A stretch of DNA of 64,000 nucleotides, from assembly GCF_963676685.1 (NCBI RefSeq), contig NC_092354.1:45384001-45448000 (forward strand). Reading direction: 5' to 3'. Both the position numbers and the translations under genes were made by a program. The notes beneath the pieces are model-generated. The model was not told the origin of the DNA, did not search any database, and saw nothing but the letters and a program-made list of their open reading frames with translations. The DNA is from Mytilus edulis (Eukaryota). Below are positions 1-64,000 of this stretch, one piece after another. How positions within the stretch are numbered: the stretch's first letter is position 1; each line of letters opens with the position of its first letter.

Positions 1-3000
1 GAATCGACCATATTCTTAAGATATTTGTATGGAATAGAACAACAAACCTGCCATCGATATTTTAATATTTTTCTACATTTCACCGTAAATTTGACAATTG
101 TATTTGATGTTTCCTTTAATCGGTCATTTGATCAGGAAATTTTACTTATAATTATTGACAATTGTAATACAAATATACTTTGAACTAGTACACTTTTATC
201 ATAAAATGGCAACATTTTTTATATTAAAATTTACTACTTTTTGGATAATTCATTCATCTGTTACCTTTAATCTACCATATTCTAAAGATATTTGCGTAGA
301 ATGTAACAGCAAAACTGTCATCGGTCTGTTGATATTTTTCTACATTTCACTGTAAATTTGACCATATTTTTGATAATTGTATTTGAAGTTACCTTAAATC
401 GGTCATTTGATCAAGCAATTTTACTTATAATTATTGACAATTGTAATACAAATATACTTTGAACTAGTACACTTTTATCATAAAATGGCAACTTTTTTAT
501 ATTAAAATTTACTACTTTTTGGATAATTGATTCATCTGTTACCTTAAATCGACCATATTCTAAAGATATTTGTGTAGAATGTTACAACAAAACTGTCATC
601 GGTCTGTTGATATTTTTTCTACATTTCACTGTTAATTTGACCACATTTTTGATATTATTTGATGTTACTTTAAATCGGTCATTCGATCAAGAAATTTATT
701 TAATATGTATTGACAATTGTATGAGAAGTAAACTTTGAACCAAAAACACTATTATATGAAATTTCAACATTTTCAGTTATTATACCACGTATTCGATAAT
801 TCATTTAGATGGTACCTTGAATCGACCATATTCTTAAGATATTTGTATGGAATAGAACAACAAACCTGCCATCGATATTTTAATATTTTTCTACATTTCA
901 CCGTAAATTTGACAATTGTATTTGATGTTTCCTTTAATCGGTCATTTGATCAGGAAATTTTACTTATAATTATTGACAATTGTAAAACAAATATACTTTG
1001 AACTAGTACACTTTTATCATAAAATGGCAACTTTTTTATATTAAAATGTACTACTTTTTGGATAATTCATTCATCTGTTACCTTAAATCGACCATAATAT
1101 AATAAAGATATTTGTGTATATTGTAACAACCCTGTCATCGATGTGTTGATATTTTTTCTACATTTCACAGTTAATTTGACCACATTTTTGATAATATTAT
1201 TTGATGTTTCTTTAAATCGGTCATTCGATCAAGAAATTTATTTAATATGTATTGACAATTTTATGAGAAGTAAACTTTGAACCAAAAACACTATTATATG
1301 AAATTTCAACATTTCACCGTAAATTTGATAATTGTATTTGATGTTTCCTTTAATCGGTCATTTGATCAGGAAATTTTACTTATAATTATTGACAATTGTA
1401 ATACAAATATACTTTGAACTAGTACACTTTTATCATAAAATGGCAACTTTTTTATATATTTAAATGTACTACTTTTTGGATAATTCATTCATCTGTTACC
1501 TTAAATCGACCATACTCTAAAGATATTTGTGTAGAATGTAACAGCAAACCTGTCATCGGTCTGTTGATATTTTTTCTACAATTCACTGTTAATTTGACCA
1601 CATTTTTGATAATTGTATTTGATGTTACCTTAAATCGGTCATTCGATCAAGAAATTTATTTATGACAATTTTATAAGAGGAAAACTTTGAACCAAAGACA
1701 CTATTATATGAAATTTTAACATTCTTAGTAAATTGTACCACGTATTTGATACTTCATTTAGATGGTACCTTGAATCGACCATATTCTTAGAATAATTGTA
1801 TGGAATTGAACACCAAACCTGCCATCGATATTTTAATATTTTTCTGCATTTCACTGTAAATTTGACAATTTTTTTTATTATTGTATTTGATGTTACCTTA
1901 AATCGAACATTTGATCAAGAATCTTTTTTGATATGTATTGACAGTTGTTATACCAATAAACTTTTAAGTAATGCACCTTTATCATGAGATTGCAACTTTT
2001 TTTTATTAAATTTACCAGTTTTGGGATAAATCATCTGTTACCTTAAATCCACCATATTCTACAAATAATTGTATGGAATGCAACACAAAACCTGCCATCG
2101 GTCTGTTGATATTTTTCTACAATTCACTGTTAATTTGACCACATTTTTGATAATTGTATTTGATGTTACCTTAAATCGGTCATTCGATCAAGAAATTTAT
2201 TTAATATGTATTGACAATTTTATAAGTAAACTTTGAACCAAAGACACTATTATATGAAATTTCAACATTCTTAGTAAATTGTACCACGTAAATGATACTT
2301 CATTTATATGGTACCTTGAATCGACCATATTCTTAGGATAATTGTATGGAATTGAACACCAAACCTGCCATCGATATTTTAATATTTTTCTACATTTCAC
2401 TGTAAATTTGACCATACTTTTGATAATTGTATTTGAAGTTACCTTAAATCGGTCATTTGATCAAGAAATTTTACTTATAATTATTGACAATTGTAATACA
2501 AATATACTTTGAACTAGTACACTTTTGTCATAAAATGGCAACTTTTTTATATTAAAATTTACTACTTTTTGGATAATTCATTCATCTGTTACCTTAAATC
2601 GACCACATTCTAAAGATAGTTGTGTAGAATGTAACAGCAAAACTGTCATCGGTCTGTTGATATTTTTTCTACATTTCACTGTTAATTTGTCCACATTTTT
2701 GATAATATTATTTGATGTTACCTTAAATCGGACATTCGATCAAGAAATTTATTTAATATGTATTGACAAGTTCATGAGAAGTAAACTTTGAACCAAAGAC
2801 ACTATTATATGAAATTTCAACATTTTCAGTTAATTATACCACGTATTCGATAATTCATTTAGATGGTACCTTGAATCAACCTTATTCTTAAGATATTTGT
2901 ATGGAATGGAACAACAAACCTGCCATCGATATTTTAATATTTTTCTACATTTCACAGTAAATTTGACCATATTTTTGATAATTGTATTTGAAGTTACCTT

Positions 3001-5603
3001 AAATCGGTCATTTGATCAAGCAATTTTACTTATAATTATTGACAATTGCAATACAAATATACTTTGAACTAGTACACTTTTATCATAAAATGGCAACTTT
3101 TTTATATTAAAATTTACTACTTTTTGGATAATTCATTCATCTGTTCCCTTAAATCGACCATATTCTAAAGATATTTGTGTAGAATGTTACAGCAAAACTT
3201 TCATCGGTCTGTTGATATTTTTTTCTACATTTCACTGTTAATTTGACCACATTTTTGATAATATTATTTGATGTTACCTTAAATCGGTCATTCGATCAAG
3301 AAATTTATTTAATATGTATTGACAATTTTATGAGAAGTAAACTTTGAACCAAAGACACTATTTTATGAAATTTCAACATTTTCAGTTAATTATACCACGT
3401 ATTCGATAATTCATTTAGATGGTACCTTGAATCGACCATATTCTTAAGATATTTGTATGGAATAGAACAACAAACCTGCCATCGATATTTTAATATTTTT
3501 CTACATTTCACCGTAAATTTGACAATTGTATTTGATGTTTCCTTTAATCGGTCATTTGATCAGGAAATTTTACTTATAATTATTGACAATTGTAATACAA
3601 ATATACTTTGAACTAGTACACTTTTATCATAAAATGGCAACATTTTTTATATTAAAATTTACTACTTTTTGGATAATTCATTCATCTGTTACCTTTAATC
3701 TACCATATTCTAAAGATATTTGCGTAGAATGTAACAGCAAAACTGTCATCGGTCTGTTGATATTTTTCTACATTTCACTGTAAATTTGACCATATTTTTG
3801 ATAATTGTATTTGAAGTTACCTTAAATCGGTCATTTGATCAAGCAATTTTACTTATAATTATTGACAATTGTAATACAAATATACTTTGAACTAGTACAC
3901 TTTTATCATAAAATGGCAACTTTTTTATATTAAAATTTACTACTTTTTGGATAATTGATTCATCTGTTACCTTAAATCGACCATATTCTAAAGATATTTG
4001 TGTAGAATGTTACAACAAAACTGTCATCGGTCTGTTGATATTTTTTCTACATTTCACTGTTAATTTGACCACATTTTTGATATTATTTGATGTTACTTTA
4101 AATCGGTCATTCGATCAAGAAATTTATTTAATATGTATTGACAATTGTATGAGAAGTAAACTTTGAACCAAAAACACTATTATATGAAATTTCAACATTT
4201 TCAGTTATTATACCACGTATTCGATAATTCATTTAGATGGTACCTTGAATCGACCATATTCTTAAGATATTTGTATGGAATAGAACAACAAACCTGCCAT
4301 CGATATTTTAATATTTTTCTACATTTCACCGTAAATTTGACAATTGTATTTGATGTTTCCTTTAATCGGTCATTTGATCAGGAAATTTTACTTATAATTA
4401 TTGACAATTGTAAAACAAATATACTTTGAACTAGTACACTTTTATCATAAAATGGCAACTTTTTTATATTAAAATGTACTACTTTTTGGATAATTCATTC
4501 ATCTGTTACCTTAAATCGACCATAATATAATAAAGATATTTGTGTATATTGTAACAACCCTGTCATCGATGTGTTGATATTTTTTCTACATTTCACAGTT
4601 AATTTGACCACATTTTTGATAATATTATTTGATGTTTCTTTAAATCGGTCATTCGATCAAGAAATTTATTTAATATGTATTGACAATTTTATGAGAAGTA
4701 AACTTTGAACCAAAAACACTATTATATGAAATTTCAACATTTCACCGTAAATTTGATAATTGTATTTGATGTTTCCTTTAATCGGTCATTTGATCAGGAA
4801 ATTTTACTTATAATTATTGACAATTGTAATACAAATATACTTTGAACTAGTACACTTTTATCATAAAATGGCAACTTTTTTATATATTTAAATTTACTAC
4901 TTTTTGGATAATTCATTCATCTGTTACCTTAAATCGACCATACTCTAAAGATAGTTGTGTATAATGTAACAGCAAAACTGTCATCTGTCTGTTGATATTT
5001 TTTCTACATTTCACTGTTAATTTGACCACATTTTTGATATTATTTGATGTTACCTTAAATCGGTCATTCGATCAAGAAATGTATTTAATATGTATTGACA
5101 ATTTCATGAGAAGTAAACTTTGAACCAAAGACACTATTATATGAAATTTCAACATTTTCATTTAATTATACCACGTATTCGATAATTCATTTAGATGGTA
5201 CCTTGAATCGACCATATTCTTAAGATATTTGTATGGAATGGAACAACAAACCTGCCATCGATATTTTAATATTTTTCTACATTTCACAGTAAATTTGATA
5301 ATTGTATTTGATGTTTCCTTTAATCGGTCATTTGATCAGGAAATTTTACTTACAATTATTGACAATTGTAATACAAATATACTTTGAACTAGTACACTTT
5401 TATCATAAAATGGCAACTTTTTTATATTAAAATTTACTACTTTTTGGATAATTCATTCATCTGTTACCTTAAATCGACCATTTGAAAGATATTTGTGTAG
5501 AATGTAACAGCAACCCTGTCATCGGTGTGATGATATTTTTCTACATTTCACTGTTAATTTGACCACATTTTTGATAATAGTATTTGATGTTACCTTAAAA
5601 CGG
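1..5603. repeat. Satellite DNA array, ~270-280 bp monomers in two mostly alternating variants, with a 3428-bp higher-order duplication
   Basis: AATC(G/T)ACCAT recurs at ~2, 269, 547, 820, 1086 and onward. Sequence at 1 is repeated at 3429, giving identical spurious ORFs at 155/3583 and 735/4163. Array stops abruptly near 5603. Confidence 0.95.
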
Positions 5604-8420
5604 TATGGAATGGAATATTATGCATGGTTTGTTTTTTAGACGGAATGTCAAATTTCCTTCCCCTCTTTGTGCAAGGGAAATCGACAATTTGTTCCACTCC
5701 CCTTATTTTCGTTCCAGGAAAAATGAATTGACATTTTCTAAATAAAAAATCATTAATAAAATGAGATTTTATTTTCATAAGATCGACTTTGTACGATAAT
5801 CTAGGACTTGTACATTTCTCTAAAAGCCCAAGCATACAGTTATATTTGTTTATTTTTTCTTGTTTCAATTACCATGTACATGTATGAGGCTATGCATACA
5901 TTGTATGTCACGCGAAGCAGTTGCAGACGAAAGGTAAACGAGGGTGATAAAGGATTTTATTTCACCTGTAACTGCGTGTGTGTATAAATTAATTAAAAAC
6001 AAGAACAATTCGTTTGCTTATTTCTCTTTTATCGTCAAATTACTCTCAATTCACCTTCGCTCGTGTACAAACTACCTCTAACGACCGTTATAAACACAGG
6101 CTCTGTAAACGTTTAAAATAAAGCCCAGTATAACAGCTTGTTTCAAGCTCTTGAATGCAAGCACTAGCACATGGAAAGATGGCATCTAACATAATGCATA
6201 ACCGTGTTTCTTGTGAGTTTTTCTCCGAAAAGCAGAGTAATTATTTGAAGCATTTAGCAACTCGAAAACATAGAGTTAATTGAATTGACACAATTTAGTG
6301 AAGCAGGAGAAGCTGGTACTTACAGTAGTCCAACGGAGAATGCAGCAAGATCAGGTGGAGATGAGAAGCCGGTTTTTACTGGGGACTTTTCCCCCATCTC
6401 AAACAGACTTGAGCTGCTGCTTTACGTGTTGCGTGGGTCTAAATATCATTGTTTTATAAGCACTTTTACGATATTGACGTTAAAAATACATCTTCTAACT
6501 ATATTGTTCATGTCGAAGGCATCATGTTTCTACCACTTTTCACAGGCACTTGTTTCTATCAATGAAAGATATGGGAAGGTCAACTAATAAAGCGGACTAT
6601 CCATTGGCATTACCAGATTACAACTTTTATTATATCCTATTTTACGTTGATAGTCAACCTTCCCAGGGATAGTAACAAAAGAAGTGAATCTTTTCCTTAT
6701 AAACCATATTTATAATATTATAGTTTGTCGACATACAGCATGTACAGGTGCAGTTCTATTTATCAAATGTATATATTAAACAGGTTGGAGACCATTTGTA
6801 GACACACTACTATGATCTAGTTTAAAAAGACATACATTAAAACCTGTAATAAACTCTTGATTATATGTTTATGGGGGATTAGGTTTTCAAATGATTAGAC
6901 TAGCGTGTAAACAATGTTAAATTAAATGCAACTTAATTTTGTTGACATAAGATATATGAAACATTATAGTTAAAAGCGTGGAACAGAAAACAAGTATTGT
7001 TTTTGTTTCTCATCTCTGTTGTAAATATTGTTACCATCGAACATCAATCATTTTATTTTAGGATGACGATGCTTTTTATTCAAAACATTTGGTGTGTTGG
7101 GATGCACCACTGGGGACCAAGGCAACTAGCCATTGGCGCAGGGTATCAGTTATTCAGAGAGTCGAACAACCCAAAATGTCGCAAATGCAGTTTGTGTGTT
7201 TGATGGGCCGAACAAAAAAGCATACATAAAGAGGGAAGATGCCCAAGTTATTCAAAAAATTATAGATTTGGGATTGTCAAACAATTGCCTTCTCAAACCA
7301 AAACAAGAGGGGATTGTCAAACAAAGAAGGACTGCACCTCAGCAAAGATGCTCAATTGGATGCAAAACATCGAGTGTTGAAATAGATAAAGCTACTAGCC
7401 ATTTAAGAAAACATGGATAGATATAGGAAGATGTGGTGTGAGTGCCAATGAGACAACTCTCCATACAAATAACAATTTAAAAAGTAAACCATTATGGAGT
7501 ATATTTAGAACTAAAATAATGTGATTTTATATCAGTAGAATGAGAAAAAACATCGATCAAAAGCAGTATTTAGAAATGCAAGTTCATCATTAATACCTTT
7601 GAATGTTGAACTTTGAATTGCTTTAACATTCGTAACTCCAATCATACTTCTTAACAATACGTATTTTCGACTTTGAAACACTTAAAAGCACAGTGTTTGT
7701 GTTGCATTTAGAATCAGTAATATCAAGGCTTATTACATTTCATTTTTATAATTACTAATTATGAAAAGTATATGTAGTATTGAAGACAATATGACAAAGA
7801 AGTCAGCAAATGTATATCATAGTATGGCCATCAACAATGAGCAAACAGCATACTGTACAGTCAGCTACTAAAGACCCCGAAATGACAAAAATTTAATGTA
7901 AAACAAATCAAACAAGAGTTTTACCCCAGGTACTTGACTACAGATTAGATATAACGTCCGTTAAACACTCAACCCTAGGTGTAGATGTTGGCAGATACAT
8001 ATAATACAATTATTACATGTCTCTGGTAGTGTTGACTAAAAAATACACGTAGACGATGGACAGGGTTATATTTAACCTGCATTCAATATCCTGTGATTTA
8101 TATTCACAAAGTAATGACAGAAAAACTGATAGGATATACAGCAAGAAAAAACGACAAATAATTCATAGGCGTTGTATCATGCTCTAGTTTTGATCATGCT
8201 TAATAAACCATGTCATCTTGCAGTCTTCTGCATGGTGTATACACGTACTTACCTGTCTTTGTATATGATCTTAATTTCTGTCTCGCTAGACTGAAGTTAT
8301 GTTATTTTTTCAAAAGTTAAGCTAGTGTTCGATGATTACAATAACGGTAGAGATGAAAAAAATATGTTTTTCTTTGTTTATAGTCAAAGGAATCATTCAT
8401 TTTTTTCTATCTGTTATAGG

Positions 8421-8545
8421 ATGGCTAGAAAAGTTAAAGGAATGTCTCAGAAATAGTCACCAAGGCTTCAAAGAGCAATTGAGGCAGTTCATTCAAATCA
8501 GATGTCGACCAGAACAGCAGCGGATCACTGTGGTGTTAAACATCT
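8421..8545 (+). pseudogene. Degenerate pipsqueak-type HTH fragment (pogo/Tigger-like DNA-binding domain)
   Basis: Hand translation MARKVKGMSQK*SPRLQRAIEAVHSNQMSTRTAADHCGV resembles the psq HTH pattern; internal stop. Confidence 0.35.
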
Positions 8546-8630
8546 TTGGAATTGTCCATGTCCGTGAGAATGGTTGGAAATTTGGTGTGCAGCTTTCGCC
8601 TGATGAGGTGTATTGTATTTACCGGATTTG

Positions 8631-8901
8631 TTTTAGCTCACCTTCTTAAAGGTAGGGTGAGCTTTTGCAATCACATTGCGCCCGTCGTCTGTCCGTTAAG
8701 CTTGAAGGAAAATATTCTCCTCTTAAAACTACTTTGCAGGATTCATTTAAAGTTTGCATGATTGTCCCTTATGGTATTCTGCACAAAATGATTGTTTAGC
8801 TTCCAGAAAGACCGATCAACGGATGTTGGAGTTATGGCGCCTGAAACATGTAGGTAAAGGTAATTAGGTGAGCGATTCAGGTTCCTAGGAGCCTCTAGTT
8901 T
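8631..8901 (+). mobile_element. Helentron-associated non-autonomous element (HINE/DINE-1-like)
   Basis: Starts TTTTAGCTCACCT with nearby complementary GGTGAGCT, has a short CGTCTGTCCGT microsatellite, and ends AGGTGAGC plus hairpin GGTTCCTAGGAGCC followed by a T run. Confidence 0.6.
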
Positions 8902-9681
8902 ATATAATTTCATTGAATTTAAGTGTTATTCTTTTGTGAACTAAAACTTAAGAACTGTCCATGGGAATGATTAAAAAATGTGCATACAGCTTCAGCATGA
9001 GGGTTTGTAATGTGTGTGTGTGCAACTTTCATTAAGGTGGAATGTCTATATCATGTTTACCAAACTTTTTATCAAGCGGGGATATTCGTGTTCTTTGGAC
9101 AAATTCATATGTCCACATTTTTTTGAAAAAGTTTTTGTTTTTTAAATTTTATCATAATTCTAACTTCATCAAGAGCTAAAAATGTATAATTCTTGAAATG
9201 TCAAGTTGCCGTCATAATACCATGACATGGAGGGAGTTTCAAATACCTGTTTGATTTATACTTTCAGCAAAGTTAAATGATTATCTCTATTTTTAAGTCC
9301 CCTAATGGCGAAGCCGAAGGGGGCTATAGCTTAGAACTCTTGTCTGTGTGTACGTCTGTCTGTCTATCAGTCCCCAAAAATCAGTTTTCCACACTTTTGT
9401 AAATCGTGCTTGAAGATATTAATTTGATATTTGGTATATAGTTGAATACACATGACCAGTACAGTTCAAATTTTGTTCAGGTTGTATGACTTTTTGTTGA
9501 GTTATGGTCCTACTAAGGTCTTAGAAAATTCACACAATGATCCGTTATCCAAATGTTTTTGCGTCAGGTATATAGTTTTATTATAACCAGTTACAGATCG
9601 ATTTCGAATTATGTCCTGGTGTGATGATTTTTGGTGGAGGTATAGTTGTTGGACTTGGAAAATTTATTAATTATACAAATA

Positions 9682-10365
9682 CTGCAAACCAGGGTATTTT
9701 CGCGATTTACCAACTAAATTTACATTTCGAACGTTTTAAATAAGCTGTTTACATATTATAAAGTAAAAAAAGTTGAATACAAAATCATGTTGTGTCATAT
9801 TTTCCTGACGATTATTATCTACATTGAACTTTCTTAAGTACATTTTAAGTTCTATTACATTATTGAATTATAATATTTGCATATGCGAGTTCGATAATTA
9901 ACGTCCGCCCACTTTTACGGCTTTCAGTATACATGTACCATCCATGTTGTGAGTATAGTTTTTAAATGTGCAACTAGTGTCGTCGAGCCAATACACGCGT
10001 GCTGGCTTGTAAAAACAGTTACACAATTATACGTAAGAAAAGACTTGATAAAAAGAGCATCTGTTGTTCTGTTGTTAATCAGTAGACCATTATAATTTAA
10101 TTTCACTTCAGACTTTTATGAATAATTTTGAAAACGAATATCTTATATAGAACATCGCATGCATCCGTCGTCTTCTTATAATGGTCCTGCTTTTTTCTTC
10201 TGATTTATGTATGCACAAGTGTTGGATACTAGTGTCCCAGAAAATATTAAATTTTACTGACTTCTATTTCCTCTTGAAATATTTGCAGCATTTTTTTTTT
10301 CGCGCTGTCAATGTTGCCACAAAAGTAGCGAAAATAAAACTGCCGCGAAATTTCCAGGTTTACGG
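9682..10365. mobile_element. Non-autonomous TIR DNA transposon flanked by TA, nested in a HINE-like repeat (~9291-10566)
   Basis: Left TA|CTGCAAACCAGGGTATTTTCGCG; right CGCGAAATTTCCAGGTTTACGG|TA (imperfect TIR). Flanks 9291-9660 and 10370-10566 share sub-repeats. Confidence 0.5.
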
Positions 10366-11764
10366 TATTCAGTTTTCCATACTTTTTTCGTGATGATTAT
10401 AGAAATTGATTTGATATTTCGTATATAGTTTTATCATGACCAGTTACAGATCATGTTCCAATTCGGTTCTGGTCTAATGATTTGTGGGTCCTTGGACTTA
10501 CAAAAAAAAACCCAAAATAATCAGTAGGGGACCATGCATTGTTTTTAATATACTAAGAATGCTTGACGAATGTTTGTTTTTAGAATTCTAGTGCTACATT
10601 GTCTATTTTAAAGCCAAAATCTGCTGATCCAAGCAATTCTGATGATGACTTTGTGCGGCAATCGAGTATGGCGAGTATGGTAATGGGAAGTTTATTTGTA
10701 AGTTACATTATTATATTATTTCAAGGGAAATTGTGTGAAAAAACAACAGACTTGTGGCAGTAGACATTGTTTTTCTGTTTGTCTTTTTCATTTTTAGCCA
10801 TGGCGTTGTCAGTTTGTTTTAGATTTATGAGTTTGACTGTCCCTTTGGTATCTTTCGTCCCTCTTTTAAGTATTACTAATGGTTATAGTCTCTGTTGACA
10901 CTCTGGTTTTATGAAGACAAACTTTTTAGCTCACCTGGCCTTTACATGATCTAGTTATTACCATACGTATTATAAGATGATATAAAAAAAAATCTCATGG
11001 CAGCTATACTGTGAAGTTGCATACATTTTTGTTGATGGCCTTAAAAAGTTTGCATGATAATACACTTGTTCAATGGACATTTTTGTAAACAGCCTGTGAT
11101 AAGATACCCAAAGCGCACAAGAGCAGTTGATATGGAAGTCAGATAAAAGAGGAGGGGACGAGTTATTTAAAAACATCATCACATCTTGACACCTACGTCA
11201 AACATGATTACAAATGTGGCAAAAAGGAAGACGGTTGGGAAAATAATGCTTTCCTCGGATGACACTGTAGATGCGGTGAGAAGTGAAATTAAGACACTTT
11301 TCGAGGATTTCAGCTATGCATATCTGCAGGTATTAATCTTAGGTGCTGCTTGGTTTGATTATAAGGCATAACGTTTTCCAGCGGTAAACGGACATAAAGA
11401 GGTGACTGAAAAGCTTACTCAACAAAAGCATTTGTTTATTCTGTATTTTTAAATTGAACTGATGGAAACGTGATGAGAATGATGTACAATGTGTTTTGCA
11501 TGGACATTTCAGAGAAAAAAACTGTTTTATTTTCATTGGTAAGCAATTTTTGAGATCGGTACATGATATATTCAAACTAGTGTAAAAGATTACACAAATA
11601 TTTTGTAGATAAAGAAGTGCTGTCTACTTGATTATGGACTGCTTACTAAATTGTTAATTACAATCAGCTTGTTTGTTATTTGTCAATTGTTTGTAATTCT
11701 TTGTTATTAAGCAACCCCTATAAACACTTTATAAAATTGGAATGGCTTAATGTGTGGTAAATGT

Positions 11765-11866
11765 TTGATTGATTGATTGTTGGTTGCTTAACGTCCAGTG
11801 GCAAATATTTCATGCATATTCAGGACGAGAACGTGTTAACAATAAATACAATAGGTAGGTTGTTGT
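11765..11866 (-). mobile_element. 3' fragment of the SINE family found at 22698, 50687, 59548 and 59990
   Basis: TTGATTGATTGTTGGTTGCTTAACGTCCAGTGGCAAATATTTCATGC matches the other copies. Confidence 0.85.
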
Positions 11867-12194
11867 ATTTAAAGAAAGATAAATTTATATTCAGGGACTC
11901 CGTATGGATATGCCAACGAGAGCACATGAACTGCGTTCGGATTTTCCATCGCAATCATATACATTGTTTTTGGTTTAAATTAACTAAGTTGTAACACTGA
12001 TACTTTATATTTGGACTTCATTAAATGAATTTGGACTTTACCAATTTGTTTATGTTTACTGTATTGAACTGCCGACTTGTGTGTGAATAAAGATATAGTA
12101 CCCCACATTGTGAATCGTTCCCAAAGACGGAATCCAACTCGAAGCCATTTGCCAATATTTATCTGGAAAGATACAAAATCTTTCTTGATAATTT

Positions 12195-13509
12195 TGGTGG
12201 AGGCCCGAAAGTCCCAAAATTTTCAACAAAAACAAATAAGCATGTCAACTATTTATTACAAGAACAGAGATACAATGAATGACTATCTTCTTAGGAGCAA
12301 GAGAACTGAAAAAGATTTATCAAAAATCCCAGTAACACCGGTGAAATCAACGATACCGGAATCAATTAACTTGATGCCAACCAACCCTAGTCCGTTATCG
12401 GCGGCAAAAGCCATCTTGGAAAACGACGCATCAGGGGGGACTACACCTGACAAAGGCACGTCTCTTACTGATAAAACCCGTACATTGACAGAAAGGTTAT
12501 TGCAGCCGTTGGCACAGCCGCCAAGCATTTCCACGCCTGACCAAGTGCCGATGCGGCAGCAACTCCCGTCACAAGAAGACCCGGAAAAGCAGCAGTTAAA
12601 GTTGCATGTTCAAAACTTGGAACGGCAGCTTCAACTGCAAATGCAGCTTAACCAGTTACAGCCGCAAGTACCACAGGCGTCCCAACCTGAATCACGGGGA
12701 CCAAAACATATGGGAAACGTGACCCTGCAGAGGTTCGAGGGAAGAGGCGAAAATCCTATCAAGTTTTGGAGTCTCTTCATACAGTATTGCACCTTGTTCA
12801 GGTTCACGGATAGCGACACAGTTGGCGTGTTCCCAATGCATGTATCCAGCACTGTGCAAGACTGGTTTTATTCGCTGGAGGAAGGCGTTCGTAGGAACCT
12901 GCAGCGTCTGAAGGAGGCGTTTTTGAAGCGATTCCAGAGACGAAACCTCAAATACAGCCTCCAGCACTTAAAGCAAAATCAGTCTGAATCGGTCGATGAC
13001 TACATCAATAGAATTCTGGCACAAACTTCCGACAGCAACGTTCCAGAAGCCATCCTGGTGAGCATGCTAGTTTGAGGACTGAGGCCAGATCTCGCAGCAA
13101 TAGTAATGCCTCAAGTACCAAAGACACATCAACAGTTTTTGGATGCAGCCTCGATTGCGGAGAAAACGGTCCAGATGACGACGGCAAAGCCTATTGAAAA
13201 TCTGACTTTGCAGGTAGCCAACATAGCCAGTATGGAGGACAGATTGTCGGCCATGTTAACGGACAAACTTAGCAGTAGCGTCGCCGAGAAGTCAGCCATA
13301 CAGGCCCACAACAATAACCAGTCAAATGGACCGTACCAAAGGCAAAACTACCAACAACGACCGAAAACCATTTTCCAGCAACGAAAGTACCATAGTCCAC
13401 AGAGTTCATCTTGTCAAGGATGTGGTAGGTACTGTCTAAATAGACAATCATTCCCTGCACAAAATTCAATGTGTCGGTTTTGTAAAGTTAAGGGTCATGA
13501 TGTGCGTAT
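12195..13509 (+). pseudogene. gag: Ty3/Gypsy primer-binding site (PBS) plus gag with one nonsense codon, truncated in the zinc knuckle
   Basis: PBS-like TGGTGGAGGC at 12195 (tRNA-Ala-like), ATG at 12242. Capsid-like FEGRGENPIKFW...LKQNQSESVDDY. In-frame TGA at 13073 continues GLRPDL into ORF 13106. Knuckle CRFCKVKGHDVR is cut before its last Cys. Confidence 0.85.
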
Positions 13510-14377
13510 AGTAGTATTATGACACATTATACTAAATCAACATTCATTCTCTCTCTCTATATATATATGTGTTGTTTGTGGTGTATTTAGACCCCTCTAC
13601 CAAGAAATTTGTTTTGCATGCACACGTATAAAAATTGCAGTTTTTATCCAATGCAATTACAGGTTTGAACGTTGTTTTCAATTTAGACTTGTATATAATA
13701 AAAACGGAATGATAGAGTTAGATGTTCAATAGAAACACGAGAAAACACCATTTAGTGGAATATATTATTTACATAACCCAGACAAATAAAGATATTATTA
13801 ATTTGATACTACACCGCAATTATATAAATATGTAAGGAAAAAATAAGTATGCATTGTTCGCAACCTATAATCAACAGCATTCGTAAAAGATATTTACTAC
13901 AATTTAATTATTTTAACTATGATAACAGTGTAATATGTTATTTAACAGAAACATACAATTTTTTATTCGTTTACAAGTAATAAAATCATATTTGAAAATC
14001 GAAAGCTCGGAACCTTTCATTCTTTTAGCAAAACTTGAGTATTACGTCACAGAAACATGCATTTGTAAAAATGTTCGCACTTTCAGCAATTGTCTTTTTG
14101 AGTTCTGTTTTTTTTATCAACATCTATTATCTTTGACAAACACAAAGAATGTCAGCCTATTCCAAGAAGTTCAATATTCAGATGTGGTGTTTTGAGACAA
14201 GGGAGCTACGTAATCCACAGCTCAAAAGTTATATAAATTGTATTAATAAATTCTGAATTCAGTTTTAAGCTTTTACGGTCATGCATATACTTTTTAAATT
14301 TTATATTCATTGAGCTAAATTCGCACATGTACATGATTCTATAAATTAACTTTTTTATAATTTTTTTTCATTTTCAG

Positions 14378-14717
14378 ATAGATTTTCTCATGTCAACGAC
14401 AAAAACTAGCAGAAATGGGGATAGCACTCTCCAAGCACAAAGAAAAACAACTGAAACTCAGCTATTAACTACAAACACCATTACTGACACTCCCCAAACA
14501 CAAAGAACTGAAAAACAGGCGTCAACTACACATATCATTACTGACACCAACACCATTACTGACACCGACAGAAATGAGGATATCACCACAACTGAAACGT
14601 TAACTAAGCCACCAACAACAGATACAATCACTACTCAAGCCCAAGATTAAAAATCAGAGCAAGATGATTTAAACCACCTTAAAACTTATTTCTTATGGAC
14701 ACTTTTGATTGTAATAT
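14378..14717 (+). pseudogene. Exon encoding a Thr-rich mucin-like stalk and the start of a TM helix (one in-frame stop)
   Basis: Pyrimidine tract + CAG at 14375-77 and GTAAGT at 14718. Translation is Thr-rich, then ...QAQD*KSEQDDLNHLKTYFLWTLLIVI. Confidence 0.5.
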
Positions 14718-14995
14718 GTAAGTATACAATTATTTACAACTTGTTCTACAACGGCCTGGGCAGGCTAAATTATTTTAACTGGAACATCATTTACATCCAT
14801 TTGCGATGATTCATTCTTCTTCTTATTTTCTATTGGGTGATGATTGTCTTTGCCCCACTGACTAAAGATCCTCCTCTCTCGTTACGTTTTTTCCCATTAA
14901 ATGTATGTTTATTTATGCTGTCGTGATAATACTTAATCCATGTTGTTACATTTGGGATATACAAGTTAGAGATATCCATGTCATAAATATTCTGT

Positions 14996-15445
14996 CTAAT
15001 GAAAAAATGGATACTGTCGAAAATGTAGTGTTAGTGACACCGTCTTCTTCAAAAATGATGGAGTTTTCAATTCGTCGTCCAATATAAAGAATTCAATGTC
15101 AAATATTTGCGTTTTATGTATCGATAGATAATGTGGTGATTCATATTTGTGGGTGCAGTTTCCTTTTTTATTACATTGCAATCTACGAAGTATAAGTTGT
15201 TTTTGTCCCCCATTAACAATGGAATAATCTACCAGATTGCACAAAACATACAAACTACCCATAAACGTAGTTCTATTATCCTCCTTGATGCGTATCTCAG
15301 TCAATGCCACTTTCCAAATATTGTCGAGTTGCAAAGGTTCAGACAGATGAATTTTGAAATTCGTTGAAGTATTGTCTGGGAAATAAGTTTTATTTTGCTC
15401 CGAGTCACTGTCTATGAATAAGAAGAAACTGTTGGTGGATGACAT
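14996..15445 (-). CDS. Polinton minor capsid (penton/PX) of a second, fragmentary Maverick
   Basis: YFPDNTSTNFKIHLSEPLQLDNIWKVALTEI...LYVLCNLVD...LRR...LTLHFR. Homologous to 28893-29339 and in the same position after the integrase. Confidence 0.85.
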   Translation of the reverse strand: MSSTNSFFLFIDSDSEQNKTYFPDNTSTNFKIHLSEPLQLDNIWKVALTEIRIKEDNRTTFMGSLYVLCNLVDYSIVNGGQKQLILRRLQCNKKGNCTHKYESPHYLSIHKTQIFDIEFFILDDELKTPSFLKKTVSLTLHFRQYPFFH

Positions 15446-15449
15446 AGTT

Positions 15450-16588
15450 TTACTGATTTTTAACATCTGATTCAGCAACCCAAGAATTGAATCGTTCCGA
15501 ATATCCCAACCACTTCACAAAATACTGAACTTGTTTGTTCCTCTTCCTTTTCTTTATGATTTTTTCAATTTCCCACAATGCATCTTCTGATTTGTTTACA
15601 GGTTGCACTTTCGAAAAATAAAAATTCCCCAGAATCCGTTGTTCCAGTAGGTCGGCCAGCTTATACATTTGAAGCCCCTGCATTTGAAAGCGTGCGTATA
15701 TCTTGAATACCTCATACGACCATTGTTCATTATAGACACGTTGAAAAGGTCTACGCTGATTCGAAATACGAACTAGTTGTCCTTTTCTATATTTATATAC
15801 ACTTTTTCTAAAGGCTTTCTTTCCTTTCTTGATAACATTAGAAGTCTTTCCTTTACGTTTCTTTTTAGGTCTCAAGTACATGTAGGCCCAGAGGTTAGCT
15901 GCGTTATCTGCATTAACATCCTTTGGTGCTATGTTATCTAGTGACCTATGTGGAGTGGCATTATATGACTTCACTAAATCCTGTAACGAATCGATGTATC
16001 TGTTTGACTTGTGTTTTGCTAAATATCTATATATCATGGTTTTTAAAGTTTTATTCAATCTTTCCACATAGTTTGCTTTCACCTCATTTAATGTAACATG
16101 ATGGTATATGTTCTTATCATTTAATAACTTTGAAATCCATTTGTTCTTAAATTCAGTACCCGCATCACTTCTAATTGTTTTAGGCGAAACTTCATTTAAA
16201 ATTATTGATAAAGCTTTCTCTACTTCTTTTCCTGTCTTATCTTTCAATAGCATCACCCAAGCAAAGCGGGTGAATACATCAACAGCCACAAGCAAGTATC
16301 TGATGCCGTCGTTCTTTGTACTTAAAGATTGCATGTCAGCTAGGTCAATATCAAGTTGTTGTTTTGGACCAGAAACAACAACCCGAGCTCTCTGAAATCT
16401 CCTTCGCACTGGCTTCTGTAAACTGTAATCATCTTGATTTTGTAGCCATTTTCGTATTTTGTGAACACCTATTTTATCATTGCCACCTCGTTTTAGCACT
16501 AGTTGTATTTTTTTTTTGCACCTTGATATGCTGCTGGTTTTGATGTATCATAATATACATTTGTTAGCGTATTTTCCTCTTGATTCAT
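15450..16588 (-). pseudogene. Polinton retroviral-like integrase with C-terminal chromodomain, frameshifted near 16510
   Basis: DIDLADM / SDAGTEF / VERLNKTLK DDE motifs and YFVKWLGYSERFNSWV chromodomain. N-terminus MNQEENTLTNVYYDTSKPAAYQG from 16588 is out of frame at an A run. Confidence 0.9.
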
Positions 16589-16589
16589 T

Positions 16590-16893
16590 TTATTGATAAT
16601 TTGTTAAAATGTCAGCAGCTTCTCTTATCATACATTCCATCAACTGTTTATTCTGGTTGTTTTCGAACCACCAGTTCCAATTGAACAATTCACTAAATTC
16701 CTTTACTTTTTCAGAGGGAATGTCGAGGTTTGCTGTATTTTTGGTAAACAAGTTGGATATTTCACTATGATCAATGTTTTGAAAAGCCTCTGCAAAATGA
16801 AACATTAATACTTCATCATCTGTGGTAGTTAAAACAATCGTGGTGGAGATGACTTGGCTCGTTATATTGGCAACCTATACATCTTTCTGCATT
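16590..16893 (-). pseudogene. Small Cys/His-motif protein upstream of the integrase, frameshifted
   Basis: CIGCQYNEPSHLHHDC lies upstream of and out of frame with the 71-aa ORF, and abuts the integrase start. Confidence 0.4.
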
Positions 16894-17222
16894 GATCATT
16901 CGACATATGCATAAAATTTCTCTTGCATAAGTGAAAACCAATTGATTCCTTATCCGAAATTTAGTTTATAATTCGTCTGACATCCCTACTTTCAATAAAT
17001 TATACTAAAATCACCCGAGGTAACCAAGACTTTTTATATCATTCTTTTCTTTTTTAATTTGTAGAGTTATCTTTCTTTTTACGTTGGTATTAAAAGATCA
17101 TTGATATCACATGATGCGTGAACAACATTCTTTACATATTTTGTAGACAATAACCAAACAAATATAAAATATAGGCGTCATGATCAAGATGTGGATGGCA
17201 TTCCTCGTATATTTAGTAAACA

Positions 17223-17864
17223 ATGGTCAAACAAAAGAAAAACACGGGGTCAAGTGCTTCAACCATCCATTTTATACTACTCTTTCCCAAGGATAGGCAC
17301 AATGGAAAGTCGGCTAAAATCAACTTAACGACAATATTACATAAAAACACAACTCGCGATTTAGTAAATAGTATACCAACAAATGCTTTGGTTGACACCG
17401 GTGCAGACATATCATGCATATCACAATCATTTTTAAATAAGATTTTCATGAGTAAACCAAATTTAAAGAAAACACACGTATATTCAGTTTTAGGTATAGG
17501 ACAACAAAAGTTGAGAGTGCTAGGAAAAGTATTGTTGACTACTAAGATAAAAGACCAATGTTTTGAGTTTGATTTTCATGTCATTGACACTTTACCACAT
17601 TCACTCATCGGTGTAGATGTTTTAGAGACGCACAATGTTACTATTGATTTATTTAGAAAATCTATGGAAATATCAGATAAATGTGCTAAAATTTGCTCAC
17701 TTGAGACTAATTTAGGTTTTGCTCGATGTATTAAATCTTGTGCATTGCCTGCCAATTCCGAGATAGTTCTACCAGTACATGTATCAAGAAGAATCCAAGG
17801 TGAGCAAGTACTATATAAACCTGTTTCGCCCAACGCTTGGCACTTCGGTGTTGTGGCATATTAA
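17223..17864 (+). pseudogene. Ty3/Gypsy pol fragment: retropepsin aspartic protease
   Basis: ALVDTGADISCIS catalytic motif and LIGVDVL flap-end motif; no RT follows. Confidence 0.85.
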
Positions 17865-18528
17865 AATATAAGAAACTTCCTTTCTATTATTCACAGGTTA
17901 GTTGAACTATTTTATTTAAGTTTTAAGCAGTAAACTGAGTACTCGATAAAGATAAAGTATTTTTATATTATTATTTATTAAAAAGCAAAGTTAATTCAAA
18001 TTATTAAATTACTTGGTTTAATTGTTTATGCAAAGTTGTGTCAATATCAGATAAACAATTTATGCAATATTTAATTAAATAAACTAGAACATAAATTATC
18101 TTTCTATTATCAAGTTTAAATGAACAACTTATTTACATAATTTAAGATGAAACCTCATAAGGTCAACCGCTTATTTATATATATATTATGGAAACTTCTT
18201 CAATTATTCTTTATCTATATTTGTTATGTTTGTATATATATTATTATGTATTGTTTATGGTAATACATGACTTCGGTGTTGAAGCATATTAAAATATTAG
18301 AAACTTCCTTTCTATTATTCACAGCCAAATCGTCCCAACCAAAGCCAAACTACGGCAGAGTTACAGGTCCGTCTTAAAAACTACGAGACAGTTAGAATAG
18401 TCCTGATATATTTAGGAAGAATCGGTGATGAAGTGCTGGTGGTTCTCACTTTTTTTTTCGGCTTAACCAGTCAATTCATTGTCAAAGAAAACAGTAAACA
18501 TTTACTTAGTGTCAATGAACACTTATAT

Positions 18529-18723
18529 TGTAATAGAAAAATGTACTTTATTTGATTTCATATAGTTACTAATTAATACATGTAAAATCTTCTGTGAACA
18601 ATATTTTATAGTCAATTATTGTTTAACTACTATATACTTTAAAGCCAAACTTTCATGTTTAATTGGTGAACATAAGAAACAACAAATAGACTTTTGTTTC
18701 AAGTAAGTGTCACGCTGTTCTAA
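18529..18723 (+). repeat. 5' part of an LTR of the env-bearing Gypsy element, joined by deletion to mid-env
   Basis: TGTAATAGAAAAATG start is shared with 21247 and 47843. Its continuation is shared with 49699-49758. Switches to env sequence at a CTAA microhomology. Confidence 0.7.
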
Positions 18724-20215
18724 ATATGTTGTTCTACAAAACAATACAAAATTGTATTTAGCTGTCCAATTTCCTTTAACAACTCATGGCAAACTATTTG
18801 AAGTATATAAAATAAAATCTGTTCCTGTTCAAGTTACTACCAATACTTCTCACGCAACTCAACTTTTTGACGTACCTAGATATATGCTGATCACGCATGA
18901 TCGTAAATTTTTCACAACTCTTAACTTTTGAACAAATGAATATGTGTCAAGGTATGACTCCAATGCATTGTAATTTTAATCCTTTATTTCAATCATCCAA
19001 TACTACAGAATGTGCTTTTCATATTTTCAATAATGACAAACAGAAAATCAAAAACTTTTGTGATTTTAAATTTTTGCCTAATTCCATTTCACCACATATT
19101 GAGCAAATATCAGACGATTCAGTTCTAATTTATCAATATGATAATTTAAATTTAATGTGTAATGATAAAAATATAACACTATCAGGTTGTTCCTTTTGTA
19201 TTTTAAGGATCCCTTGTCACTGTATTTTACTTTCTAAAAATTCACATTTTGCAACAAAATTATCACTTTGTGAAAATGGAATATATGATTTTACCAAACT
19301 CCATCCAGTTAACTTAGCAATTTTACAACACTTCTTTGATGATTCAAAAATTGAAAATATCCTTGCTACAACTTTCACTGATCCAGTTTCTATTTCTTTA
19401 CCAAACTTCACAATATACAAAAATAAAATGAATCATATTTTTGCTAAAGATGAAAAATATCACCTCAATTTAAAAAAATTCGTTACAAGAGTCAAGACAC
19501 AAAATACTATATATTCCACTTTAGCCGATTCTATGGTAGATGGCCAAATTGATCTAAACTTTGAAAAATGGCCTACGACAAACGATATATTATCATAAAT
19601 TGCAATTATTATTACTTCACTTAATACAATTGTTCTTATCTGGTTATTTTATAAATTCAAAATTATAGCTGCTGCAATCGCTATATATCAAACTGTTCAA
19701 ATATCGGCTACTACACTACCAAATTTTAAATTTGACCCTTCCACAACTCAAGCACCTACTACATGGATCATTGTATTAAATTCCAATATAACTTGGGATC
19801 ATGCTGTTTTAACATTAGCTTTTACTTCTTTTTTAATGACTATTATTTTATTAGTTAAATCCTTCAAAAGAACAAATATGAATACTAGATTATGTTTAGA
19901 AATAACAACAGGTTTCAATTGTGTTTGTATTCCAATTTATTCCATGCCTCTATGTCCAACATACTGGGATATTCATCTTCCAAACATTATTGATAATTTA
20001 TCTGTTGTAAATTACATTAGGCCAAAATTACATATATCTTATCCAAATTTTACAGTTCGATTTTACAGTTCGAAATAAAAATACTTATCTATCCATTCAG
20101 GTACCTGAAATTATCGATCTGAACATTTTCCAAGCATGCACACTAAGGTCAATACTTAAACATCCTTTCTCTGTTTATGTAATACTACTTCATCACAACA
20201 TTAAATGTCCTATTA
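18720..20215 (+). pseudogene. env: 3' half of F-type env (copy 1)
   Basis: Near-identical to 23621-25125. Cys-rich F-like ectodomain (CQGMTPMHC, GCSFCILRIPCHC), hydrophobic TM after the stop at 19596, several disablements. Confidence 0.75.
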
Positions 20216-21229
20216 AAAATGACAATAGGTTCGCAACAAATAGTGATCACCCAGGACAACCAAACAATCGTAACACTAATGTATACCCTTCTACTTTATA
20301 CTAATATTGTTTTTTCTATTTTCCCAGATATTGATATGCTAAAAGACGTAACCACCTTTTCGCCGGCCCAGCTCTGGTACCAATTATGTAATAACCATAC
20401 TGATATAGATTATTTAGAAGCCACAAATTATTTAGCTGATATCAATTTTGATCCATTCAATTATTCATTTCTTCAAACTGACTGTTTAGAAATTTTATTT
20501 AAAAATGAAGAGTTGGATATACCATATAATGATTTACCCCCCCCCCCCCCCCCCCTTTATGAGTTTATATATTTCCTATTATGAAATGTTACACAAGCAA
20601 TACATCAGACAACTTAGATACTGTCGTTAAATTTAAATTCTGTCAATCGATAAGTATATTATATTTACTATTTATTCAAAGTTTCTAATATATTAATTTT
20701 TCTTTACAATATCGCAAGAGTAAAACATTCATATAGAATCCCCCTTCATTTTTAGACTCTCCTCAAATTTCCTACCTTCAAGTGCGCGAATAAACGCGAA
20801 ATACTTGTATACAAATAAAATGAAATCATCGCTGCCATTGTGATATGTGTATAGATTATACAAAAAGAAAAAAAAAATGTCCCTTGTTTAGGCATGAAAG
20901 GGAAAATCGTTAACGTCATGGAAAGTTAACTAGATCTTAATTGAATGATATATTATAATGATCATTGTTTTTAAAATAGTCATTTAATAAAGTATCTTTA
21001 TGTACATCTGTAAATATTTGAAGGCCTTTAAATCATTGATTTATGTTATATATCCATTTAATTGTATTTTATGTTTTAATTTTTTTCATTGTGTATTTTA
21101 TTGTATTATATATATATGTATATGAAAAAAAAAATAGAAACAAAACAAAACAAAGAAAAATATTGTGTTATTATTGTTGGTTGTTTCATGGTGTTAGTAA
21201 ATTTAGATTGGTGGAACAATCTCCTTTTC

Positions 21230-21426
21230 AAAGGGAGAGCGATTATTGTAATAGAAAAATGTACTGTATTTGATTTCATATAGTTACTAATTAATACATG
21301 TAAAATCTTCTGTGAAAAATATTTTATAGTCAATTATTGTTTAATATACTTTAAAGCCAAACTTTCATGTTTAATTGGTGAACATAAGAAACAACAAATC
21401 GTAACACAATAGAATGGTAGAGGACC
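21230..21426 (+). repeat. Polypurine tract (PPT) - short LTR (21247-21406) - PBS junction between tandem Gypsy copies
   Basis: AAAGGGAGAGCGA, then TGT...ACA (160 bp), then TGGTAGAGGA at 21415 (partial match to initiator-Met PBS), then ATG at 21427. Confidence 0.75.
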
Positions 21427-21924
21427 ATGTTCAACAATAGCAGAAAACCACTGAAACAAGGAAAAACACCAGCTAATTATCATCAAGAAATTCAATGCGA
21501 TATTGAATCGGCCTTCGACAATTTAGATCTTTTCACAAAAAAAACAGACAACGTTATAAGCTTCAAACCCGATCACCCACCATCGTATCCAGTTGATAAT
21601 AACGACACCACAATACCATACGTTGAAGACCAGCCTTTCTTTCAATCATCGCCTATTCATTCCAACAAAAATCACTTTCTTTCGTCGTGGACAGGACAAC
21701 CTACTTTGCCATCCAGTATCACTTCATTAAGACCATCAATTGTACACCGGCCATCGATTCCATCAACGTTTGCTAAAAGACCGGCACCTACCACAAATTC
21801 ACTTCAAACGCCACAAAATTTTTCATCATTGTATCCTACCCTACCAATTTCAACTACAACTTCAACAACATCACAAATTTCTTCAACAGTGACTGCTACA
21901 ACATCCACAACAGTTCCTACTTAA
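21427..21924 (+). pseudogene. S/T/P-rich N-terminus of probable gag, truncated by internal deletion
   Basis: ATG directly after the PBS; low-complexity sequence; directly abuts the integrase C-terminus; duplicated at 48023. Confidence 0.55.
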
Positions 21925-22390
21925 TTTAAAAACACTTAGGCCAGTTAAATCATTTATTCATGCAAACAGACTTAAAGCTTATAAAGATCCAAAGGAATTT
22001 AGGCCACCTCCAAATCTTAGAAAAGATAATGAAGTTTTAGATAATGAACCTGGTAATATAAATCAACCAAATCCTAATAATTTAAATGAAGATTTAAATC
22101 CAACAGGAAATCCGGAAAATAACTCTCAAAGTGATGTTGATGAAGCAACATCAAGTCAAGGTCAAAACAAAAATGATAAATGGTATGAGGCTAGTAAATT
22201 ATTAAAACTAAAATGGATATCAGGAAAGAAACATTATTTAGTTCAATGGAAAGATAATTCAAACCCAACATGGGAACCGCAAGAGAATGTTAGTGAACCT
22301 TTAAAGATAGCATTTCATTCAGAAAAAGCGCGCAAAAGATTAAAAAGAAGACGTTTAAAAAAAAATGTTAAATTAATTTACAAAAGTGGC
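21925..22390 (+). pseudogene. C-terminus of Gypsy integrase with chromodomain (not in the ORF track)
   Basis: Hand translation IHANRLKAYKDP...KWYEASKLLKLKWISGKKHYLVQWKDNSKPTWEPQENVS. Confidence 0.8.
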
Positions 22391-22547
22391 ATGCAATTCA
22401 CAATCACATTAATCCACTTGACTACCTATATCAAAATTGTCCTTTCATTTAGACCACTGGAAAAATTTATCCCCAATCTTTTGATCTCCAGAAATCAAAT
22501 TAATTCTTTTTTTTTTTTATATTGTAGGCAAGTCAAGATTTGGATTT

Positions 22548-25125
22548 GTGACTTTGCGATTTTTGCTTTTTGCTTTACTTTTGTCAACGTCAAACGCAGA
22601 TGAACAGAGAATAAATTATGGAATAATATTTCAAAATCAACCTAATATTGACTTTGCTACAGATTATTGGACACATATTTATGAAATCCCAATGTATTTG
22701 ATTGATTGTTGGTTGCTTAACGTCCAGTGGCAAATATTTCATGCATATTCAGGACGAGAACAAGTTCACAATAAATACAATAGGTAGGTTGTTGTAATAG
22801 AGGCCATCTAGGATGATGGTCAGGGAAATTAGGACTGCCACTTGAAAATGAGGGTATATTGGATAGGGACAGAAATTTTGCCTTGCAACAGGCCCCCTAC
22901 GGACCCCTCAAAGAGTTGTTGCAAAGGTTCTTAACGTGCAAAGAGCGTGGCACTCTCTTTACACGAGGCATCGGATTTAACGTCCCCTTCTGACGGACGT
23001 GACTGCGAACTTGATACATCCCGCACAGCCAAACGGACGCCCCACTTCAGCAAGCGTTTTACTGCCGGTCGGGAGAAGACCAAGTGACCATATTTCTATA
23101 CCCCAGTCACCCTTGGGGTCCATTTGTAGGAAACATTGTAGGAGGATTGTTCGGTTTAGTAACTGAAAAATCTATGAAAAAAATAGTTTCCCATATAAAT
23201 ACCTTAACATCTGAAAACAATAAAATTTCAAACGCTTAAAAACAATATGGAGGTAGTTTAGCGTCTTTTGTTTCACAAACAGAGAAAAGACTTGACAATG
23301 CAATGCAAGGTATTGAAAAAAATTATCAGGCTTTATCCTTTTTAAATACCCTTATTCAAAGAGATTTTAAAACCTAGAAGAACATTATACAGACTATTTT
23401 CAAATTCTAACAGATCAAACTCAAGATGCTAACATTTTGCAAAATTATATAATAGATTTGAAATCAGCCATAATTAATTTAGTCGAAGGACAATAATCTC
23501 CTCTTCTTCTAAAACCAAAGGTTATTCAACAAACTGTATTGGATATTCAAAATATTTTAAACGCTAACTACACTGGATACAAAGTTTTAACTTCTAATCC
23601 ACATTACTATTATAATTATGCTAAATATGTTGTTCTACAAAACAATACAAAAAACAAAATTGCATTTAGCTGTCCAATTTCTTTTAACAACTCATGGCAA
23701 ACTATTTGAAGTATATAAAATAAAATCTGTTCCTGTTCAAGTTACTACCAATACTTCTCACGCAACTCAACTTTTTGACGTACCTAGATATATGCTGATC
23801 ACGCATGATCGTAAATTTTTCACAACTCTTAACTTTTGAACAAATGAATATGTGTCAAGGTATGACTCCAATGCATTGTAATTTTAATCCTTTATTTCAA
23901 TTATCCAATACTACAGAATGTGCTTTTCATATTTTCAATAATGACAAACAGAAAATCAAAAACTTTTGTGATTTTAAATTTTTGCCTAATTCCATTTCAC
24001 CACATATTGAGCAAATATCAGACGATTCAGTTCTAATTTATCAATATGATAATTTAAATTTAATGTGTAATGATAAAAATATAACACTATCAGGTTGTTC
24101 CTTTTGTATTTTAAGGATCCCTTGTCACTGTATTTTACTTTCTAAAAATTCACATTTTGCAACAAAATTATCACTTTGTGAAAATGGAATATATGATTTT
24201 ACCAAACTCCATCCAGTTAACTTAGCAATTTTACAACACTTCTTTGATGATTCAAAAATTGAAAATATCCTTGCTACAACTTTCACTGATCCAGTTTCTA
24301 TTTCTTTACCAAACTTCACAATATACAAAAATAAAATGAATCATATTTTTGCTAAAGATGAAAAATATCACCTCAATTTAAAAAAATTCGTTACAAGAGT
24401 CAAGACACAAAATACTATATATTCCACTTTAGCCGATTCTATGGTAGATGGCCAAATTGATCTAAACTTTGAAAAATGGCCTACGACAAACGATATATTA
24501 TCATAAATTGCAATTATTATTACTTCACTTAATACAATTGTTCTTATCTGGTTATTTTATAAATTCAAAATTATAGCTGCTGCAATCGCTATATATCAAA
24601 CTGTTCAAATATCGGCTACTACACTACCAAATTTTAAATTTGACCCTTCCACAACTCAAGCACCTACTACATGGATCATTGTATTAAATTCCAATATAAC
24701 TTGGGATCATGCTGTTTTAACATTAGCTTTTACTTCTTTTTTAATGACTATTATTTTATTAGTTAAATCCTTCAAAAGAACAAATATGAATACTAGATTA
24801 TGTTTAGAAATAACAACAGGTTTCAATTGTGTTTGTATTCCAATTTATTCCATGCCTCTATGTCCAACATACTGGGATATTCATCTTCCAAACATTATTG
24901 ATAATTTATCTGTTGTAAATTACATTAGGCCAAAATTACATATATCTTATCCAAATTTTACAGTTCGATTTTACAGTTCGAAATAAAAATACTTATCTAT
25001 CCATTCAGGTACCTGAAATTATCGATCTGAACATTTTCCAAGCATGCACACTAAGGTCAATACTTAAACATCCTTTCTCTGTTTATGTAATACTACTTCA
25101 TCACAACATTAAATGTCCTATTAAA
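22548..25125 (+). pseudogene. env: F-type (class I fusion) env, interrupted by a SINE, stops and frameshifts
   Basis: Signal peptide FLLFALLLSTSNA; fusion-peptide-like PFVGNIVGGLFGLVT at ~23120 followed by heptad repeats; Cys-rich region; TM helix. Confidence 0.8.
22698..23118 (-). mobile_element. ~420-bp SINE-like retroposon with (AATC)n tail
   Basis: Four full copies in the window; absent from the paralogous env at 49270-49290. Confidence 0.9.
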
Positions 25126-25754
25126 AATGACAATAGGTTCGCAACAAATAGTGATCACCCAGGTCAACCAAACAATCGTAACACTAATGTATACCCTTCT
25201 ACTTTATACTAATATTGTTTTTTCTATTTTCCCAGATATTGATATGCTAAAAGACGTAACCACCTTTTCGCCGGCCCAGCTCTGGTACAAATTATGTAAT
25301 AACCATACTGATATAGATTATTTAGAAGCCACAAATTATTTAGCTGATATCAATTTTGATCCATTCAATTATTCATTTCTTCAAACTGACTGTTTAGAAA
25401 TTTTATTTAAAAATGAAGAGTTGGATATACCATATAATGATTTACCCCCCCCCCCCCCCTTTTATGAGTTTATATAGTTCCTATTATGAAATGTTACACA
25501 AGCAATACATCAGACAACTTAGATACTTTCGTTAAATTTAAATTCTGTCAATCGATAAGTATATTATATTTACTATTTATTCAAAGTTTCTAATATATTA
25601 ATTTTTCTTTACAATATCGCAAGAGTAAAACATTCATATAGAATCCCCCTTCATTTTTAGACTCTCCTCGAATTTCCTACCTTCAAGTGCGCGAATAAAC
25701 GCGAAATACTTGTATACAAATAAAATGAAATCATCGCTGCCATTGTGATATGTG

Positions 25755-26038
25755 ACTACTAACGGGGGTTCTTTACCCCCTACAATACCTATTATAACCC
25801 CTATATGTCGAGCCCCTAGATACACAACCTCCATCTTATATGGGGGATAACTATTATAACCCCTATATTTTAAACCCCTAGATACACAACATCCATATTA
25901 TATGGGGGATAATTAACCCCAACCTTTCCAACACCCATATAACATCCAATGATATGGGAGTTAAATAACTCCCCCGACTTTAACATTCAAATGTTAAGGA
26001 GGTTAAATGGATTTTAAATGTTATTCAAGTTTGATACA
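25755..26038 (+). repeat. Left TIR, containing a 62-bp tandem duplication
   Basis: Reverse complement of 47221-47440 apart from scattered mismatches and the extra unit (25789-25850 / 25851-25912). Confidence 0.95.
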
Positions 26039-26255
26039 TGGGGGTTATACATATTTAAATGTTATATTCTACAACATACACCATTTTAACATCCATTCAA
26101 TTCAACAGGATGATTTTGTATCCTATATTTATGTAATCTGTTATATGAAAACAAAATCACTCACCATGAACTGTAATAATATAAATAAACTTTATGTTCA
26201 TCATGAGGTTTATACATCTTTTCGATCACATAGGTAGCATTTAAAAGAAAACAGA

Positions 26256-27293
26256 ATGGACAGATATCAATGTGGTTGTTTTTCTGAAACATTTCATGAT
26301 ACTTTTACTAATACTGATCAAATTGAACACAACAACATTTGTGGACAACACCCATCACAAGAATCAGCTAAAGAAGGCCATGACAAGAAATTTAAAATGG
26401 AACAGGTTATAGGAAAAGCTCGAGAAATGTTAATGGCACAAATGGATTCTGATAATGTGGCGCATCATTTGGCAACAAGAAACGTCATAACCGTAGAAGA
26501 TAAAAACAAAGTGTTCAAGATTAAATCTAAATATATGAAAGCTGAGAGACTTTTGAAACGTGTTATTGAGTCTAACAATTCATCTCTTCACCATTTGAGG
26601 ATGGCTTTAATCAAGGCAGACCAGAAAGATCTATTGAAGTATATAAGTGAAAGAAATGAGCAATACGTAGAGTTTGATGATGATGATTTAACCAAAAGCT
26701 TGGAAGGAAGGTGTATGATTCCGTTACAAGGTGATTCGTACGTTGTTGCGAAAACTTACAACGATAAGATTCTCATAAACATTCGTAATTATCGAAAAGT
26801 AGCTGAGAAGAAATATCCCACTAAACAAGGTGTGTCGCTTACACTCTCAAGATGGCTAAAGTTGAAATCTCAAAAAGACTACATTAACAGTATTTTTCAA
26901 CTTGTAACAGATGGCGAATCGGTAGACGAAGAACTTATTCACTTAGGCGGAGGAGTGTACGTGACACTAAATTCAAAATATCCTAATGTAGACCTAAGAC
27001 ATTTCTGGAAACCTGAGGATTCGGATAAACCCGTTCCAACCAAACGTGGAATAGCATTAAATAAAATCAAATGGAACAAACTTTGTGATGTCATGACTAT
27101 TATGACTGACTTTGTTCCAGAACTTAATAATGCTATCGTGTGTGAGTATACTCACTACAATGAAATGGAACTTCAGAAATGTTCTGAATGTCATCCATTT
27201 AGTGACGAAGATGAAGAGGAAGTATCTCAAAATCAGGAGGGGGATTTTCAGATAATGAAACCCATTATCATGCATGATCATGAATCTGAATAA
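26256..27293 (+). CDS. CARD - PC4 - PC4 - Cys/His-motif protein
   Basis: aa ~48-132 follow the six-helix CARD pattern. aa ~153-212 (INIRNY...YPTKQGVSLTLSRW) and ~228-285 (VDLRHFW...PTKRGIALNKIKW) match PC4/Sub1. C-x3-H...C-x2-C at the end. Confidence 0.85.
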   Translation: MDRYQCGCFSETFHDTFTNTDQIEHNNICGQHPSQESAKEGHDKKFKMEQVIGKAREMLMAQMDSDNVAHHLATRNVITVEDKNKVFKIKSKYMKAERLLKRVIESNNSSLHHLRMALIKADQKDLLKYISERNEQYVEFDDDDLTKSLEGRCMIPLQGDSYVVAKTYNDKILINIRNYRKVAEKKYPTKQGVSLTLSRWLKLKSQKDYINSIFQLVTDGESVDEELIHLGGGVYVTLNSKYPNVDLRHFWKPEDSDKPVPTKRGIALNKIKWNKLCDVMTIMTDFVPELNNAIVCEYTHYNEMELQKCSECHPFSDEDEEEVSQNQEGDFQIMKPIIMHDHESE

Positions 27294-27693
27294 AATGGTG
27301 GTTTGACAATTTGTGAAAAGCAATGGAATTAGATGACACACTAATGACAATAATATTATGTTTAATATATTTTGCTGTTGTATTTATAAAATAAAATATA
27401 CATATATAACTATTAATGTGTTTGTGTTTTTAATTTAATTCGGTATAACTGTTGAATTATTTTGGAACAGGTAGCAATATAGTTGACGATACTCTTATTT
27501 TTAGAGAAGGGTTTTACACTTTTAGTTTTTGTTTTTGATCAATCAATGTTGATATGGTTTGTTTTTAAAGGGATTTTTATTTTCGAATTGGTACAGATTT
27601 GTAAAATTTTATAAATCATTGTTACACAGATTTAATGTTCATTTAAGTGGGTTATCATCAGAACGTTAATACACGTTTAAAACTATTGTAAAT

Positions 27694-28875
27694 TTGAACA
27701 CTATTACACCACAGAAAAACAAAATGACACAGAAGCAAAAGGAGAATTACGTTAAAAGAATATGGACAAACCCTAATCATCCTGGAGCTTTTGCTGGACC
27801 AGATAAATTATTAAAAGTTATACGTAGTGAAGGAAAATTTGACATAAGCAGAGCACATTTAAAAAAGATTTTAGCTAAAGAGGATACATATAGTGTTCAA
27901 AAACCTTCACGAAAAACATTTAGACGAAATAGAGTAGTTGTAGCAGGGTTGAATGCTCAATGGGACGGAGATTTAGCATCAATGGAAAATGTATCGAAAT
28001 ACAACTCAATGGAAAAATACAACTCGGATATTAAGTTTTTATTGATACTGATTGATATTTTTTCAAGATTTTTGATAGTTAAACCTCTAAAAGATAAAAA
28101 GAGTGACACAGTAACGTCTGCTTTAAAAGAGATTTTTAAAACGGGTAACAGGAGACCCAAAACTGTACGTTTTGATTTAGGCGGAGAATTTCAATCAAGT
28201 GTAAAAAAATATTTAAAGAAAGAAAAAATTAATGTATTTTACAAGCACAATTCTAAAATAAAAAGCAATTATGCAGAGAGAGTAATCAGAACGTTAAAAA
28301 ATCGTATTTATTCTTATTTTATGGAAAATCAAACATCTAAATACATAGATGTTCTTCAGAAATTGGTTAACAGTTACAACAACACACCTCATCAATCCTT
28401 GGGAGGGGCAACTCCTGCGTCTGTTACCAAAATAAATGAGGACGAAATAAGATATATACAATACCTAGTTAGAAAAAAAGCAAAATCTATAGAAGTAATA
28501 AAAAGGAAGAAGAAAAAACAAGTTTACAAATTCAAGATAGGAGATATTGTACGAATATCACAACTAAAAAGGGTATTTGAGAAAGGCTATCAAGAAAATT
28601 GGACATTGGAATATTTCAAAGTATCTAAAAGATTTAAAAGAGAAAACCAAGACATATATAAGTTGAAAGACACCCTTAATGACGACGTGAAAGGATCGTT
28701 CTATAGATACGAGGTACAGAAAATAGACCAATCACAGAAGAAACTGTACAAAATAGAAACTATTCTAAAAACCCGAAAGGTAGTAGGAAAAGAACAAGTA
28801 TTAGTGAAATGGTTGGGTTGGCCATCAAAATTTAATTCTTGGATTTTAAAGAAGTCGATCAAAGATATAAAATAA
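27694..28875 (+). CDS. Retroviral-like DDE integrase with chromodomain
   Basis: WDGDLASM, FDLGGEF, AERVIRTLK, YNNTPH and VLVKWLGWPSKFNSWI motifs. Confidence 0.95.
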   Translation: MNTITPQKNKMTQKQKENYVKRIWTNPNHPGAFAGPDKLLKVIRSEGKFDISRAHLKKILAKEDTYSVQKPSRKTFRRNRVVVAGLNAQWDGDLASMENVSKYNSMEKYNSDIKFLLILIDIFSRFLIVKPLKDKKSDTVTSALKEIFKTGNRRPKTVRFDLGGEFQSSVKKYLKKEKINVFYKHNSKIKSNYAERVIRTLKNRIYSYFMENQTSKYIDVLQKLVNSYNNTPHQSLGGATPASVTKINEDEIRYIQYLVRKKAKSIEVIKRKKKKQVYKFKIGDIVRISQLKRVFEKGYQENWTLEYFKVSKRFKRENQDIYKLKDTLNDDVKGSFYRYEVQKIDQSQKKLYKIETILKTRKVVGKEQVLVKWLGWPSKFNSWILKKSIKDIK

Positions 28876-28892
28876 TATGCTGTAATTGTTAG

Positions 28893-29339
28893 ATGTCATT
28901 CAAAGGCAAAATGAGTTTGATAATTGTTGTGTCTTCAGAAGATGGAAAAGGTTTATTTACCGATAACAAACCCTACGATTTCAGAGTTAAATTAAATCAA
29001 AGAATACGGTTGGATCATAATTGGGTGATCGCCATTACGGAATTTACTTCATCAGAACGTATCGATTCACATAAAAATCCTGAATTATTTATTTTTTCAG
29101 ACATATGCCAGAATAGTTTCATTGGAAATAACGAACATCCATTACTTAGAAGGACATATTTTGACAACGCAAAACAAAGAAACATTATTTACAATACTCC
29201 GTATTATATTCAGGTCAGACAGGGTGAAATACAACAAATTCATTTTTATATAAAGGATGACAAGGGACAAGATGCTTCATTTTTACAAGAGAAGGTGACC
29301 ATAACGCTTCATCTGAAAAAAAGATCCCCTTGTTCGTGA
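28893..29339 (+). CDS. Minor capsid protein (penton/PX), compact form
   Basis: FTDNKPYDFRVKL...WVIAITEF...LFIFSDIC...PLLR...IKDDKG...ITLHLKK pattern. Confidence 0.85.
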   Translation: MSFKGKMSLIIVVSSEDGKGLFTDNKPYDFRVKLNQRIRLDHNWVIAITEFTSSERIDSHKNPELFIFSDICQNSFIGNNEHPLLRRTYFDNAKQRNIIYNTPYYIQVRQGEIQQIHFYIKDDKGQDASFLQEKVTITLHLKKRSPCS

Positions 29340-29340
29340 A

Positions 29341-29838
29341 ATGAATAATTATCTAACAGATCCTCTCATCTGGAAAAGATTTCATAAAAACATGGAGGGG
29401 AATAAATTTAACGCATACAGTTACAGACGATTGAAAAGAAAAAATCAATTAGGACGGGGACTTCATGGTCGTTTTAGACATTCTTACATGATTCCTGTGA
29501 ATGTGAATGCAAACGACACCGAGACAAATTCCATCAGTACTACCATGGTATCACCTGTTGTTGCCTCAGAAGATAGGGCAACTTCAGAAATGAAGGACGT
29601 AAAAGAAAAGAAAAAAACCCATGTTAAGGTGTCGAGTATTATAAAAAGAAAAAACAAGAAAAAAAAGCTCAAAACGAAAAAGGAACGCAAACAATCAACA
29701 TCAAAAACAACCAAGAAGAGAACCAGACGAGCTTCAAAAAAGAAATTCAACAAAGACTATTACGATAACGTTTGGAGTTCAGTTTCTGTTAAAAAAAAAA
29801 AAGAAAACGATAAAATAAATTATGGCTTTTTTGAGTGA
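29341..29838 (+). CDS. Basic Lys/Arg-rich putative virion core protein
   Basis: Highly basic, has a QLGRG candidate protease site, and lies between penton and major capsid. Confidence 0.65.
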   Translation: MNNYLTDPLIWKRFHKNMEGNKFNAYSYRRLKRKNQLGRGLHGRFRHSYMIPVNVNANDTETNSISTTMVSPVVASEDRATSEMKDVKEKKKTHVKVSSIIKRKNKKKKLKTKKERKQSTSKTTKKRTRRASKKKFNKDYYDNVWSSVSVKKKKENDKINYGFFE

Positions 29839-31129
29839 AGATAATAAGGAAATTGGCCTTCCAATGGAACTTTCAATATTTGCTTCTCCCCCTAACCAAG
29901 TGGCCATAGATAAAATAACATATACAGAGGAAAGGCCAATATCTAATCTGATTAATGATTCCACACCCATTGAAATAGTAATCTCAGGAGCTGGTAATGA
30001 TTACATTGACTTGAGAAAAAGTCGTCTTTTTGTTAAATTACAAATTTTAAAAGAAGACGGATCTTACCTGCAACCAAAAGAAAAAACGGGAATTATTAAT
30101 TTACCGTTACAGAGTATGTTTTCACACATTGATGTATACATGAACAACAAATTAGTATCGGCTAATTCTAACAATTATCCATGGAAATCGTACTTCAAAG
30201 TTATACTGTCTTCGGGAAGCGATGAACAAAATTCTCAACTTCAAAGTCAGCTTTTTATGAAGGATGATGACCCTATGGATTCGTTGACATTAAATGCTGG
30301 ATATGTTAACAGATATGAATACACAAAAGAGTCTAGGACATTCGAATTAGAAAGTAATTTGATGGAAGATGCATTACTTTTGGATAAGTACTTGATTAGT
30401 GGCGTGGACATTTACATGAAACTGTTCCGTTCCAGTGCTCCTTTTTTACTGATGTCCGGAGAAGCAAAACCAAATTACAAGGTTAAAATATTAGACGTGT
30501 TCTATAGAACTGCTAGGGTTAAAGTGGATCCGGGTGTTATTTTGAATCATAGGCGTCAAATTCAAGAATCTCCAGCTAAATATTTGATTAACAGAAGTAA
30601 CGTAATACAAAATGTCATACCTCTAGGATCAACAGAATTTTACTGGGATTCTTTATTTCCGAAATCTCTACCTTCTAAAGTTGTGTTCGGACTTGTTCCT
30701 CAAAAGGCAATAAATGGTGATTATACGGCCAATCCTTTCAATTTTCAACACTTTAACATGTCATGTATTACTTTGAAAGTCAATGGTGTGGAAGTGTATG
30801 GATCACCTCTTAACATGGATTTTAGCAACAACAGAAATTACACAGCAGCATATGTAAGACTTTTTGAAATATGCGATAAATGGCAGAAGGATACAGGATT
30901 AAATATTTCTTTGAATGATTTTGGGAATGGTTATACGTTCATAGTGTTTTCCTTAGATCCTTCTGATTTCCAAGAAGATTTTCTCAATTTGGTAAAACAC
31001 GGAAATGCTCGATTAGAAATACGGTTTAGCGTACCCACAACAGAGGTTGTGAATTGCATGTGCTATTACCAATCGCAAGCCATTTTGACATGTGACGAGA
31101 CAAGAAATATAAACATAGTGGAACCATGA
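29822..31129 (+). CDS. Double jelly-roll major capsid protein (PY/hexon)
   Basis: ELSIFASPPNQ, YIDLRKSRLFVK, NNYPWKSY, NPFNFQHF and GNARLEIRF motifs; 435 aa, intact. Confidence 0.93.
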   Translation: MAFLSEDNKEIGLPMELSIFASPPNQVAIDKITYTEERPISNLINDSTPIEIVISGAGNDYIDLRKSRLFVKLQILKEDGSYLQPKEKTGIINLPLQSMFSHIDVYMNNKLVSANSNNYPWKSYFKVILSSGSDEQNSQLQSQLFMKDDDPMDSLTLNAGYVNRYEYTKESRTFELESNLMEDALLLDKYLISGVDIYMKLFRSSAPFLLMSGEAKPNYKVKILDVFYRTARVKVDPGVILNHRRQIQESPAKYLINRSNVIQNVIPLGSTEFYWDSLFPKSLPSKVVFGLVPQKAINGDYTANPFNFQHFNMSCITLKVNGVEVYGSPLNMDFSNNRNYTAAYVRLFEICDKWQKDTGLNISLNDFGNGYTFIVFSLDPSDFQEDFLNLVKHGNARLEIRFSVPTTEVVNCMCYYQSQAILTCDETRNINIVEP

Positions 31130-31563
31130 ATGCAAGAGAACTGATCGTTTTTTTAAAAGACTTTAAATGTTTAAATAAAGTATCTATCTGTATAAGTGAC
31201 ATTAATGGTTTGCCTGCTACCGTTGTGAATCACTACCCTCAACTATTTATTATCAATCCTGGAAAACATTGGTTGTGTGTATTTTTCTATGACTCTACAA
31301 AAGCTGAATATTTTGATAGTCTGGGAAAATGTGTAGAGTTTTATGGAACTAATTTAGCAAAGTTTATAAGCAACAACGCTAAAGATTGTTTTTCAATACA
31401 GAGACAATTACAGTCTAACACTTCAGATATTTGTGGACTTTATGTTGTATGTTTTGTAGTGATGAAAGTATGTTATCAATTTTCAATTTAAAATTTTAAT
31501 GATATGTTTACTGATAATGTATTTGAAAATGACCAATTCATTAAAATGTTTTTTTCTAAATAA
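31126..31563 (+). CDS. Adenain-like cysteine protease with a probable premature TAA at 31489-91
   Basis: GKHW / YFDSLG / LQ...CG catalytic motifs. The frame continues past the stop as NFNDMFTDNVFENDQFI to TAA at 31561-63. Confidence 0.88.
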
Positions 31564-31639
31564 ATATTAGATGTAAAAAAAAAAAAAAAGTTTTGTTCTT
31601 TTTACGAGGGGTCTTCTCTGATATGAATATAAAACTCAT

Positions 31640-32329
31640 ATGCGACGTATCGTCTTCATTTTAAACAAAGTCATGGAGAAGGAACACACTCTTCTTCCTT
31701 TTTCATCTCCAACCACAATATATATCTCTGGACCAACTCAAGCAGGTAAATCGATTTTTACTAAAAAACTTATAGAAAATGCTGACGTAATGTTTACCAA
31801 ACCACTGGAAAAAATTTTATATGCATATTCCGAATATCAACCATTATTTGACGACATTCAATCGTCCAACTTAATATTTCATGAAGGTCTGCCTGATAAA
31901 CAGAAAATAGAAGAATTTACTCAAGATACTCAACATTCGTTAATCGTACTGGACGATTTGATTTCTAAAGTAGTACAATCAGAGGAAGTTTTACATTTAT
32001 TCGCCGTCACTAGTCACCACAAAAAGGCATCAGTGGTCCTTATTTCACAATCTTTGTATCCTCCAGGTAAATACTCAAAAAGTATTTCCCTGAATTGTGC
32101 TAATTTTGTCTTGTTTCACAATCCTAGAGACATGCGTCAAATTGTAACGTTCGCATCACAAATACTTCCAGGAATGACTCGATATTTCTTAGATGCATTT
32201 TTGAAAATTACAAAACAGAAGTATGCATACATACTTATTGACCTCTCGCCTCATAGAGAAGACAGACAATACATGCTTAGAACGGGTATTTTTCCAGGTG
32301 ACACCTGTATAGTTTACAAACCTATATAA
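31640..32329 (+). CDS. A32/FtsK-like genome packaging ATPase
   Basis: Walker A GPTQAGKS, Walker B LIVLDD, SHH and NPRD motifs. Confidence 0.95.
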   Translation: MRRIVFILNKVMEKEHTLLPFSSPTTIYISGPTQAGKSIFTKKLIENADVMFTKPLEKILYAYSEYQPLFDDIQSSNLIFHEGLPDKQKIEEFTQDTQHSLIVLDDLISKVVQSEEVLHLFAVTSHHKKASVVLISQSLYPPGKYSKSISLNCANFVLFHNPRDMRQIVTFASQILPGMTRYFLDAFLKITKQKYAYILIDLSPHREDRQYMLRTGIFPGDTCIVYKPI

Positions 32330-32331
32330 AA

Positions 32332-32676
32332 ATGCATTCTTGTTCGTACGATCATTTGGTGATAATGAGCAGGCGAATGAGGTCAAATGCTGTGTTTCTG
32401 AAGTTTTTATACGAAGCTGGTACAAACCAACGAGTTGCAATCTTATCAAATCTGACTAAACCACAAATCAGTGTTCTATCTGAAGTAGCTTTAAATATTT
32501 ATAAAGGAGTATTCCCCAACAAACAAAAATACGTCAAGTCATTAAAACCATATAAATCCATTGTGTACCAATTGGGAACAAAATCAGTAGGAGTGCGAAA
32601 AAAGAAACAATTATTGATTCGTCATAATAAACTAATTCCTAGTTTGTTAAGACCTGTTATGGATTTTTTGCAATGA
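32332..32676 (+). CDS. Conserved small basic Polinton protein (PW-like)
   Basis: QRVAIL...LSEVALNIYKG...KKKQLL pattern; follows the ATPase. Confidence 0.7.
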   Translation: MHSCSYDHLVIMSRRMRSNAVFLKFLYEAGTNQRVAILSNLTKPQISVLSEVALNIYKGVFPNKQKYVKSLKPYKSIVYQLGTKSVGVRKKKQLLIRHNKLIPSLLRPVMDFLQ

Positions 32677-32954
32677 TGGCAAAAGAACTAGTTTTGTTAT
32701 CTAAAAGAAAATATGATGAACTTTTAAAATCTGCGTCAGAGGATAAACAAGACAAACCTACAGGAGAAATAATGGAAAACGAACATGGCGAGAAACCGCA
32801 AATTTCTAAACCCATAGAGCAAGTTCCAAACTCTGACCCAGCTGAAATGGGACGGTTCGTTGAGAAGATTAACGACGATGCGAGTGGTAAACCAGGAATT
32901 CTAGATCAACCTCCTAAGAAAATGAAAAGAAAAAATATGAAAAAAAAAACTTAA
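32673..32954 (+). CDS. Short protein resembling a PZ-like N-terminus
   Basis: MAKELVLLSKRKYDELLK; ATGA overlap with the previous ORF; may be shortened by an A-run slip at its end. Confidence 0.5.
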   Translation: MMAKELVLLSKRKYDELLKSASEDKQDKPTGEIMENEHGEKPQISKPIEQVPNSDPAEMGRFVEKINDDASGKPGILDQPPKKMKRKNMKKKT

Positions 32955-33033
32955 AATGGATATTATATTAACTTTTAATTATGTAACTTCTCATTTGTAC
33001 AATAAAAATCTTCAATAAAGGATTAATGTTAAG

Positions 33034-36000
33034 TCATTTGTTGCAACAGTAACCGAAAGGTAAAGTAGTTAAGTCATTTAACAATCTTCTCTTTGTATAT
33101 ACCATTCTGTACTCCTTTTCCTCAATCCTGTTGTATAATTTCCTTTTACATGCAAGTCGGGAAATTTTACGCGGATTGGTAGTCTTTATTGTTTTGATAG
33201 TTTTATTCACCACTACGTCACAAATAGATGAAAAATTTATTAGATCTGAATTCATCTTATTGTCTAACGAAAAACCTCTCACTTTACACTTTTCATTGCC
33301 CGATGCCAATCTGTAGGCATAATTCTTAGGTCCTCCGGCCACAAAATGTGTGATGTGTTTATCCTCAGGTGAAATTTCATTTGTTAATTGTCCTAAGTAA
33401 TTGCCAATAGGAAGTGTTTTTGAGATAATTTTATCTTTATCACAAAAGATGATCGAGTCTGTGTCTACATACAATGTGTTGTGACCCACTTGTTCCATAA
33501 CGTTGTAGAGCTTGATTCTGGCCCAACAGGTAGTAAAAGATGCTATGAAGATGTTGGTTTTAACGTCTATGGGGATAAAAGGGGTCTCGTGTACATGTTC
33601 TATTTGTATGAAATCTTTACTAATGATATGGAAATCTTTTACATCCTTCCGGGGATCTGAGAGTAGCTGAAAGAACTTATCTCCCTCGTGTTCGTGGAAA
33701 AACTCTGTTTGCCTCATATTTAAACGTTGACCAAACTTGCCCCAAAAACTATTTAAACATATTTTTGCCAAACTACGGAGTCCTGGATTCTTTTTTATAT
33801 TATCATAATCTAAATGTATTCCCTCGTGTTTTGCGTAATCAGCTATATATTCCATCTTTTCTTGATCTGTTTTACACTCCTGTGGGAAACCTGATGCTTC
33901 CTGTTTAAATTTCAAAAATAGATTGACGTAGGCATCAAAAAGGCCTCCCACACCCGTAAAAGGATCATGCTTTTTGAATTCTTTAAAATGATACACCTCG
34001 TATATTTTAAGGATTTCGTATCCTTTGGAAAGAGCCAGCTCCACTTCAGGAGTACACCATGTACCAACAATGACTCTCTCGTCATTGGTGCATGTGCAGT
34101 CGTTTTGGTTTTCATCATCGGCACACTTTTTGCAAAGTGGAAACTTTAATTTTCCATTGGAAACGTATGGTAAAACGGGATGAAAAAGACGTCTGTGGGG
34201 TAAAATCTTTACTTTAACCACCCCAAAATACTTGGAAATATCTTGAAAATTCGATGTTATGATAACTGGATGTCCTATGGGGTATTTAGCATACTTGTTG
34301 ACGCTAGGATACAAGCTGAAAAATAAAAGAAGGAAATTATCAACTAAGTAACCAAACAATGTAACATAAAAGAGTTCTGAATATACAAATGAATCAAAAA
34401 CAGTACTTATTACATTATTTTATATTACCTTGTGAAATCATAATATTCAATTGTCTCTCCTGGTTCTGCGCATTCATGGTACAGTTTAATTCCGTTAGTC
34501 CTTCCGCCATAAAAGCTATCCCTTACATTTAATCGGTCTGTAATATCTAATGTAGAAACTAATTCTCTCATTTGGTCATCTGTCGACATTAATTGATGAA
34601 ATTCGTGCTCCCAGATGCACACATACTCGTATCCTAGTCGTATCAGTTCCCTTTCTTTCTGTTTGGTCATAATATATAGTTCGGCCATCGAATGTTTTGT
34701 CTTCGGATGAGTTGTCTTTGTTCTATCATGGGGAAAGCAGGAGGGACAACCATGGAAACAACAACCTGAAATCATTAATGATAATAAGAGGGTTTACATC
34801 AATCAATGCGCCGCATTACTTTAACAATCGTTATTCAGTTGTAATAGGTGGGAATCGTTTTGATCGTCTTGAAAGAAATCGATAAATAATAAGAAAAAAT
34901 ATAATAAATTTATAAATATATAAACAATATAATAAATTTATAAATATATAAACAATATAATAAATTTATAAATATATAAACAATATAATAAATTTATAAA
35001 TAATATTGTCGCCGCCGCCTCCTATGCCCTTAATTATTTACTCACCTAAAAATTCGTATGCCGTTTTCTTTGGAGAATGGACATAACCATCTAGTCTAAA
35101 ATTCGTGCCTGGTACTTTGTGTTCTCCTCGACCATTTAGTGCGTGTTGTATGTGAATTGGTTTTCCTGACCGTCTACTACGCTCCATTGTCCATTCCAAC
35201 CATTGGATTGACACTTTACTGAAATTGTCTCTTGATACGTAACCCTCTGACGGAACTACTGCAATGGGACTTTTAACGAAAACTGTTCTTCCAATTGTGT
35301 ACGCATTAGACGCATCTATCGTTTCCTTTAATACCCATTCACCGTCAGGTAATTGCACTTGAAGTGAACCGTTCACAAATTTCGAGGGACACTTGAGATT
35401 TGTGTTCTGGGTTAAATCCGTCACACACGTTTCATATTCTTCCTCTAGGAACAGTTGCCTGTAGATGGCTTGACAGACAGAAGCAATCGTGATGTAATTA
35501 AACGGATCTATACCTTCGGCGTGCGTTATTATTTCGCCTTTTTCGTTAGTGTCTTTTACAGATGTCACGTCAATCATAATTTTACGAAACTCCATACATC
35601 CTCGCCTCAAAATATCTACATCTGATACGCAATAATTGTACATCTCCGACTGAAAGTCAAATATTTCATTTTCTTTTGAACGGTACCAATTCCAAAATAA
35701 TTGGGCTTCTTCTTCTCCCATATAATCGACTCCATAATATGATGCAGCCGGATAAGGTCCTTTATATGATTGGTGTTCTTGGGTGTTGAAGAGGTGTGGG
35801 AAGTGACCCTTCTGAAGCTCCTGAAGACCAAAGCATTGTGGAATCTTCGATAACTTCATATTGATAAAGTTGATAGAATCGAGAAATGTAAGGTCTAAGT
35901 TTTTCGAGACATGCATATAGACAATCTTTGAGCCATCGAAGATGATTTTATCGGGTTTTACACTGTGATGATCTATGAGTGCATTGAGTAGGGGGTAGTT

Positions 36001-38601
36001 GTCGAAACCTTTGGCGTTGTGTGCTATGAGAACCGTGTTTTTGTAATGGGGGGTCATGATGTGAGAGCAGAATTCGTAAGGTACGTTGTTACCTCTAAAC
36101 ACCCTCTGTCTGTAACCGCAACCATCTTTACAAGGTAAAATCCTTTTGTTCTTTTTTACTATTCTACAGTTTTCACAGCGACTCCCACAAACGTCACACT
36201 TAGAGTTTATCGTTAAATCATCGTTTTCACAAAGGGTACAAGTAGATTGCAAAACAGCAAAATTTACCTTGTGCTCATTTAGTCCACACCAAGACTGATG
36301 ACAGTTGATGCAAATTTTACAAGAGTTACATCTCGTTTTCATAGCACATTTCGTTTTACAAGGTTGGCTGGGTACGTAACCATTAGAACATTGTTCTTCA
36401 TATCTACATCTGACCTCATAACAGTTCGTACACATTTTGCATTTTTTACACCTGTCTGTTGTCGAGCATTGTTTCTCGCACGGTTCGCCGAGCAAATGAC
36501 CTTCACTACAGACCATTTGTTCATTTTGTGTTGTTTCAAAGTCGTAAAAAAAATATTTCCTCGGTTCCTTTTTACTAGAATTCCAAATAGATTTCCGCTG
36601 ATAACACAAATGGTCTCCTAATTGATATTGGAAACAATTTTTACATTTCCATTCCCCGCATCTATGTTGTTCGGGTGCTCGTTTGTTTCTTTCTAGGACT
36701 TTTTTACAAGTTTCACACTGGTAAAACCTTTCGCACATTGATTTGTCGCAATCATGGCCTCTGATGGTTTTAAGGGAGTTGTGTCTTTTATAACACGCTT
36801 CACTACGACATGTTCGGTGGCAGTCTGAACAAGTAACTTGATCGTTACTGATCTTACATTGATGACTACCGCAAACGTCACATGTTTCGCTACAGGAGTG
36901 CCTCCCCTTGTTTTTATACGGGGTTAAACAGTGCGAACAGAAATAGCCAAAACCAAAATAACCATTTATACTCCCTATGGCATCGTAATGTCCATTTCCA
37001 TCTGCATCACCCGTAAGGTACAGGTAAATGTTTTTACGTTGGGAGTTATTAGCCACACGATAAAATTTGTTGCCTAATTTTGAGGATAACACCAAAATAT
37101 TGAGGTCCAATAGGTTTTCAAAGCTATGAATGTCTCTAATGCTTAGGGGTTTGTCAGTTGGAAGATTTGCTTCTTTACATAAGGTTAATGCCATGGTTTT
37201 ACTGTAAGATTTATTATTCACAGCGGAATCACTCACGTGTTTGTAATAACTTTTGGTAGTCATGCCATGTTTCAAGACTTTTTGAAAAGTGTTCATGTTG
37301 GGGTCATCGTCTTTTGTGATCTCTCTCCATTTGTTCAGGGGAACGACTTCGCAGAGCTTTAAAAAACATCTACCAATCGCTGTTGCCATACACATTTCGT
37401 CGTTATTCGATACCTGTAATAATGACTTTTTTAGGGCAATTGAATTACGGGTCCCTTTGAGTCTTGTTATGGGTATCGTACCACTCCCACTAGGTACTGC
37501 AATGCTCCCTATTGTGACTTGCATAGCTGTATCCAAGGGTAAATTTTCGTCGGAATTTAGGACGTTTTCTACTGCATCCATGACCCTTTGCGAGTTAATG
37601 TTGGACCAGTTATCCAATGGTACGACTATCGAATTATTCAATTCGGGATGTGAAATGATAACTCTTCCGAGGTCATAGTCATTTCCTCTGGCCCTACCCA
37701 GTACGTCATCGAACATACCCCCAAGTTCGTTTTGAAGATTGCGCATTTTTTTATTTTTCCAGGTATCTTTGAATTTTACTTTGTATGTAGTCTCACGGGC
37801 TAAATTTTTGGAGAAGGTTTTCTGTCCCGACATTTGAAATAAATAAGGTAAATCTTCGTTGTCGTTACCACTCCCCCTTTGTTCGATGTCATCCATAGTC
37901 AATGTGATATTAGGGTCGATACTGTTTTGAAGGGACGTGTGTACACCTTGAATAACACTCCCACCCTCTTCAAAGTTGTAGGGGGTAGCCATGTAATTTG
38001 TCGTTATAGCATCCATGTCCATTACGTTCGCATCCACCCTTTGATTCAAGTCATCCATGGTATATACTATATTTTGGTTCAAACCATATTGAAAGTGTGT
38101 TTGTGATTGAGGGTCCATATATTGACTAGCAGTAGCTCTGTAAGTGATGTGGGAGTGACTTGTTGATGGCATATTTATGTCTTTGATATTTTGAATAACA
38201 TTAAAGTCGTTTAAAGCATCCAAATCGAAATTAATGGCTAGGTCATCTGAATTTGAAAATGTATTGATGTCATCTATAATTTGGTGAAATTCCAAATGAT
38301 CTTTCAATTCCGATGATAAGTTGAATTTAATATAACACTTTTGACATGTCAACAAAAATGATAGTCTGTCTAAAACTTGGGAGTTGTTTAAAAGGCAGTT
38401 ATCTGTAGCCCAACTTATTAAACTGTCAGCATCTGTAAATGTGTTCAATGTATATGTCAAATTGAATGACAGAAAGTGTCTGATCCTATTTTGTATCAAA
38501 GGATGATTTATTAGGTCATTGTCTAATGCCCATTGCTGCAAGTCCTCTAAAGATGTAAAATCCTTGACAATACTGTTCAAACTTGGTGATTTATGCTTCA
38601 T
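33034..38601 (-). CDS. polB: Protein-primed family B DNA polymerase, 3 exons (38601-35046, 34765-34429, 34315-33034; 1724 aa)
   Basis: GT-AG splicing restores AYEFLG/CCFHGCP and YYDFTS/LYP. ExoI YDFET, ExoII HNAKGFD, ExoIII YCVSDV, KICLNSFWGKFGQ and YVDTDS all present. Confidence 0.95.
34899..35003. repeat. 28-bp AT-rich tandem repeat in polB intron 1
   Basis: AATATAATAAATTTATAAATATATAAAC repeated about 3.7 times. Confidence 0.9.
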
Positions 38602-38847
38602 TGTTTTTGGTTTTGTCCATTTACTGAAAAATATTTGTTATTATTTGGTTTTATTTCTTTGGTATTTGTATTTGCTTGATTCTGTTAAGATAAAAAAAAA
38701 AGTGATACCACTATTCTAAATTTTTAGTTTGATTTTACTAAAAGCAAAAATATTTGAAATGTTTACTTACCTTACATTTCATATGTTTCCATTCAAATAA
38801 AATCTTGTTGATTTTACTTGGTTTTATAACCCCTAAAATCATGTCAT

Positions 38848-39338
38848 AATGTTAAGGTTTAAGTATTCTGTGTCATGACCTTGGATACAGTCCAATGAGT
38901 TTTACATAATAAAATATTGTTGTATAATTGTACTGTTTGTATGAGGTAATTTTAAGGTTCAATAATTCTGTGTCATGACCTTGGATACAATCCCATGAGT
39001 TTTACATAAAATATTGTTGTATAGTGGTACTGTTTGTATGAGGTAATGTTAAGGTTCAATTATTCTGTGTTGTGACTTTGGATACAGTCCAATGAGTTTT
39101 ACATAACAAAATATTTGTATAGTGATACTGTATGAGATAATGTTAAGGTGCAATTAGTCTATCATGTCATCATGACATTGGATACAGTCCAATGAGTTTT
39201 ACATCATAAAATATTGTTGTATAGTGGTACTGTTTGTATTAGGTAATGTTAAGGTTCAATTATTCTGTGTCATGACCTTGGATATAGTCCAATGAGTTTT
39301 ACATAATAAAATATTGTTGTATAGTGGTACTCTTTGTC
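38848..39338. repeat. Five ~100-bp tandem repeats upstream of polB
   Basis: Units start at ~38848, 38948, 39045, 39139 and 39245; core TTGGATACAGTCCAATGAGTTTTACAT. Confidence 0.9.
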
Positions 39339-39765
39339 ACACATTTTTTTTTCTTAATTATAGATAAATGAAGACATAATGTTCATAATGGTTTTAATCA
39401 AAATATATACATTCATCATGAAACAAACATACATATTAAAATGCTTTTGGTTATGGAATTTCAGGTAAAGGAATGCAATATATTTTAACAAATATCACAT
39501 TTATCTTCAAAACCTACAATATTAAAATAACTGTTCATAATTTTGTGTGTTTTTTTTTAATTTCAAAATCTTATATTTAAAGAATATTTAATAAACAATA
39601 ACCAAGTAACTTCTTATCAAACTAAATTAATTATTTTCCCCCTATGTTTCTTTTTATAAAACAAGTATTTGTTTAACAAAGCAATTACAGACATAGTGAT
39701 ATCAGAATTTCTTGGAAATTGTATGGCCATATTAGTCTTGATATATTTGGGATGAACACAAATAA

Positions 39766-40246
39766 ATATCACATTACCTCCATGTTGTACACAACTAATT
39801 TATAAAATAAAACTTCCTCAATAATAACTAAGTATTATTATTATTTGAGATCATTTCTTTAAAAAACAACGTATGAGTAAAAATCACCTGAGTAACATTT
39901 TAGCACCAATTCTTTAACACACAAAAAAAAAAAAATATCACATAACCTCCATGTGGTACACAACTAATGATTGTATAAAATAAAACTTCCTCAACAATAA
40001 CTAAGTATTATTATTATTTTGAGATCATTTCTTTAAAAAAACAATGTATGAGTAAAAATCACCTGAGTATAACACACAAAAAAAAAATATCACATAACCT
40101 CCATGTGGTACACAACTAATGATTGTATAAAATAAAACTTCCTCAACAATAACTAAGTATTATTATTATTTTGAGATCATTTCTTTAAAAAAACAATGTA
40201 TGAGTAAAAATCACCTGAGTAACATTTTAACACCAATTCTTTAACA
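39766..40246. repeat. Three ~150-170-bp tandem repeats
   Basis: ATATCACAT(T/A)ACCTCCATGT unit at ~39766, 39935 and 40087. Confidence 0.9.
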
Positions 40247-41345
40247 ATAATAGCACCTTGACTAGTTTATTATTTTTTATGAAGAACAATGACATATGTC
40301 ATTAAAAATATCAGTTTAAATATAAAAGTCACAACAGTTATGGCAATAATATCAAGTAAAATATATTCATATAAAAAAACAGTGATGAGGTAATACAAAT
40401 CAAATACCTTTTAAAAAAAAATAACAAGTGTCAACAATAAAAAATTAACAACCACTGGTGTAATTGAGTTTTTAAATAATTTCATACATGAGCATAAAAT
40501 TTTTTAAACATCAATACATAAAACATGTATACCAACAACAAAAAATACTAAACTACTCTATATACATCTTTAATATGAGCATCATATTCTGCAATGGATA
40601 AAAAAAAAAAAAAATCTAAATGAAATTTACACATGTAAATTAACCCTTTTATGAAAGATGTAAGTATATTTCTTTAGGTTGAAAAGTTTAACATTTTAGA
40701 TTTAAAACTAAAACATGTGTATTATCCAAGTGAAGTCAAATAATAATATACATTCAAAGGCAAAACCAAATACACCCTTTCACCATAAAGCACTTTTAAA
40801 ATTAGGGAGACACCAAATCCATAGTTAAAAAAGTATGTACCATTGAGTGTTTTGGATCTATTGTTTTTTAATAATAAGAATCCTCCCATAGATATAAAAA
40901 ACATATTATATAACTAAAGAAATTGGTGTATGTATCTTCACTTAGATACTAAAAATAAATGCATTCACCTTACTATTCCCCCCTTTATGAAAAACATCAC
41001 CCACTCTCCAACATAAAAAATAAAGGCTCAAATACATTGACCTAAATAAAAAGGATTAGGCCTAAAAATCAAAACAAGCAAAAATCTACTAGCTAATGAG
41101 TGTATTTCTAATATGTACAGACTAATTGTTTTCAATTCTTTTATTTCAGGTGAGAAAATGTATTCAAATTTCATATGAGAGGGTAAATAGTTTATTTTTA
41201 AAAATTTCAAGTGTTCAAAATATACCATTAAATTTTCAATTAAAGAAGAGATTATTCTTTTAAAAAAAATTTGTGTTTATAAATAATTAAATAAAAAATT
41301 ACCAGAGTTCAACAATTAAGGAAAATATAACATGATTAAAAATGT

Positions 41346-41834
41346 TTACAAGGCTGCTTCTAACTGTTTCTTCTTGTTGCGGGTTCTGATGGCCACTGGT
41401 TCATTCAGTTCTACCATTTCCATGGGTGGAGCAGACGGTTCGGGTGATGAGTCTCTGTTTTCAAAAAAAGTAGTAGGTGAATCTGATGTTGGTAAGGGTA
41501 TGGTGTGTTCAATTGGTGTAGACTCAAATGAAAAAACAGGAAGTCTGTCTATGGAATAGTCGGGTGTTGATGTCGGAGGTGGAGTGAGTGATGGCGGGAC
41601 AGTAGAGGAAATCATACTCAAAAAAGAGGTCTGTGTTTGAGATATCTGGTGTCTGTCAGCTGTTATGGTGGTGTTGTCTAGCGGTTGGTGTAATGGCAAA
41701 TATGTAGTGTTTCGTTTCAGTTGTAGTATCCATTTCAGGACAGACAAGAATGTAAACATCCCAAAAATTCCACACCCTGCCCAGAATGCTGTAAAACAAA
41801 TTTATATAAATATAAATTAAACATATCATCAGAC

Positions 41835-41870
<36 letters not shown>

Positions 41871-43629
41871 AATTTTATACATGTCTGTAAAATCATATCT
41901 CATATATGTTTACTCCATTGTTTTACTAGTACTATTATAAATGAGAAAAAGTATTCAGTTATCTCCCTTTATTGATGCATGCAGGGGAGATAATTAAATC
42001 CCTTTAAGATATAGGGGGTCATAAGTTTAGATGTTTGAGAGTGACAACAAAACAGGTTCAAGATATCCATTGTGTTCCAGCAATCAAAGTTCTTCTGTAT
42101 TTAAAGAGACATAACTTAAGTAACTATAGATGCATACCTATCATAGCAGTTTCCATGGTGCTTGACATCTTGTCACCATATTTCATTATTGTTTTGTCCT
42201 GTACTGAAATAATAAAAAAAAAATATTATAAATAAATCATTACTATGTTGTGTAGGGCCCTTTCAAAAAAAAAAACCTGCTCAATAATCAAAATGTTCCA
42301 TTTACAGAGTTACTGGGATAAGTCCTCAATTGGCAAGAAACCTCATGTTAAAATTTCAAAGTTATATTAAAAACTGATGTGTCCACAGACACTGACAACA
42401 CTAACACAGACATAGACTGTCCCACATACCATAATACAACCATTTTATTTTCAGTCATATAAAAACCTGACCCCCAACCATTGTAGAGAAACCATTTGGA
42501 GAAATGTCATGCTCTGTACAGTATAAAGTTCTATATAATTTGATAAGAGTAGGCATCTTGGTAAAATTTACTGCCCCCAACATTTTACCATCAATCCCCC
42601 TTTTAAAAAAAAAAAACATATTGTACTGTATATAGCTGAAGTATTACTCATTAATAATTGTATAATAAAATCTTACTTTGATTTGTAGTCAGTGTTGTAG
42701 ACTTTTTCTGTTTGTTAGTCATTTCCAATTGAGAATTCTGTAAAACATTGTCTGGTACTACAAAATAAATGAAAAAAAAATTAATAAAACATGTTTAATT
42801 CCTTCCTTAAAAAAAAAACCACACACAAAAACAAAAACAAACTGGCAGTATCTTACTTAAGTATTGAATATTAATAATCATACTTAAATAATAAATCTTA
42901 CCATGAACTGTAGTTATTTCCTGTTTCCTAGTTGTTTTTTCTTCCTCTGGTAAAATATTGTCTGGTACTGTAAAATAAATGAAAAAAAAAATCTAATACT
43001 GGAACTGATTGAAAACTTGTTACAATCTCACATGACATTGAAAGAGAAATTTGATATTTCATACCTAGTTTTAAAATAAATTTGTTGGAAATGTTCCCAT
43101 GGAATTATAATTTTGATCACTCACACTTACTGCAAAAATCAACTACAAAATTGTTTAATTATGCACATACAGAATACATTCCATGGGACATGAAGATCAG
43201 ATTTATTTATCCTTCAACTTTATAATAATTCCTTGTCAGGAACTGGTCGGATGCCCTTAGAGTTATTCCCCCTTTTTTTTAATTTTCGAAATAAGGCAAA
43301 CTGTTGAAATCGTTAGAATGGTTGGACTTTAAGACATAAATCTTGTGAGGGTAATCATAAAACTTACCACATTCTATCTCATTGCAAAGCCAATTGCATA
43401 ATTTGTTGAACACGTGTACCACTGTTGGCGGTTGCTCTTGTGCCTTAAGAAAATTGATAGTACAATTACAACTTTCCGACTGAATTTCAATAATTCTGAC
43501 GTTTTGAAGAATGTTTATTTCTGTACTACAGAAGCAGTTGGCAATTGCCGTTTCATATTTACAATCTATCTGTCCTTCTGCGTTTAAAACTAACAATAAC
43601 ACAAGAAAATGTACGATCCAAAATGCCAT
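41346..43629 (-). CDS. Five-exon type I membrane protein, 305 aa (exons 43629-43368, 42967-42902, 42757-42677, 42203-42138, 41788-41346)
   Basis: All four introns are GT-AG and phase 1, and the joined 918 nt is open. Signal peptide, Cys-rich domain, Thr-rich stalk, TM AMIAFWAGCGIFGMFTFLSVLKWIL, and S/T/P tail with PSAPP. Confidence 0.85.
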
Positions 43630-44903
43630 GTTTGTTTTCTAATGTACCAATGAGAACGTGATGGGTTGTAAACAACAGAATAAAAACATCGGAATCTTCA
43701 TAAAAAATATAATATATAGCAAACAATATAAGTATATTTTATAAACAAATCAATTTTCATCATATTTTAACACACATAATTAACGTCGTAAGAGAGAAAA
43801 CTGAAAAAATTAACTGTGGTAATTACATAACTCCTTACGGTTCACTAAATATATATGTTGGAATGGATATGTTATTGTTTCCGGAACGTTACATAAGATA
43901 TTTAATTTTCCGATCATTTTCACACGTTAATAACATGATTAAAATTACACAGTGAAAACTATTCTTAGATAATGATCTTTTAGTAATGTGCTAATTGAAA
44001 TGAGGTTACCAAAGATAATTAATGGTTTCACAGTTAACTGTAAGCAGTGGCATTTGGAAAGGGTAGTTTATATAATAATGTTTTACTGTTACATATTTTC
44101 TCACATTAACAAAACATTTTAAAATAATAATAATCCTTTAGCAAGATGTTATTCAAATTTAATGAAATGTGTAACATCCTATTACAAAAGATAATTAACG
44201 GTTTCCCAGAGTGTAAACAGGGTACCCGACGGATGGCATTTGGAATGGGTTATTTATATAATAAATCTTTGCTATTATGCATATAGTCTAGTTTTAAAAA
44301 GTCTCATTTATTATGTAACATTTGTATACATAATAAGTGTAAAAATCAGTTAAACTTTATTCAGAGAAAGGAATTTGAGAAAAATGTAAGTACAATTTGT
44401 TGAGTTATTTTTCATTTTAACGCATATTCTTTATATATGAGATAAAATATTTGTTATCTTCATCTTAACTTAAATTTATGAATTTTTGTTGTTAGAAACC
44501 TTACAAAATAAACTTGTTTCTATAATTCTAATAAATTAATTAAACTTGAATTGGTTAATTCTACTACATATGTAAGTGATTTAATGTTGGTTTTCTGGTT
44601 TTAATCAGTCCAAATGTGACACGGGTAAACCCTAAATTCTAAATTAAATAATAAAAAAATGATATTGAATTTGTGTAAAGGAATTTAGTGTAAATATGTC
44701 CGTAAGTTAGGGCTGTTCCTGATTTTGGAGATGATATTTTACTACGAATAACAAAACCAGAAAACTGTTAAATTTAATGCGTGATCCTTATTCTCCTTAA
44801 TTTTGTTCAGAGATTTCTGAAAAATGTCCACATTAAGACCCTCTTTAATATTTGTGTATATTTATTAAATACATACGTAAAGTTTGTTAGTATGTTTCAT
44901 ATA

Positions 44904-45122
44904 TGTTTCTCGTTTCTCGTTTTGTAAATAGATTAGACCTTTGGTTTTTCTGTTTGAATTATGTTACACTGGTTATTTTGGGGCCCTTTATAGCTTACTG
45001 TTCGGTGTAAGCTTTTGCTTCGTGTTGAAGGCCGTACTTTGACCTATAACTGTTTAACTTTTTATGCATTGTTACTTGGATGGAGAGTTGCCTCATTGGT
45101 ACTCATACCGCATCTTCTTATT
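44904..45122. repeat. Host interspersed repeat inserted in the Maverick
   Basis: GGAGAGTTGCCTCATTGGTACTCATACCGCATCTTC is the approximate reverse complement of GAAGATGTGGT.TGAGTGC...TGAGACAACTCTCCAT at ~7427 and ~63586. Confidence 0.7.
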
Positions 45123-45532
45123 TATACTAATATTGTAATGGTTAAATATGTTTTTTAAATATATTTTTGTTTTAATTATTAGATTAAAATGGAATCTGTC
45201 ATAAAACAGGAAGTACCAGTTAGAACCCCTGAACAGACCAGGTATATATCAGTAAGGTTGTTAGCAAGACTATGTTGCCTTCATATTCACAATATAATCA
45301 ATTATTTTGATAAGATATCATTTAAACATCCTTTGAATGAGTTTACACTGTCCATGTACTTGTTTGTTGTCTTCGTGTGTATTATACGTATTTCTTGTTG
45401 CGTCCTTTGTTTGCATGTGTCCGAATTTTGCAATAGTCTATGAATTTATGATTTGTTTTTATTATCCTTTTGATTTGTTGCCGTGGTATTCGTTTTCCAT
45501 TGTATTAAATTTATCTTCATTTATCTTAGCTA

Positions 45533-45741
45533 CACTGTAAAAATTGTGCTTAGAACCTAAACACGTTTAGGAAAATGTTTAGAAGCTATACACATAAATG
45601 TCTGTTGTGTCCCCCTTCTAAACATGTTTAGAATTTCAACATGTAATGCCCCACATGCTTAGAGCCTAAACATGTAACCAATTGTATAACATGAAATGTG
45701 TATAGAAAAGTGTTTAGGCCCTAAACACAATTTTTACAGTG
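45533..45741. mobile_element. 209-bp MITE with CACTG termini flanked by TA (EnSpm/CACTA-like)
   Basis: TA|CACTGTAAAAATTGTG ... CACAATTTTTACAGTG|TA. Confidence 0.85.
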
Positions 45742-46492
45742 TATATACTGCTAAAATTTATATATTTTATAATCTTTACATAAAAGTAATACATCTAATT
45801 TATGCTTTTGTAGATCTACTAATGTGCCTTTGGAACCTGTGCAACAACAGCCACCTAATAGAAATACCCAGAACATATTAGTATATTTTTTCTTTTAAAA
45901 GCCTATTTTGTTTTAAAATAATAGAACTCCAATCATTAGTAATTGTATATATCATAATTTATTATTTTAATTTTGTGCTGTAAAAAATAAATTTTATCTA
46001 TATTTTTTAGAGCTTCAGAATTTGAGATGGTGGAACATTTAAACAACATAATGAGTACAAAAATCGAAGATTTAGCCATCAAGATAGCATACAATGCCCA
46101 CATATTGACAATACAAAAGAGAAAGTTGAATGAGGAAATTAGTTTTAAAAAACATTTAAAAATGAGAAAAAGAATGCTATTAGAAAGAAGAACAAATGGC
46201 ATATAATTTGATCTTTGGAAATGGACACTAAAGAACTTTAAATACAATAAAAGAGTTGTATGTTATGATTGTTTTCTTTAATCTTTTATTACACAAAAAG
46301 TACCCTTATGGTGAGACAAACTCATAATGAGCAAATGTATGGACAGTACCGGAATGCAGTTACCCTCTTGCCTTCCCTCTCTTACGGCCATTGGATTTGA
46401 GTATATACTTTATATTAAGAAAAACACATATATTACATAATAGCTCATACATTTATTTTGATATTTTCCAAATACATAAGTAAGTCCTGTTA

Positions 46493-46945
46493 TTAACTTC
46501 TGTAATAAATAACTCTTGTTATATACTGTATTATAGACCTCAAATAGTCCCATTGTCTTTGTGATAAGGATATTCCTTTAATAGTAGGTTTATTGTTCAA
46601 AAATTGACGAATGTCTATAATTGTTCTTTTGTTGTATTCACACACAGTTAACATAAATTCACCAGGTAGACGGAAATGTTTAATATAAGAACACAATGAT
46701 TGGTTAAAAGTAAGGTTCTGTTCATTTATATCATAGTTGGAAACATTCATGTTATGCTTTGACATGTTTGATGACAAATATAAACTACCAGTTATCCATA
46801 GGGTAGATGCTGTAAATATGAATAGCACTATAACACCTGTCCATTTCAGTACATTTATGTGAATTTCATATTGATGGTACATATTCATTAAACTTGATGT
46901 GACACTATTTTGTGGTGATATTGAATTGATTCTGGTATGAGACAT
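46493..46945 (-). CDS. TM-anchored PC4-domain protein (150 aa from the first ATG)
   Basis: TM WTGVIVLFIFTASTLWITGSLYL, sequons NMS/NVS/NLT/NQS, and IIDIRQFLNNKPTIKGISLSQRQWDYL PC4 motif. Confidence 0.8.
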   Translation of the reverse strand: MSHTRINSISPQNSVTSSLMNMYHQYEIHINVLKWTGVIVLFIFTASTLWITGSLYLSSNMSKHNMNVSNYDINEQNLTFNQSLCSYIKHFRLPGEFMLTVCEYNKRTIIDIRQFLNNKPTIKGISLSQRQWDYLRSIIQYITRVIYYRS

Positions 46946-47220
46946 GGTTAATTTAAATAGTAAATCCTTTCTGTTAGAATTCAAAAATATATATAACCTT
47001 ATAGAGTTTAAACACACTTTTATAAAATATTGTTGAATTGTCAGTTATATATTTGTATTCCTGATTGGTTAAACAGAAACACCTCCCCCTTAACTTTAAA
47101 TTGGTAAAAAAAAAAAAAATTGGAGTAAATATACATAAGAGAAAATCTTATCATTATATATTCTGGATGTAACAAATGGGACATGCCCCTCAGTACAAAA
47201 CTTAGATGTTGGATATAAGT

Positions 47221-47440
47221 GTGTCAAACTTGTATATCATTTAAAATCAATTTAACCTCCTTGACATTTGAATGTTAAAGTCTGGGGGTTATTGAACTCC
47301 CATATCATTGGATGTTATGTGGGTGTTTGAAAGGTTGGGGTTAATTATCCCCCATATAAGATGGAGGTTGTGTATCTAGGGGCTCAACATATAGGGGTTA
47401 TAATAGATATTGTAGGGGGTAAAGAACCCCCGTTAGTAGT
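47221..47440 (-). repeat. Right TIR
   Basis: Ends ...AAAGAACCCCCGTTAGTAGT, complementary to the left end. Confidence 0.95.
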
Positions 47441-47446
47441 TATGTG

Positions 47447-49383
47447 TATAGATTATACAAAAAGAAAAAAAAATGTCCCTTGTTTAGGCATGAAAGGGAA
47501 AATCGTTAACGTCATGGAAAGTTAACTAGATCTTAATTGAATGATATATTATAATGATCATTGTGTTTAAAATAGTCATTTAATAAAGTATCTTTATGTA
47601 CATCTGTAAATATTTGAAGGCCTTTAAATCATTGATTTATGTTATATATCCATTTAATTGTATTTTATGTTTTAATTTTTTTCATTGTGTATTTTATTGT
47701 ATTATATATATATGTATATGAAAAAAAAAAATAGAAACAAACAAAACAAAGAAAAATATTGTGTTATTATTGTTGGTTGTTTCATGGTGTTAGTAAATTT
47801 AGATTGGTGGAACAATCTCCTTTTCAAAGGGAGAGCGATTATTGTAATAGAAAAATGTACTGTATTTGATTTCATATAGTTACTAATTAATACATGTAAA
47901 ATCTTCTGTGAAAAATATTTTATAGTCAATTATTGTTTAATATACTTTAAAGCCAAACTTTCATGTTTAATTGGTGAACATAAGAAACAACAAATCGTAA
48001 CACAATAGAATGGTAGAGGACAATGTTCAACAATAGCAAAAAACCACTGAAACAAGGAAAAACACCAGCTAATTATCATCAAGAAATTCAATGCCATATT
48101 GAATCGGCCTTCGACAATTTAGATCTTTTCACAAAAAAAAAAACAGACAACGTTATAAGCTTCAAACCCGATCACCCACCATCGTATCCAGTTGATAATA
48201 ACGACACCACAATACCATACGTTGAAGACCAGCCTTTCTTTCAATCATCGCCTATTCATTCCAACAAAAATCACTTTCTTTCGTCGTGGACAGGACAACC
48301 TACTTTGCCATCCAGTATCACTTCATTAAGACCATCAATTGTACACCGGCCATCGATTCCATCAACGTTTGCTAAAAGACCGGCACCTACCACAAATTCA
48401 CTTCAAACGCCACAACATTTTTCATCATTGTATCCTACCCTACCAATTTCAACTACAACTTCAACAACATCACAAATTTCTTCAACAGTGACTGCTACAA
48501 CATCCACAACAGTTCCTACTTAATTTAAAAACACTTAGGCCAGTTAAATCATTTATTCATGCAAACAGACTTAAAGCTTATAAAGATCCAAAGGAATTTA
48601 GGCCACCTCCAAATCTTAGAAAAGATAATGAAGTTTTAGATAATGAACCTGGTAATATAAATCAACCAAATCCTAATAATTTAAATGAAGATTTAAATCC
48701 AACAGGAAATCCGGAAAATAACTCTCAAAGTGATGTTGATGAAGCAACATCAAGTCAAGGTCAAAACAAAAATGATAAATGGTATGAGGCTAGTAAATTA
48801 TTAAAACTAAAATGGATATCAGGAAAGAAACATTATTTAGTTCAATGGAAAGATAATTCAAACCCAACATGGGAACCGCAAGAGAATGTTAGTGAACCTT
48901 TAAAGATAACATTTCATTCGGAAAAAGCGCAAAAGATTAAAAAGAAGACGTTTAAAAAAAATGTTAAATTAATTTACAAAAGTGGCATGCAATTCACAAT
49001 CACATTAATCCACTTGACTACCTATATCAAAATTGTCCTTTCATTTAGACCACTGGAAAAATTTATCCCCAATCTTTTGATCTCCAGAAATCAAATTAAT
49101 TCTTTTTTTTTATATTGTAGGCATGTCAAGATTTGGATTTGTGACTTTGCGATTTTTGCTTTACTTTTGTCAACGTCAAACGCAGATGAACATAGAATAA
49201 ATTATGGAATAATATTTCAAAATCAACCTTATATTGACTTTGCTACAGATTATTGGACACATATTTATGAAATCCCAATGTATTTGAACATAAAACATAA
49301 ATTGGTCACTAAATGTCCAAAACAGGCAGGTCGTCAATGTCATTCGTATAACAAAATTGTTTCACAAGTAAATTATATAAGAG
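47447..49383 (+). mobile_element. Continuation of the Gypsy-env tandem unit: 3' UTR, PPT, LTR 47843-48002, PBS, gag N-terminus, chromodomain, env 5' end
   Basis: Near-identical to 20850-22700; env reads on past the SINE site (IPMYLNIKHKLVTKCPK). Confidence 0.9.
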
Positions 49384-49698
49384 TGAGTGAGTGAGTGTTG
49401 GTTGCTTTACGCCCCATTAGCACAAAAAGGCTATATCGCGGCGAGAGCTAATTCGAATATTTTTACAATTTAAAGCATATTTTTAAAATAAGACAAAAAG
49501 TCCTTCAATATACTAAAATTCTTGACTAAAGCAAATTGAGTATATACAAATAAAAATCAACAGTAAAATAACGTGATAAAAATTAAAATCGATTTAAATA
49601 TAATAACATATTTATATTCTATAATAAATTCCAATTTCTTTTAAAAAAGCAACAATATTTGTAAATGGAACATTATTAAATAAATCATACATATTATT
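49384..49698 (-). mobile_element. 5'-truncated LINE 3' end (I/Nimb-like) with (ACTC)n tail
   Basis: Minus strand reads LFNNVPFTNIVAFLKEIGIYYRI*, then a UTR and a tetranucleotide tail that interrupts env. Confidence 0.6.
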
Positions 49699-50686
49699 GA
49701 ACATAAGAAACAACAAATAGACTTTTGTTTCTTGCAAGTAAGTGTCACGCTGTTCTAAGTGACTTTCTGAGAGTACAAATGTTACTTAATTTTGTTTGAT
49801 AAAGGTTAACAAATTATGTCATAAACTATGGACAATGGTCAACTACATGTAGGCATTATCAATAATAGATAACTTAAGGCTCAAGACACGCACAAATTAG
49901 TATATAAAGTAATCAAGCCGCTATAATGTTAATAGCGAATTTTTTCTTGATATTTTAGGTGAGTGTCTTAGTTCTGAAATAATTTTCATTTAAATTATTT
50001 TTCTTTTAAATTTAATTTGGAAAATAAAACAAGTTTATAAATAACTTATACTTCAATATCAAAGGTATAATTAAATAGTCATTACTATTGTTATTATAAT
50101 ATATTTAATTTTAATTGTTTATAGTATTTTATTATTGTTTTAATTGATTTTAACTTTAAATTTGTACTGTGAAATTATATTGTAATTATTGTGATGTTTC
50201 AAATACTAATTAATAGCGAATTTCTTGATATTTTAGTTTAGTTTTTCTTTGCCATTGTTGTCCCGGCCTACTACCTTGAGCCTCCCCCATATTGTGCCAA
50301 AGGGCATTACAATTGTCGGGTTAATATACCACAATACCAAAACAACAAATATTAACACAATACTTACTCAGATGCAGTAAACACTTACTTAACTAGCTTC
50401 AAAATGGAATCTGAATTGAGAAGATGTTATTTAGTTAAAGTGTCGGATGGATTAGAAAAACTTGAAACATTATTGGCGAAACGTAATACGATAAATTTAC
50501 AAGATATGGAAATGAACAGCAAAAAAAAAGGAAATTGAATTGTTAACCGAGAGAATAAATTCAGCTAAGGAAGATTTTGATGACAAAAACAAGAGACGGA
50601 TTTGGTTACGATTAATAAGACAAAAAGTTAGTGCAAAGACTAAGCTCAAAAAATTGATAACAAAAAGAACCTGTGAGAATGAAGAA

Positions 50687-51110
50687 TTGATTGATTGTTG
50701 GTTGCTTAACGTCCAGTGGAAAATATTTCATGCATATTCAGGACGAGAACAAGTTAACAATAAATACAATAGGTAGGTAGTTGTAATAGAGGTCATCTAG
50801 GATGATGGTCGGGGAAATTTGGACTGCCACTGGAAAATGAGGGTATATTGGATAAGGACATAAATTTTGCCTTGCAACAGGCCCCCTACGGACCCCTCAA
50901 AGAGTTGTCGCAAGGGTTCTTAACGTGCAAAGAGCGTGGCACTCTCTTTACACGAGGCATCGGATTTAACGTCCCCCTTCTGACCGGATGTGACTGCGAA
51001 CTTGATACATCCCGCACAGCCAAACGGACGCCCCACTTCGGCAAGCGTTTTACTGCCGGTCGGGAGAAGACCAAGTGACCATATTTCTATTCCCCAGTCA
51101 CCCTTGGGGG
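50687..51110 (-). mobile_element. SINE copy with a 14-bp TSD
   Basis: GTGAGAATGAAGAA at 50673-86 and 51112-25. Confidence 0.92.
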
Positions 51111-51208
51111 AGTGAGAATGAAGAAAAGACTACATTGGAAATAAAGAGAAGTGAATTAATTTCTGAAAAGAATAGGATAATAGAACTTGTTCGTCAAGAC
51201 AGTAATTC

Positions 51209-52446
51209 CTAGTAATTAACTTCTTTAAATCTTCCATCTTCAAAATTAATTTGTGCATCTTGTATAACAAACAGATAAACATTTATTGATTCATCTGCTC
51301 CTACCTTTTTCGTTATTTGGATGGTAATACTTTCAGAGGCATTTTCAATTTTTCTTCCTGAACCGTGTAATGAGTTATCATCTGTTGAACGTAAATCTAA
51401 CCATAATGCGAAATTATCTGTTAAATATTTTTCTAATGTTGTATAAGAGAAACATACATCTTTTAAAACTGCTTCTGTTGTTTTATTTCTTTTTGAATTT
51501 AAAGAAAAGAATTTATTTATTTCATCCCATTGTTGATATGCTTTCATTCCTTGACTGTATAGTTGATTTGGAACACCTCCTATTGTCATTTCTACTTTTG
51601 TTATGTTAGGATTATAATAAGTGTCTGTACTTGTTCTTTTAGGATCTTCGAACAACATTAGAATTCCTTTCATACTTCTAGCTGGAACATTTAAATTAAT
51701 ATTCCACAATGTATCAGATTTGTTTTTGGTTATTTTTCTATGTCTTAGTATTCTATCGTACAAAATAACCATCTTACCATCAACTTGTTGTCTTATCTGT
51801 CTTGCTAATTCTGTATCAGAAACCATATCAAATTCTAAACAAATGTTTTTGATTTGATAACTTTGTTGTAGTCATTGAATGTAAGTTCATATTCAAGTCT
51901 ATCACCAAGACCTGCTTGATAAAAAGGCATATGAGTTTCTAGTAGTTCAAAATCAAGTGGGATACAAAATTTTGCACCATATGCAGTTGCAATTGCTTCA
52001 TCGCCTGTGTCTGCTGCTTTATCATCCGCGTTAACTCTGTGTTTTAACATGTTTGTTTCACCAATACCTAAGTATGCCATATTTACACGTTCAGATGTAG
52101 ATTTCCATAAATCAACATAACAATGATAAATATCACTATCATCAATTGACATAATTTCATTTCCACTTATACGAATTGTTTTTTTTTTAACTATTGCTCT
52201 TCCTATGTTTTGATATATAGTTGCATTGTCGTCTGTAGATGTGAGTTCTATTTCGAATGCCAATCTGGTTGTTCCAGGAACAATGACATCATTATTGCTT
52301 AGATTGGGGAATCTCACTAATAGCTGTTGATTTTGATCAATAGTTGAAGGATTATTTGTTATTACTACACTTTGACGAATACCTTTCACACCACGGGGTT
52401 CTCTTATTTTTCTGTAAGGATTTAATTTGTTTCCGTATGCCGACAT
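51209..52446 (-). pseudogene. Major capsid protein of a different Polinton-like lineage, split by a frameshift
   Basis: The two ORFs join at KVIKS / IKNICLEFDMV to give ~410 beta-rich aa. The C-terminus FALWLDLRSTDDNSLHGSG...ITIQI resembles a jelly-roll capsid end. No evident close similarity to 29822-31129. Confidence 0.7.
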
Positions 52447-52554
52447 TTTTAAGGATTAAATTTGTTATAAAAATAATTCAACTACCGCTGATACTAGAGT
52501 ATTGATACATGCAGAATTATCACTAACAAAACCTGTAGTAAAGTTATTATAACC

Positions 52555-53338
52555 GTGTGTGACACCACCACCCAAACTTATAACGTCGTCATCACATGTA
52601 AACATATAGCAGACTGGTGCGGTCTTTCGTTTCAAATTAACAGTGGTGAGACATTAATTTTACCTTCAAATCAGTGTGAACGTGAAGCAGATATGGAATC
52701 AGAACAACAATGGACTTTTACCCAAAAACAATTGATTAATGATTATAGAATTTACTATCAAAATATGGGATTGTTGGTTAACGAACTTGATTCAAATGGA
52801 CCAACCGGAAAGATGCCGAAGCTTCCTAAAAAACCTAAACAACGGCTTAGTGACGTTTATGGAACGAAAAAAGTGAATAAGGAAAAAATGACCCCCCAAG
52901 AACTGCACAAATATCTACCAGACAACATTGCTGATGTTAACCACACAATTCTAGAGAAACATTCAGCCAGGCTTATTTGCTTTTTGGCAATGAGAGTGAG
53001 ACGAACATTGTGGAAAAATTAAATAAAGGGATACGAAATCTAAAACGGCAGGATGCTCAAACACTTTTAATTCATATTAGTTTTGGACATTTTTTAAATC
53101 TTACCAAAGCCTGGCTGGAAAATGAAAGGAAAGAAGGAAGAATTTAACAATCTTGGTATGCATGGTTAAAAGAGAAGACAGGGTATTCCGATGACCACGC
53201 GAGGAAGCTACGTGCTCTCGCAAAGGTTCTTCACGAATACCATCAATTTTTTAATGTGGGATTACCTCTAAATTTCTTTTTGAGAAAACTAAAAGAAATA
53301 GACATCATGCTACAAATTCCAGAACTCAATGCATTCTG
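52555..53338 (+). pseudogene. Unknown frameshifted ORF, probably part of the same Polinton-like relic
   Basis: 155-aa ORF with coding-like sequence continuing in other frames to ~53338; divergent from the capsid gene. Confidence 0.35.
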
Positions 53339-53579
53339 AAAATGTACCAAAGGGTCACCCAAAAAGCTGGGACGCCACAATTATTTGAAAAAATTGGTTA
53401 CCTCGGGCGCAGGAACGCCACAAAAATGATAAAACAGTAACTTAGAGACTAATATAAACAAAATCAAATTCTGTTTAAGATTATTCATGTTTTTAATACT
53501 TCATATATGTTTGAAACATTTTGTTTTATTACACCCAAAGCCAAACAACTTACGAGACAAATAAAAGTCCTGATTATTT

Positions 53580-53842
53580 TTGTGGAGGCCCGAAGGTCCC
53601 GAAATCTCAACAATTCCGACTAAGCATGTCAATTCCTGTCAATTATAGAAACAGAGACACTGAACGATCATCTCCTTGAAAGCAGGAAACCCGTAACTGA
53701 TTTACAGAAAATCCATGTAACACCGGTGAAATCGGCACCTGACAAAGGCACGTCTCTGAATGATCGAACCCGTCGATTGACGGAAGAACGGTTAATGCAG
53801 CCGCTGGCACAGCCGCCACGCAATTCCACGCGTGACCAAGAT
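53580..53842 (+). pseudogene. Decayed PBS and gag 5' end related to 12195-12545
   Basis: GTGGAGGCCCGAA, GTAACACCGGTGAAATC, CCTGACAAAGGCACGTCTC and GCACAGCCGCCA are shared with the first gag. Confidence 0.85.
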
Positions 53843-53975
53843 TATTTTTTTTTTTGCGTTAATAAAGGGTATACATTACCCTCTTCGGTTATAAACAGTA
53901 CACAGAATGCCTGTATGTGGATTTGTCAGTTTGGACTGTTGAAGGTTTTAACAACTTTTTTTTTCTTGTTTCCAG

Positions 53976-54049
53976 AAATCCGGGAAATAATGAGATTACA
54001 TCAATAGAACAAAATGCGTTTGAAGGATTAACATCTCTCTAAAGACATT
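53976..54049 (+). pseudogene. Isolated leucine-rich-repeat exon relic
   Basis: Pyrimidine tract + CAG, then NPGNNEITSIEQNAFEGLTSL(KTL), then GT. Length 74 bp equals a 72-bp LRR exon plus a 2-bp CT slip. Confidence 0.65.
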
Positions 54050-57000
54050 GTTAAATTGAGACTATATTTGGTTGAGGCTCGTTAATAAATGTTGGACGAC
54101 CTTTAAAATCCAACATCAAACATCAACATCTAGACATTACAACTTGCCATGGACAAAGACAGTGTTTCGACAATTCGAACCGGAATATTTACAGTTGAAC
54201 ATTATGTTTATACCTTTCGGACTAATCACTTTTACATTTGTTTCCAGTTAATGATTTATTTGTGACTTTATCAGAATACACAATTGTACATTGATACTAT
54301 ATTATAATGCATTTTTTTCTAAGAACCAAGAACTACTATCAACATCAGTGACATTAATAACTCTAATAACTAAGTTGATATTGTTGTGTATTTTAATTGT
54401 AAAAAATATATTTTCATGAAACTTGTACATCAAACGCTTATTGATAAAATCTAATTTTTTTAACTTAAAATTTTCAGCTGAGAAACAAAATGTTTATTTT
54501 CATTTCACAAATCGTATTGCATTACATGTCCAACAATATTAAGAAAAACTTTTAAAAAAGACTGTCTTAACAAGTTATAAAAACAAGTGTTGTAGAATTG
54601 TATTCATTTAAATCGTCTTTTGAATAACTTTTCAGAATAATGTTAATTAGAACTTTGTTAGTACTAAAACATGTGTTTTAAACGCATGTCAATATTAATA
54701 TTTGCAATAAGACGTCTTTAAGATTAGGTACAACTTCATTTAGGGTTACATAAAATGAATATCCTTGTTAGTAAGTTACCTATTAGGAACAAGTTAGTCC
54801 AATTCTTTTAGCCGTGTTCTGTTGGATAATCTTATTCCGGTACAAATTTATAATAATTTATATTTAAATTTAAAAAAAAAAGGTTTAATTGAATGGTAAT
54901 TATTATTGTTATTATATTATTTTTAATTTGAATTGTAGTATTTAATTATTGTTTTCAATTTATTTTGACTATAATATTTGTACTGTGAAATTTGATTATA
55001 ATTATAATAATGTTCTCTTTATCATAATATTATAGCGTATTTCTTGAGTTTTCTAGTTTGGTTTTCTTTTGCGTTGTTGATTCCGGCCTCCTATCGTGAA
55101 CCTAAGAAATGTATACTTATATACTTATTTAAAATTAAGTGTTAATTATCAAGGCTTAATTGATCACCTGAAAAAAGCAGGTATTAATCTTTAAAAGAGG
55201 GCCCTTTATAGTTAAATAGTCCCATGAATATTAAATGAGGATTAATCTAGAAACCCAGTTATATTGTCTATGTCGTTCCGGTTTCATCAAGTAGACATCA
55301 TTAATAAAGAAATTTAACAGACAATTGACATTGCGTATGGTTAAAATGTCAAATAATCAAAGTGTGTTCCAGGTCATTTTTATACAGGTAAATAAAAATA
55401 ATTTTGACATTAACAGTTCTTATATAAGAATACAATTTGAAAGAGTTAAATACGGGATTTTCATTTCGTAAAAATATTAAGTCTGTACTAATAAATAATA
55501 TTGAAATCAAATTATCAATCCGCCTTATTAGAGTTAAATACATAATTCTCATTTCGTAAAGAGATAAACATCTGGAACGCGTCGATTACGACAAGGAAAA
55601 AAACCTTTAAATTTAGTGATTCGAAATAGGCACCGAAGTTGTGGCCGAAATTCTAAAAATTACGATTCAGGTCTAGATGAATTCATATAATTGACATTGC
55701 GTACAGTTAAAATCTCAAATGATCAAAGTTTGTCTACACAGGTAAATAAAGTAATTTTGACGTTAATAGTTCTTATACTGAATACAATTTGAAAGAGCTA
55801 TGTACAGAATTCTCATTTCGTAAAGATATTAAGACTTTAATAATAATAATATTGAAATAAAATTATCAATCCGCCTTGACCGATCTATGTGATACTACAG
55901 GTAGCACTGAAAACGAGAGGCTCTCCGATGGTGATCGTAACATGTATTATGAAACATCTAGCACTGCGTAGGTCTACCAATGTAATCGTAAAAAAAAAAT
56001 GAAGTGCCTCTACGTGGCTAGCTGAATGTAAGTATGATTTTCGTTTTTTTTTTTTAGAAATCCTACTTTTTACATGCTGCTAACATGTTTACGTGTCAAC
56101 ATATGGTGGGTGCCAGGTAATTAACTAGGCTACGTCACATACAGGTAACCAAAAATAACATTGTCGGTTGTGGTATCCATGACTGTAAATGGAGATCGTA
56201 TTTTACCATAATTCACTTTCGTTCTAAAATTTTCAGCAATCATAGACACCCCTGTTAAATCATCCTGACTCCATTGGTTATAAGTATCACCAGTTTCACC
56301 GAACGAAAATAATTTAACGGACCAAATGGTGTCATCAGTGAAATAACTTAATTGCGTTATGGCATTCTCGGGGAAGCCACGTCACACAGGTACATTGAAA
56401 TAAGAAAAATATCGTTGACATAGTTAGTACAGAATAAATGTACACGACGCGCTTTTTACCGTAAGGAGCTAAGAGCAGTCCAGTAAAATTTTGATTTTAT
56501 CTTTCAGTAAGGTATTCCATTTCTCTGACATATCAACCTGTCAACGAAAGGTCGGTCCCAGGTTACTAAGCTTTATCCTGCAATTGGGTGTCCTACTATA
56601 CAGATACAGCCCTACATATATCGCTATGCTGTATCTGTATACTATACAGATATCGCTTTAAAGCTCCGCCCACTGCCGGACTGAGTATTGTTTGAACCTG
56701 TGTGACCTCAGAATGTGTATTCCAGTTGCATTCCAATGACGATGACAATTGTCGATTTCAAAACTTGAATGTGTATGATTGTGTTACAAAATCAACCATG
56801 TCAATTTCAGCATGCATGTTTAGTGAATGCCAAGTCTGAAGCGTAGGACAACTCGTACACTTCTGTTTCAAATTTGACAATGTTTTGTTATTTTTTTTTA
56901 CTGTTGAAATTAGTTGTTATGTTAAAATAGATAATTATTCACCTTGAGCGATGTATTATTGTTGACCATTCGAGATTCTTTTTTGCGAATCCATCTTCAG

Positions 57001-57126
57001 CGTAATGTGCGATTTTGATATTACTACGCGGGCCTCAAGGGATTACAAATCGAAAATTAATGCTAAATATGTTAGTTTTTGTATCTTTCAAAACACAAAC
57101 AATTTACAGAATTAATTGCAGGATAA

Positions 57127-57277
57127 AGACAATAACTGTTTAGTGTCTTTAAATATCAGCTGTATTTGTACTCGGCTTGAAACAGGTATAGTAGCTCGCT
57201 AAAAGCTCGCATACACCTTGTTTTCTAGCCTCGTACAAATACAGCTGATATTTAAAGACACTAAACAGTTATTGTCT
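57127..57277. mobile_element. Hairpin MITE-like element with ~45-bp perfect inverted arms
   Basis: AGACAATAACTGTTTAGTGTCTTTAAATATCAGCTGTATTTGTAC and its exact reverse complement. Confidence 0.85.
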
Positions 57278-57352
57278 ATACGTCACATACAGGTAACCGA
57301 AAATAACTTTGTCGTATGTTGTATTACATGACTGTAAATGGAGATCGTATTC

Positions 57353-58596
57353 ACCATGTTTCTAAAGCTGGGAAGAATTGTTGGGCTAGTAGTATTGATG
57401 CTATCTTAAAATTACTTGATCTAAAAGAGTATCAGGTGCTCTCATCTAAAATAAACATTAGAAATATGGTGAAAAAGAAATTATATTTAAAGTATTGCAG
57501 CATATGGAAGAAAGAATTATTTAATGATAAAAGACAAAATAAGACCTCTGGAAATAAACTTAGAACTTATCGATTATTTAAACCAAATTTTAATTTTGAG
57601 CCTTACTTAGGGAGCTACCATTTGATTTTTATGGGGGGGCTAGGATGAAAAATTTTGTCCTGCATTTTTTTTAGCTGTAATCTCTGTCCTGCCTTTTTAT
57701 TTTTCACTCTGTTCAGTCCTGCCTTTTTTTTTTTAGTTTATCCTGACTTTTTTTTACCTAAATTGTCGTCCTGACTTTTTTTTTTTTGCAAGTGTCTCAT
57801 CCTGCCTTTTTTTTTTACTCAAAACTCCTGTCCTGCCTATTTTTTTCAAATTTCATCCTAGCCCCCCCCTATAAATCAAATGGTAGCTCCCTTATTGAAA
57901 TTACCATATATTCAAAGATGTGTTTTAACAAGATTTAGAATTGGAGCTCACAAACTTGAAATAGAAAAAGGTCGTTATTTTAATATTAAACTAGAAAATA
58001 GAATATGCAAACTCTGTAATGAGGAAATAGAAGATGAGATGCATTTTCTTTTAACATGTAAAACTCTGGATAATGTCAGAAATCCCTTTCTAAGCAAAAT
58101 ATATAGTAAAAATAAAAATATTTCAAAACTTGATAACAAATCTCTTTTTATTTGGCTAATGGGAAATGAAGATAAAAAACATTTTGATAATAATTTGTCA
58201 GTTATTAGAGGTTTTAAATATAAACAGAAATACAATATTAAATTAGATTTCTCTATAAAAAATTATGTATGATCAAATATGCATTTACATAAGTTATTTC
58301 TTTTACATTTGATAAATTATTAGTATATACTACGAGGTGTGCTGTCCAATAAAGGACCAGAATAACAGACTATTGGTCATATTGTATTATATATGTTTAT
58401 TATTTACAAATTGCCTACTTCATTTTCTTTAATATTATATCAATCAACTAAATCAATATCAATCATATTATGTACTTTGTTTAACCTATTTTGAATTTAC
58501 TTTACATTATGTTTGAAAATTATATTATAATTATTCTGCTCATTCTGGGCGCCGTGATTGGCAAATAAAATATTTGTTGTTGTTGTTGTTGTTGTT
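57353..58596 (+). mobile_element. 5'-truncated LINE (C-terminal CCHC region, UTR, AATAAA, (TTG)n tail)
   Basis: KLRTYRLFK...EPYL / TRFRIGAHKLEIEKGRY...RICKLC...EDEMHFLLTC. Flanks match the uninterrupted paralog at 56130-56265. Confidence 0.85.
57610..57891. mobile_element. PIF/Harbinger-type MITE inside the LINE
   Basis: TTA|GGGAGCTACCATTTGATTT ... AAATCAAATGGTAGCTCCC|TTA. Confidence 0.9.
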
Positions 58597-59547
58597 TCCC
58601 TTTCGTCCTACAATGTACGGCAAACATCGACACCCTTGTTAAATCTACTTGACTGAATATAAAACAAGTCTCAGGAGTTTCATTAAAGGAAAACAATTGA
58701 TAGTGCTACAAGGTATCAATACTAAAACGACAAAATTATTTTATGTCACACAGGTACATTGAAAATAAGAAAAATAACGTTGACATTGTTAGTACAGAAA
58801 AATGTAAACAACAGGTTATTTATTTCAGGTATAATCGCTGTTCGGAATACAAATTCACCAGATTAGCTCAAAGCATTAATAGCGTTATTTTAGATACTTT
58901 TGAGAGATGTTAATGAAGCTACCATTGACACATCATTAACAAAAACAATGATAAATATAGATATATCTTACATGAAATATAAATCAATCGACAATTGCTG
59001 GTTAATAAAATTATTAAATAAAATAGTAAATTTATGAAATACATGTTATAATCAATCAAGGGGTCTTTGAGGTGTAAATAAGGTACAATATGTTAGATTT
59101 AAATCTGTATTTATGTATTATACTTATGCTGTGCTTAAACCATCAGGAATTGTCTATTGTGGAATACAATATTAATATTAAACTTTTCACTGCTTAAAAT
59201 GTATAAATACTTACCTCAATGTCAGCGTATTCGTCCATACATATTATGCTGTATTTGTAGTTCAACAAAATGTATTTTTGAAGCATATTTGAATGTAGCG
59301 GTACATGTAATAAATCCACGATATGCACTATTGAATATTCCTTTACACTTCCTAATAGATACAAGTAAAATATCTTGCAAACAGTTTACTTTTTTAGTAA
59401 ACATAGCCAACATAATTTTAAAAGCAAATGATGAAGTTGACATACGTTATTATCCTAAATTTGTTTACATTCTCCATTTCACTTTTTCAAATAAAAGTAT
59501 ACACACACATTATGTGAATAAGACACGCATATCAAACAGATATATTT

Positions 59548-60423
59548 CCCCCAAGGGTGACTGGGGTATAGAAATATGGTCACTTGGTCTTCTCCCGACC
59601 GGCAGTAAAACGCTTGCTGAAGTGGGGCGTCCGTTTGGCTGTGCGGGATGTATCAAGTTCGCAGTCGCGTCCTGTCAGAAGGGGACGTTAAATCCGATGC
59701 CTCGTGTAAAGAGAGTGCCACGCTCTTTGCACGTTAAGAACCCTTGCAACAACTCTTTGAGGGGTCCGGTCCGTAGGTGGCCTGTTACAAGGCAAAATTT
59801 TTGTCCCTATCCAATATACCCTCATTTTCCAGTGGCAAGCCAAATTTCCCCGACCATCCTCCTAGATGGCATCTATTACAACAACCTACCTATTGAATTT
59901 ATTGTAAACTTGTTCTCGTCCTGAATATGCATGAAATAATTGCCACGGGACGTTAAGCAACCAACAATCAATCAATCAAACAGATGTAACCCCAAGGGTG
60001 ACTGGGGTATAGAAATATGGCCACTTGGTCTTCTCCCGACCGACAGTAAAACGCTTACCGAAGTGGGGCGTCCGTTTGGCTATGCGGGATGTATCAAGTT
60101 CGCAGTCACGTCCGGTCAGAAGGGGACGTTAAATCCGATGCCTCGTGTAAAGAGAGTGCCACGCTCTTTGCACGTTAAGAACCCTTGCAACAACTCTTTG
60201 AGTGGTCCGTAGGTGGCCTGTTGCAAGGCAAAATTTCTATCCTTATCCAATATACCCTCATTTTCCAGTGGCAGTCCAAATTTCTCCGTCCATCATCCAT
60301 GATGGCCTCTATTGTATCAACTTACCTATTGTATTTATTGTGAACTTGTTTTCGTCCTGAATATGCATAAAATATTTGCCACTGGACGTTAATCAACCAA
60401 CAATCAATCAATCAATCAATCAA
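59548..60423 (+). mobile_element. Head-to-tail dimer of the SINE (59548-59978, 59990-60423)
   Basis: Target ATCAAACAGAT(A/G)TA occurs before, between and after the two copies. Confidence 0.92.
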
Positions 60424-60731
60424 ACAGATATATCCATTCAAATAGTCATTGTAAGGCAGTAACAAATCACACGTGGATGTTGATTATTTCAGTGTCAATT
60501 TTATTGTCTATTGATTTTTACAAAACAAGGTCAAATCAGGCCGGTAAATTAAATGCCGTATTCACAGGTAGCGTGTTTTATTTGCTACCTGTAGCTTGAT
60601 GAATTGTACTTTTTATGTTTATAGAAATAGAGTGATATGCATTGTTGATTTCTATATGATTGTTATAAACATGTGTTTTAATTGTACTGTTTGCAGACAT
60701 TGACAGTTTTGTGAGGAAGTAATACAATTAT

Positions 60732-61650
60732 ATGAAACTATACTTTGAAATGGCATCTAAATTTCTAATAAACTTAAGTAGTTTAAATGTAAATGGTACT
60801 AAAAATAAAGCTAAAAGAGACAAAGTAATTGAATGGATTAAATGTCAAAATACTTCTATCTGTTTTCTACAAGAAACTCATTTTAATGAAAACATAGAAA
60901 CAGAAATAAGAAACAATTCAGATTTTGACACATTTTGGAGTCACGGAACGACCTCTAGTAGGGGTGTGGCTATTCTCATTAAAAGGTCACTGAATTATAA
61001 GTTGATAAATAAACATAACGATGTAGATGGACGATTAATTCTTTTAAATGTAGAAATTGATGAAAGCGTTTTTACACTAATGTGTATATATGCACCTAAT
61101 TGTAAAAGTAATAGAAATATATTTTTCAAAAAAGTAAATAATACATTAAAAGAACAATGGATAGGAATAACGATAATGGGGGGAGATTTCAATGATACGA
61201 TGAAAGCGATAGACAGGAAAAATGCCCGTTCAGAGGTAAAAAATATACAATCAGTAAATAGTTTAAAATCTTTAATAAAAACAAATAACTTAACAGACCT
61301 TTGGAAATATTCAAATAAAAATAAACAACAATATACTTGGCGAAGAAAAGATAAATCACAGGCAAGTAGGATTGATATGATTCTGATAGGTTCAGATTTC
61401 ATACCACTAGTAGAATGTTGTAAAATTAAACCTGCAGTTATTGATTCTACGGATCATCAAAGTGTTTTTATGAAGTTTAGAACTGGTGCATCAGAAAGGG
61501 TATGGGGTACTGGAAAATAAATAATTCTATATTAGAAGATAATGACTACATACAATTAGTAAATCAAGAAATGGAAAGCTGCTTTATGGGTAATTGTAAT
61601 TTAAAAAACCTTAGTTTAGCATGGGATATATTAAAAATTGGGTGTTTAAA
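60732..61650 (+). pseudogene. L1/Tx1-type LINE ORF2 AP endonuclease, frameshifted and truncated
   Basis: LNVNG, FLQETH, SRGVAIL, IYAPN, GGDFN, SRIDMI and TDH motifs, then GYWKINNSIL in another frame. Confidence 0.92.
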
Positions 61651-61869
61651 TTTAAATCCTATTAATCATTTAAAAAATGTCTATGGCTAGCATACGAGTT
61701 TCATACAACAACTGTAGGCAACATTATAAATCTACATATCATTTGAAGTTCTATTTCCCATATTTTTGGTCGTGTTGATATTGATGATATTAATCATGTT
61801 TAGTTGTAAGTGCTAGTGGGAAGTACAACAGCTGTAACAAAATAGGTGTTTAAAAATGATAACTCAGCA

Positions 61870-62101
61870 TTATTTTGTATGACGCCATATGGATACTTAA
61901 AACATGACATCATTTGGTTATTTTGTCTTTTCTCATATGAAGTCAAAGTTAAAAACGTCATTGTGATAATTAAGAAATGACGTCATATGATTGTGCGGCA
62001 ATGTATAATGTGACGTCATTATGTGATGTGACGTCTTTGGTGTTATTATTTGTCACGTGATGTGACGTCATTATGGGAGTCAAGGAACCCCCCTTAGTAG
62101 T
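61870..62101. mobile_element. Orphan Maverick-type right terminus
   Basis: GAACCCCCCTTAGTAGT matches the Maverick end GAACCCCCGTTAGTAGT at 16/17; preceded by repeated TGACGTCA. Confidence 0.55.
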
Positions 62102-63319
62102 AGCAACCCAACAATGGGTTGTTTGATTCATCTGAAAATGTCAGGGCCGATAGATATTGACCTAATGAACATTTTACCCCATCTCAGATTTGCTCTTAAT
62201 GCTTTCGTTTTTGAGATATAAGCCAAAAACTGCATTTGACCCCTATGTTCTATTTTAAGTAACGGCGGCCATGTTTTTTTTAGGGATCAAAAATCGAAGC
62301 ACACACTTTGTGCAGGATAATCTACGGAACAATCATGCTAAGTTTCATCCAAATCCATTCAGTAGTTTCAGAGGAGAAGATTTTTAAAGTTAGCAAATAT
62401 GATGAACAAATTGTGAAAAATTGTCATTAAAGGACAATAACCCCTTGAGGGGTCAATTGACAATTTTGGTCATATTAAGGTTTATGTACCCTTCTGTAGC
62501 CATTTTTGTACGAATTTTTCAAACCTCAATTGTATCAAAACTACAGATATAATGAATAATAGAGATATGCCATTTTGTACATATTCCAAGGGGAAACTTG
62601 ATGCAAAGCATTATTTTTTACTGTTTCATTGCATTTGATAGAAAAAGAGGACTTTGTGGCAAATAAATCAAGATTTTTGTTATAAAATTTGAAACATAAA
62701 TTACTCACTTGATTTTCTATGATGTGCTAGTGTTTATTTTGTACAAAAAGTTCTAAGCAACCTGTAAATTCCAAAACACCTCGTGCTGAGTCAATTAAGT
62801 CGAGTGCACCCTAAAAGGTGTACTTGATTTTGGCCATATTTATATTTGTTTCAACCAATAACTACATTTATAAACTTGTTTTAAGGAAATCAATGCTAGC
62901 ACTGCATGCATTAAACCTTTATCTATCAGTCATCAAATTGCCAAATATGAGAATACAAGGATAAAGGCTGTGGATTTTCTATAAAAATCTTAACTTATTT
63001 GTAGATCTTACTTTGCTGATCATTTTTGCTGTTTACAGTTTATTTGTATCTATATTAATATTCAAGATAATGACAAAAAACTGCAATGAGCGAAGTCCAT
63101 ATACTCGTGGAAAGACAGTCCTGAGGAAACATAAGCATAGGAAATATATGATAACATACTTAAACTGTGTGTACTAGCGAACGTTGAATACTTTACAGAC
63201 CTTTGTCTTTGACATTAATTATGATAATTGGTAATTAAAGATAATAATTATTTTTACAACCACACACACTTGCCTTGTATATAAGCATTGGAATCGATCT
63301 TGTATGTCATACCGAGATC

Positions 63320-63896
63320 ATGGTGTACTTCAGAAATAAGAAGGGGGCCAACTGCTTCTACCAGACCTTTGGACGGGGTAAGGTAGTTAAAGTTAAGAAG
63401 TTTGAGGATTTTTTTTATATATGTCTGGAAAAGAAACGAGAGTTTGGTAGAGGGATTTGTCTGGGAGTGGATGAATTTAGCGAACTTTCACTCATAGTGA
63501 AAAAAATGAACACAATAAAGAAAGAGCTGGAGAAAAGGGTAAGTTAATTTTATGAAAATAATCTAAAATATGAAGGAATATAAAAGAAGATGTGGTATGA
63601 GTGCATCTGAGACAACTCTCCATCTATGTCACAAAGTAGTAAAAGTAAGAGATTAAACCTATACGGTTAAAGTATTTTATTGTCACGCATGATTTTGATT
63701 ACTAGAATTAGTTTGACATTAGTTTTCTGTGCAGGATAGAATTCTATATTTTTTTCTAAAATGAAGACATTTACACATGTCAAAGAGTCATCTACCCAAC
63801 TAAAATATGCCCCGTTTCCATTCTTTATTCGTTAATAAATTCCTATTTTGTTTTCAGGACAGAGCAAGTGATAAAGAACAAAAGAAAGAATCAAAA
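63320..63896 (+). CDS. Partial spliced gene with a divergent PC4-like domain (exons 63320-63538, 63858-63896, continuing beyond)
   Basis: FGRGKVVKVKKFEDFFYICL...RGICLGVDEFSEL pattern; GTAAGT at 63539, TTTTCAG at 63857, GTGAGT at 63897; in frame. Confidence 0.45.
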
Positions 63897-64000
63897 GTGA
63901 GTGTTTGCGTGTGTGTGTAACTTTTAATTCCACAAATAAACCGTTATATTTTCTGATAAATAGTTAAAATATAAATTTGAAGTATTAAACTAAACATTCT

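Follow-up and report, generated by a model that had tools for sequence, protein, structure and literature searches.

A recently inserted Maverick with ACTACT termini in the blue mussel Mytilus edulis

The element, its ends and its genes

The window analyzed here, a 64,000-nucleotide stretch of Mytilus edulis DNA (C11:45384001-45448000), harbors a Maverick/Polinton of 21,686 bp at positions 25755-47440 with the termini ACTACT...AGTAGT. At the left junction GA is followed by the first copy of the target-site duplication, TATGTG (25749-25754), and then by ACTACTAACGGGGG, which starts at 25755; at the right junction CCCCCGTTAGTAGT ends at 47440 and is followed by the second TATGTG (47441-47446) and TATAG. 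The terminal inverted repeats lie at 25755-26038 (plus strand, with an internal 62-bp tandem duplication at 25785-25912) and 47220-47440 (minus strand), and pair with each other in three arms that are 91-97% complementary. The terminal 14-mer occurs in the window at the two element ends only, with none expected from 100 shuffles. Outside the element, an empty paralogous target, GA-TATGTG-TATAG, is present at 20842-20854, and a search of the 1.37-Gb assembly with the left flank returned 15 matches, of which 12 were fetched including the element's own site; the other paralogs were empty in 11 of 11 cases. The target itself is a duplicated unit adjoining a retroviral-type protease ORF, which we infer to be a remnant of an LTR retrotransposon. 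The junctions and these empty sites bear out the ACTACT...AGTAGT termini and TATGTG duplication claimed in the first-pass annotation.

The leftmost gene is a 345-residue ORF combining CARD and PC4 domains (26256-27293, plus strand; Pfam PF02229 at 7.8e-17 and PF00619 at 7.1e-06). It is followed on the same strand by a 383-residue retroviral-type DDE integrase with a C-terminal chromodomain (27724-28875), which was recognized from Pfam, a homologue alignment and a solved-structure profile: the rve match of 1.6e-06 falls just under the curated cut-off, the chromodomain is also matched in Pfam, the profile matches solved integrases at 3e-09, and D83, D151 and E185 are invariant across 60 homologues. 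Next on the plus strand is a 148-residue ORF (28893-29339) that matches no Pfam family and is labelled a likely minor capsid protein from its position and size only; a counterpart occupies the same place in other families. A basic, PW-like ORF of 165 residues (29341-29838, plus strand), named by position, differs in frame from a second copy of the element described below. The 435-residue ORF at 29822-31129 (plus strand) reaches an Atlas feature score of 0.99 to a cluster in which 30% of members carry the PF21738 DJR-like domain, and its homologues bear the name F54H12.2-like; a sequence search against solved structures gave no match. On these sequence features it is classed as the double jelly-roll major capsid protein.

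Downstream on the plus strand, an adenovirus-type cysteine protease (31126-31491) ends at a premature in-frame stop at residue 122, the frame otherwise reaching 31563, while the second copy encodes 145 residues. The sister-subfamily protease matches PF00770 at 6e-4, and the 229-residue A32-like packaging ATPase (31640-32329, plus strand) matches PF04665 at 6.7e-4; both are weak matches under the cut-off. The ATPase shares 35-45% identity with the ATPases of other families, and the gene order is the same in all families compared. Two further plus-strand ORFs, of 114 residues (32332-32676, PZ-like by position) and 93 residues (32673-32954, PM-like by position, with a 2-base indel relative to the second copy), complete this module; the minor capsid, PW, PZ and PM labels are presumptive, assigned from position and gene order. 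The 1-2-base indels that distinguish two small ORFs from the second copy could reflect decay or assembly error. Toward the right end, the minus strand carries a 116-residue accessory ORF with a hydrophobic N-terminus (43279-43629, an ORF call that has no Pfam match) and a second PC4-domain ORF of 150 residues (46493-46945; PF02229 at 2.4e-09).

The polymerase is likewise encoded on the minus strand, where PF03175 scores above its cut-off in both exon 1 (35046-38601; profile positions 7-196, 4.3e-20) and exon 3 (33034-34315; positions 240-366, 6.4e-19), identifying a protein-primed family B polymerase. Its ORF lies in three pieces because of two predicted GT...AG introns, assigned from splice signals and comparison with relatives: intron 1 (34766-35045, minus strand) is 280 bp long and interrupts the motif YEFxGCxxHGC, and intron 2 (34316-34428, minus strand) is 113 bp long and interrupts DFTSLYP. 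Between them lies exon 2 (34429-34765, minus strand), whose length of 337 bp is identical in the sister subfamily. That subfamily has GT...AG gaps of 159 and 86 bp at the two intron sites, with 41-48% identity across the gaps versus 72-77% across the exons. Among seven relatives examined, YEFxGCxxHGC is unbroken in two and DFTSLYP in all seven, and the intron 1 donor site is common to two metagenome relatives, both without intron 2. No splice joints were seen in reads, the coverage of which was poor and near zero at the introns. On this prediction a core gene contains two introns, and its mRNA would have to be spliced by the host at both; introners have been reported in dinoflagellate elements (PMC12166617).

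With its gene set, both inverted repeats and a 6-bp duplication, the locus holds the complete Maverick that had been proposed. The accompanying statement that nearly all core ORFs are intact has to be qualified for the protease, stopped at residue 122 of 145, for the two small ORFs with indels and for the polymerase in three pieces.

Recent mobility and the distribution of end types

A second copy of the element, with 99.4% identity (48 substitutions and 16 gaps), lies at C11:44922606-44944296 between flanks unrelated to those in the window and has the duplication AACGAC. Among the public runs listed, 14 of 24, from six studies, contain 96% of the element's sampled words, although one of these runs may be the source. 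Contigs from two of the four runs examined (X1 and X15, the latter being RNA only by guess) match from exactly 25755 and continue into a flank unlike any in the assembly, so insertion sites differ between samples. The element is a genuine, recently inserted member of the Maverick family, as had been suggested from the sequence of the locus.

Candidate ACT ends were collected by a genome-wide search with ACTACTAWMGGGGG, which gave 16 matches versus 19 for the reversed control; since the count is no evidence by itself, matches were judged by their flanks and pairing. A match at C14:42236475 was dropped, there being no Maverick protein within 20 kb beside it. Four two-ended ACT elements emerged, namely the window copy, its near-identical second copy, C12:73484696-73524272 and C4:48223280-48241212, and all four carry exact 6-bp duplications at unrelated target sites. 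Five further ACT ends are single ones with unrelated flanks (two of the five duplicated), and C11:23820374 is a left-end fragment of 1,048 bp. The 24 tabulated two-ended elements comprise three with ACT, 20 with AG (18 AGTAGT and two AGTAGA) and one with ACACAA; AG thus starts 20 of the 21 other located elements, 17 of the 20 with exact duplications.

The ACT end is common to subfamilies that are 73-79% identical in integrase, and it follows a single lineage. The five ACT rows group on a single branch in the trees of integrase (support 100/100, careful method) and capsid (SH-aLRT 100, quick tree), as do four ACT rows in the polymerase tree (SH-aLRT 100, quick tree), and the nearest relatives with located ends start with AG. 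All three trees are midpoint-rooted, so the direction of change, AG to ACT, is taken from the prevalence of AG and from its being the published state. Every named integrase homologue above 55% identity is from Mytilus (three species), with oysters next at about 50%. Ends were not located in the fetched regions at C6:87.25M, C10:22.73M and C1:53.0M, which are degraded clade members by capsid or integrase, nor in those at C1:25.3M, C11:5.38M, C11:60.68M and C1:60.87M. Viral contigs yielded no capsid relatives, and no Maverick protein accompanied any of their 33 motif matches; metagenome contigs yielded seven loci, with no ends found in the four examined. The expectation that the end type would prove lineage-wide is upheld by the genome-wide tabulation, which contains no AG-starting copy among the four two-ended relatives, and by the mapping of terminus type onto the polymerase and integrase trees.

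The genome also contains a second, distantly related family with an AC start. Its ACACAA end gave 41 exact matches with none in the control, and with 30 of the 41 ends fetched, 14 of 14 tested pairs start ACACAAT and have exact 6-bp duplications; the integrase of this family is 37% identical to that of the window element. The AU test rejects a single ACT plus ACA clade for integrase (p=0.029) and does not do so for polymerase (p=0.25), long branches being involved. Position 2 has therefore probably changed to C more than once, as judged from the integrase result.

Origin of the ACT end

Relative to AGTAGT, ACTACT has G-to-C changes at bases 2 and 5, with bases 1, 3, 4 and 6 kept. In adenovirus a trinucleotide is made on template bases 4-6 and then jumps back three bases (PMC5175343), and jumping back is expected for Mavericks (PMC8097293). 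In the mussel element the polymerase would initiate on the terminal protein opposite template bases 4-6, make a trinucleotide and jump back by three bases, so that bases 1-3 would always copy bases 4-6 and one change at base 5 would yield both differences. Pairing of the inverted repeats, or conversion between them, would carry the change to the opposite end. The element's own integrase would join the new GT-3' end with an unchanged 6-bp stagger; its main requirement would be the terminal A...T, with either G or C accepted at the adjacent base. On balance, we regard it as probable that ACTACT arose from AGTAGT in this manner, by one G-to-C change copied from base 5 to base 2, with an integrase that tolerates either base.

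Several observations bear on this scheme. All of the end types found (AGT, AG, AC and ACACAA, with AC taken from PMC8097293) begin with A and contain a short repeat; with the first base constant, there is no indication that the priming nucleotide has changed. The second copy, which is bounded by an exact duplication, carries three ACT units on the left and two on the right; this extra ACT, seen in one of four ACT insertions and in no insertion of three other families (0 of 14, 0 of 9 and 0 of 14, or 0 of 37 together), is what a repeated jump would give, and as a single case it could be an assembly error. Against a strict three-base jump stands one AG family that starts AGTAGA (two copies). Both copies retain the same differences between the left and right repeats at positions 34 and 55, which indicates that the ends are not homogenized in each cycle and that transfer to the other end is a rare event.

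The ACT end may instead have accompanied a real switch in integrase specificity, in line with the altered end recognition inferred in the first-pass annotation, in which G is read where others read C beside the joined 3' end and the ACT and AG lineages would be kept from mobilizing each other; we hold this to be possible but less probable. The ACT end shows no variation within the lineage. Among the clade-fixed changes are R197S and R224Q, which could correspond to a changed specificity: in 120 database homologues, Arg197 is present in 98 of 104 distant versus 0 of 16 close sequences, and Arg224 in 83 of 104 versus 0 of 16. Residue 197 lies 12 residues past the catalytic glutamate, in a stretch that aligns to foamy-virus integrase, and the integrase of the ACACAA family is also without both arginines. 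However, the stem branch is long, at about 0.5 changes per column, so fixed integrase differences are expected anyway; diagnostic columns separating ACT from AG integrases number five. Moreover, ACT and AG integrases are not distinguished by the residues 4 and 7 positions beyond the catalytic glutamate, Ser at position 181 is found in AG families too, and the first and last bases of the element (A...T) are unchanged in the ACT lineage. A broader proposal appears doubtful: that the second base of the Maverick end unit, G or C, acts as a two-letter code switched repeatedly in one step by jumping back and matched by integrase changes, including loss of the two arginines, such that AG and AC lineages would be mutually non-mobilizing and the extra triplet a fossil of the jump.

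Because ACTACT and AGTAGT are reverse complements, the end could in principle derive from an inversion or a re-cut end-to-end junction that turned the usual hexamer around, but this is highly improbable: a re-cut junction would leave AGTAGT just inside, whereas all ACT ends continue AACGG, ATAGG or similar, and the AC dinucleotide type likewise shows G changed to C rather than the CT expected from reverse complementation. The reverse-complement relationship emphasized in the first-pass annotation is consequently a coincidence without mechanistic content. A misreading of the ends or a misassembly of the locus, to which the placement of the target within a duplicated repeat might lend itself, is ruled out with near certainty by exact duplications at independent sites, by the empty paralogs and by the contigs of two other samples that match from exactly 25755 beside different flanks.

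Relation to known Mavericks and adenovirus

Mavericks are described with (AGT)2 and (AG)3 ends and, in Monopterus albus, with (AC)3A (PMC8097293), and a 5'-AG start is quoted as a rule in PMC6839031. The mussel element starts with AC; as the rule has a published exception in Monopterus albus, an AG start was not treated as defining. No report of (ACT)2 ends was found in the accessible portions of the Maverick/Polinton literature, and such ends are unmentioned in the available text of the nematode, adintovirus, Ginger, IS481EU, GingerRoot, insect pangenome and entomopoxvirus papers; they may already be catalogued in Repbase, Dfam or the founding papers. The suggestion that the start is unusual therefore survives for the (ACT)2 motif, which we did not find described, but not for AC starts as such, which are published for Monopterus albus and, with the ACACAA family in the same genome, are not special to this lineage. 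The element belongs to a known kind, with an end motif that varies within an already described pattern of AC starts.

What Mavericks are is unchanged by this finding. Searches that require AG, as did the first pass of PMC8097293, would miss both the ACT lineage and the larger ACACAA family. The coexistence of recently mobile AGT, AGA, ACT and ACA lineages in one genome provides natural enzyme/end pairs for probing the end requirements of integrase and polymerase as well as jumping-back initiation, which for Mavericks has so far only been assumed.

The closest comparison is with the vertebrate (AGT)2//(ACT)2 and (AG)3//(CT)3 Mavericks (Barreat and Katzourakis 2021, PMC8097293), which share the 6-bp duplication, the terminal inverted repeats, a short repeated end unit starting with A and an integrase-capsid-protease-ATPase module facing the polymerase, and whose size range of 12.7-24.6 kb includes the mussel element. 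In contrast, (ACT)2//(AGT)2 lies outside the three motifs given in the text of that paper, and the mussel polymerase has two predicted introns where none were seen in intact vertebrate Mavericks. The (AC)3A//T(GT)3 Mavericks of Monopterus albus share the 5'-AC start and GT-3' end but have a dinucleotide unit and are known from 14 defective copies, whereas the mussel unit is a trinucleotide and recently mobile; in three matched cells of a table in the same source, the 5' motif ACACAA equals the six terminal bases of the mussel ACACAA family. The alpha-type adintovirus/polinton class, as described by Starrett et al. (PMC8502044), shares the PF03175 polymerase, integrase, capsid, ATPase and adenain-type protease, but Pfam detected no N-terminal OTU domain in the mussel polymerase. 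Adenovirus (PMC5175343) likewise has a trinucleotide repeated twice at the ends of a linear, protein-primed genome; its ends are CATCAT and it has no integrase, whereas the mussel element has ACTACT and an integrase, and it is by analogy with this virus that jumping back would operate in Mavericks.

Families with ACACAAT, AGTAGAGTAGT and AG-type ends

A Maverick family with ACACAAT...ATTGTGT ends, distant from the main element of the window and exemplified by C10:67067112-67083236 of the Mytilus edulis assembly, has spread recently. Our genome-wide search of this assembly recovered 41 end matches to the family, exact 6-bp duplications flanked all 14 of the end pairs tested, and inspection of the polymerase sequence showed both motifs (YEFxGCxxHGC and DFTSLYP) to be intron-free. 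The polymerase of the AGTAGAGTAGT-ended family, found at C7:57868905-57887428 and C14:555808-576601, carries one intron positioned two bases from the site of predicted intron 1 in the main element (window 34766-35045) and another at a different site.

An AGTAGT family, at C1:72447105 and C4:12050185 (offset about 390), bears telomeric TAACCC units, with seven near the left end and two near the right. An 11-kb family of AG type, at C12:57744368-57755716 and C3:30565345-30576929, has inverted repeats of about 2 kb.

Other ACT-type sequences and the rest of the window

A degraded ACT element at C4:48223280-48241212 has a different gene order, its integrase and capsid genes lying to the right of the ATPase and the polymerase end. 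A single ACT-type end is followed by TGACGTCA repeats (window 62101, minus strand; C11:79154178), and the match to a sibling at another site begins exactly at the first base; we looked for a partner end and a Maverick gene and found neither. A fragment of another Maverick, comprising an integrase with a chromodomain and the next ORF, occupies 14996-16334 on the minus strand within a retroelement-like region, and positions 1-5600 hold a higher-order satellite with units of about 270-280 bp that includes an exact duplication of 3,428 bp.

Variants of the main element in sequencing runs

Public sequencing runs X1 and X17 contain a form that joins window 27565 to 33619 with 26 other letters in between; it is a deletion derivative without the integrase, capsid, protease and ATPase. 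Within the left inverted repeat, one low-depth contig from run X15 shows seven A-to-G differences at 25791-25827, the kind of change expected if double-stranded RNA had been edited, observed in this one contig of a run that is only a guess at RNA data.

Follow-up and report, generated by a model that had tools for sequence, protein, structure and literature searches.

A death-fold domain is joined to a nucleic-acid-binding domain in AIM2 (PYD-HIN), in RIG-I and MDA5 (2CARD-helicase) and in SP100 and AIRE, all of them host genes in which the partner is a HIN, helicase or SAND module. Virus-encoded CARDs without a catalytic domain are represented by herpesvirus E10 and by the ranavirus protein GIV-CARD, a CARD-only protein of grouper iridovirus that is expressed as an early gene, enters the nucleus and inhibits apoptosis (PMC4457926). 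Human PC4, yeast Sub1 and the phage T5 PC4 homologue (type II) form homodimers, and type I PC4-like domains, such as those of Pur-alpha repeats I-II, Whirly and MRP1/2, are single chains of two beta4-alpha repeats (PMC7549692). In the bay scallop, three of five PC4 proteins have two PC4 domains; these were treated as host genes with zf-PARP as the added domain, and the part of the paper covered here mentions neither a CARD fusion nor a transposon link (PMC9223095).

The window analyzed here, a 64,000-nucleotide stretch of Mytilus edulis DNA, contains an open reading frame (ORF) that joins one CARD to two PC4 repeats and a CHCC motif. Like the host proteins above, its product pairs a death fold with a predicted nucleic-acid-binding domain; it differs from them in being element-encoded and in having a single CARD and a PC4 module. 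E10 appears as a weak fold match (E 0.09), and the window protein departs from both viral CARDs in that its CARD is joined to a predicted DNA-binding module. The GIV-CARD layout, a CARD with no other domain, is found instead in ORFs L086 and L088 of other Mavericks. Type II PC4 proteins share with the window protein the superposition of repeat 1 and most DNA contacts, but they are homodimers, whereas the window has two diverged repeats in one chain, a repeat 1 without W89, and an added CHCC site and CARD. The single-chain two-repeat topology is that of type I proteins. Since Pur-alpha is only 13% identical to the window repeats, which are PC4 (PF02229) by sequence, the tandem looks like a duplication independent of the type I domains. 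Among viral proteins, the PC4x2-CHCC core is matched best in fold by 'MOSUB' of a Branchiostoma lancelet adintovirus (A0A5H3CIS2; E 1.7e-9, TM 0.70 by query), which differs in having 203 aa and in matching the core only.

The fusion is a real and apparently undescribed architecture assembled from two known kinds of viral parts, the viral CARDs and a core resembling adintovirus MOSUB being already known. The initial annotation had made its case depend on the fusion being new, and we found no description of it or of Maverick CARD-only genes in the literature searched, a scope outside which subscription journals and Repbase lay. Both are absent from the portions covered of PMC9223095, PMC8905726, PMC11131425, PMC8097293 (text and supplement) and PMC10294476 (term look-up). 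The main text of PMC8502044 has no mention of MOSUB, PC4 or CARD, and its Supplementary Fig. S2 places a MOSUB label beside an ITR label in one map; a Mytilus element is among those mapped in the supplement, where labels may be incomplete. The domain pair CARD and PC4 has already been recorded automatically in databases. Also new is a Maverick family in which a CARD-less PC4x2 gene and a related CARD-only gene occupy opposite ends of the element.

The CARD-PC4 gene and its Maverick

Table 1. Features of the Maverick and its CARD-PC4 gene, in window coordinates
Feature	Position	Strand	Basis
Left target-site duplication (TSD), TATGTG	25749..25754	.	Same 6-mer at 47441-47446
Left terminal inverted repeat (TIR), terminus ACTACT	25755..26038	+	Inverted-repeat matches 91-97%
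Transcript-like contig span over CARD-PC4 gene, putative mRNA	25932..27355	+	Runs X1, X2; run type guessed
CARD-PC4-PC4-CHCC ORF, 345 aa (P0001)	26256..27293	+	Open reading frame, Pfam, AlphaFold
Cys/His extension at the N-terminus (aa 1-34), restricted to family A; may be a second metal site	26256..26357	+	Alignment
CARD, aa 46-132	26391..26651	+	Pfam, predicted fold, shuffle control
Acidic linker, aa 133-150, weakly constrained	26652..26705	+	7 D/E vs 2 K/R; pN/pS 0.86; pLDDT 51-58
PC4 repeat 1, aa 151-222; F77, R86, R100 equivalents retained, W89 equivalent gone	26706..26921	+	Pfam, alignment
PC4 repeat 2, aa 223-292; W89, R86, R100, K101 equivalents retained	26922..27131	+	Pfam, alignment
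CHCC putative zinc site, C296-x3-H300-x8-C309-x2-C312	27141..27191	+	Alignment
Acidic C-terminal tail, aa 316-345	27201..27290	+	11 D/E vs 1 K/R; low pLDDT
Retroviral-type integrase with chromodomain	27724..28875	+	rve E 1.6e-6 (under cut-off); Chromo above cut-off
Probable minor capsid protein	28893..29339	+	Position, size, conservation; no useful Pfam match; syntenic in families A, B, C, O
Probable major capsid protein	29822..31129	+	Position, size, conservation; dN/dS 0.04; syntenic
Probable adenain-like protease	31126..31491	+	Weak PF22102 match, E 5e-4; synteny
A32-like packaging ATPase	31640..32329	+	Pox_A32 E 7e-4, under cut-off
Protein-primed DNA polymerase B (pPolB), three pieces, probably spliced	33034..38601	-	PF03175 above cut-off
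Second PC4 gene: hydrophobic N-terminal segment and one PC4 repeat	46493..46945	-	PF02229 37 bits; homologue in families B, O
Right terminal inverted repeat	47220..47440	-	Inverted-repeat search
Right target-site duplication, TATGTG	47441..47446	.	Equals left copy

A complete, recently inserted Maverick occupies positions 25755-47440, bounded by TIRs and a 6-bp TSD, with the CARD-PC4 gene as its first gene (Table 1). The Maverick context proposed from the initial reading is borne out by the gene set: PF03175 exceeds its cut-off, the rve, Pox_A32 and protease matches are weaker, and gene order is conserved. A PHROG scan of five window proteins gave no match. Mavericks/Polintons encode a double jelly-roll major capsid protein; the 435-aa ORF that is the probable counterpart here matched neither Pfam nor PHROG and was assigned by position and conservation. 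The polymerase pieces have constant limits across copies and end at GT donors in families A (that of the window) and B; because these donors are shared between families the pieces are probably exons, and a reading of the polymerase as broken was rejected. A duplicated host segment in the window retains the empty site, with one TATGTG at 20844-20849. Another insertion, flanked by a different TSD, matches this copy at 99.4% identity over 21.7 kb, indicating that family A moved recently. The ends of this family read 5'-(ACT)2//(AGT)2-3' rather than the usual 5'-(AGT)2//(ACT)2-3', one of the known Maverick/Polinton terminal motifs (PMC8097293).

The CARD-PC4 ORF is intact, as initially annotated, with zero internal stops and no introns. 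It had been placed as the first ORF inside the left TIR; it is the first ORF after that repeat, starting 217 bp inward of it. Only the CARD and PC4 exceed Pfam cut-offs in the protein, which has no caspase, HIN or helicase domain. The CARD (PF00619) is matched at aa 50-130 with 26.4 bits (cut-off 23.9; E 7e-6). Chance does not account for this assignment: on a profile derived exclusively from 23 further CARD loci in the same genome, the sequence reaches 39.9 bits, compared with at most 12.8 for 1000 shuffles. An AlphaFold model of the whole protein from a 42-row alignment has a mean pLDDT of 84 and places six helices over aa 35-130, with a pLDDT of ~86-97 for the CARD. The whole model found no PDB match at E <=0.001 with Foldseek, and searches per domain were used instead. 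The CARD model superposes on the Apaf-1 CARD with Z 13.6 and an rmsd of 1.7 Å over 89 aligned residues; the CARDs of Apaf-1, MDA5, caspase-9 and RIG-I match at Z 13.2-13.6 and the best death-domain row at Z 9.7. Modeling thus predicts that aa 46-132 adopt a six-helix death fold nearer to CARDs than to other death folds, much as had been read from the helix pattern at aa ~48-132. The acidic linker, the two PC4/Sub1 domains (PF02229, 61 bits over two stretches) and the C-x3-H...C-x2-C motif were likewise recovered.

A feature absent from that first description is the conserved Cys/His extension at the N-terminus, whose CGC, HD and CGxH elements are kept in all ten extension-bearing rows of a 30-row alignment and which AlphaFold models with a pLDDT of ~50.

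Folded alone (72 rows), the PC4x2-CHCC core forms one unit with a pLDDT of 96 and a pTM of 0.90. Among solved structures, it comes closest to Pur-alpha repeats I-II (Z 11.2, 130 aligned, rmsd 3.9 Å), the next row scoring Z 8.0; the PC4 part fits 1pcf at an rmsd of 0.8 Å over 61 columns, and repeat 1 superposes on PC4 at 1.0 Å over 65 residues. The two repeats are predicted to pair within one chain as a Pur-alpha-like unit, which agrees with the single-chain module initially proposed; a PC4-type homodimer of single repeats does not describe a protein with both repeats in one chain. PC4 contacts ssDNA through R70, F77, R86, W89, R100 and K101, and loss of W89 abolishes ssDNA binding by human PC4 (PMC4350104). 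Inspection of these positions in the 35 CARD-bearing rows reveals that repeat 1 keeps an aromatic at F77 in 30, R86 in 33, K/R at R100 in 35 and R70 in two, with no aromatic at W89 among the six commonest residues, and that repeat 2 keeps an aromatic at W89 in 34, R86 in 34 and K/R at K101 in 32. R86, R100 and G102 are strongly conserved, as is one aromatic in each repeat. Each CHCC ligand is present in 31-32 of the 35 CARD-bearing and 129-132 of the 134 CARD-less rows. The initial annotation did not remark on the loss of the W89-equivalent aromatic from repeat 1.

Judged from the alignment, the PC4 DNA contacts are largely kept but divided between the repeats, so that nucleic-acid binding by the core is likely but asymmetric; the missing W89 equivalent of repeat 1 counts against ssDNA binding. 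Protein-primed replication requires an ssDNA-binding protein, and the core, a widespread Maverick protein resembling adintovirus MOSUB with a family extending over hundreds of sequence clusters (323 at E <=1e-30 by profile search), is a candidate for that protein in Mavericks.

Distribution, selection and transcript evidence

A search of the mussel's own genome returned 55 matches among 77 candidates. Among 15 regions mapped (14 and the window), CARD-PC4x2 lies upstream of the integrase in 11 and a CARD-less PC4x2 in four. The 11 comprise family A (345-356 aa) and family B (270-272 aa); between the two, core genes are ~30-57% identical. A third family, O, shows the same gene order in three of the six metagenome loci examined: contigs L178 and L180 contain the whole module, and L181 contains the integrase and the minor capsid gene. 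The fusion is therefore located upstream of the integrase in three Maverick lineages. Named relatives, from protein sequences only, come from Mytilus species, Crassostrea angulata, Pinctada imbricata and Haliotis rubra, and family-B copies are publicly annotated 'CASP2' or 'CARD domain-containing protein'. The ESM Atlas contains one 61-member cluster with PC4 in 100% and CARD in 95% of members, mostly Mollusca (score 0.87), a lead that may be the window protein's own cluster. A viral-contig scan for free-virus relatives gave 31 pattern matches and no relative. Eight longer proteins were retrieved with the family-B CARD, all of them family-B relatives.

Pfam found a CARD in 11 of 78 longer relatives scanned. 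With a purpose-built profile, 35 of the 169 proteins with a near-complete core (196 examined) are CARD-bearing and 134 CARD-less, the 35 being a floor since some rows labelled CARD-less show partial CARD-like ends by eye. With so few carrying one, the CARD is an optional addition to the PC4x2-CHCC core. In the PC4 tree, a single 45-row clade (SH-like 97) takes in 32 of the 35 CARD-bearing rows; the CARD-less rows of that clade are mostly N-terminally cut fragments. One subclade without a CARD (P0019, P0020, P0053) lies nested among rows that have one. This distribution fits one main ancient CARD-PC4 fusion. The outliers P0056, P0075 with P0087, and P0119 with P0131 stand outside the main clade; in AU tests on a 42-row subset, joining them to it was not rejected (p 0.35, 0.21 and 0.48), and several independent fusions are not claimed.

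The best unfused matches to the family-B CARD in the genome lie in other Mavericks. In family C (copies C10 and C6, TIRs ~340 bp), a CARD-less PC4x2 gene sits beside one TIR, and inward from the other come a macro-like ORF, an 80-aa CARD-only ORF, a TBP homologue and then the integrase. A related, internally deleted element at the L086 region has a 90-aa CARD-only ORF ahead of its TBP gene. The CARD-only ORFs L086, L087 and L088 (80-90 aa, Pfam 46-47 bits) lie inside TIR-bounded elements whose opposite end has a CARD-less PC4x2, are sister to the family-B CARDs in the CARD tree (support 99/88) and are constrained (dN/dS 0.19). One CARD lineage thus occurs either fused or as a separate Maverick gene, and the constraint on the separate genes implies that the CARD is useful to Mavericks without a covalent PC4 link.

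Purifying selection acts on the CARD (dN/dS about 0.1-0.3) and on the PC4 module, and the sister copies therefore retain a constrained CARD, as the initial reading needed. Three family-B pairs give CARD dN/dS values of 0.22, 0.11 and 0.06, with synonymous sites near saturation in the latter two; these values are similar to those of the PC4 repeats and above that of the capsid gene (0.04). Two family-O pairs give 0.21-0.23, and the family-A CARD has a pN/pS of 0.39 (CI 0.27-0.55) with synonymous sites saturated. Among solved structures, the family-B CARD is nearest RAIDD, CED-3, Apaf-1 and caspase-9, and its best non-Maverick match in the genome is the caspase-9-like L089. A helix 4-5 [RK]G motif is present in 8/9 family-B and 7/7 family-O sequences and in 0/16 of family A, the window included, which puts the window CARD outside the caspase-9/RAIDD/CED-3 subtype by this motif. 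The window-family CARD has a long stem in the CARD tree and no close host match (best E 0.09). That tree (60 rows, 92 columns, built without viral CARDs) groups the window CARD with other Maverick CARDs and, as a search for the host donor, did not resolve the Maverick CARDs from two long host branches.

Transcript evidence was drawn from four runs mapped on 25700-39200, of which X1 and X2, independent of each other, were chosen for containing the CARD-PC4 gene, their RNA status being guessed; among 24 rows for candidate runs, 19 contain the stretch and 14 are guessed RNA, none of those containing it being RNA by record. X1 has one 1424-nt contig at 25932-27355 with a depth of 29, and three small pieces elsewhere at a depth of ~4. 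In X2, four contigs tile 25933-27339, accompanied by two small pieces elsewhere and an unrelated contig matching 18 bases. The 5' ends lie at 25932 (X1) and 25933 (X2) and an AATAAA at 27390, although assembled contigs cannot fix transcript ends. Core genes are represented in both runs by small low-depth fragments only, with no polymerase coverage. With a common 5' end and a span limited to this gene, the contigs resemble an mRNA produced at a time when the core genes are quiet, and gene-limited contigs in two of four runs, of guessed RNA status, may reflect early expression of the CARD-PC4 gene. In two runs certain to be RNA, of which 6% and 18% were read, no read fell on the gene, and the element may be missing from those animals.

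Possible roles of the CARD

The reading we tentatively prefer, while placing it a little short of an even chance, is that of an intact Maverick gene with a core likely to bind ssDNA or melted DNA and a CARD likely to serve as a decoy that damps host CARD-driven death or immune signaling. The core would be the element's ssDNA-binding factor in strand-displacement replication, a PC4-type transcription cofactor, or both. The CARD would have been captured long ago from a host CARD of caspase-9/RAIDD/CED-3 type, and fusion would place it on a terminal gene apparently transcribed with the core genes quiet, supplying the decoy early and in latency. Since it lacks an effector domain, its action would be competitive, tying up host CARD partners in the manner of viral CARD-only proteins; as the family-A CARD has diverged, it may have a different partner from the CARDs of families B and O.

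The decoy is favored because the CARD is optional and separable, its donor appears to be caspase-type, its expression seems set apart from the polymerase, and there is precedent in GIV-CARD, to which may be added the Bcl2 and IAP homologues carried by adintoviruses (10.1101/697771). Several points speak against it. Without the [RK]G motif or a close host match, the family-A CARD would seem a poor mimic. A decoy does not require attachment to a DNA-binding protein, and persistence of the fusion across lineages only ~30-57% identical in their core genes suggests that the linkage itself matters; a separate CARD could also act in trans on a PC4x2 protein. The putative host partner would have to be sought among at least 150 CARD matches in the genome.

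Chain-like assembly offers a different use for the CARD, for which SP100 and AIRE, through their CARDs, and adenovirus DBP, through its chain-forming arm, are analogues. Here the CARD would bind itself and polymerize a single-chain PC4 unit that is otherwise monomeric, so that ssDNA would be coated cooperatively or unwound, or nuclear condensates would form, with no host death pathway as target. Single-chain type I PC4-like domains do gain unwinding capacity through higher oligomers (PMC7549692), the SP100 CARD filament is among the fold matches of the window CARD (Z 8.7), and the family-A CARD is constrained even though it has lost the caspase-type motif and drifted from host CARDs. The TBP homologue beside the CARD-only gene in sister elements, together with the acidic tail, hints at a transcriptional role. 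Against these stand the many relatives scored CARD-less, the host-like caspase-type surface motif retained by families B and O, and the selected CARD-only gene of family C, which cannot be a covalent handle. We regard self-assembly as rather unlikely, though the strongest of the rivals; the split CARD family and the gene-limited contigs favor the decoy over both it and the switch considered next.

The initial annotation had offered, beside a decoy, a replication-triggered switch in which the protein along displaced ssDNA would array CARDs, recruit a host caspase or adaptor and couple replication to death or egress, as an element-encoded analogue of AIM2 or RIG-I. Such a switch draws on the joining of a death fold to a nucleic-acid-binding domain by a flexible linker, on the age of the fusion implied by its single main clade, on the caspase-9/RAIDD-type motif of families B and O, and on the presence of gasdermin-like genes in adintoviruses as well (10.1101/697771). 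It is weakened by the separate CARD beside a CARD-less PC4x2 gene in family C, by the predominance of CARD-less relatives, and by transcript-like contigs without polymerase coverage in two probable RNA assemblies. Lysis functions are usually late, so the early look of this TIR-adjacent gene counts against a switch, and a leaky death trigger would be costly to an element that sits in the germline in many intact copies. We consider the switch improbable, and the decoy option fits better. A broader form, to which we give equally little credence, is a Maverick-born ssDNA-reading platform whose PC4 unit coats replicating DNA and whose arrayed CARDs recruit host caspase, either timing death and release or sensing competing DNA elements. 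We know of no AIM2-type sensor in molluscs; were the platform real, AIM2 and RIG-I would be joined by a third death-fold design for sensing DNA, one available for mollusc domestication.

The two halves might also be independent passengers, with a useful CARD fused only for co-expression and a PC4 core that has changed its ligand to RNA or promoter DNA or is mainly a protein-binding cofactor. The family-wide loss of the W89 equivalent from repeat 1 is compatible with this, as is the persistence of fused and split states, including the CARD-less subclade nested among CARD-bearing rows. The strong retention of R86, R100, G102 and one aromatic per repeat argues the other way, and the proposal overlaps with the decoy while adding no target; we hold it to be doubtful at best. 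Finally, the public 'CASP2' and 'CARD domain-containing protein' labels on family-B copies might suggest a host gene, a domesticated DNA sensor or caspase-2, merely in or near a Maverick, a reading that is very improbable and largely refuted for the window copy by an intron-free gene between TIRs with 6-bp TSDs at unrelated sites, the near-identical second insertion, the constant position before the integrase in three lineages and the lack of a caspase domain.

Implications for Mavericks and bivalve immune-gene counts

Some mussel entries labelled 'CASP2' or 'CARD domain-containing' are Maverick genes and can inflate counts of bivalve immune genes. The CARD-PC4 and CARD-only products are small soluble proteins with which a conflict between element and host can be tested. 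The retention of a CARD under selection, both fused and free, across several lineages of mollusc Mavericks points to a long-standing conflict with the caspase or innate signaling of the host, and it bears on the role of Maverick accessory genes and on whether Mavericks still meet host immunity as viruses.

Termini and genomic setting of the Maverick

The window Maverick (family A) has termini of the form 5'-ACTACT...AGTAGT-3' (window 25755-25760 and 47435-47440; also loci L031-L033). This motif is the usual Maverick motif reversed and is not one of the three end motifs given in PMC8097293. AGTAG ends are present in family B, the second CARD-PC4x2 lineage, and in family C, where a CARD-less PC4x2 lies near one TIR and a CARD-only ORF near the other. 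Separately, a small contig (L043-L045, G000:C2080) carries a family-B element's left half as an 8.1 kb inverted duplication of 99.8% identity, representing either a fold-back intermediate or an assembly artefact.

The element is inserted into one copy of a tandem duplication (window 18720-22701 versus 23621-25754 and 47441-49287; 98-99% identity), where the duplicated segment is either host or retroelement DNA. Gag-like and protease-like ORFs lie upstream of the duplication (12242-17864). Remnants of other Maverick-like elements comprise an integrase and minor-capsid-like pair and two capsid-like ORFs, the latter recognized by eye only. Introns common to families A, B and O, the last a third lineage from metagenome contigs, appear to interrupt the polymerase gene, pPolB; for intact vertebrate Mavericks, PMC8097293 reports none.

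Coordinates of Maverick-associated features
Feature	Location	Strand	Basis
Maverick-like remnants	window 14996-16499; 51209-52446	both -	
pPolB	window 33034-38601	-	
Second PC4 gene	window 46493-46945	-	
Second PC4 gene	L017 region; L178:259-708		
TBP homologue	L086:998-1501; L088:983-1501; G000:C12:1840606-1841130		Pfam TBP
Macro-domain-like ORF	L088:1658-2296	-	by eye; PHROG 335, E 2e-11

PC4 architectures and a caspase-9-like CARD exon

A second conserved PC4 gene combines a hydrophobic N-terminal segment with one PC4 repeat, and is located at the far end of family A, directly after CARD-PC4x2 in family B and before it in the type O contig L178. PC4x2-CHCC matches without a CARD occur at L023, L026 (both with open frames) and G000:C11:60557822, where the 30-40 kb fetched around them contain no Maverick core genes; these are remnants or, possibly, domestication candidates. 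Further PC4 architectures among the matches (P0136, P0143, P0149, P0179, P0182; P0062; P0103) are DEK_C joined to four PC4 repeats, and PC4x2 combined with either a zinc knuckle or a weakly matching C2H2.

Elsewhere in the genome, a caspase-9-like CARD exon is repeated four times with a period of 5015 bp (L105-L107, G000:C1:59307046-59322333). The repeats adjoin an intronless ORF that resembles a Toll-like receptor, its LRR and TIR-like parts being recognized by eye; the remainder of the gene was not found.

Genes neighboring the CARD-only ORF

A homologue of the TATA-binding protein, scoring 78 bits against Pfam TBP, is present in at least two Maverick families, and a literature search returned no paper describing it. 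Because the 3' end of the CARD-only ORF overlaps the TBP start codon in both family C (L088) and a related, internally deleted element (L086), the arrangement suggests that the two are translationally coupled. The start of the family C CARD-only ORF is in turn overlapped by the macro-like ORF, which has no Pfam match and whose PHROG 335 match carries the name phosphatase. This ORF is possibly a second anti-immune gene.

Follow-up and report, generated by a model that had tools for sequence, protein, structure and literature searches.

A spliced gene for a predicted type I membrane protein with a PSAP-containing tail in a Maverick of the mussel Mytilus edulis

Whether and how animal Mavericks/Polintons form particles and leave the cell is a standing question, no virions having been observed according to the available text of PMC8097293. 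In a 64,000-nucleotide stretch of the M. edulis genome (contig NC_092354.1; hereafter, the window), the original prediction had joined two apparently unrelated ORFs through three micro-exons (66, 81 and 66 bp) into a gene for a 305-aa type I membrane protein, located it inside a Maverick and noted a PSAP late-domain motif in its tail. The locus raises the questions of whether such a gene exists, whether it belongs to the element or is a host passenger, and what its product might do.

Gene structure, transcripts and product

The exons are, in window coordinates:

43629-43368, minus strand: exon 1 (262 nt), predicted signal peptide (residues 1-19) and 8-Cys ectodomain (C23-C87)
42967-42902, minus strand: exon 2 (66 nt), stalk
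42757-42677, minus strand: exon 3 (81 nt), stalk
42203-42138, minus strand: exon 4 (66 nt), end of the stalk and first TM residues
41788-41346, minus strand: exon 5 (443 nt), most of the predicted TM helix and S/T/P-rich predicted cytosolic tail

The four introns (400, 144, 473 and 349 nt) all present GT..AG ends, phase 1 and pyrimidine-rich acceptors, and every exon is open in the carried-over frame, which amounts to 918 nt coding for 305 aa plus a stop. The acceptor region of exon 3 is a duplicate of that of exon 2 (41 nt, 93%). The one-gene model, for which RNA junctions over the four introns had been named as the check, is confirmed by these canonical introns and by a single 696-nt contig of RNA run X14 that crosses the four joints at the predicted exon ends; in addition, a contig of run X6 (presumed RNA) crosses joint 4. 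The listed joints are supported in these two of the four runs aligned, and raw reads over the gene numbered 12 in X21 and 0 in X24, with no listed joint in either. The gene cannot be called hidden, as it had been, since an identical protein is already annotated at NCBI: P0001 (XP_071140096.1, CAG2232033.1, VDI57138.1; 305 aa) equals the exon translations along its full length and is filed as uncharacterised in M. edulis and M. galloprovincialis, with relatives 91-99.7% identical in M. galloprovincialis, M. trossulus and M. californianus.

Hydropathy analysis disclosed two hydrophobic windows in the protein (residues 1-23 and 155-182) and a single predicted TM helix (about 158-179) followed by basic K/R residues. 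The eight Cys lie between residues 23 and 87, with an N-glycosylation sequon at N55, and together with W80 they are invariant in 17/17 aligned rows. The predicted type I layout (signal peptide, eight Cys, stalk, TM and tail) is upheld by the hydropathy and the family alignment from which the signal peptide and TM calls derive. Two details need rewording: the TM helix said to be assembled across the exon 4/5 junction does draw on both exons, but mostly on exon 5, exon 4 providing only the first few residues, and the stalk described as Thr-rich is only moderately so (Thr in 12 of its 71 residues, as counted from the sequence).

Concerning the fold of the ectodomain, a profile search retrieved no PDB sequence at E<=10, PHROGs gave no match and the ESM Atlas yielded no usable feature match, the family C domain (see below) giving only leads under 0.9. 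A first structure model was discarded as unusable (pLDDT 40). The second, built from 17 rows, reached a pLDDT of 69 and displayed five short strands; its best Z among 48,161 chains was 3.2 (beta-helix-type proteins), and Foldseek returned no match at E<=0.001 in BFVD or PDB. These results establish neither a new nor a known fold.

The host element and its relatives

The surroundings of the gene are organized as follows (window coordinates):

25755-47440, no strand assigned: Maverick/Polinton (element A), 21.7 kb, with TIRs at 25755-26038 and 47220-47440 and TSD TATGTG
17223-25754 and 47441-49391: LTR-type element (protease and env-like ORFs) that is partly duplicated and served as the Maverick insertion target
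27724-32676, plus strand: integrase, putative minor and major capsid proteins, protease, packaging ATPase and small ORFs
33034-38601, minus strand: protein-primed DNA polymerase B (pPolB), downstream neighbour of the membrane gene (PF03175, E=6e-19)
46493-46945, minus strand: gene with a PC4 domain and a hydrophobic segment, next to the membrane gene on its upstream side in several copies

As predicted, the membrane gene is inside a Maverick, enclosed in a 21.7-kb element bounded by TIRs and a TSD. The insertion site is a duplicated stretch of the LTR-type element, and the window also contains an uninterrupted copy of that sequence. At a distance of 0.5 Mb there is a second insertion, 99.4-99.6% identical and flanked by a TSD of its own (AACGAC), in which the last exon of the membrane gene carries a frameshift ahead of the PSAP motif. 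The integrase matched chromo and, below cut-off, rve (E=1.6e-6), and the A32-like ATPase and cysteine-protease matches were weak (E about 6e-4). For the two proteins that we take to be capsid proteins from their size and gene order, no match was found in the family libraries or PDB. No fusogen-sized ORF was seen in element A. The pPolB gene is read not as broken but as split by two predicted GT-AG introns (window 35044|34766 and 34428|34317, minus strand), which occupy the same sites in the sister element B; the first site is also used in family H (predicted). In this respect the mussel element would differ from vertebrate Mavericks, to which the available text of PMC8097293 attributes intronless core genes and variable accessory regions.

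Several other features were observed. A CARD and PC4 fusion gene is present at the left end of the element (window 26256-27293), and both this gene and the right-end PC4 gene recur in related families; the CARD of the fusion gene may make contact with host immune or death signalling. The element ends are ACTACT...AGTAGT (window 25755-25760), and family C begins with AGTAGT, the common vertebrate end motif. The interval from pPolB to the membrane gene contains tandem repeats of about 100 bp and 150 bp (38846-39337; 39760-40246). A satellite-like array with a unit of about 275 bp occupies window 1-5600, and pieces of a second Maverick type (integrase, minor-capsid-like) and of another capsid-like gene pair are at 14996-16547 and 51209-52446. 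Capsid-candidate matches in the M. edulis genome number about 100 and belong to many families.

Genome searches located 14 copies of the last exon in M. edulis, 11 of them beside Maverick genes (10-40 kb examined) and usually with PC4 upstream and pPolB downstream. Sister element B carries a syntenic four-exon version with phase-1 introns (database model P0014), and the ATPases of elements A, B and G, those that could be placed beside the gene, group in a single clade (support 100/99 among 12 rows). In M. trossulus, a gene model joins exons 1-3 to a Maverick pPolB, so that the linkage extends to a second species. The alternative is that the element picked up a host gene, which is neutral cargo and does nothing for it. 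This reading could appeal to the spliceosomal introns, as in the nematode Maverick cargo genes described in the accessible part of 10.1101/2022.07.12.499685, and to the other three last-exon loci, around which the 10-30 kb examined contained no Maverick gene. However, exon 1 is missing from all three and decay is visible in two, genome searches found no intact copy outside a Maverick, introns are also present in the pPolB of the element itself, and all named relatives are from Mytilus. It is also opposed by the selection between elements A and B, for which the membrane gene gave a pS of 0.76-0.88 (saturated) and a pN of 0.34-0.40. We consider neutral cargo, already largely refuted, very improbable. 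The suspicion that the gene could be a host passenger is set aside by the 11 loci beside Maverick genes, the lack of exon 1 in the Maverick-free ones and the synteny in B; the gene appears to be inherited within one Maverick clade (A/B/G) and, as a spliced and selected Maverick accessory gene, it is real. As to their distribution, 12/14 last-exon loci are on contig C11, the others being the C12 and C4 copies, and there are several orphan exon-1 fragments without a start or with stops.

A spliced type I membrane gene unrelated to this one is predicted near one end of the elements of families C, E and F:

L047:~3200-4752, minus strand; L085/L087; L056/L032; L078:7360-7674: unrelated spliced type I gene (4-Cys)

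In these families, the predicted layout is a signal peptide, a 4-Cys domain, Thr-rich small exons, a TM and a short PSAP-free tail, and no homology was detected between the 4-Cys domain of families C-F and the 8-Cys domain (hhalign probability 0.2%). Family C has 22 near-identical copies and no PSAP gene, family F showed no Maverick core gene in the 30 kb examined, and families H and I yielded no detectable spliced membrane gene. In five loci (L047, L087, L032, L070 and L081) the membrane gene of these other families is followed by a small hydrophobic ORF ending in LRRS.R..P.RL, which in our judgement recalls chromatin-binding motifs. Because families C, E and F carry a different spliced type I gene, a spliced surface-protein slot seems to be recurrent in Mavericks, and PSAP seems to be the mark of one clade and not a general requirement for Maverick spread.

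Tail motifs and possible roles

The tail contains three conserved motifs:

41691-41702, minus strand: YLPL, juxtamembrane, with YLP[LI] in 6/6 lineage representatives
41418-41447, minus strand: SPEPSAPPME block with PSAP at 41427-41438, identified by conservation and a Gag_p6 match below cut-off
41376-41399, minus strand: PVAIRTRN, basic motif near the C-terminus, with P[VI]A.RTR in 6/6 lineage representatives

We take YLPL to be a YxxPhi-type endocytosis motif. PSAP (residues 276-279) agrees with the P[ST]AP consensus and is on the predicted cytosolic side, the topology coming from hydropathy only. The block is HIV p6-like, with Pfam Gag_p6 matching the single protein at E=0.0014 and, as the only Pfam match, 3/10 aligned members at E 0.0036, both below cut-off. 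No PPxY or YPxL partner late motif is present in the protein. Because P[ST]AP appeared in 2.7% of 200,000 tail shuffles, the motif alone is weak evidence, and it is its conservation that carries weight.

A profile search of 1.84 billion representatives, which selected matches partly by tail similarity, gave 17 matches. Sixteen of them were looked up: nine are named, all from Mytilus, and seven are unnamed Logan/ENA records. For P0020 the best-matching stretch was the ectodomain, and PSAP is present. Word-based homologue searches returned P0001 as the sole result, IMG/VR scans no relative of the membrane protein or of a capsid candidate, and a JGI metagenome scan 307 pattern matches with none confirmed. 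Across six protein lineages with 28-60% identity, the eight Cys plus Trp, YLP[LI], SPEPSA.P and P[VI]A.RTR were all found in 6/6. Canonical PSAP is in 5/6, or in 5/7 when the orphan tail at C11:60539, a seventh lineage reading SPKPSASP, is counted; lineage P0032/P0033 and its C4 copy in the M. edulis genome have PSAS, and P0021 has YAS. Moreover, one X6 contig bears CAC (His) at the fourth proline position, giving PSAH at a depth of 6, and the motif is absent at the end of 2/6 cluster members (P0002 and P0005). Positions S273, P274, E275, P276, A278 and P280 are invariant and P279 is not: the final proline of PSAP is its least stable position (Ser in two lineages, His in one RNA contig). The conservation of PSAP across copies, which had been named as a check, is partial: the motif is selected and kept in 5/7 lineages, but not in the two lineages with PSAS or in the RNA contig with PSAH.

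Between elements A and B, the exons of the membrane gene are 39-45% identical and seven other genes 59-89%, so that it is the fastest-changing among the genes compared. Within its tail, SSPEPSAPPME is nonetheless identical in 11/11 residues with six synonymous codon differences, as against 35% identity in the rest of the tail, the chance of such an 11-residue run being about 1e-3. In 1.37 Gb there are 10 stretches of DNA that encode PEPSAPP, versus 0 for the reversed control, and 9/10 belong to the Maverick membrane gene family, the remaining one (PEPSAPPPDY) to a host single-pass protein. The exon of the latter (L114:1084-1599) encodes a membrane protein with a Cys-rich cytosolic stretch, and by its sequence this PSAP beside PPxY is a typical ESCRT-sorting pair.

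On the basis of its motifs, the tail reads as a trafficking module in which motifs for endocytosis and for ESCRT-I are followed by a basic end. According to the available text of PMC8402826, viral and host adaptors bind the TSG101 UEV domain through P(T/S)AP. The mussel UEV aligned with the human one without gaps (E 1e-58). In this comparison, the residues that we take to form the TSG101 pocket (T58, Y63, Y68, N69, T92, M95, P139, V141, F142 and S143) are all kept in the mussel. TSG101-like UEV loci were found at least three times on C10 (50.0-50.9 Mb, L098-L100) and also on C2028, and TSG101 may be duplicated in the M. edulis genome.

It is likely, judging from these motifs, that the tail would bind host TSG101 through PSAP and that progeny particles would leave in host vesicles. 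As a whole, we tentatively favour as the best reading, by analogy, that of an exit adaptor which recruits TSG101 in the manner of bluetongue NS3 or hepatitis E ORF3, and rank it above the others because accessory PSAP membrane proteins give non-enveloped viruses a vesicle-cloaked exit. Precedents come from the non-enveloped bluetongue virus, whose membrane glycoprotein NS3 buds with PSAP/TSG101 (available text of PMC7409164), and from hepatitis E ORF3, whose cytosolic PSAP is linked to Tsg101 and quasi-enveloped release (available text of PMC6307819). With the gene model, the spliced RNA, the PC4-pPolB position and the selection on the tail motifs observed directly, we infer the steps beyond splicing. 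The protein would go via the secretory pathway to the cell surface, YLPL would bring it back to endosomes and PSAP would recruit ESCRT-I, and the basic P[VI]A.RTR end might bind capsid, DNA or chromatin and so tie particles to the budding membrane; the small, presumably disulfide-bonded domain on its stalk would coat the vesicle and possibly serve for attachment to target cells. Against a strict late domain stand the PSAS of 2/7 lineages, the single PSAH and the lack of a second late motif.

A host modulator like those of adenovirus E3 comes a close second, given that no other gene compared in the element is as variable and that this one is clade-restricted. The ectodomain would bind a surface receptor or immune molecule of the host, which YxxPhi, alone or together with PSAP, would drag to endosomes and lysosomes; the outcome would be superinfection exclusion or a dampened immune response, perhaps brought about from the integrated state. 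We hold this role possible. It fits the A versus B identities given above, the unrelated membrane gene that replaces this one in other families, the better retention of YLP[LI] (6/6 lineages) than of PSAP (5/6) and the likeness to E3/49K, which is type I and polymorphic and is sorted by a YxxPhi motif (available text of PMC11321000). The stretch is also present in 14 RNA or presumed-RNA runs from eight studies, of which X14 and X6 were aligned; among the 24 runs listed, those aligned were X6, X14, X21 and X24, and the word shares of the other 20 are no evidence. However, Pfam, PDB and fold searches disclosed no homology or fold match to E3 or any receptor, the gene is weakly expressed (12 reads among the 1315 Mb of X21, 0 in X24), and the viral P(T/S)AP motifs in the available texts of PMC8402826, PMC7409164 and PMC6307819 are all tied to release. 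An unlikely third reading is that SP.PSA.P.E and the basic RTR bind a TRAF/USP7-type domain, a proline-directed kinase or the nucleosome, as a signalling mimic or a chromatin-membrane tether, PSAP being incidental. The invariance of the block around the changeable P279, the persistence of P-x-E and RTR where PSAP is lost (P0032) and the LRRS.R..P.RL ORF that ends the cassette of other families would agree with it, but the TRAF6-type PxExx(acidic/aromatic) pattern fits only 2/6 lineages, such motifs carry little information, and PEPSAPP is also found in the ESCRT-sorting pair of the host protein.

Extending the exit adaptor further, mussel Mavericks could be quasi-enveloped viruses in which the glycoprotein of one clade links capsid or genome (through RTR) to TSG101 (through PSAP) and buds particles into vesicles coated with its small ectodomain of unrecognised fold, other clades having independently filled the slot with a different spliced glycoprotein. 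We regard this broader proposal as doubtful; if true, it would provide a concrete exit route for elements without observed virions. An expressed and selected surface protein with endocytosis and late-domain-like motifs offers, in any case, a handle for a TSG101 assay and a marker for particle-bearing haemolymph vesicles.

Comparison with known systems

Among the papers listed by literature searches, none joining Mavericks/Polintons with PSAP or a late domain was found. The one envelope-type Maverick gene found described is the nematode fusogen MFUS-1 (available text of 10.1101/2022.07.12.499685), which resembles the mussel protein in being Maverick-encoded and in having a signal peptide and a single TM, in a system where spliced accessory genes also lie near a TIR. 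It differs in its 866 aa and herpes gB-like fold, the mussel protein having 305 aa and an ectodomain of about 68 aa. A fusogen of the MFUS-1/gB class (10.1101/2022.07.12.499685 and 10.1101/2023.08.22.554363, in the parts available), for which an ectodomain of several hundred residues would be expected, was rejected on this account. The PLA2X, GasderminX and Cupiennin of adintoviruses are likewise animal Polinton accessory genes predicted to act on membranes but, according to the accessible part of PMC8502044, they are enzyme, pore or venom homologues and not spliced type I glycoproteins with sorting motifs.

Adenovirus E3/49K and the CR1 family are polymorphic accessory type I proteins with a YxxPhi tail (available text of PMC11321000), from a virus group related to Polintons. 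The mussel protein shares the type I topology (predicted) and the YxxPhi motif; it shows no match to the CR1 domain or fold (model pLDDT 69) nor any other sequence or fold match, has an ectodomain of about 68 aa and adds PSAP and the basic RTR. If its role were immune modulation, Polintons would carry E3-like spliced accessory glycoproteins that annotation has filed as host genes.

Hepatitis E ORF3 is similar as an accessory membrane-bound protein with a cytosolic PSAP (available text of PMC6307819), but it is palmitoylated, wholly cytosolic and has no ectodomain. No homology was detected between the mussel protein and the NS3 of bluetongue virus, an orbivirus and thus an RNA virus. NS3 carries PPRY in addition to PSAP and contains two TM segments, whereas the mussel protein is single-pass, with a signal peptide and an 8-Cys ectodomain and without PPxY. 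The likeness is in the arrangement: NS3 is a membrane glycoprotein of a non-enveloped virus that engages TSG101 through PSAP in non-lytic release (available text of PMC7409164).
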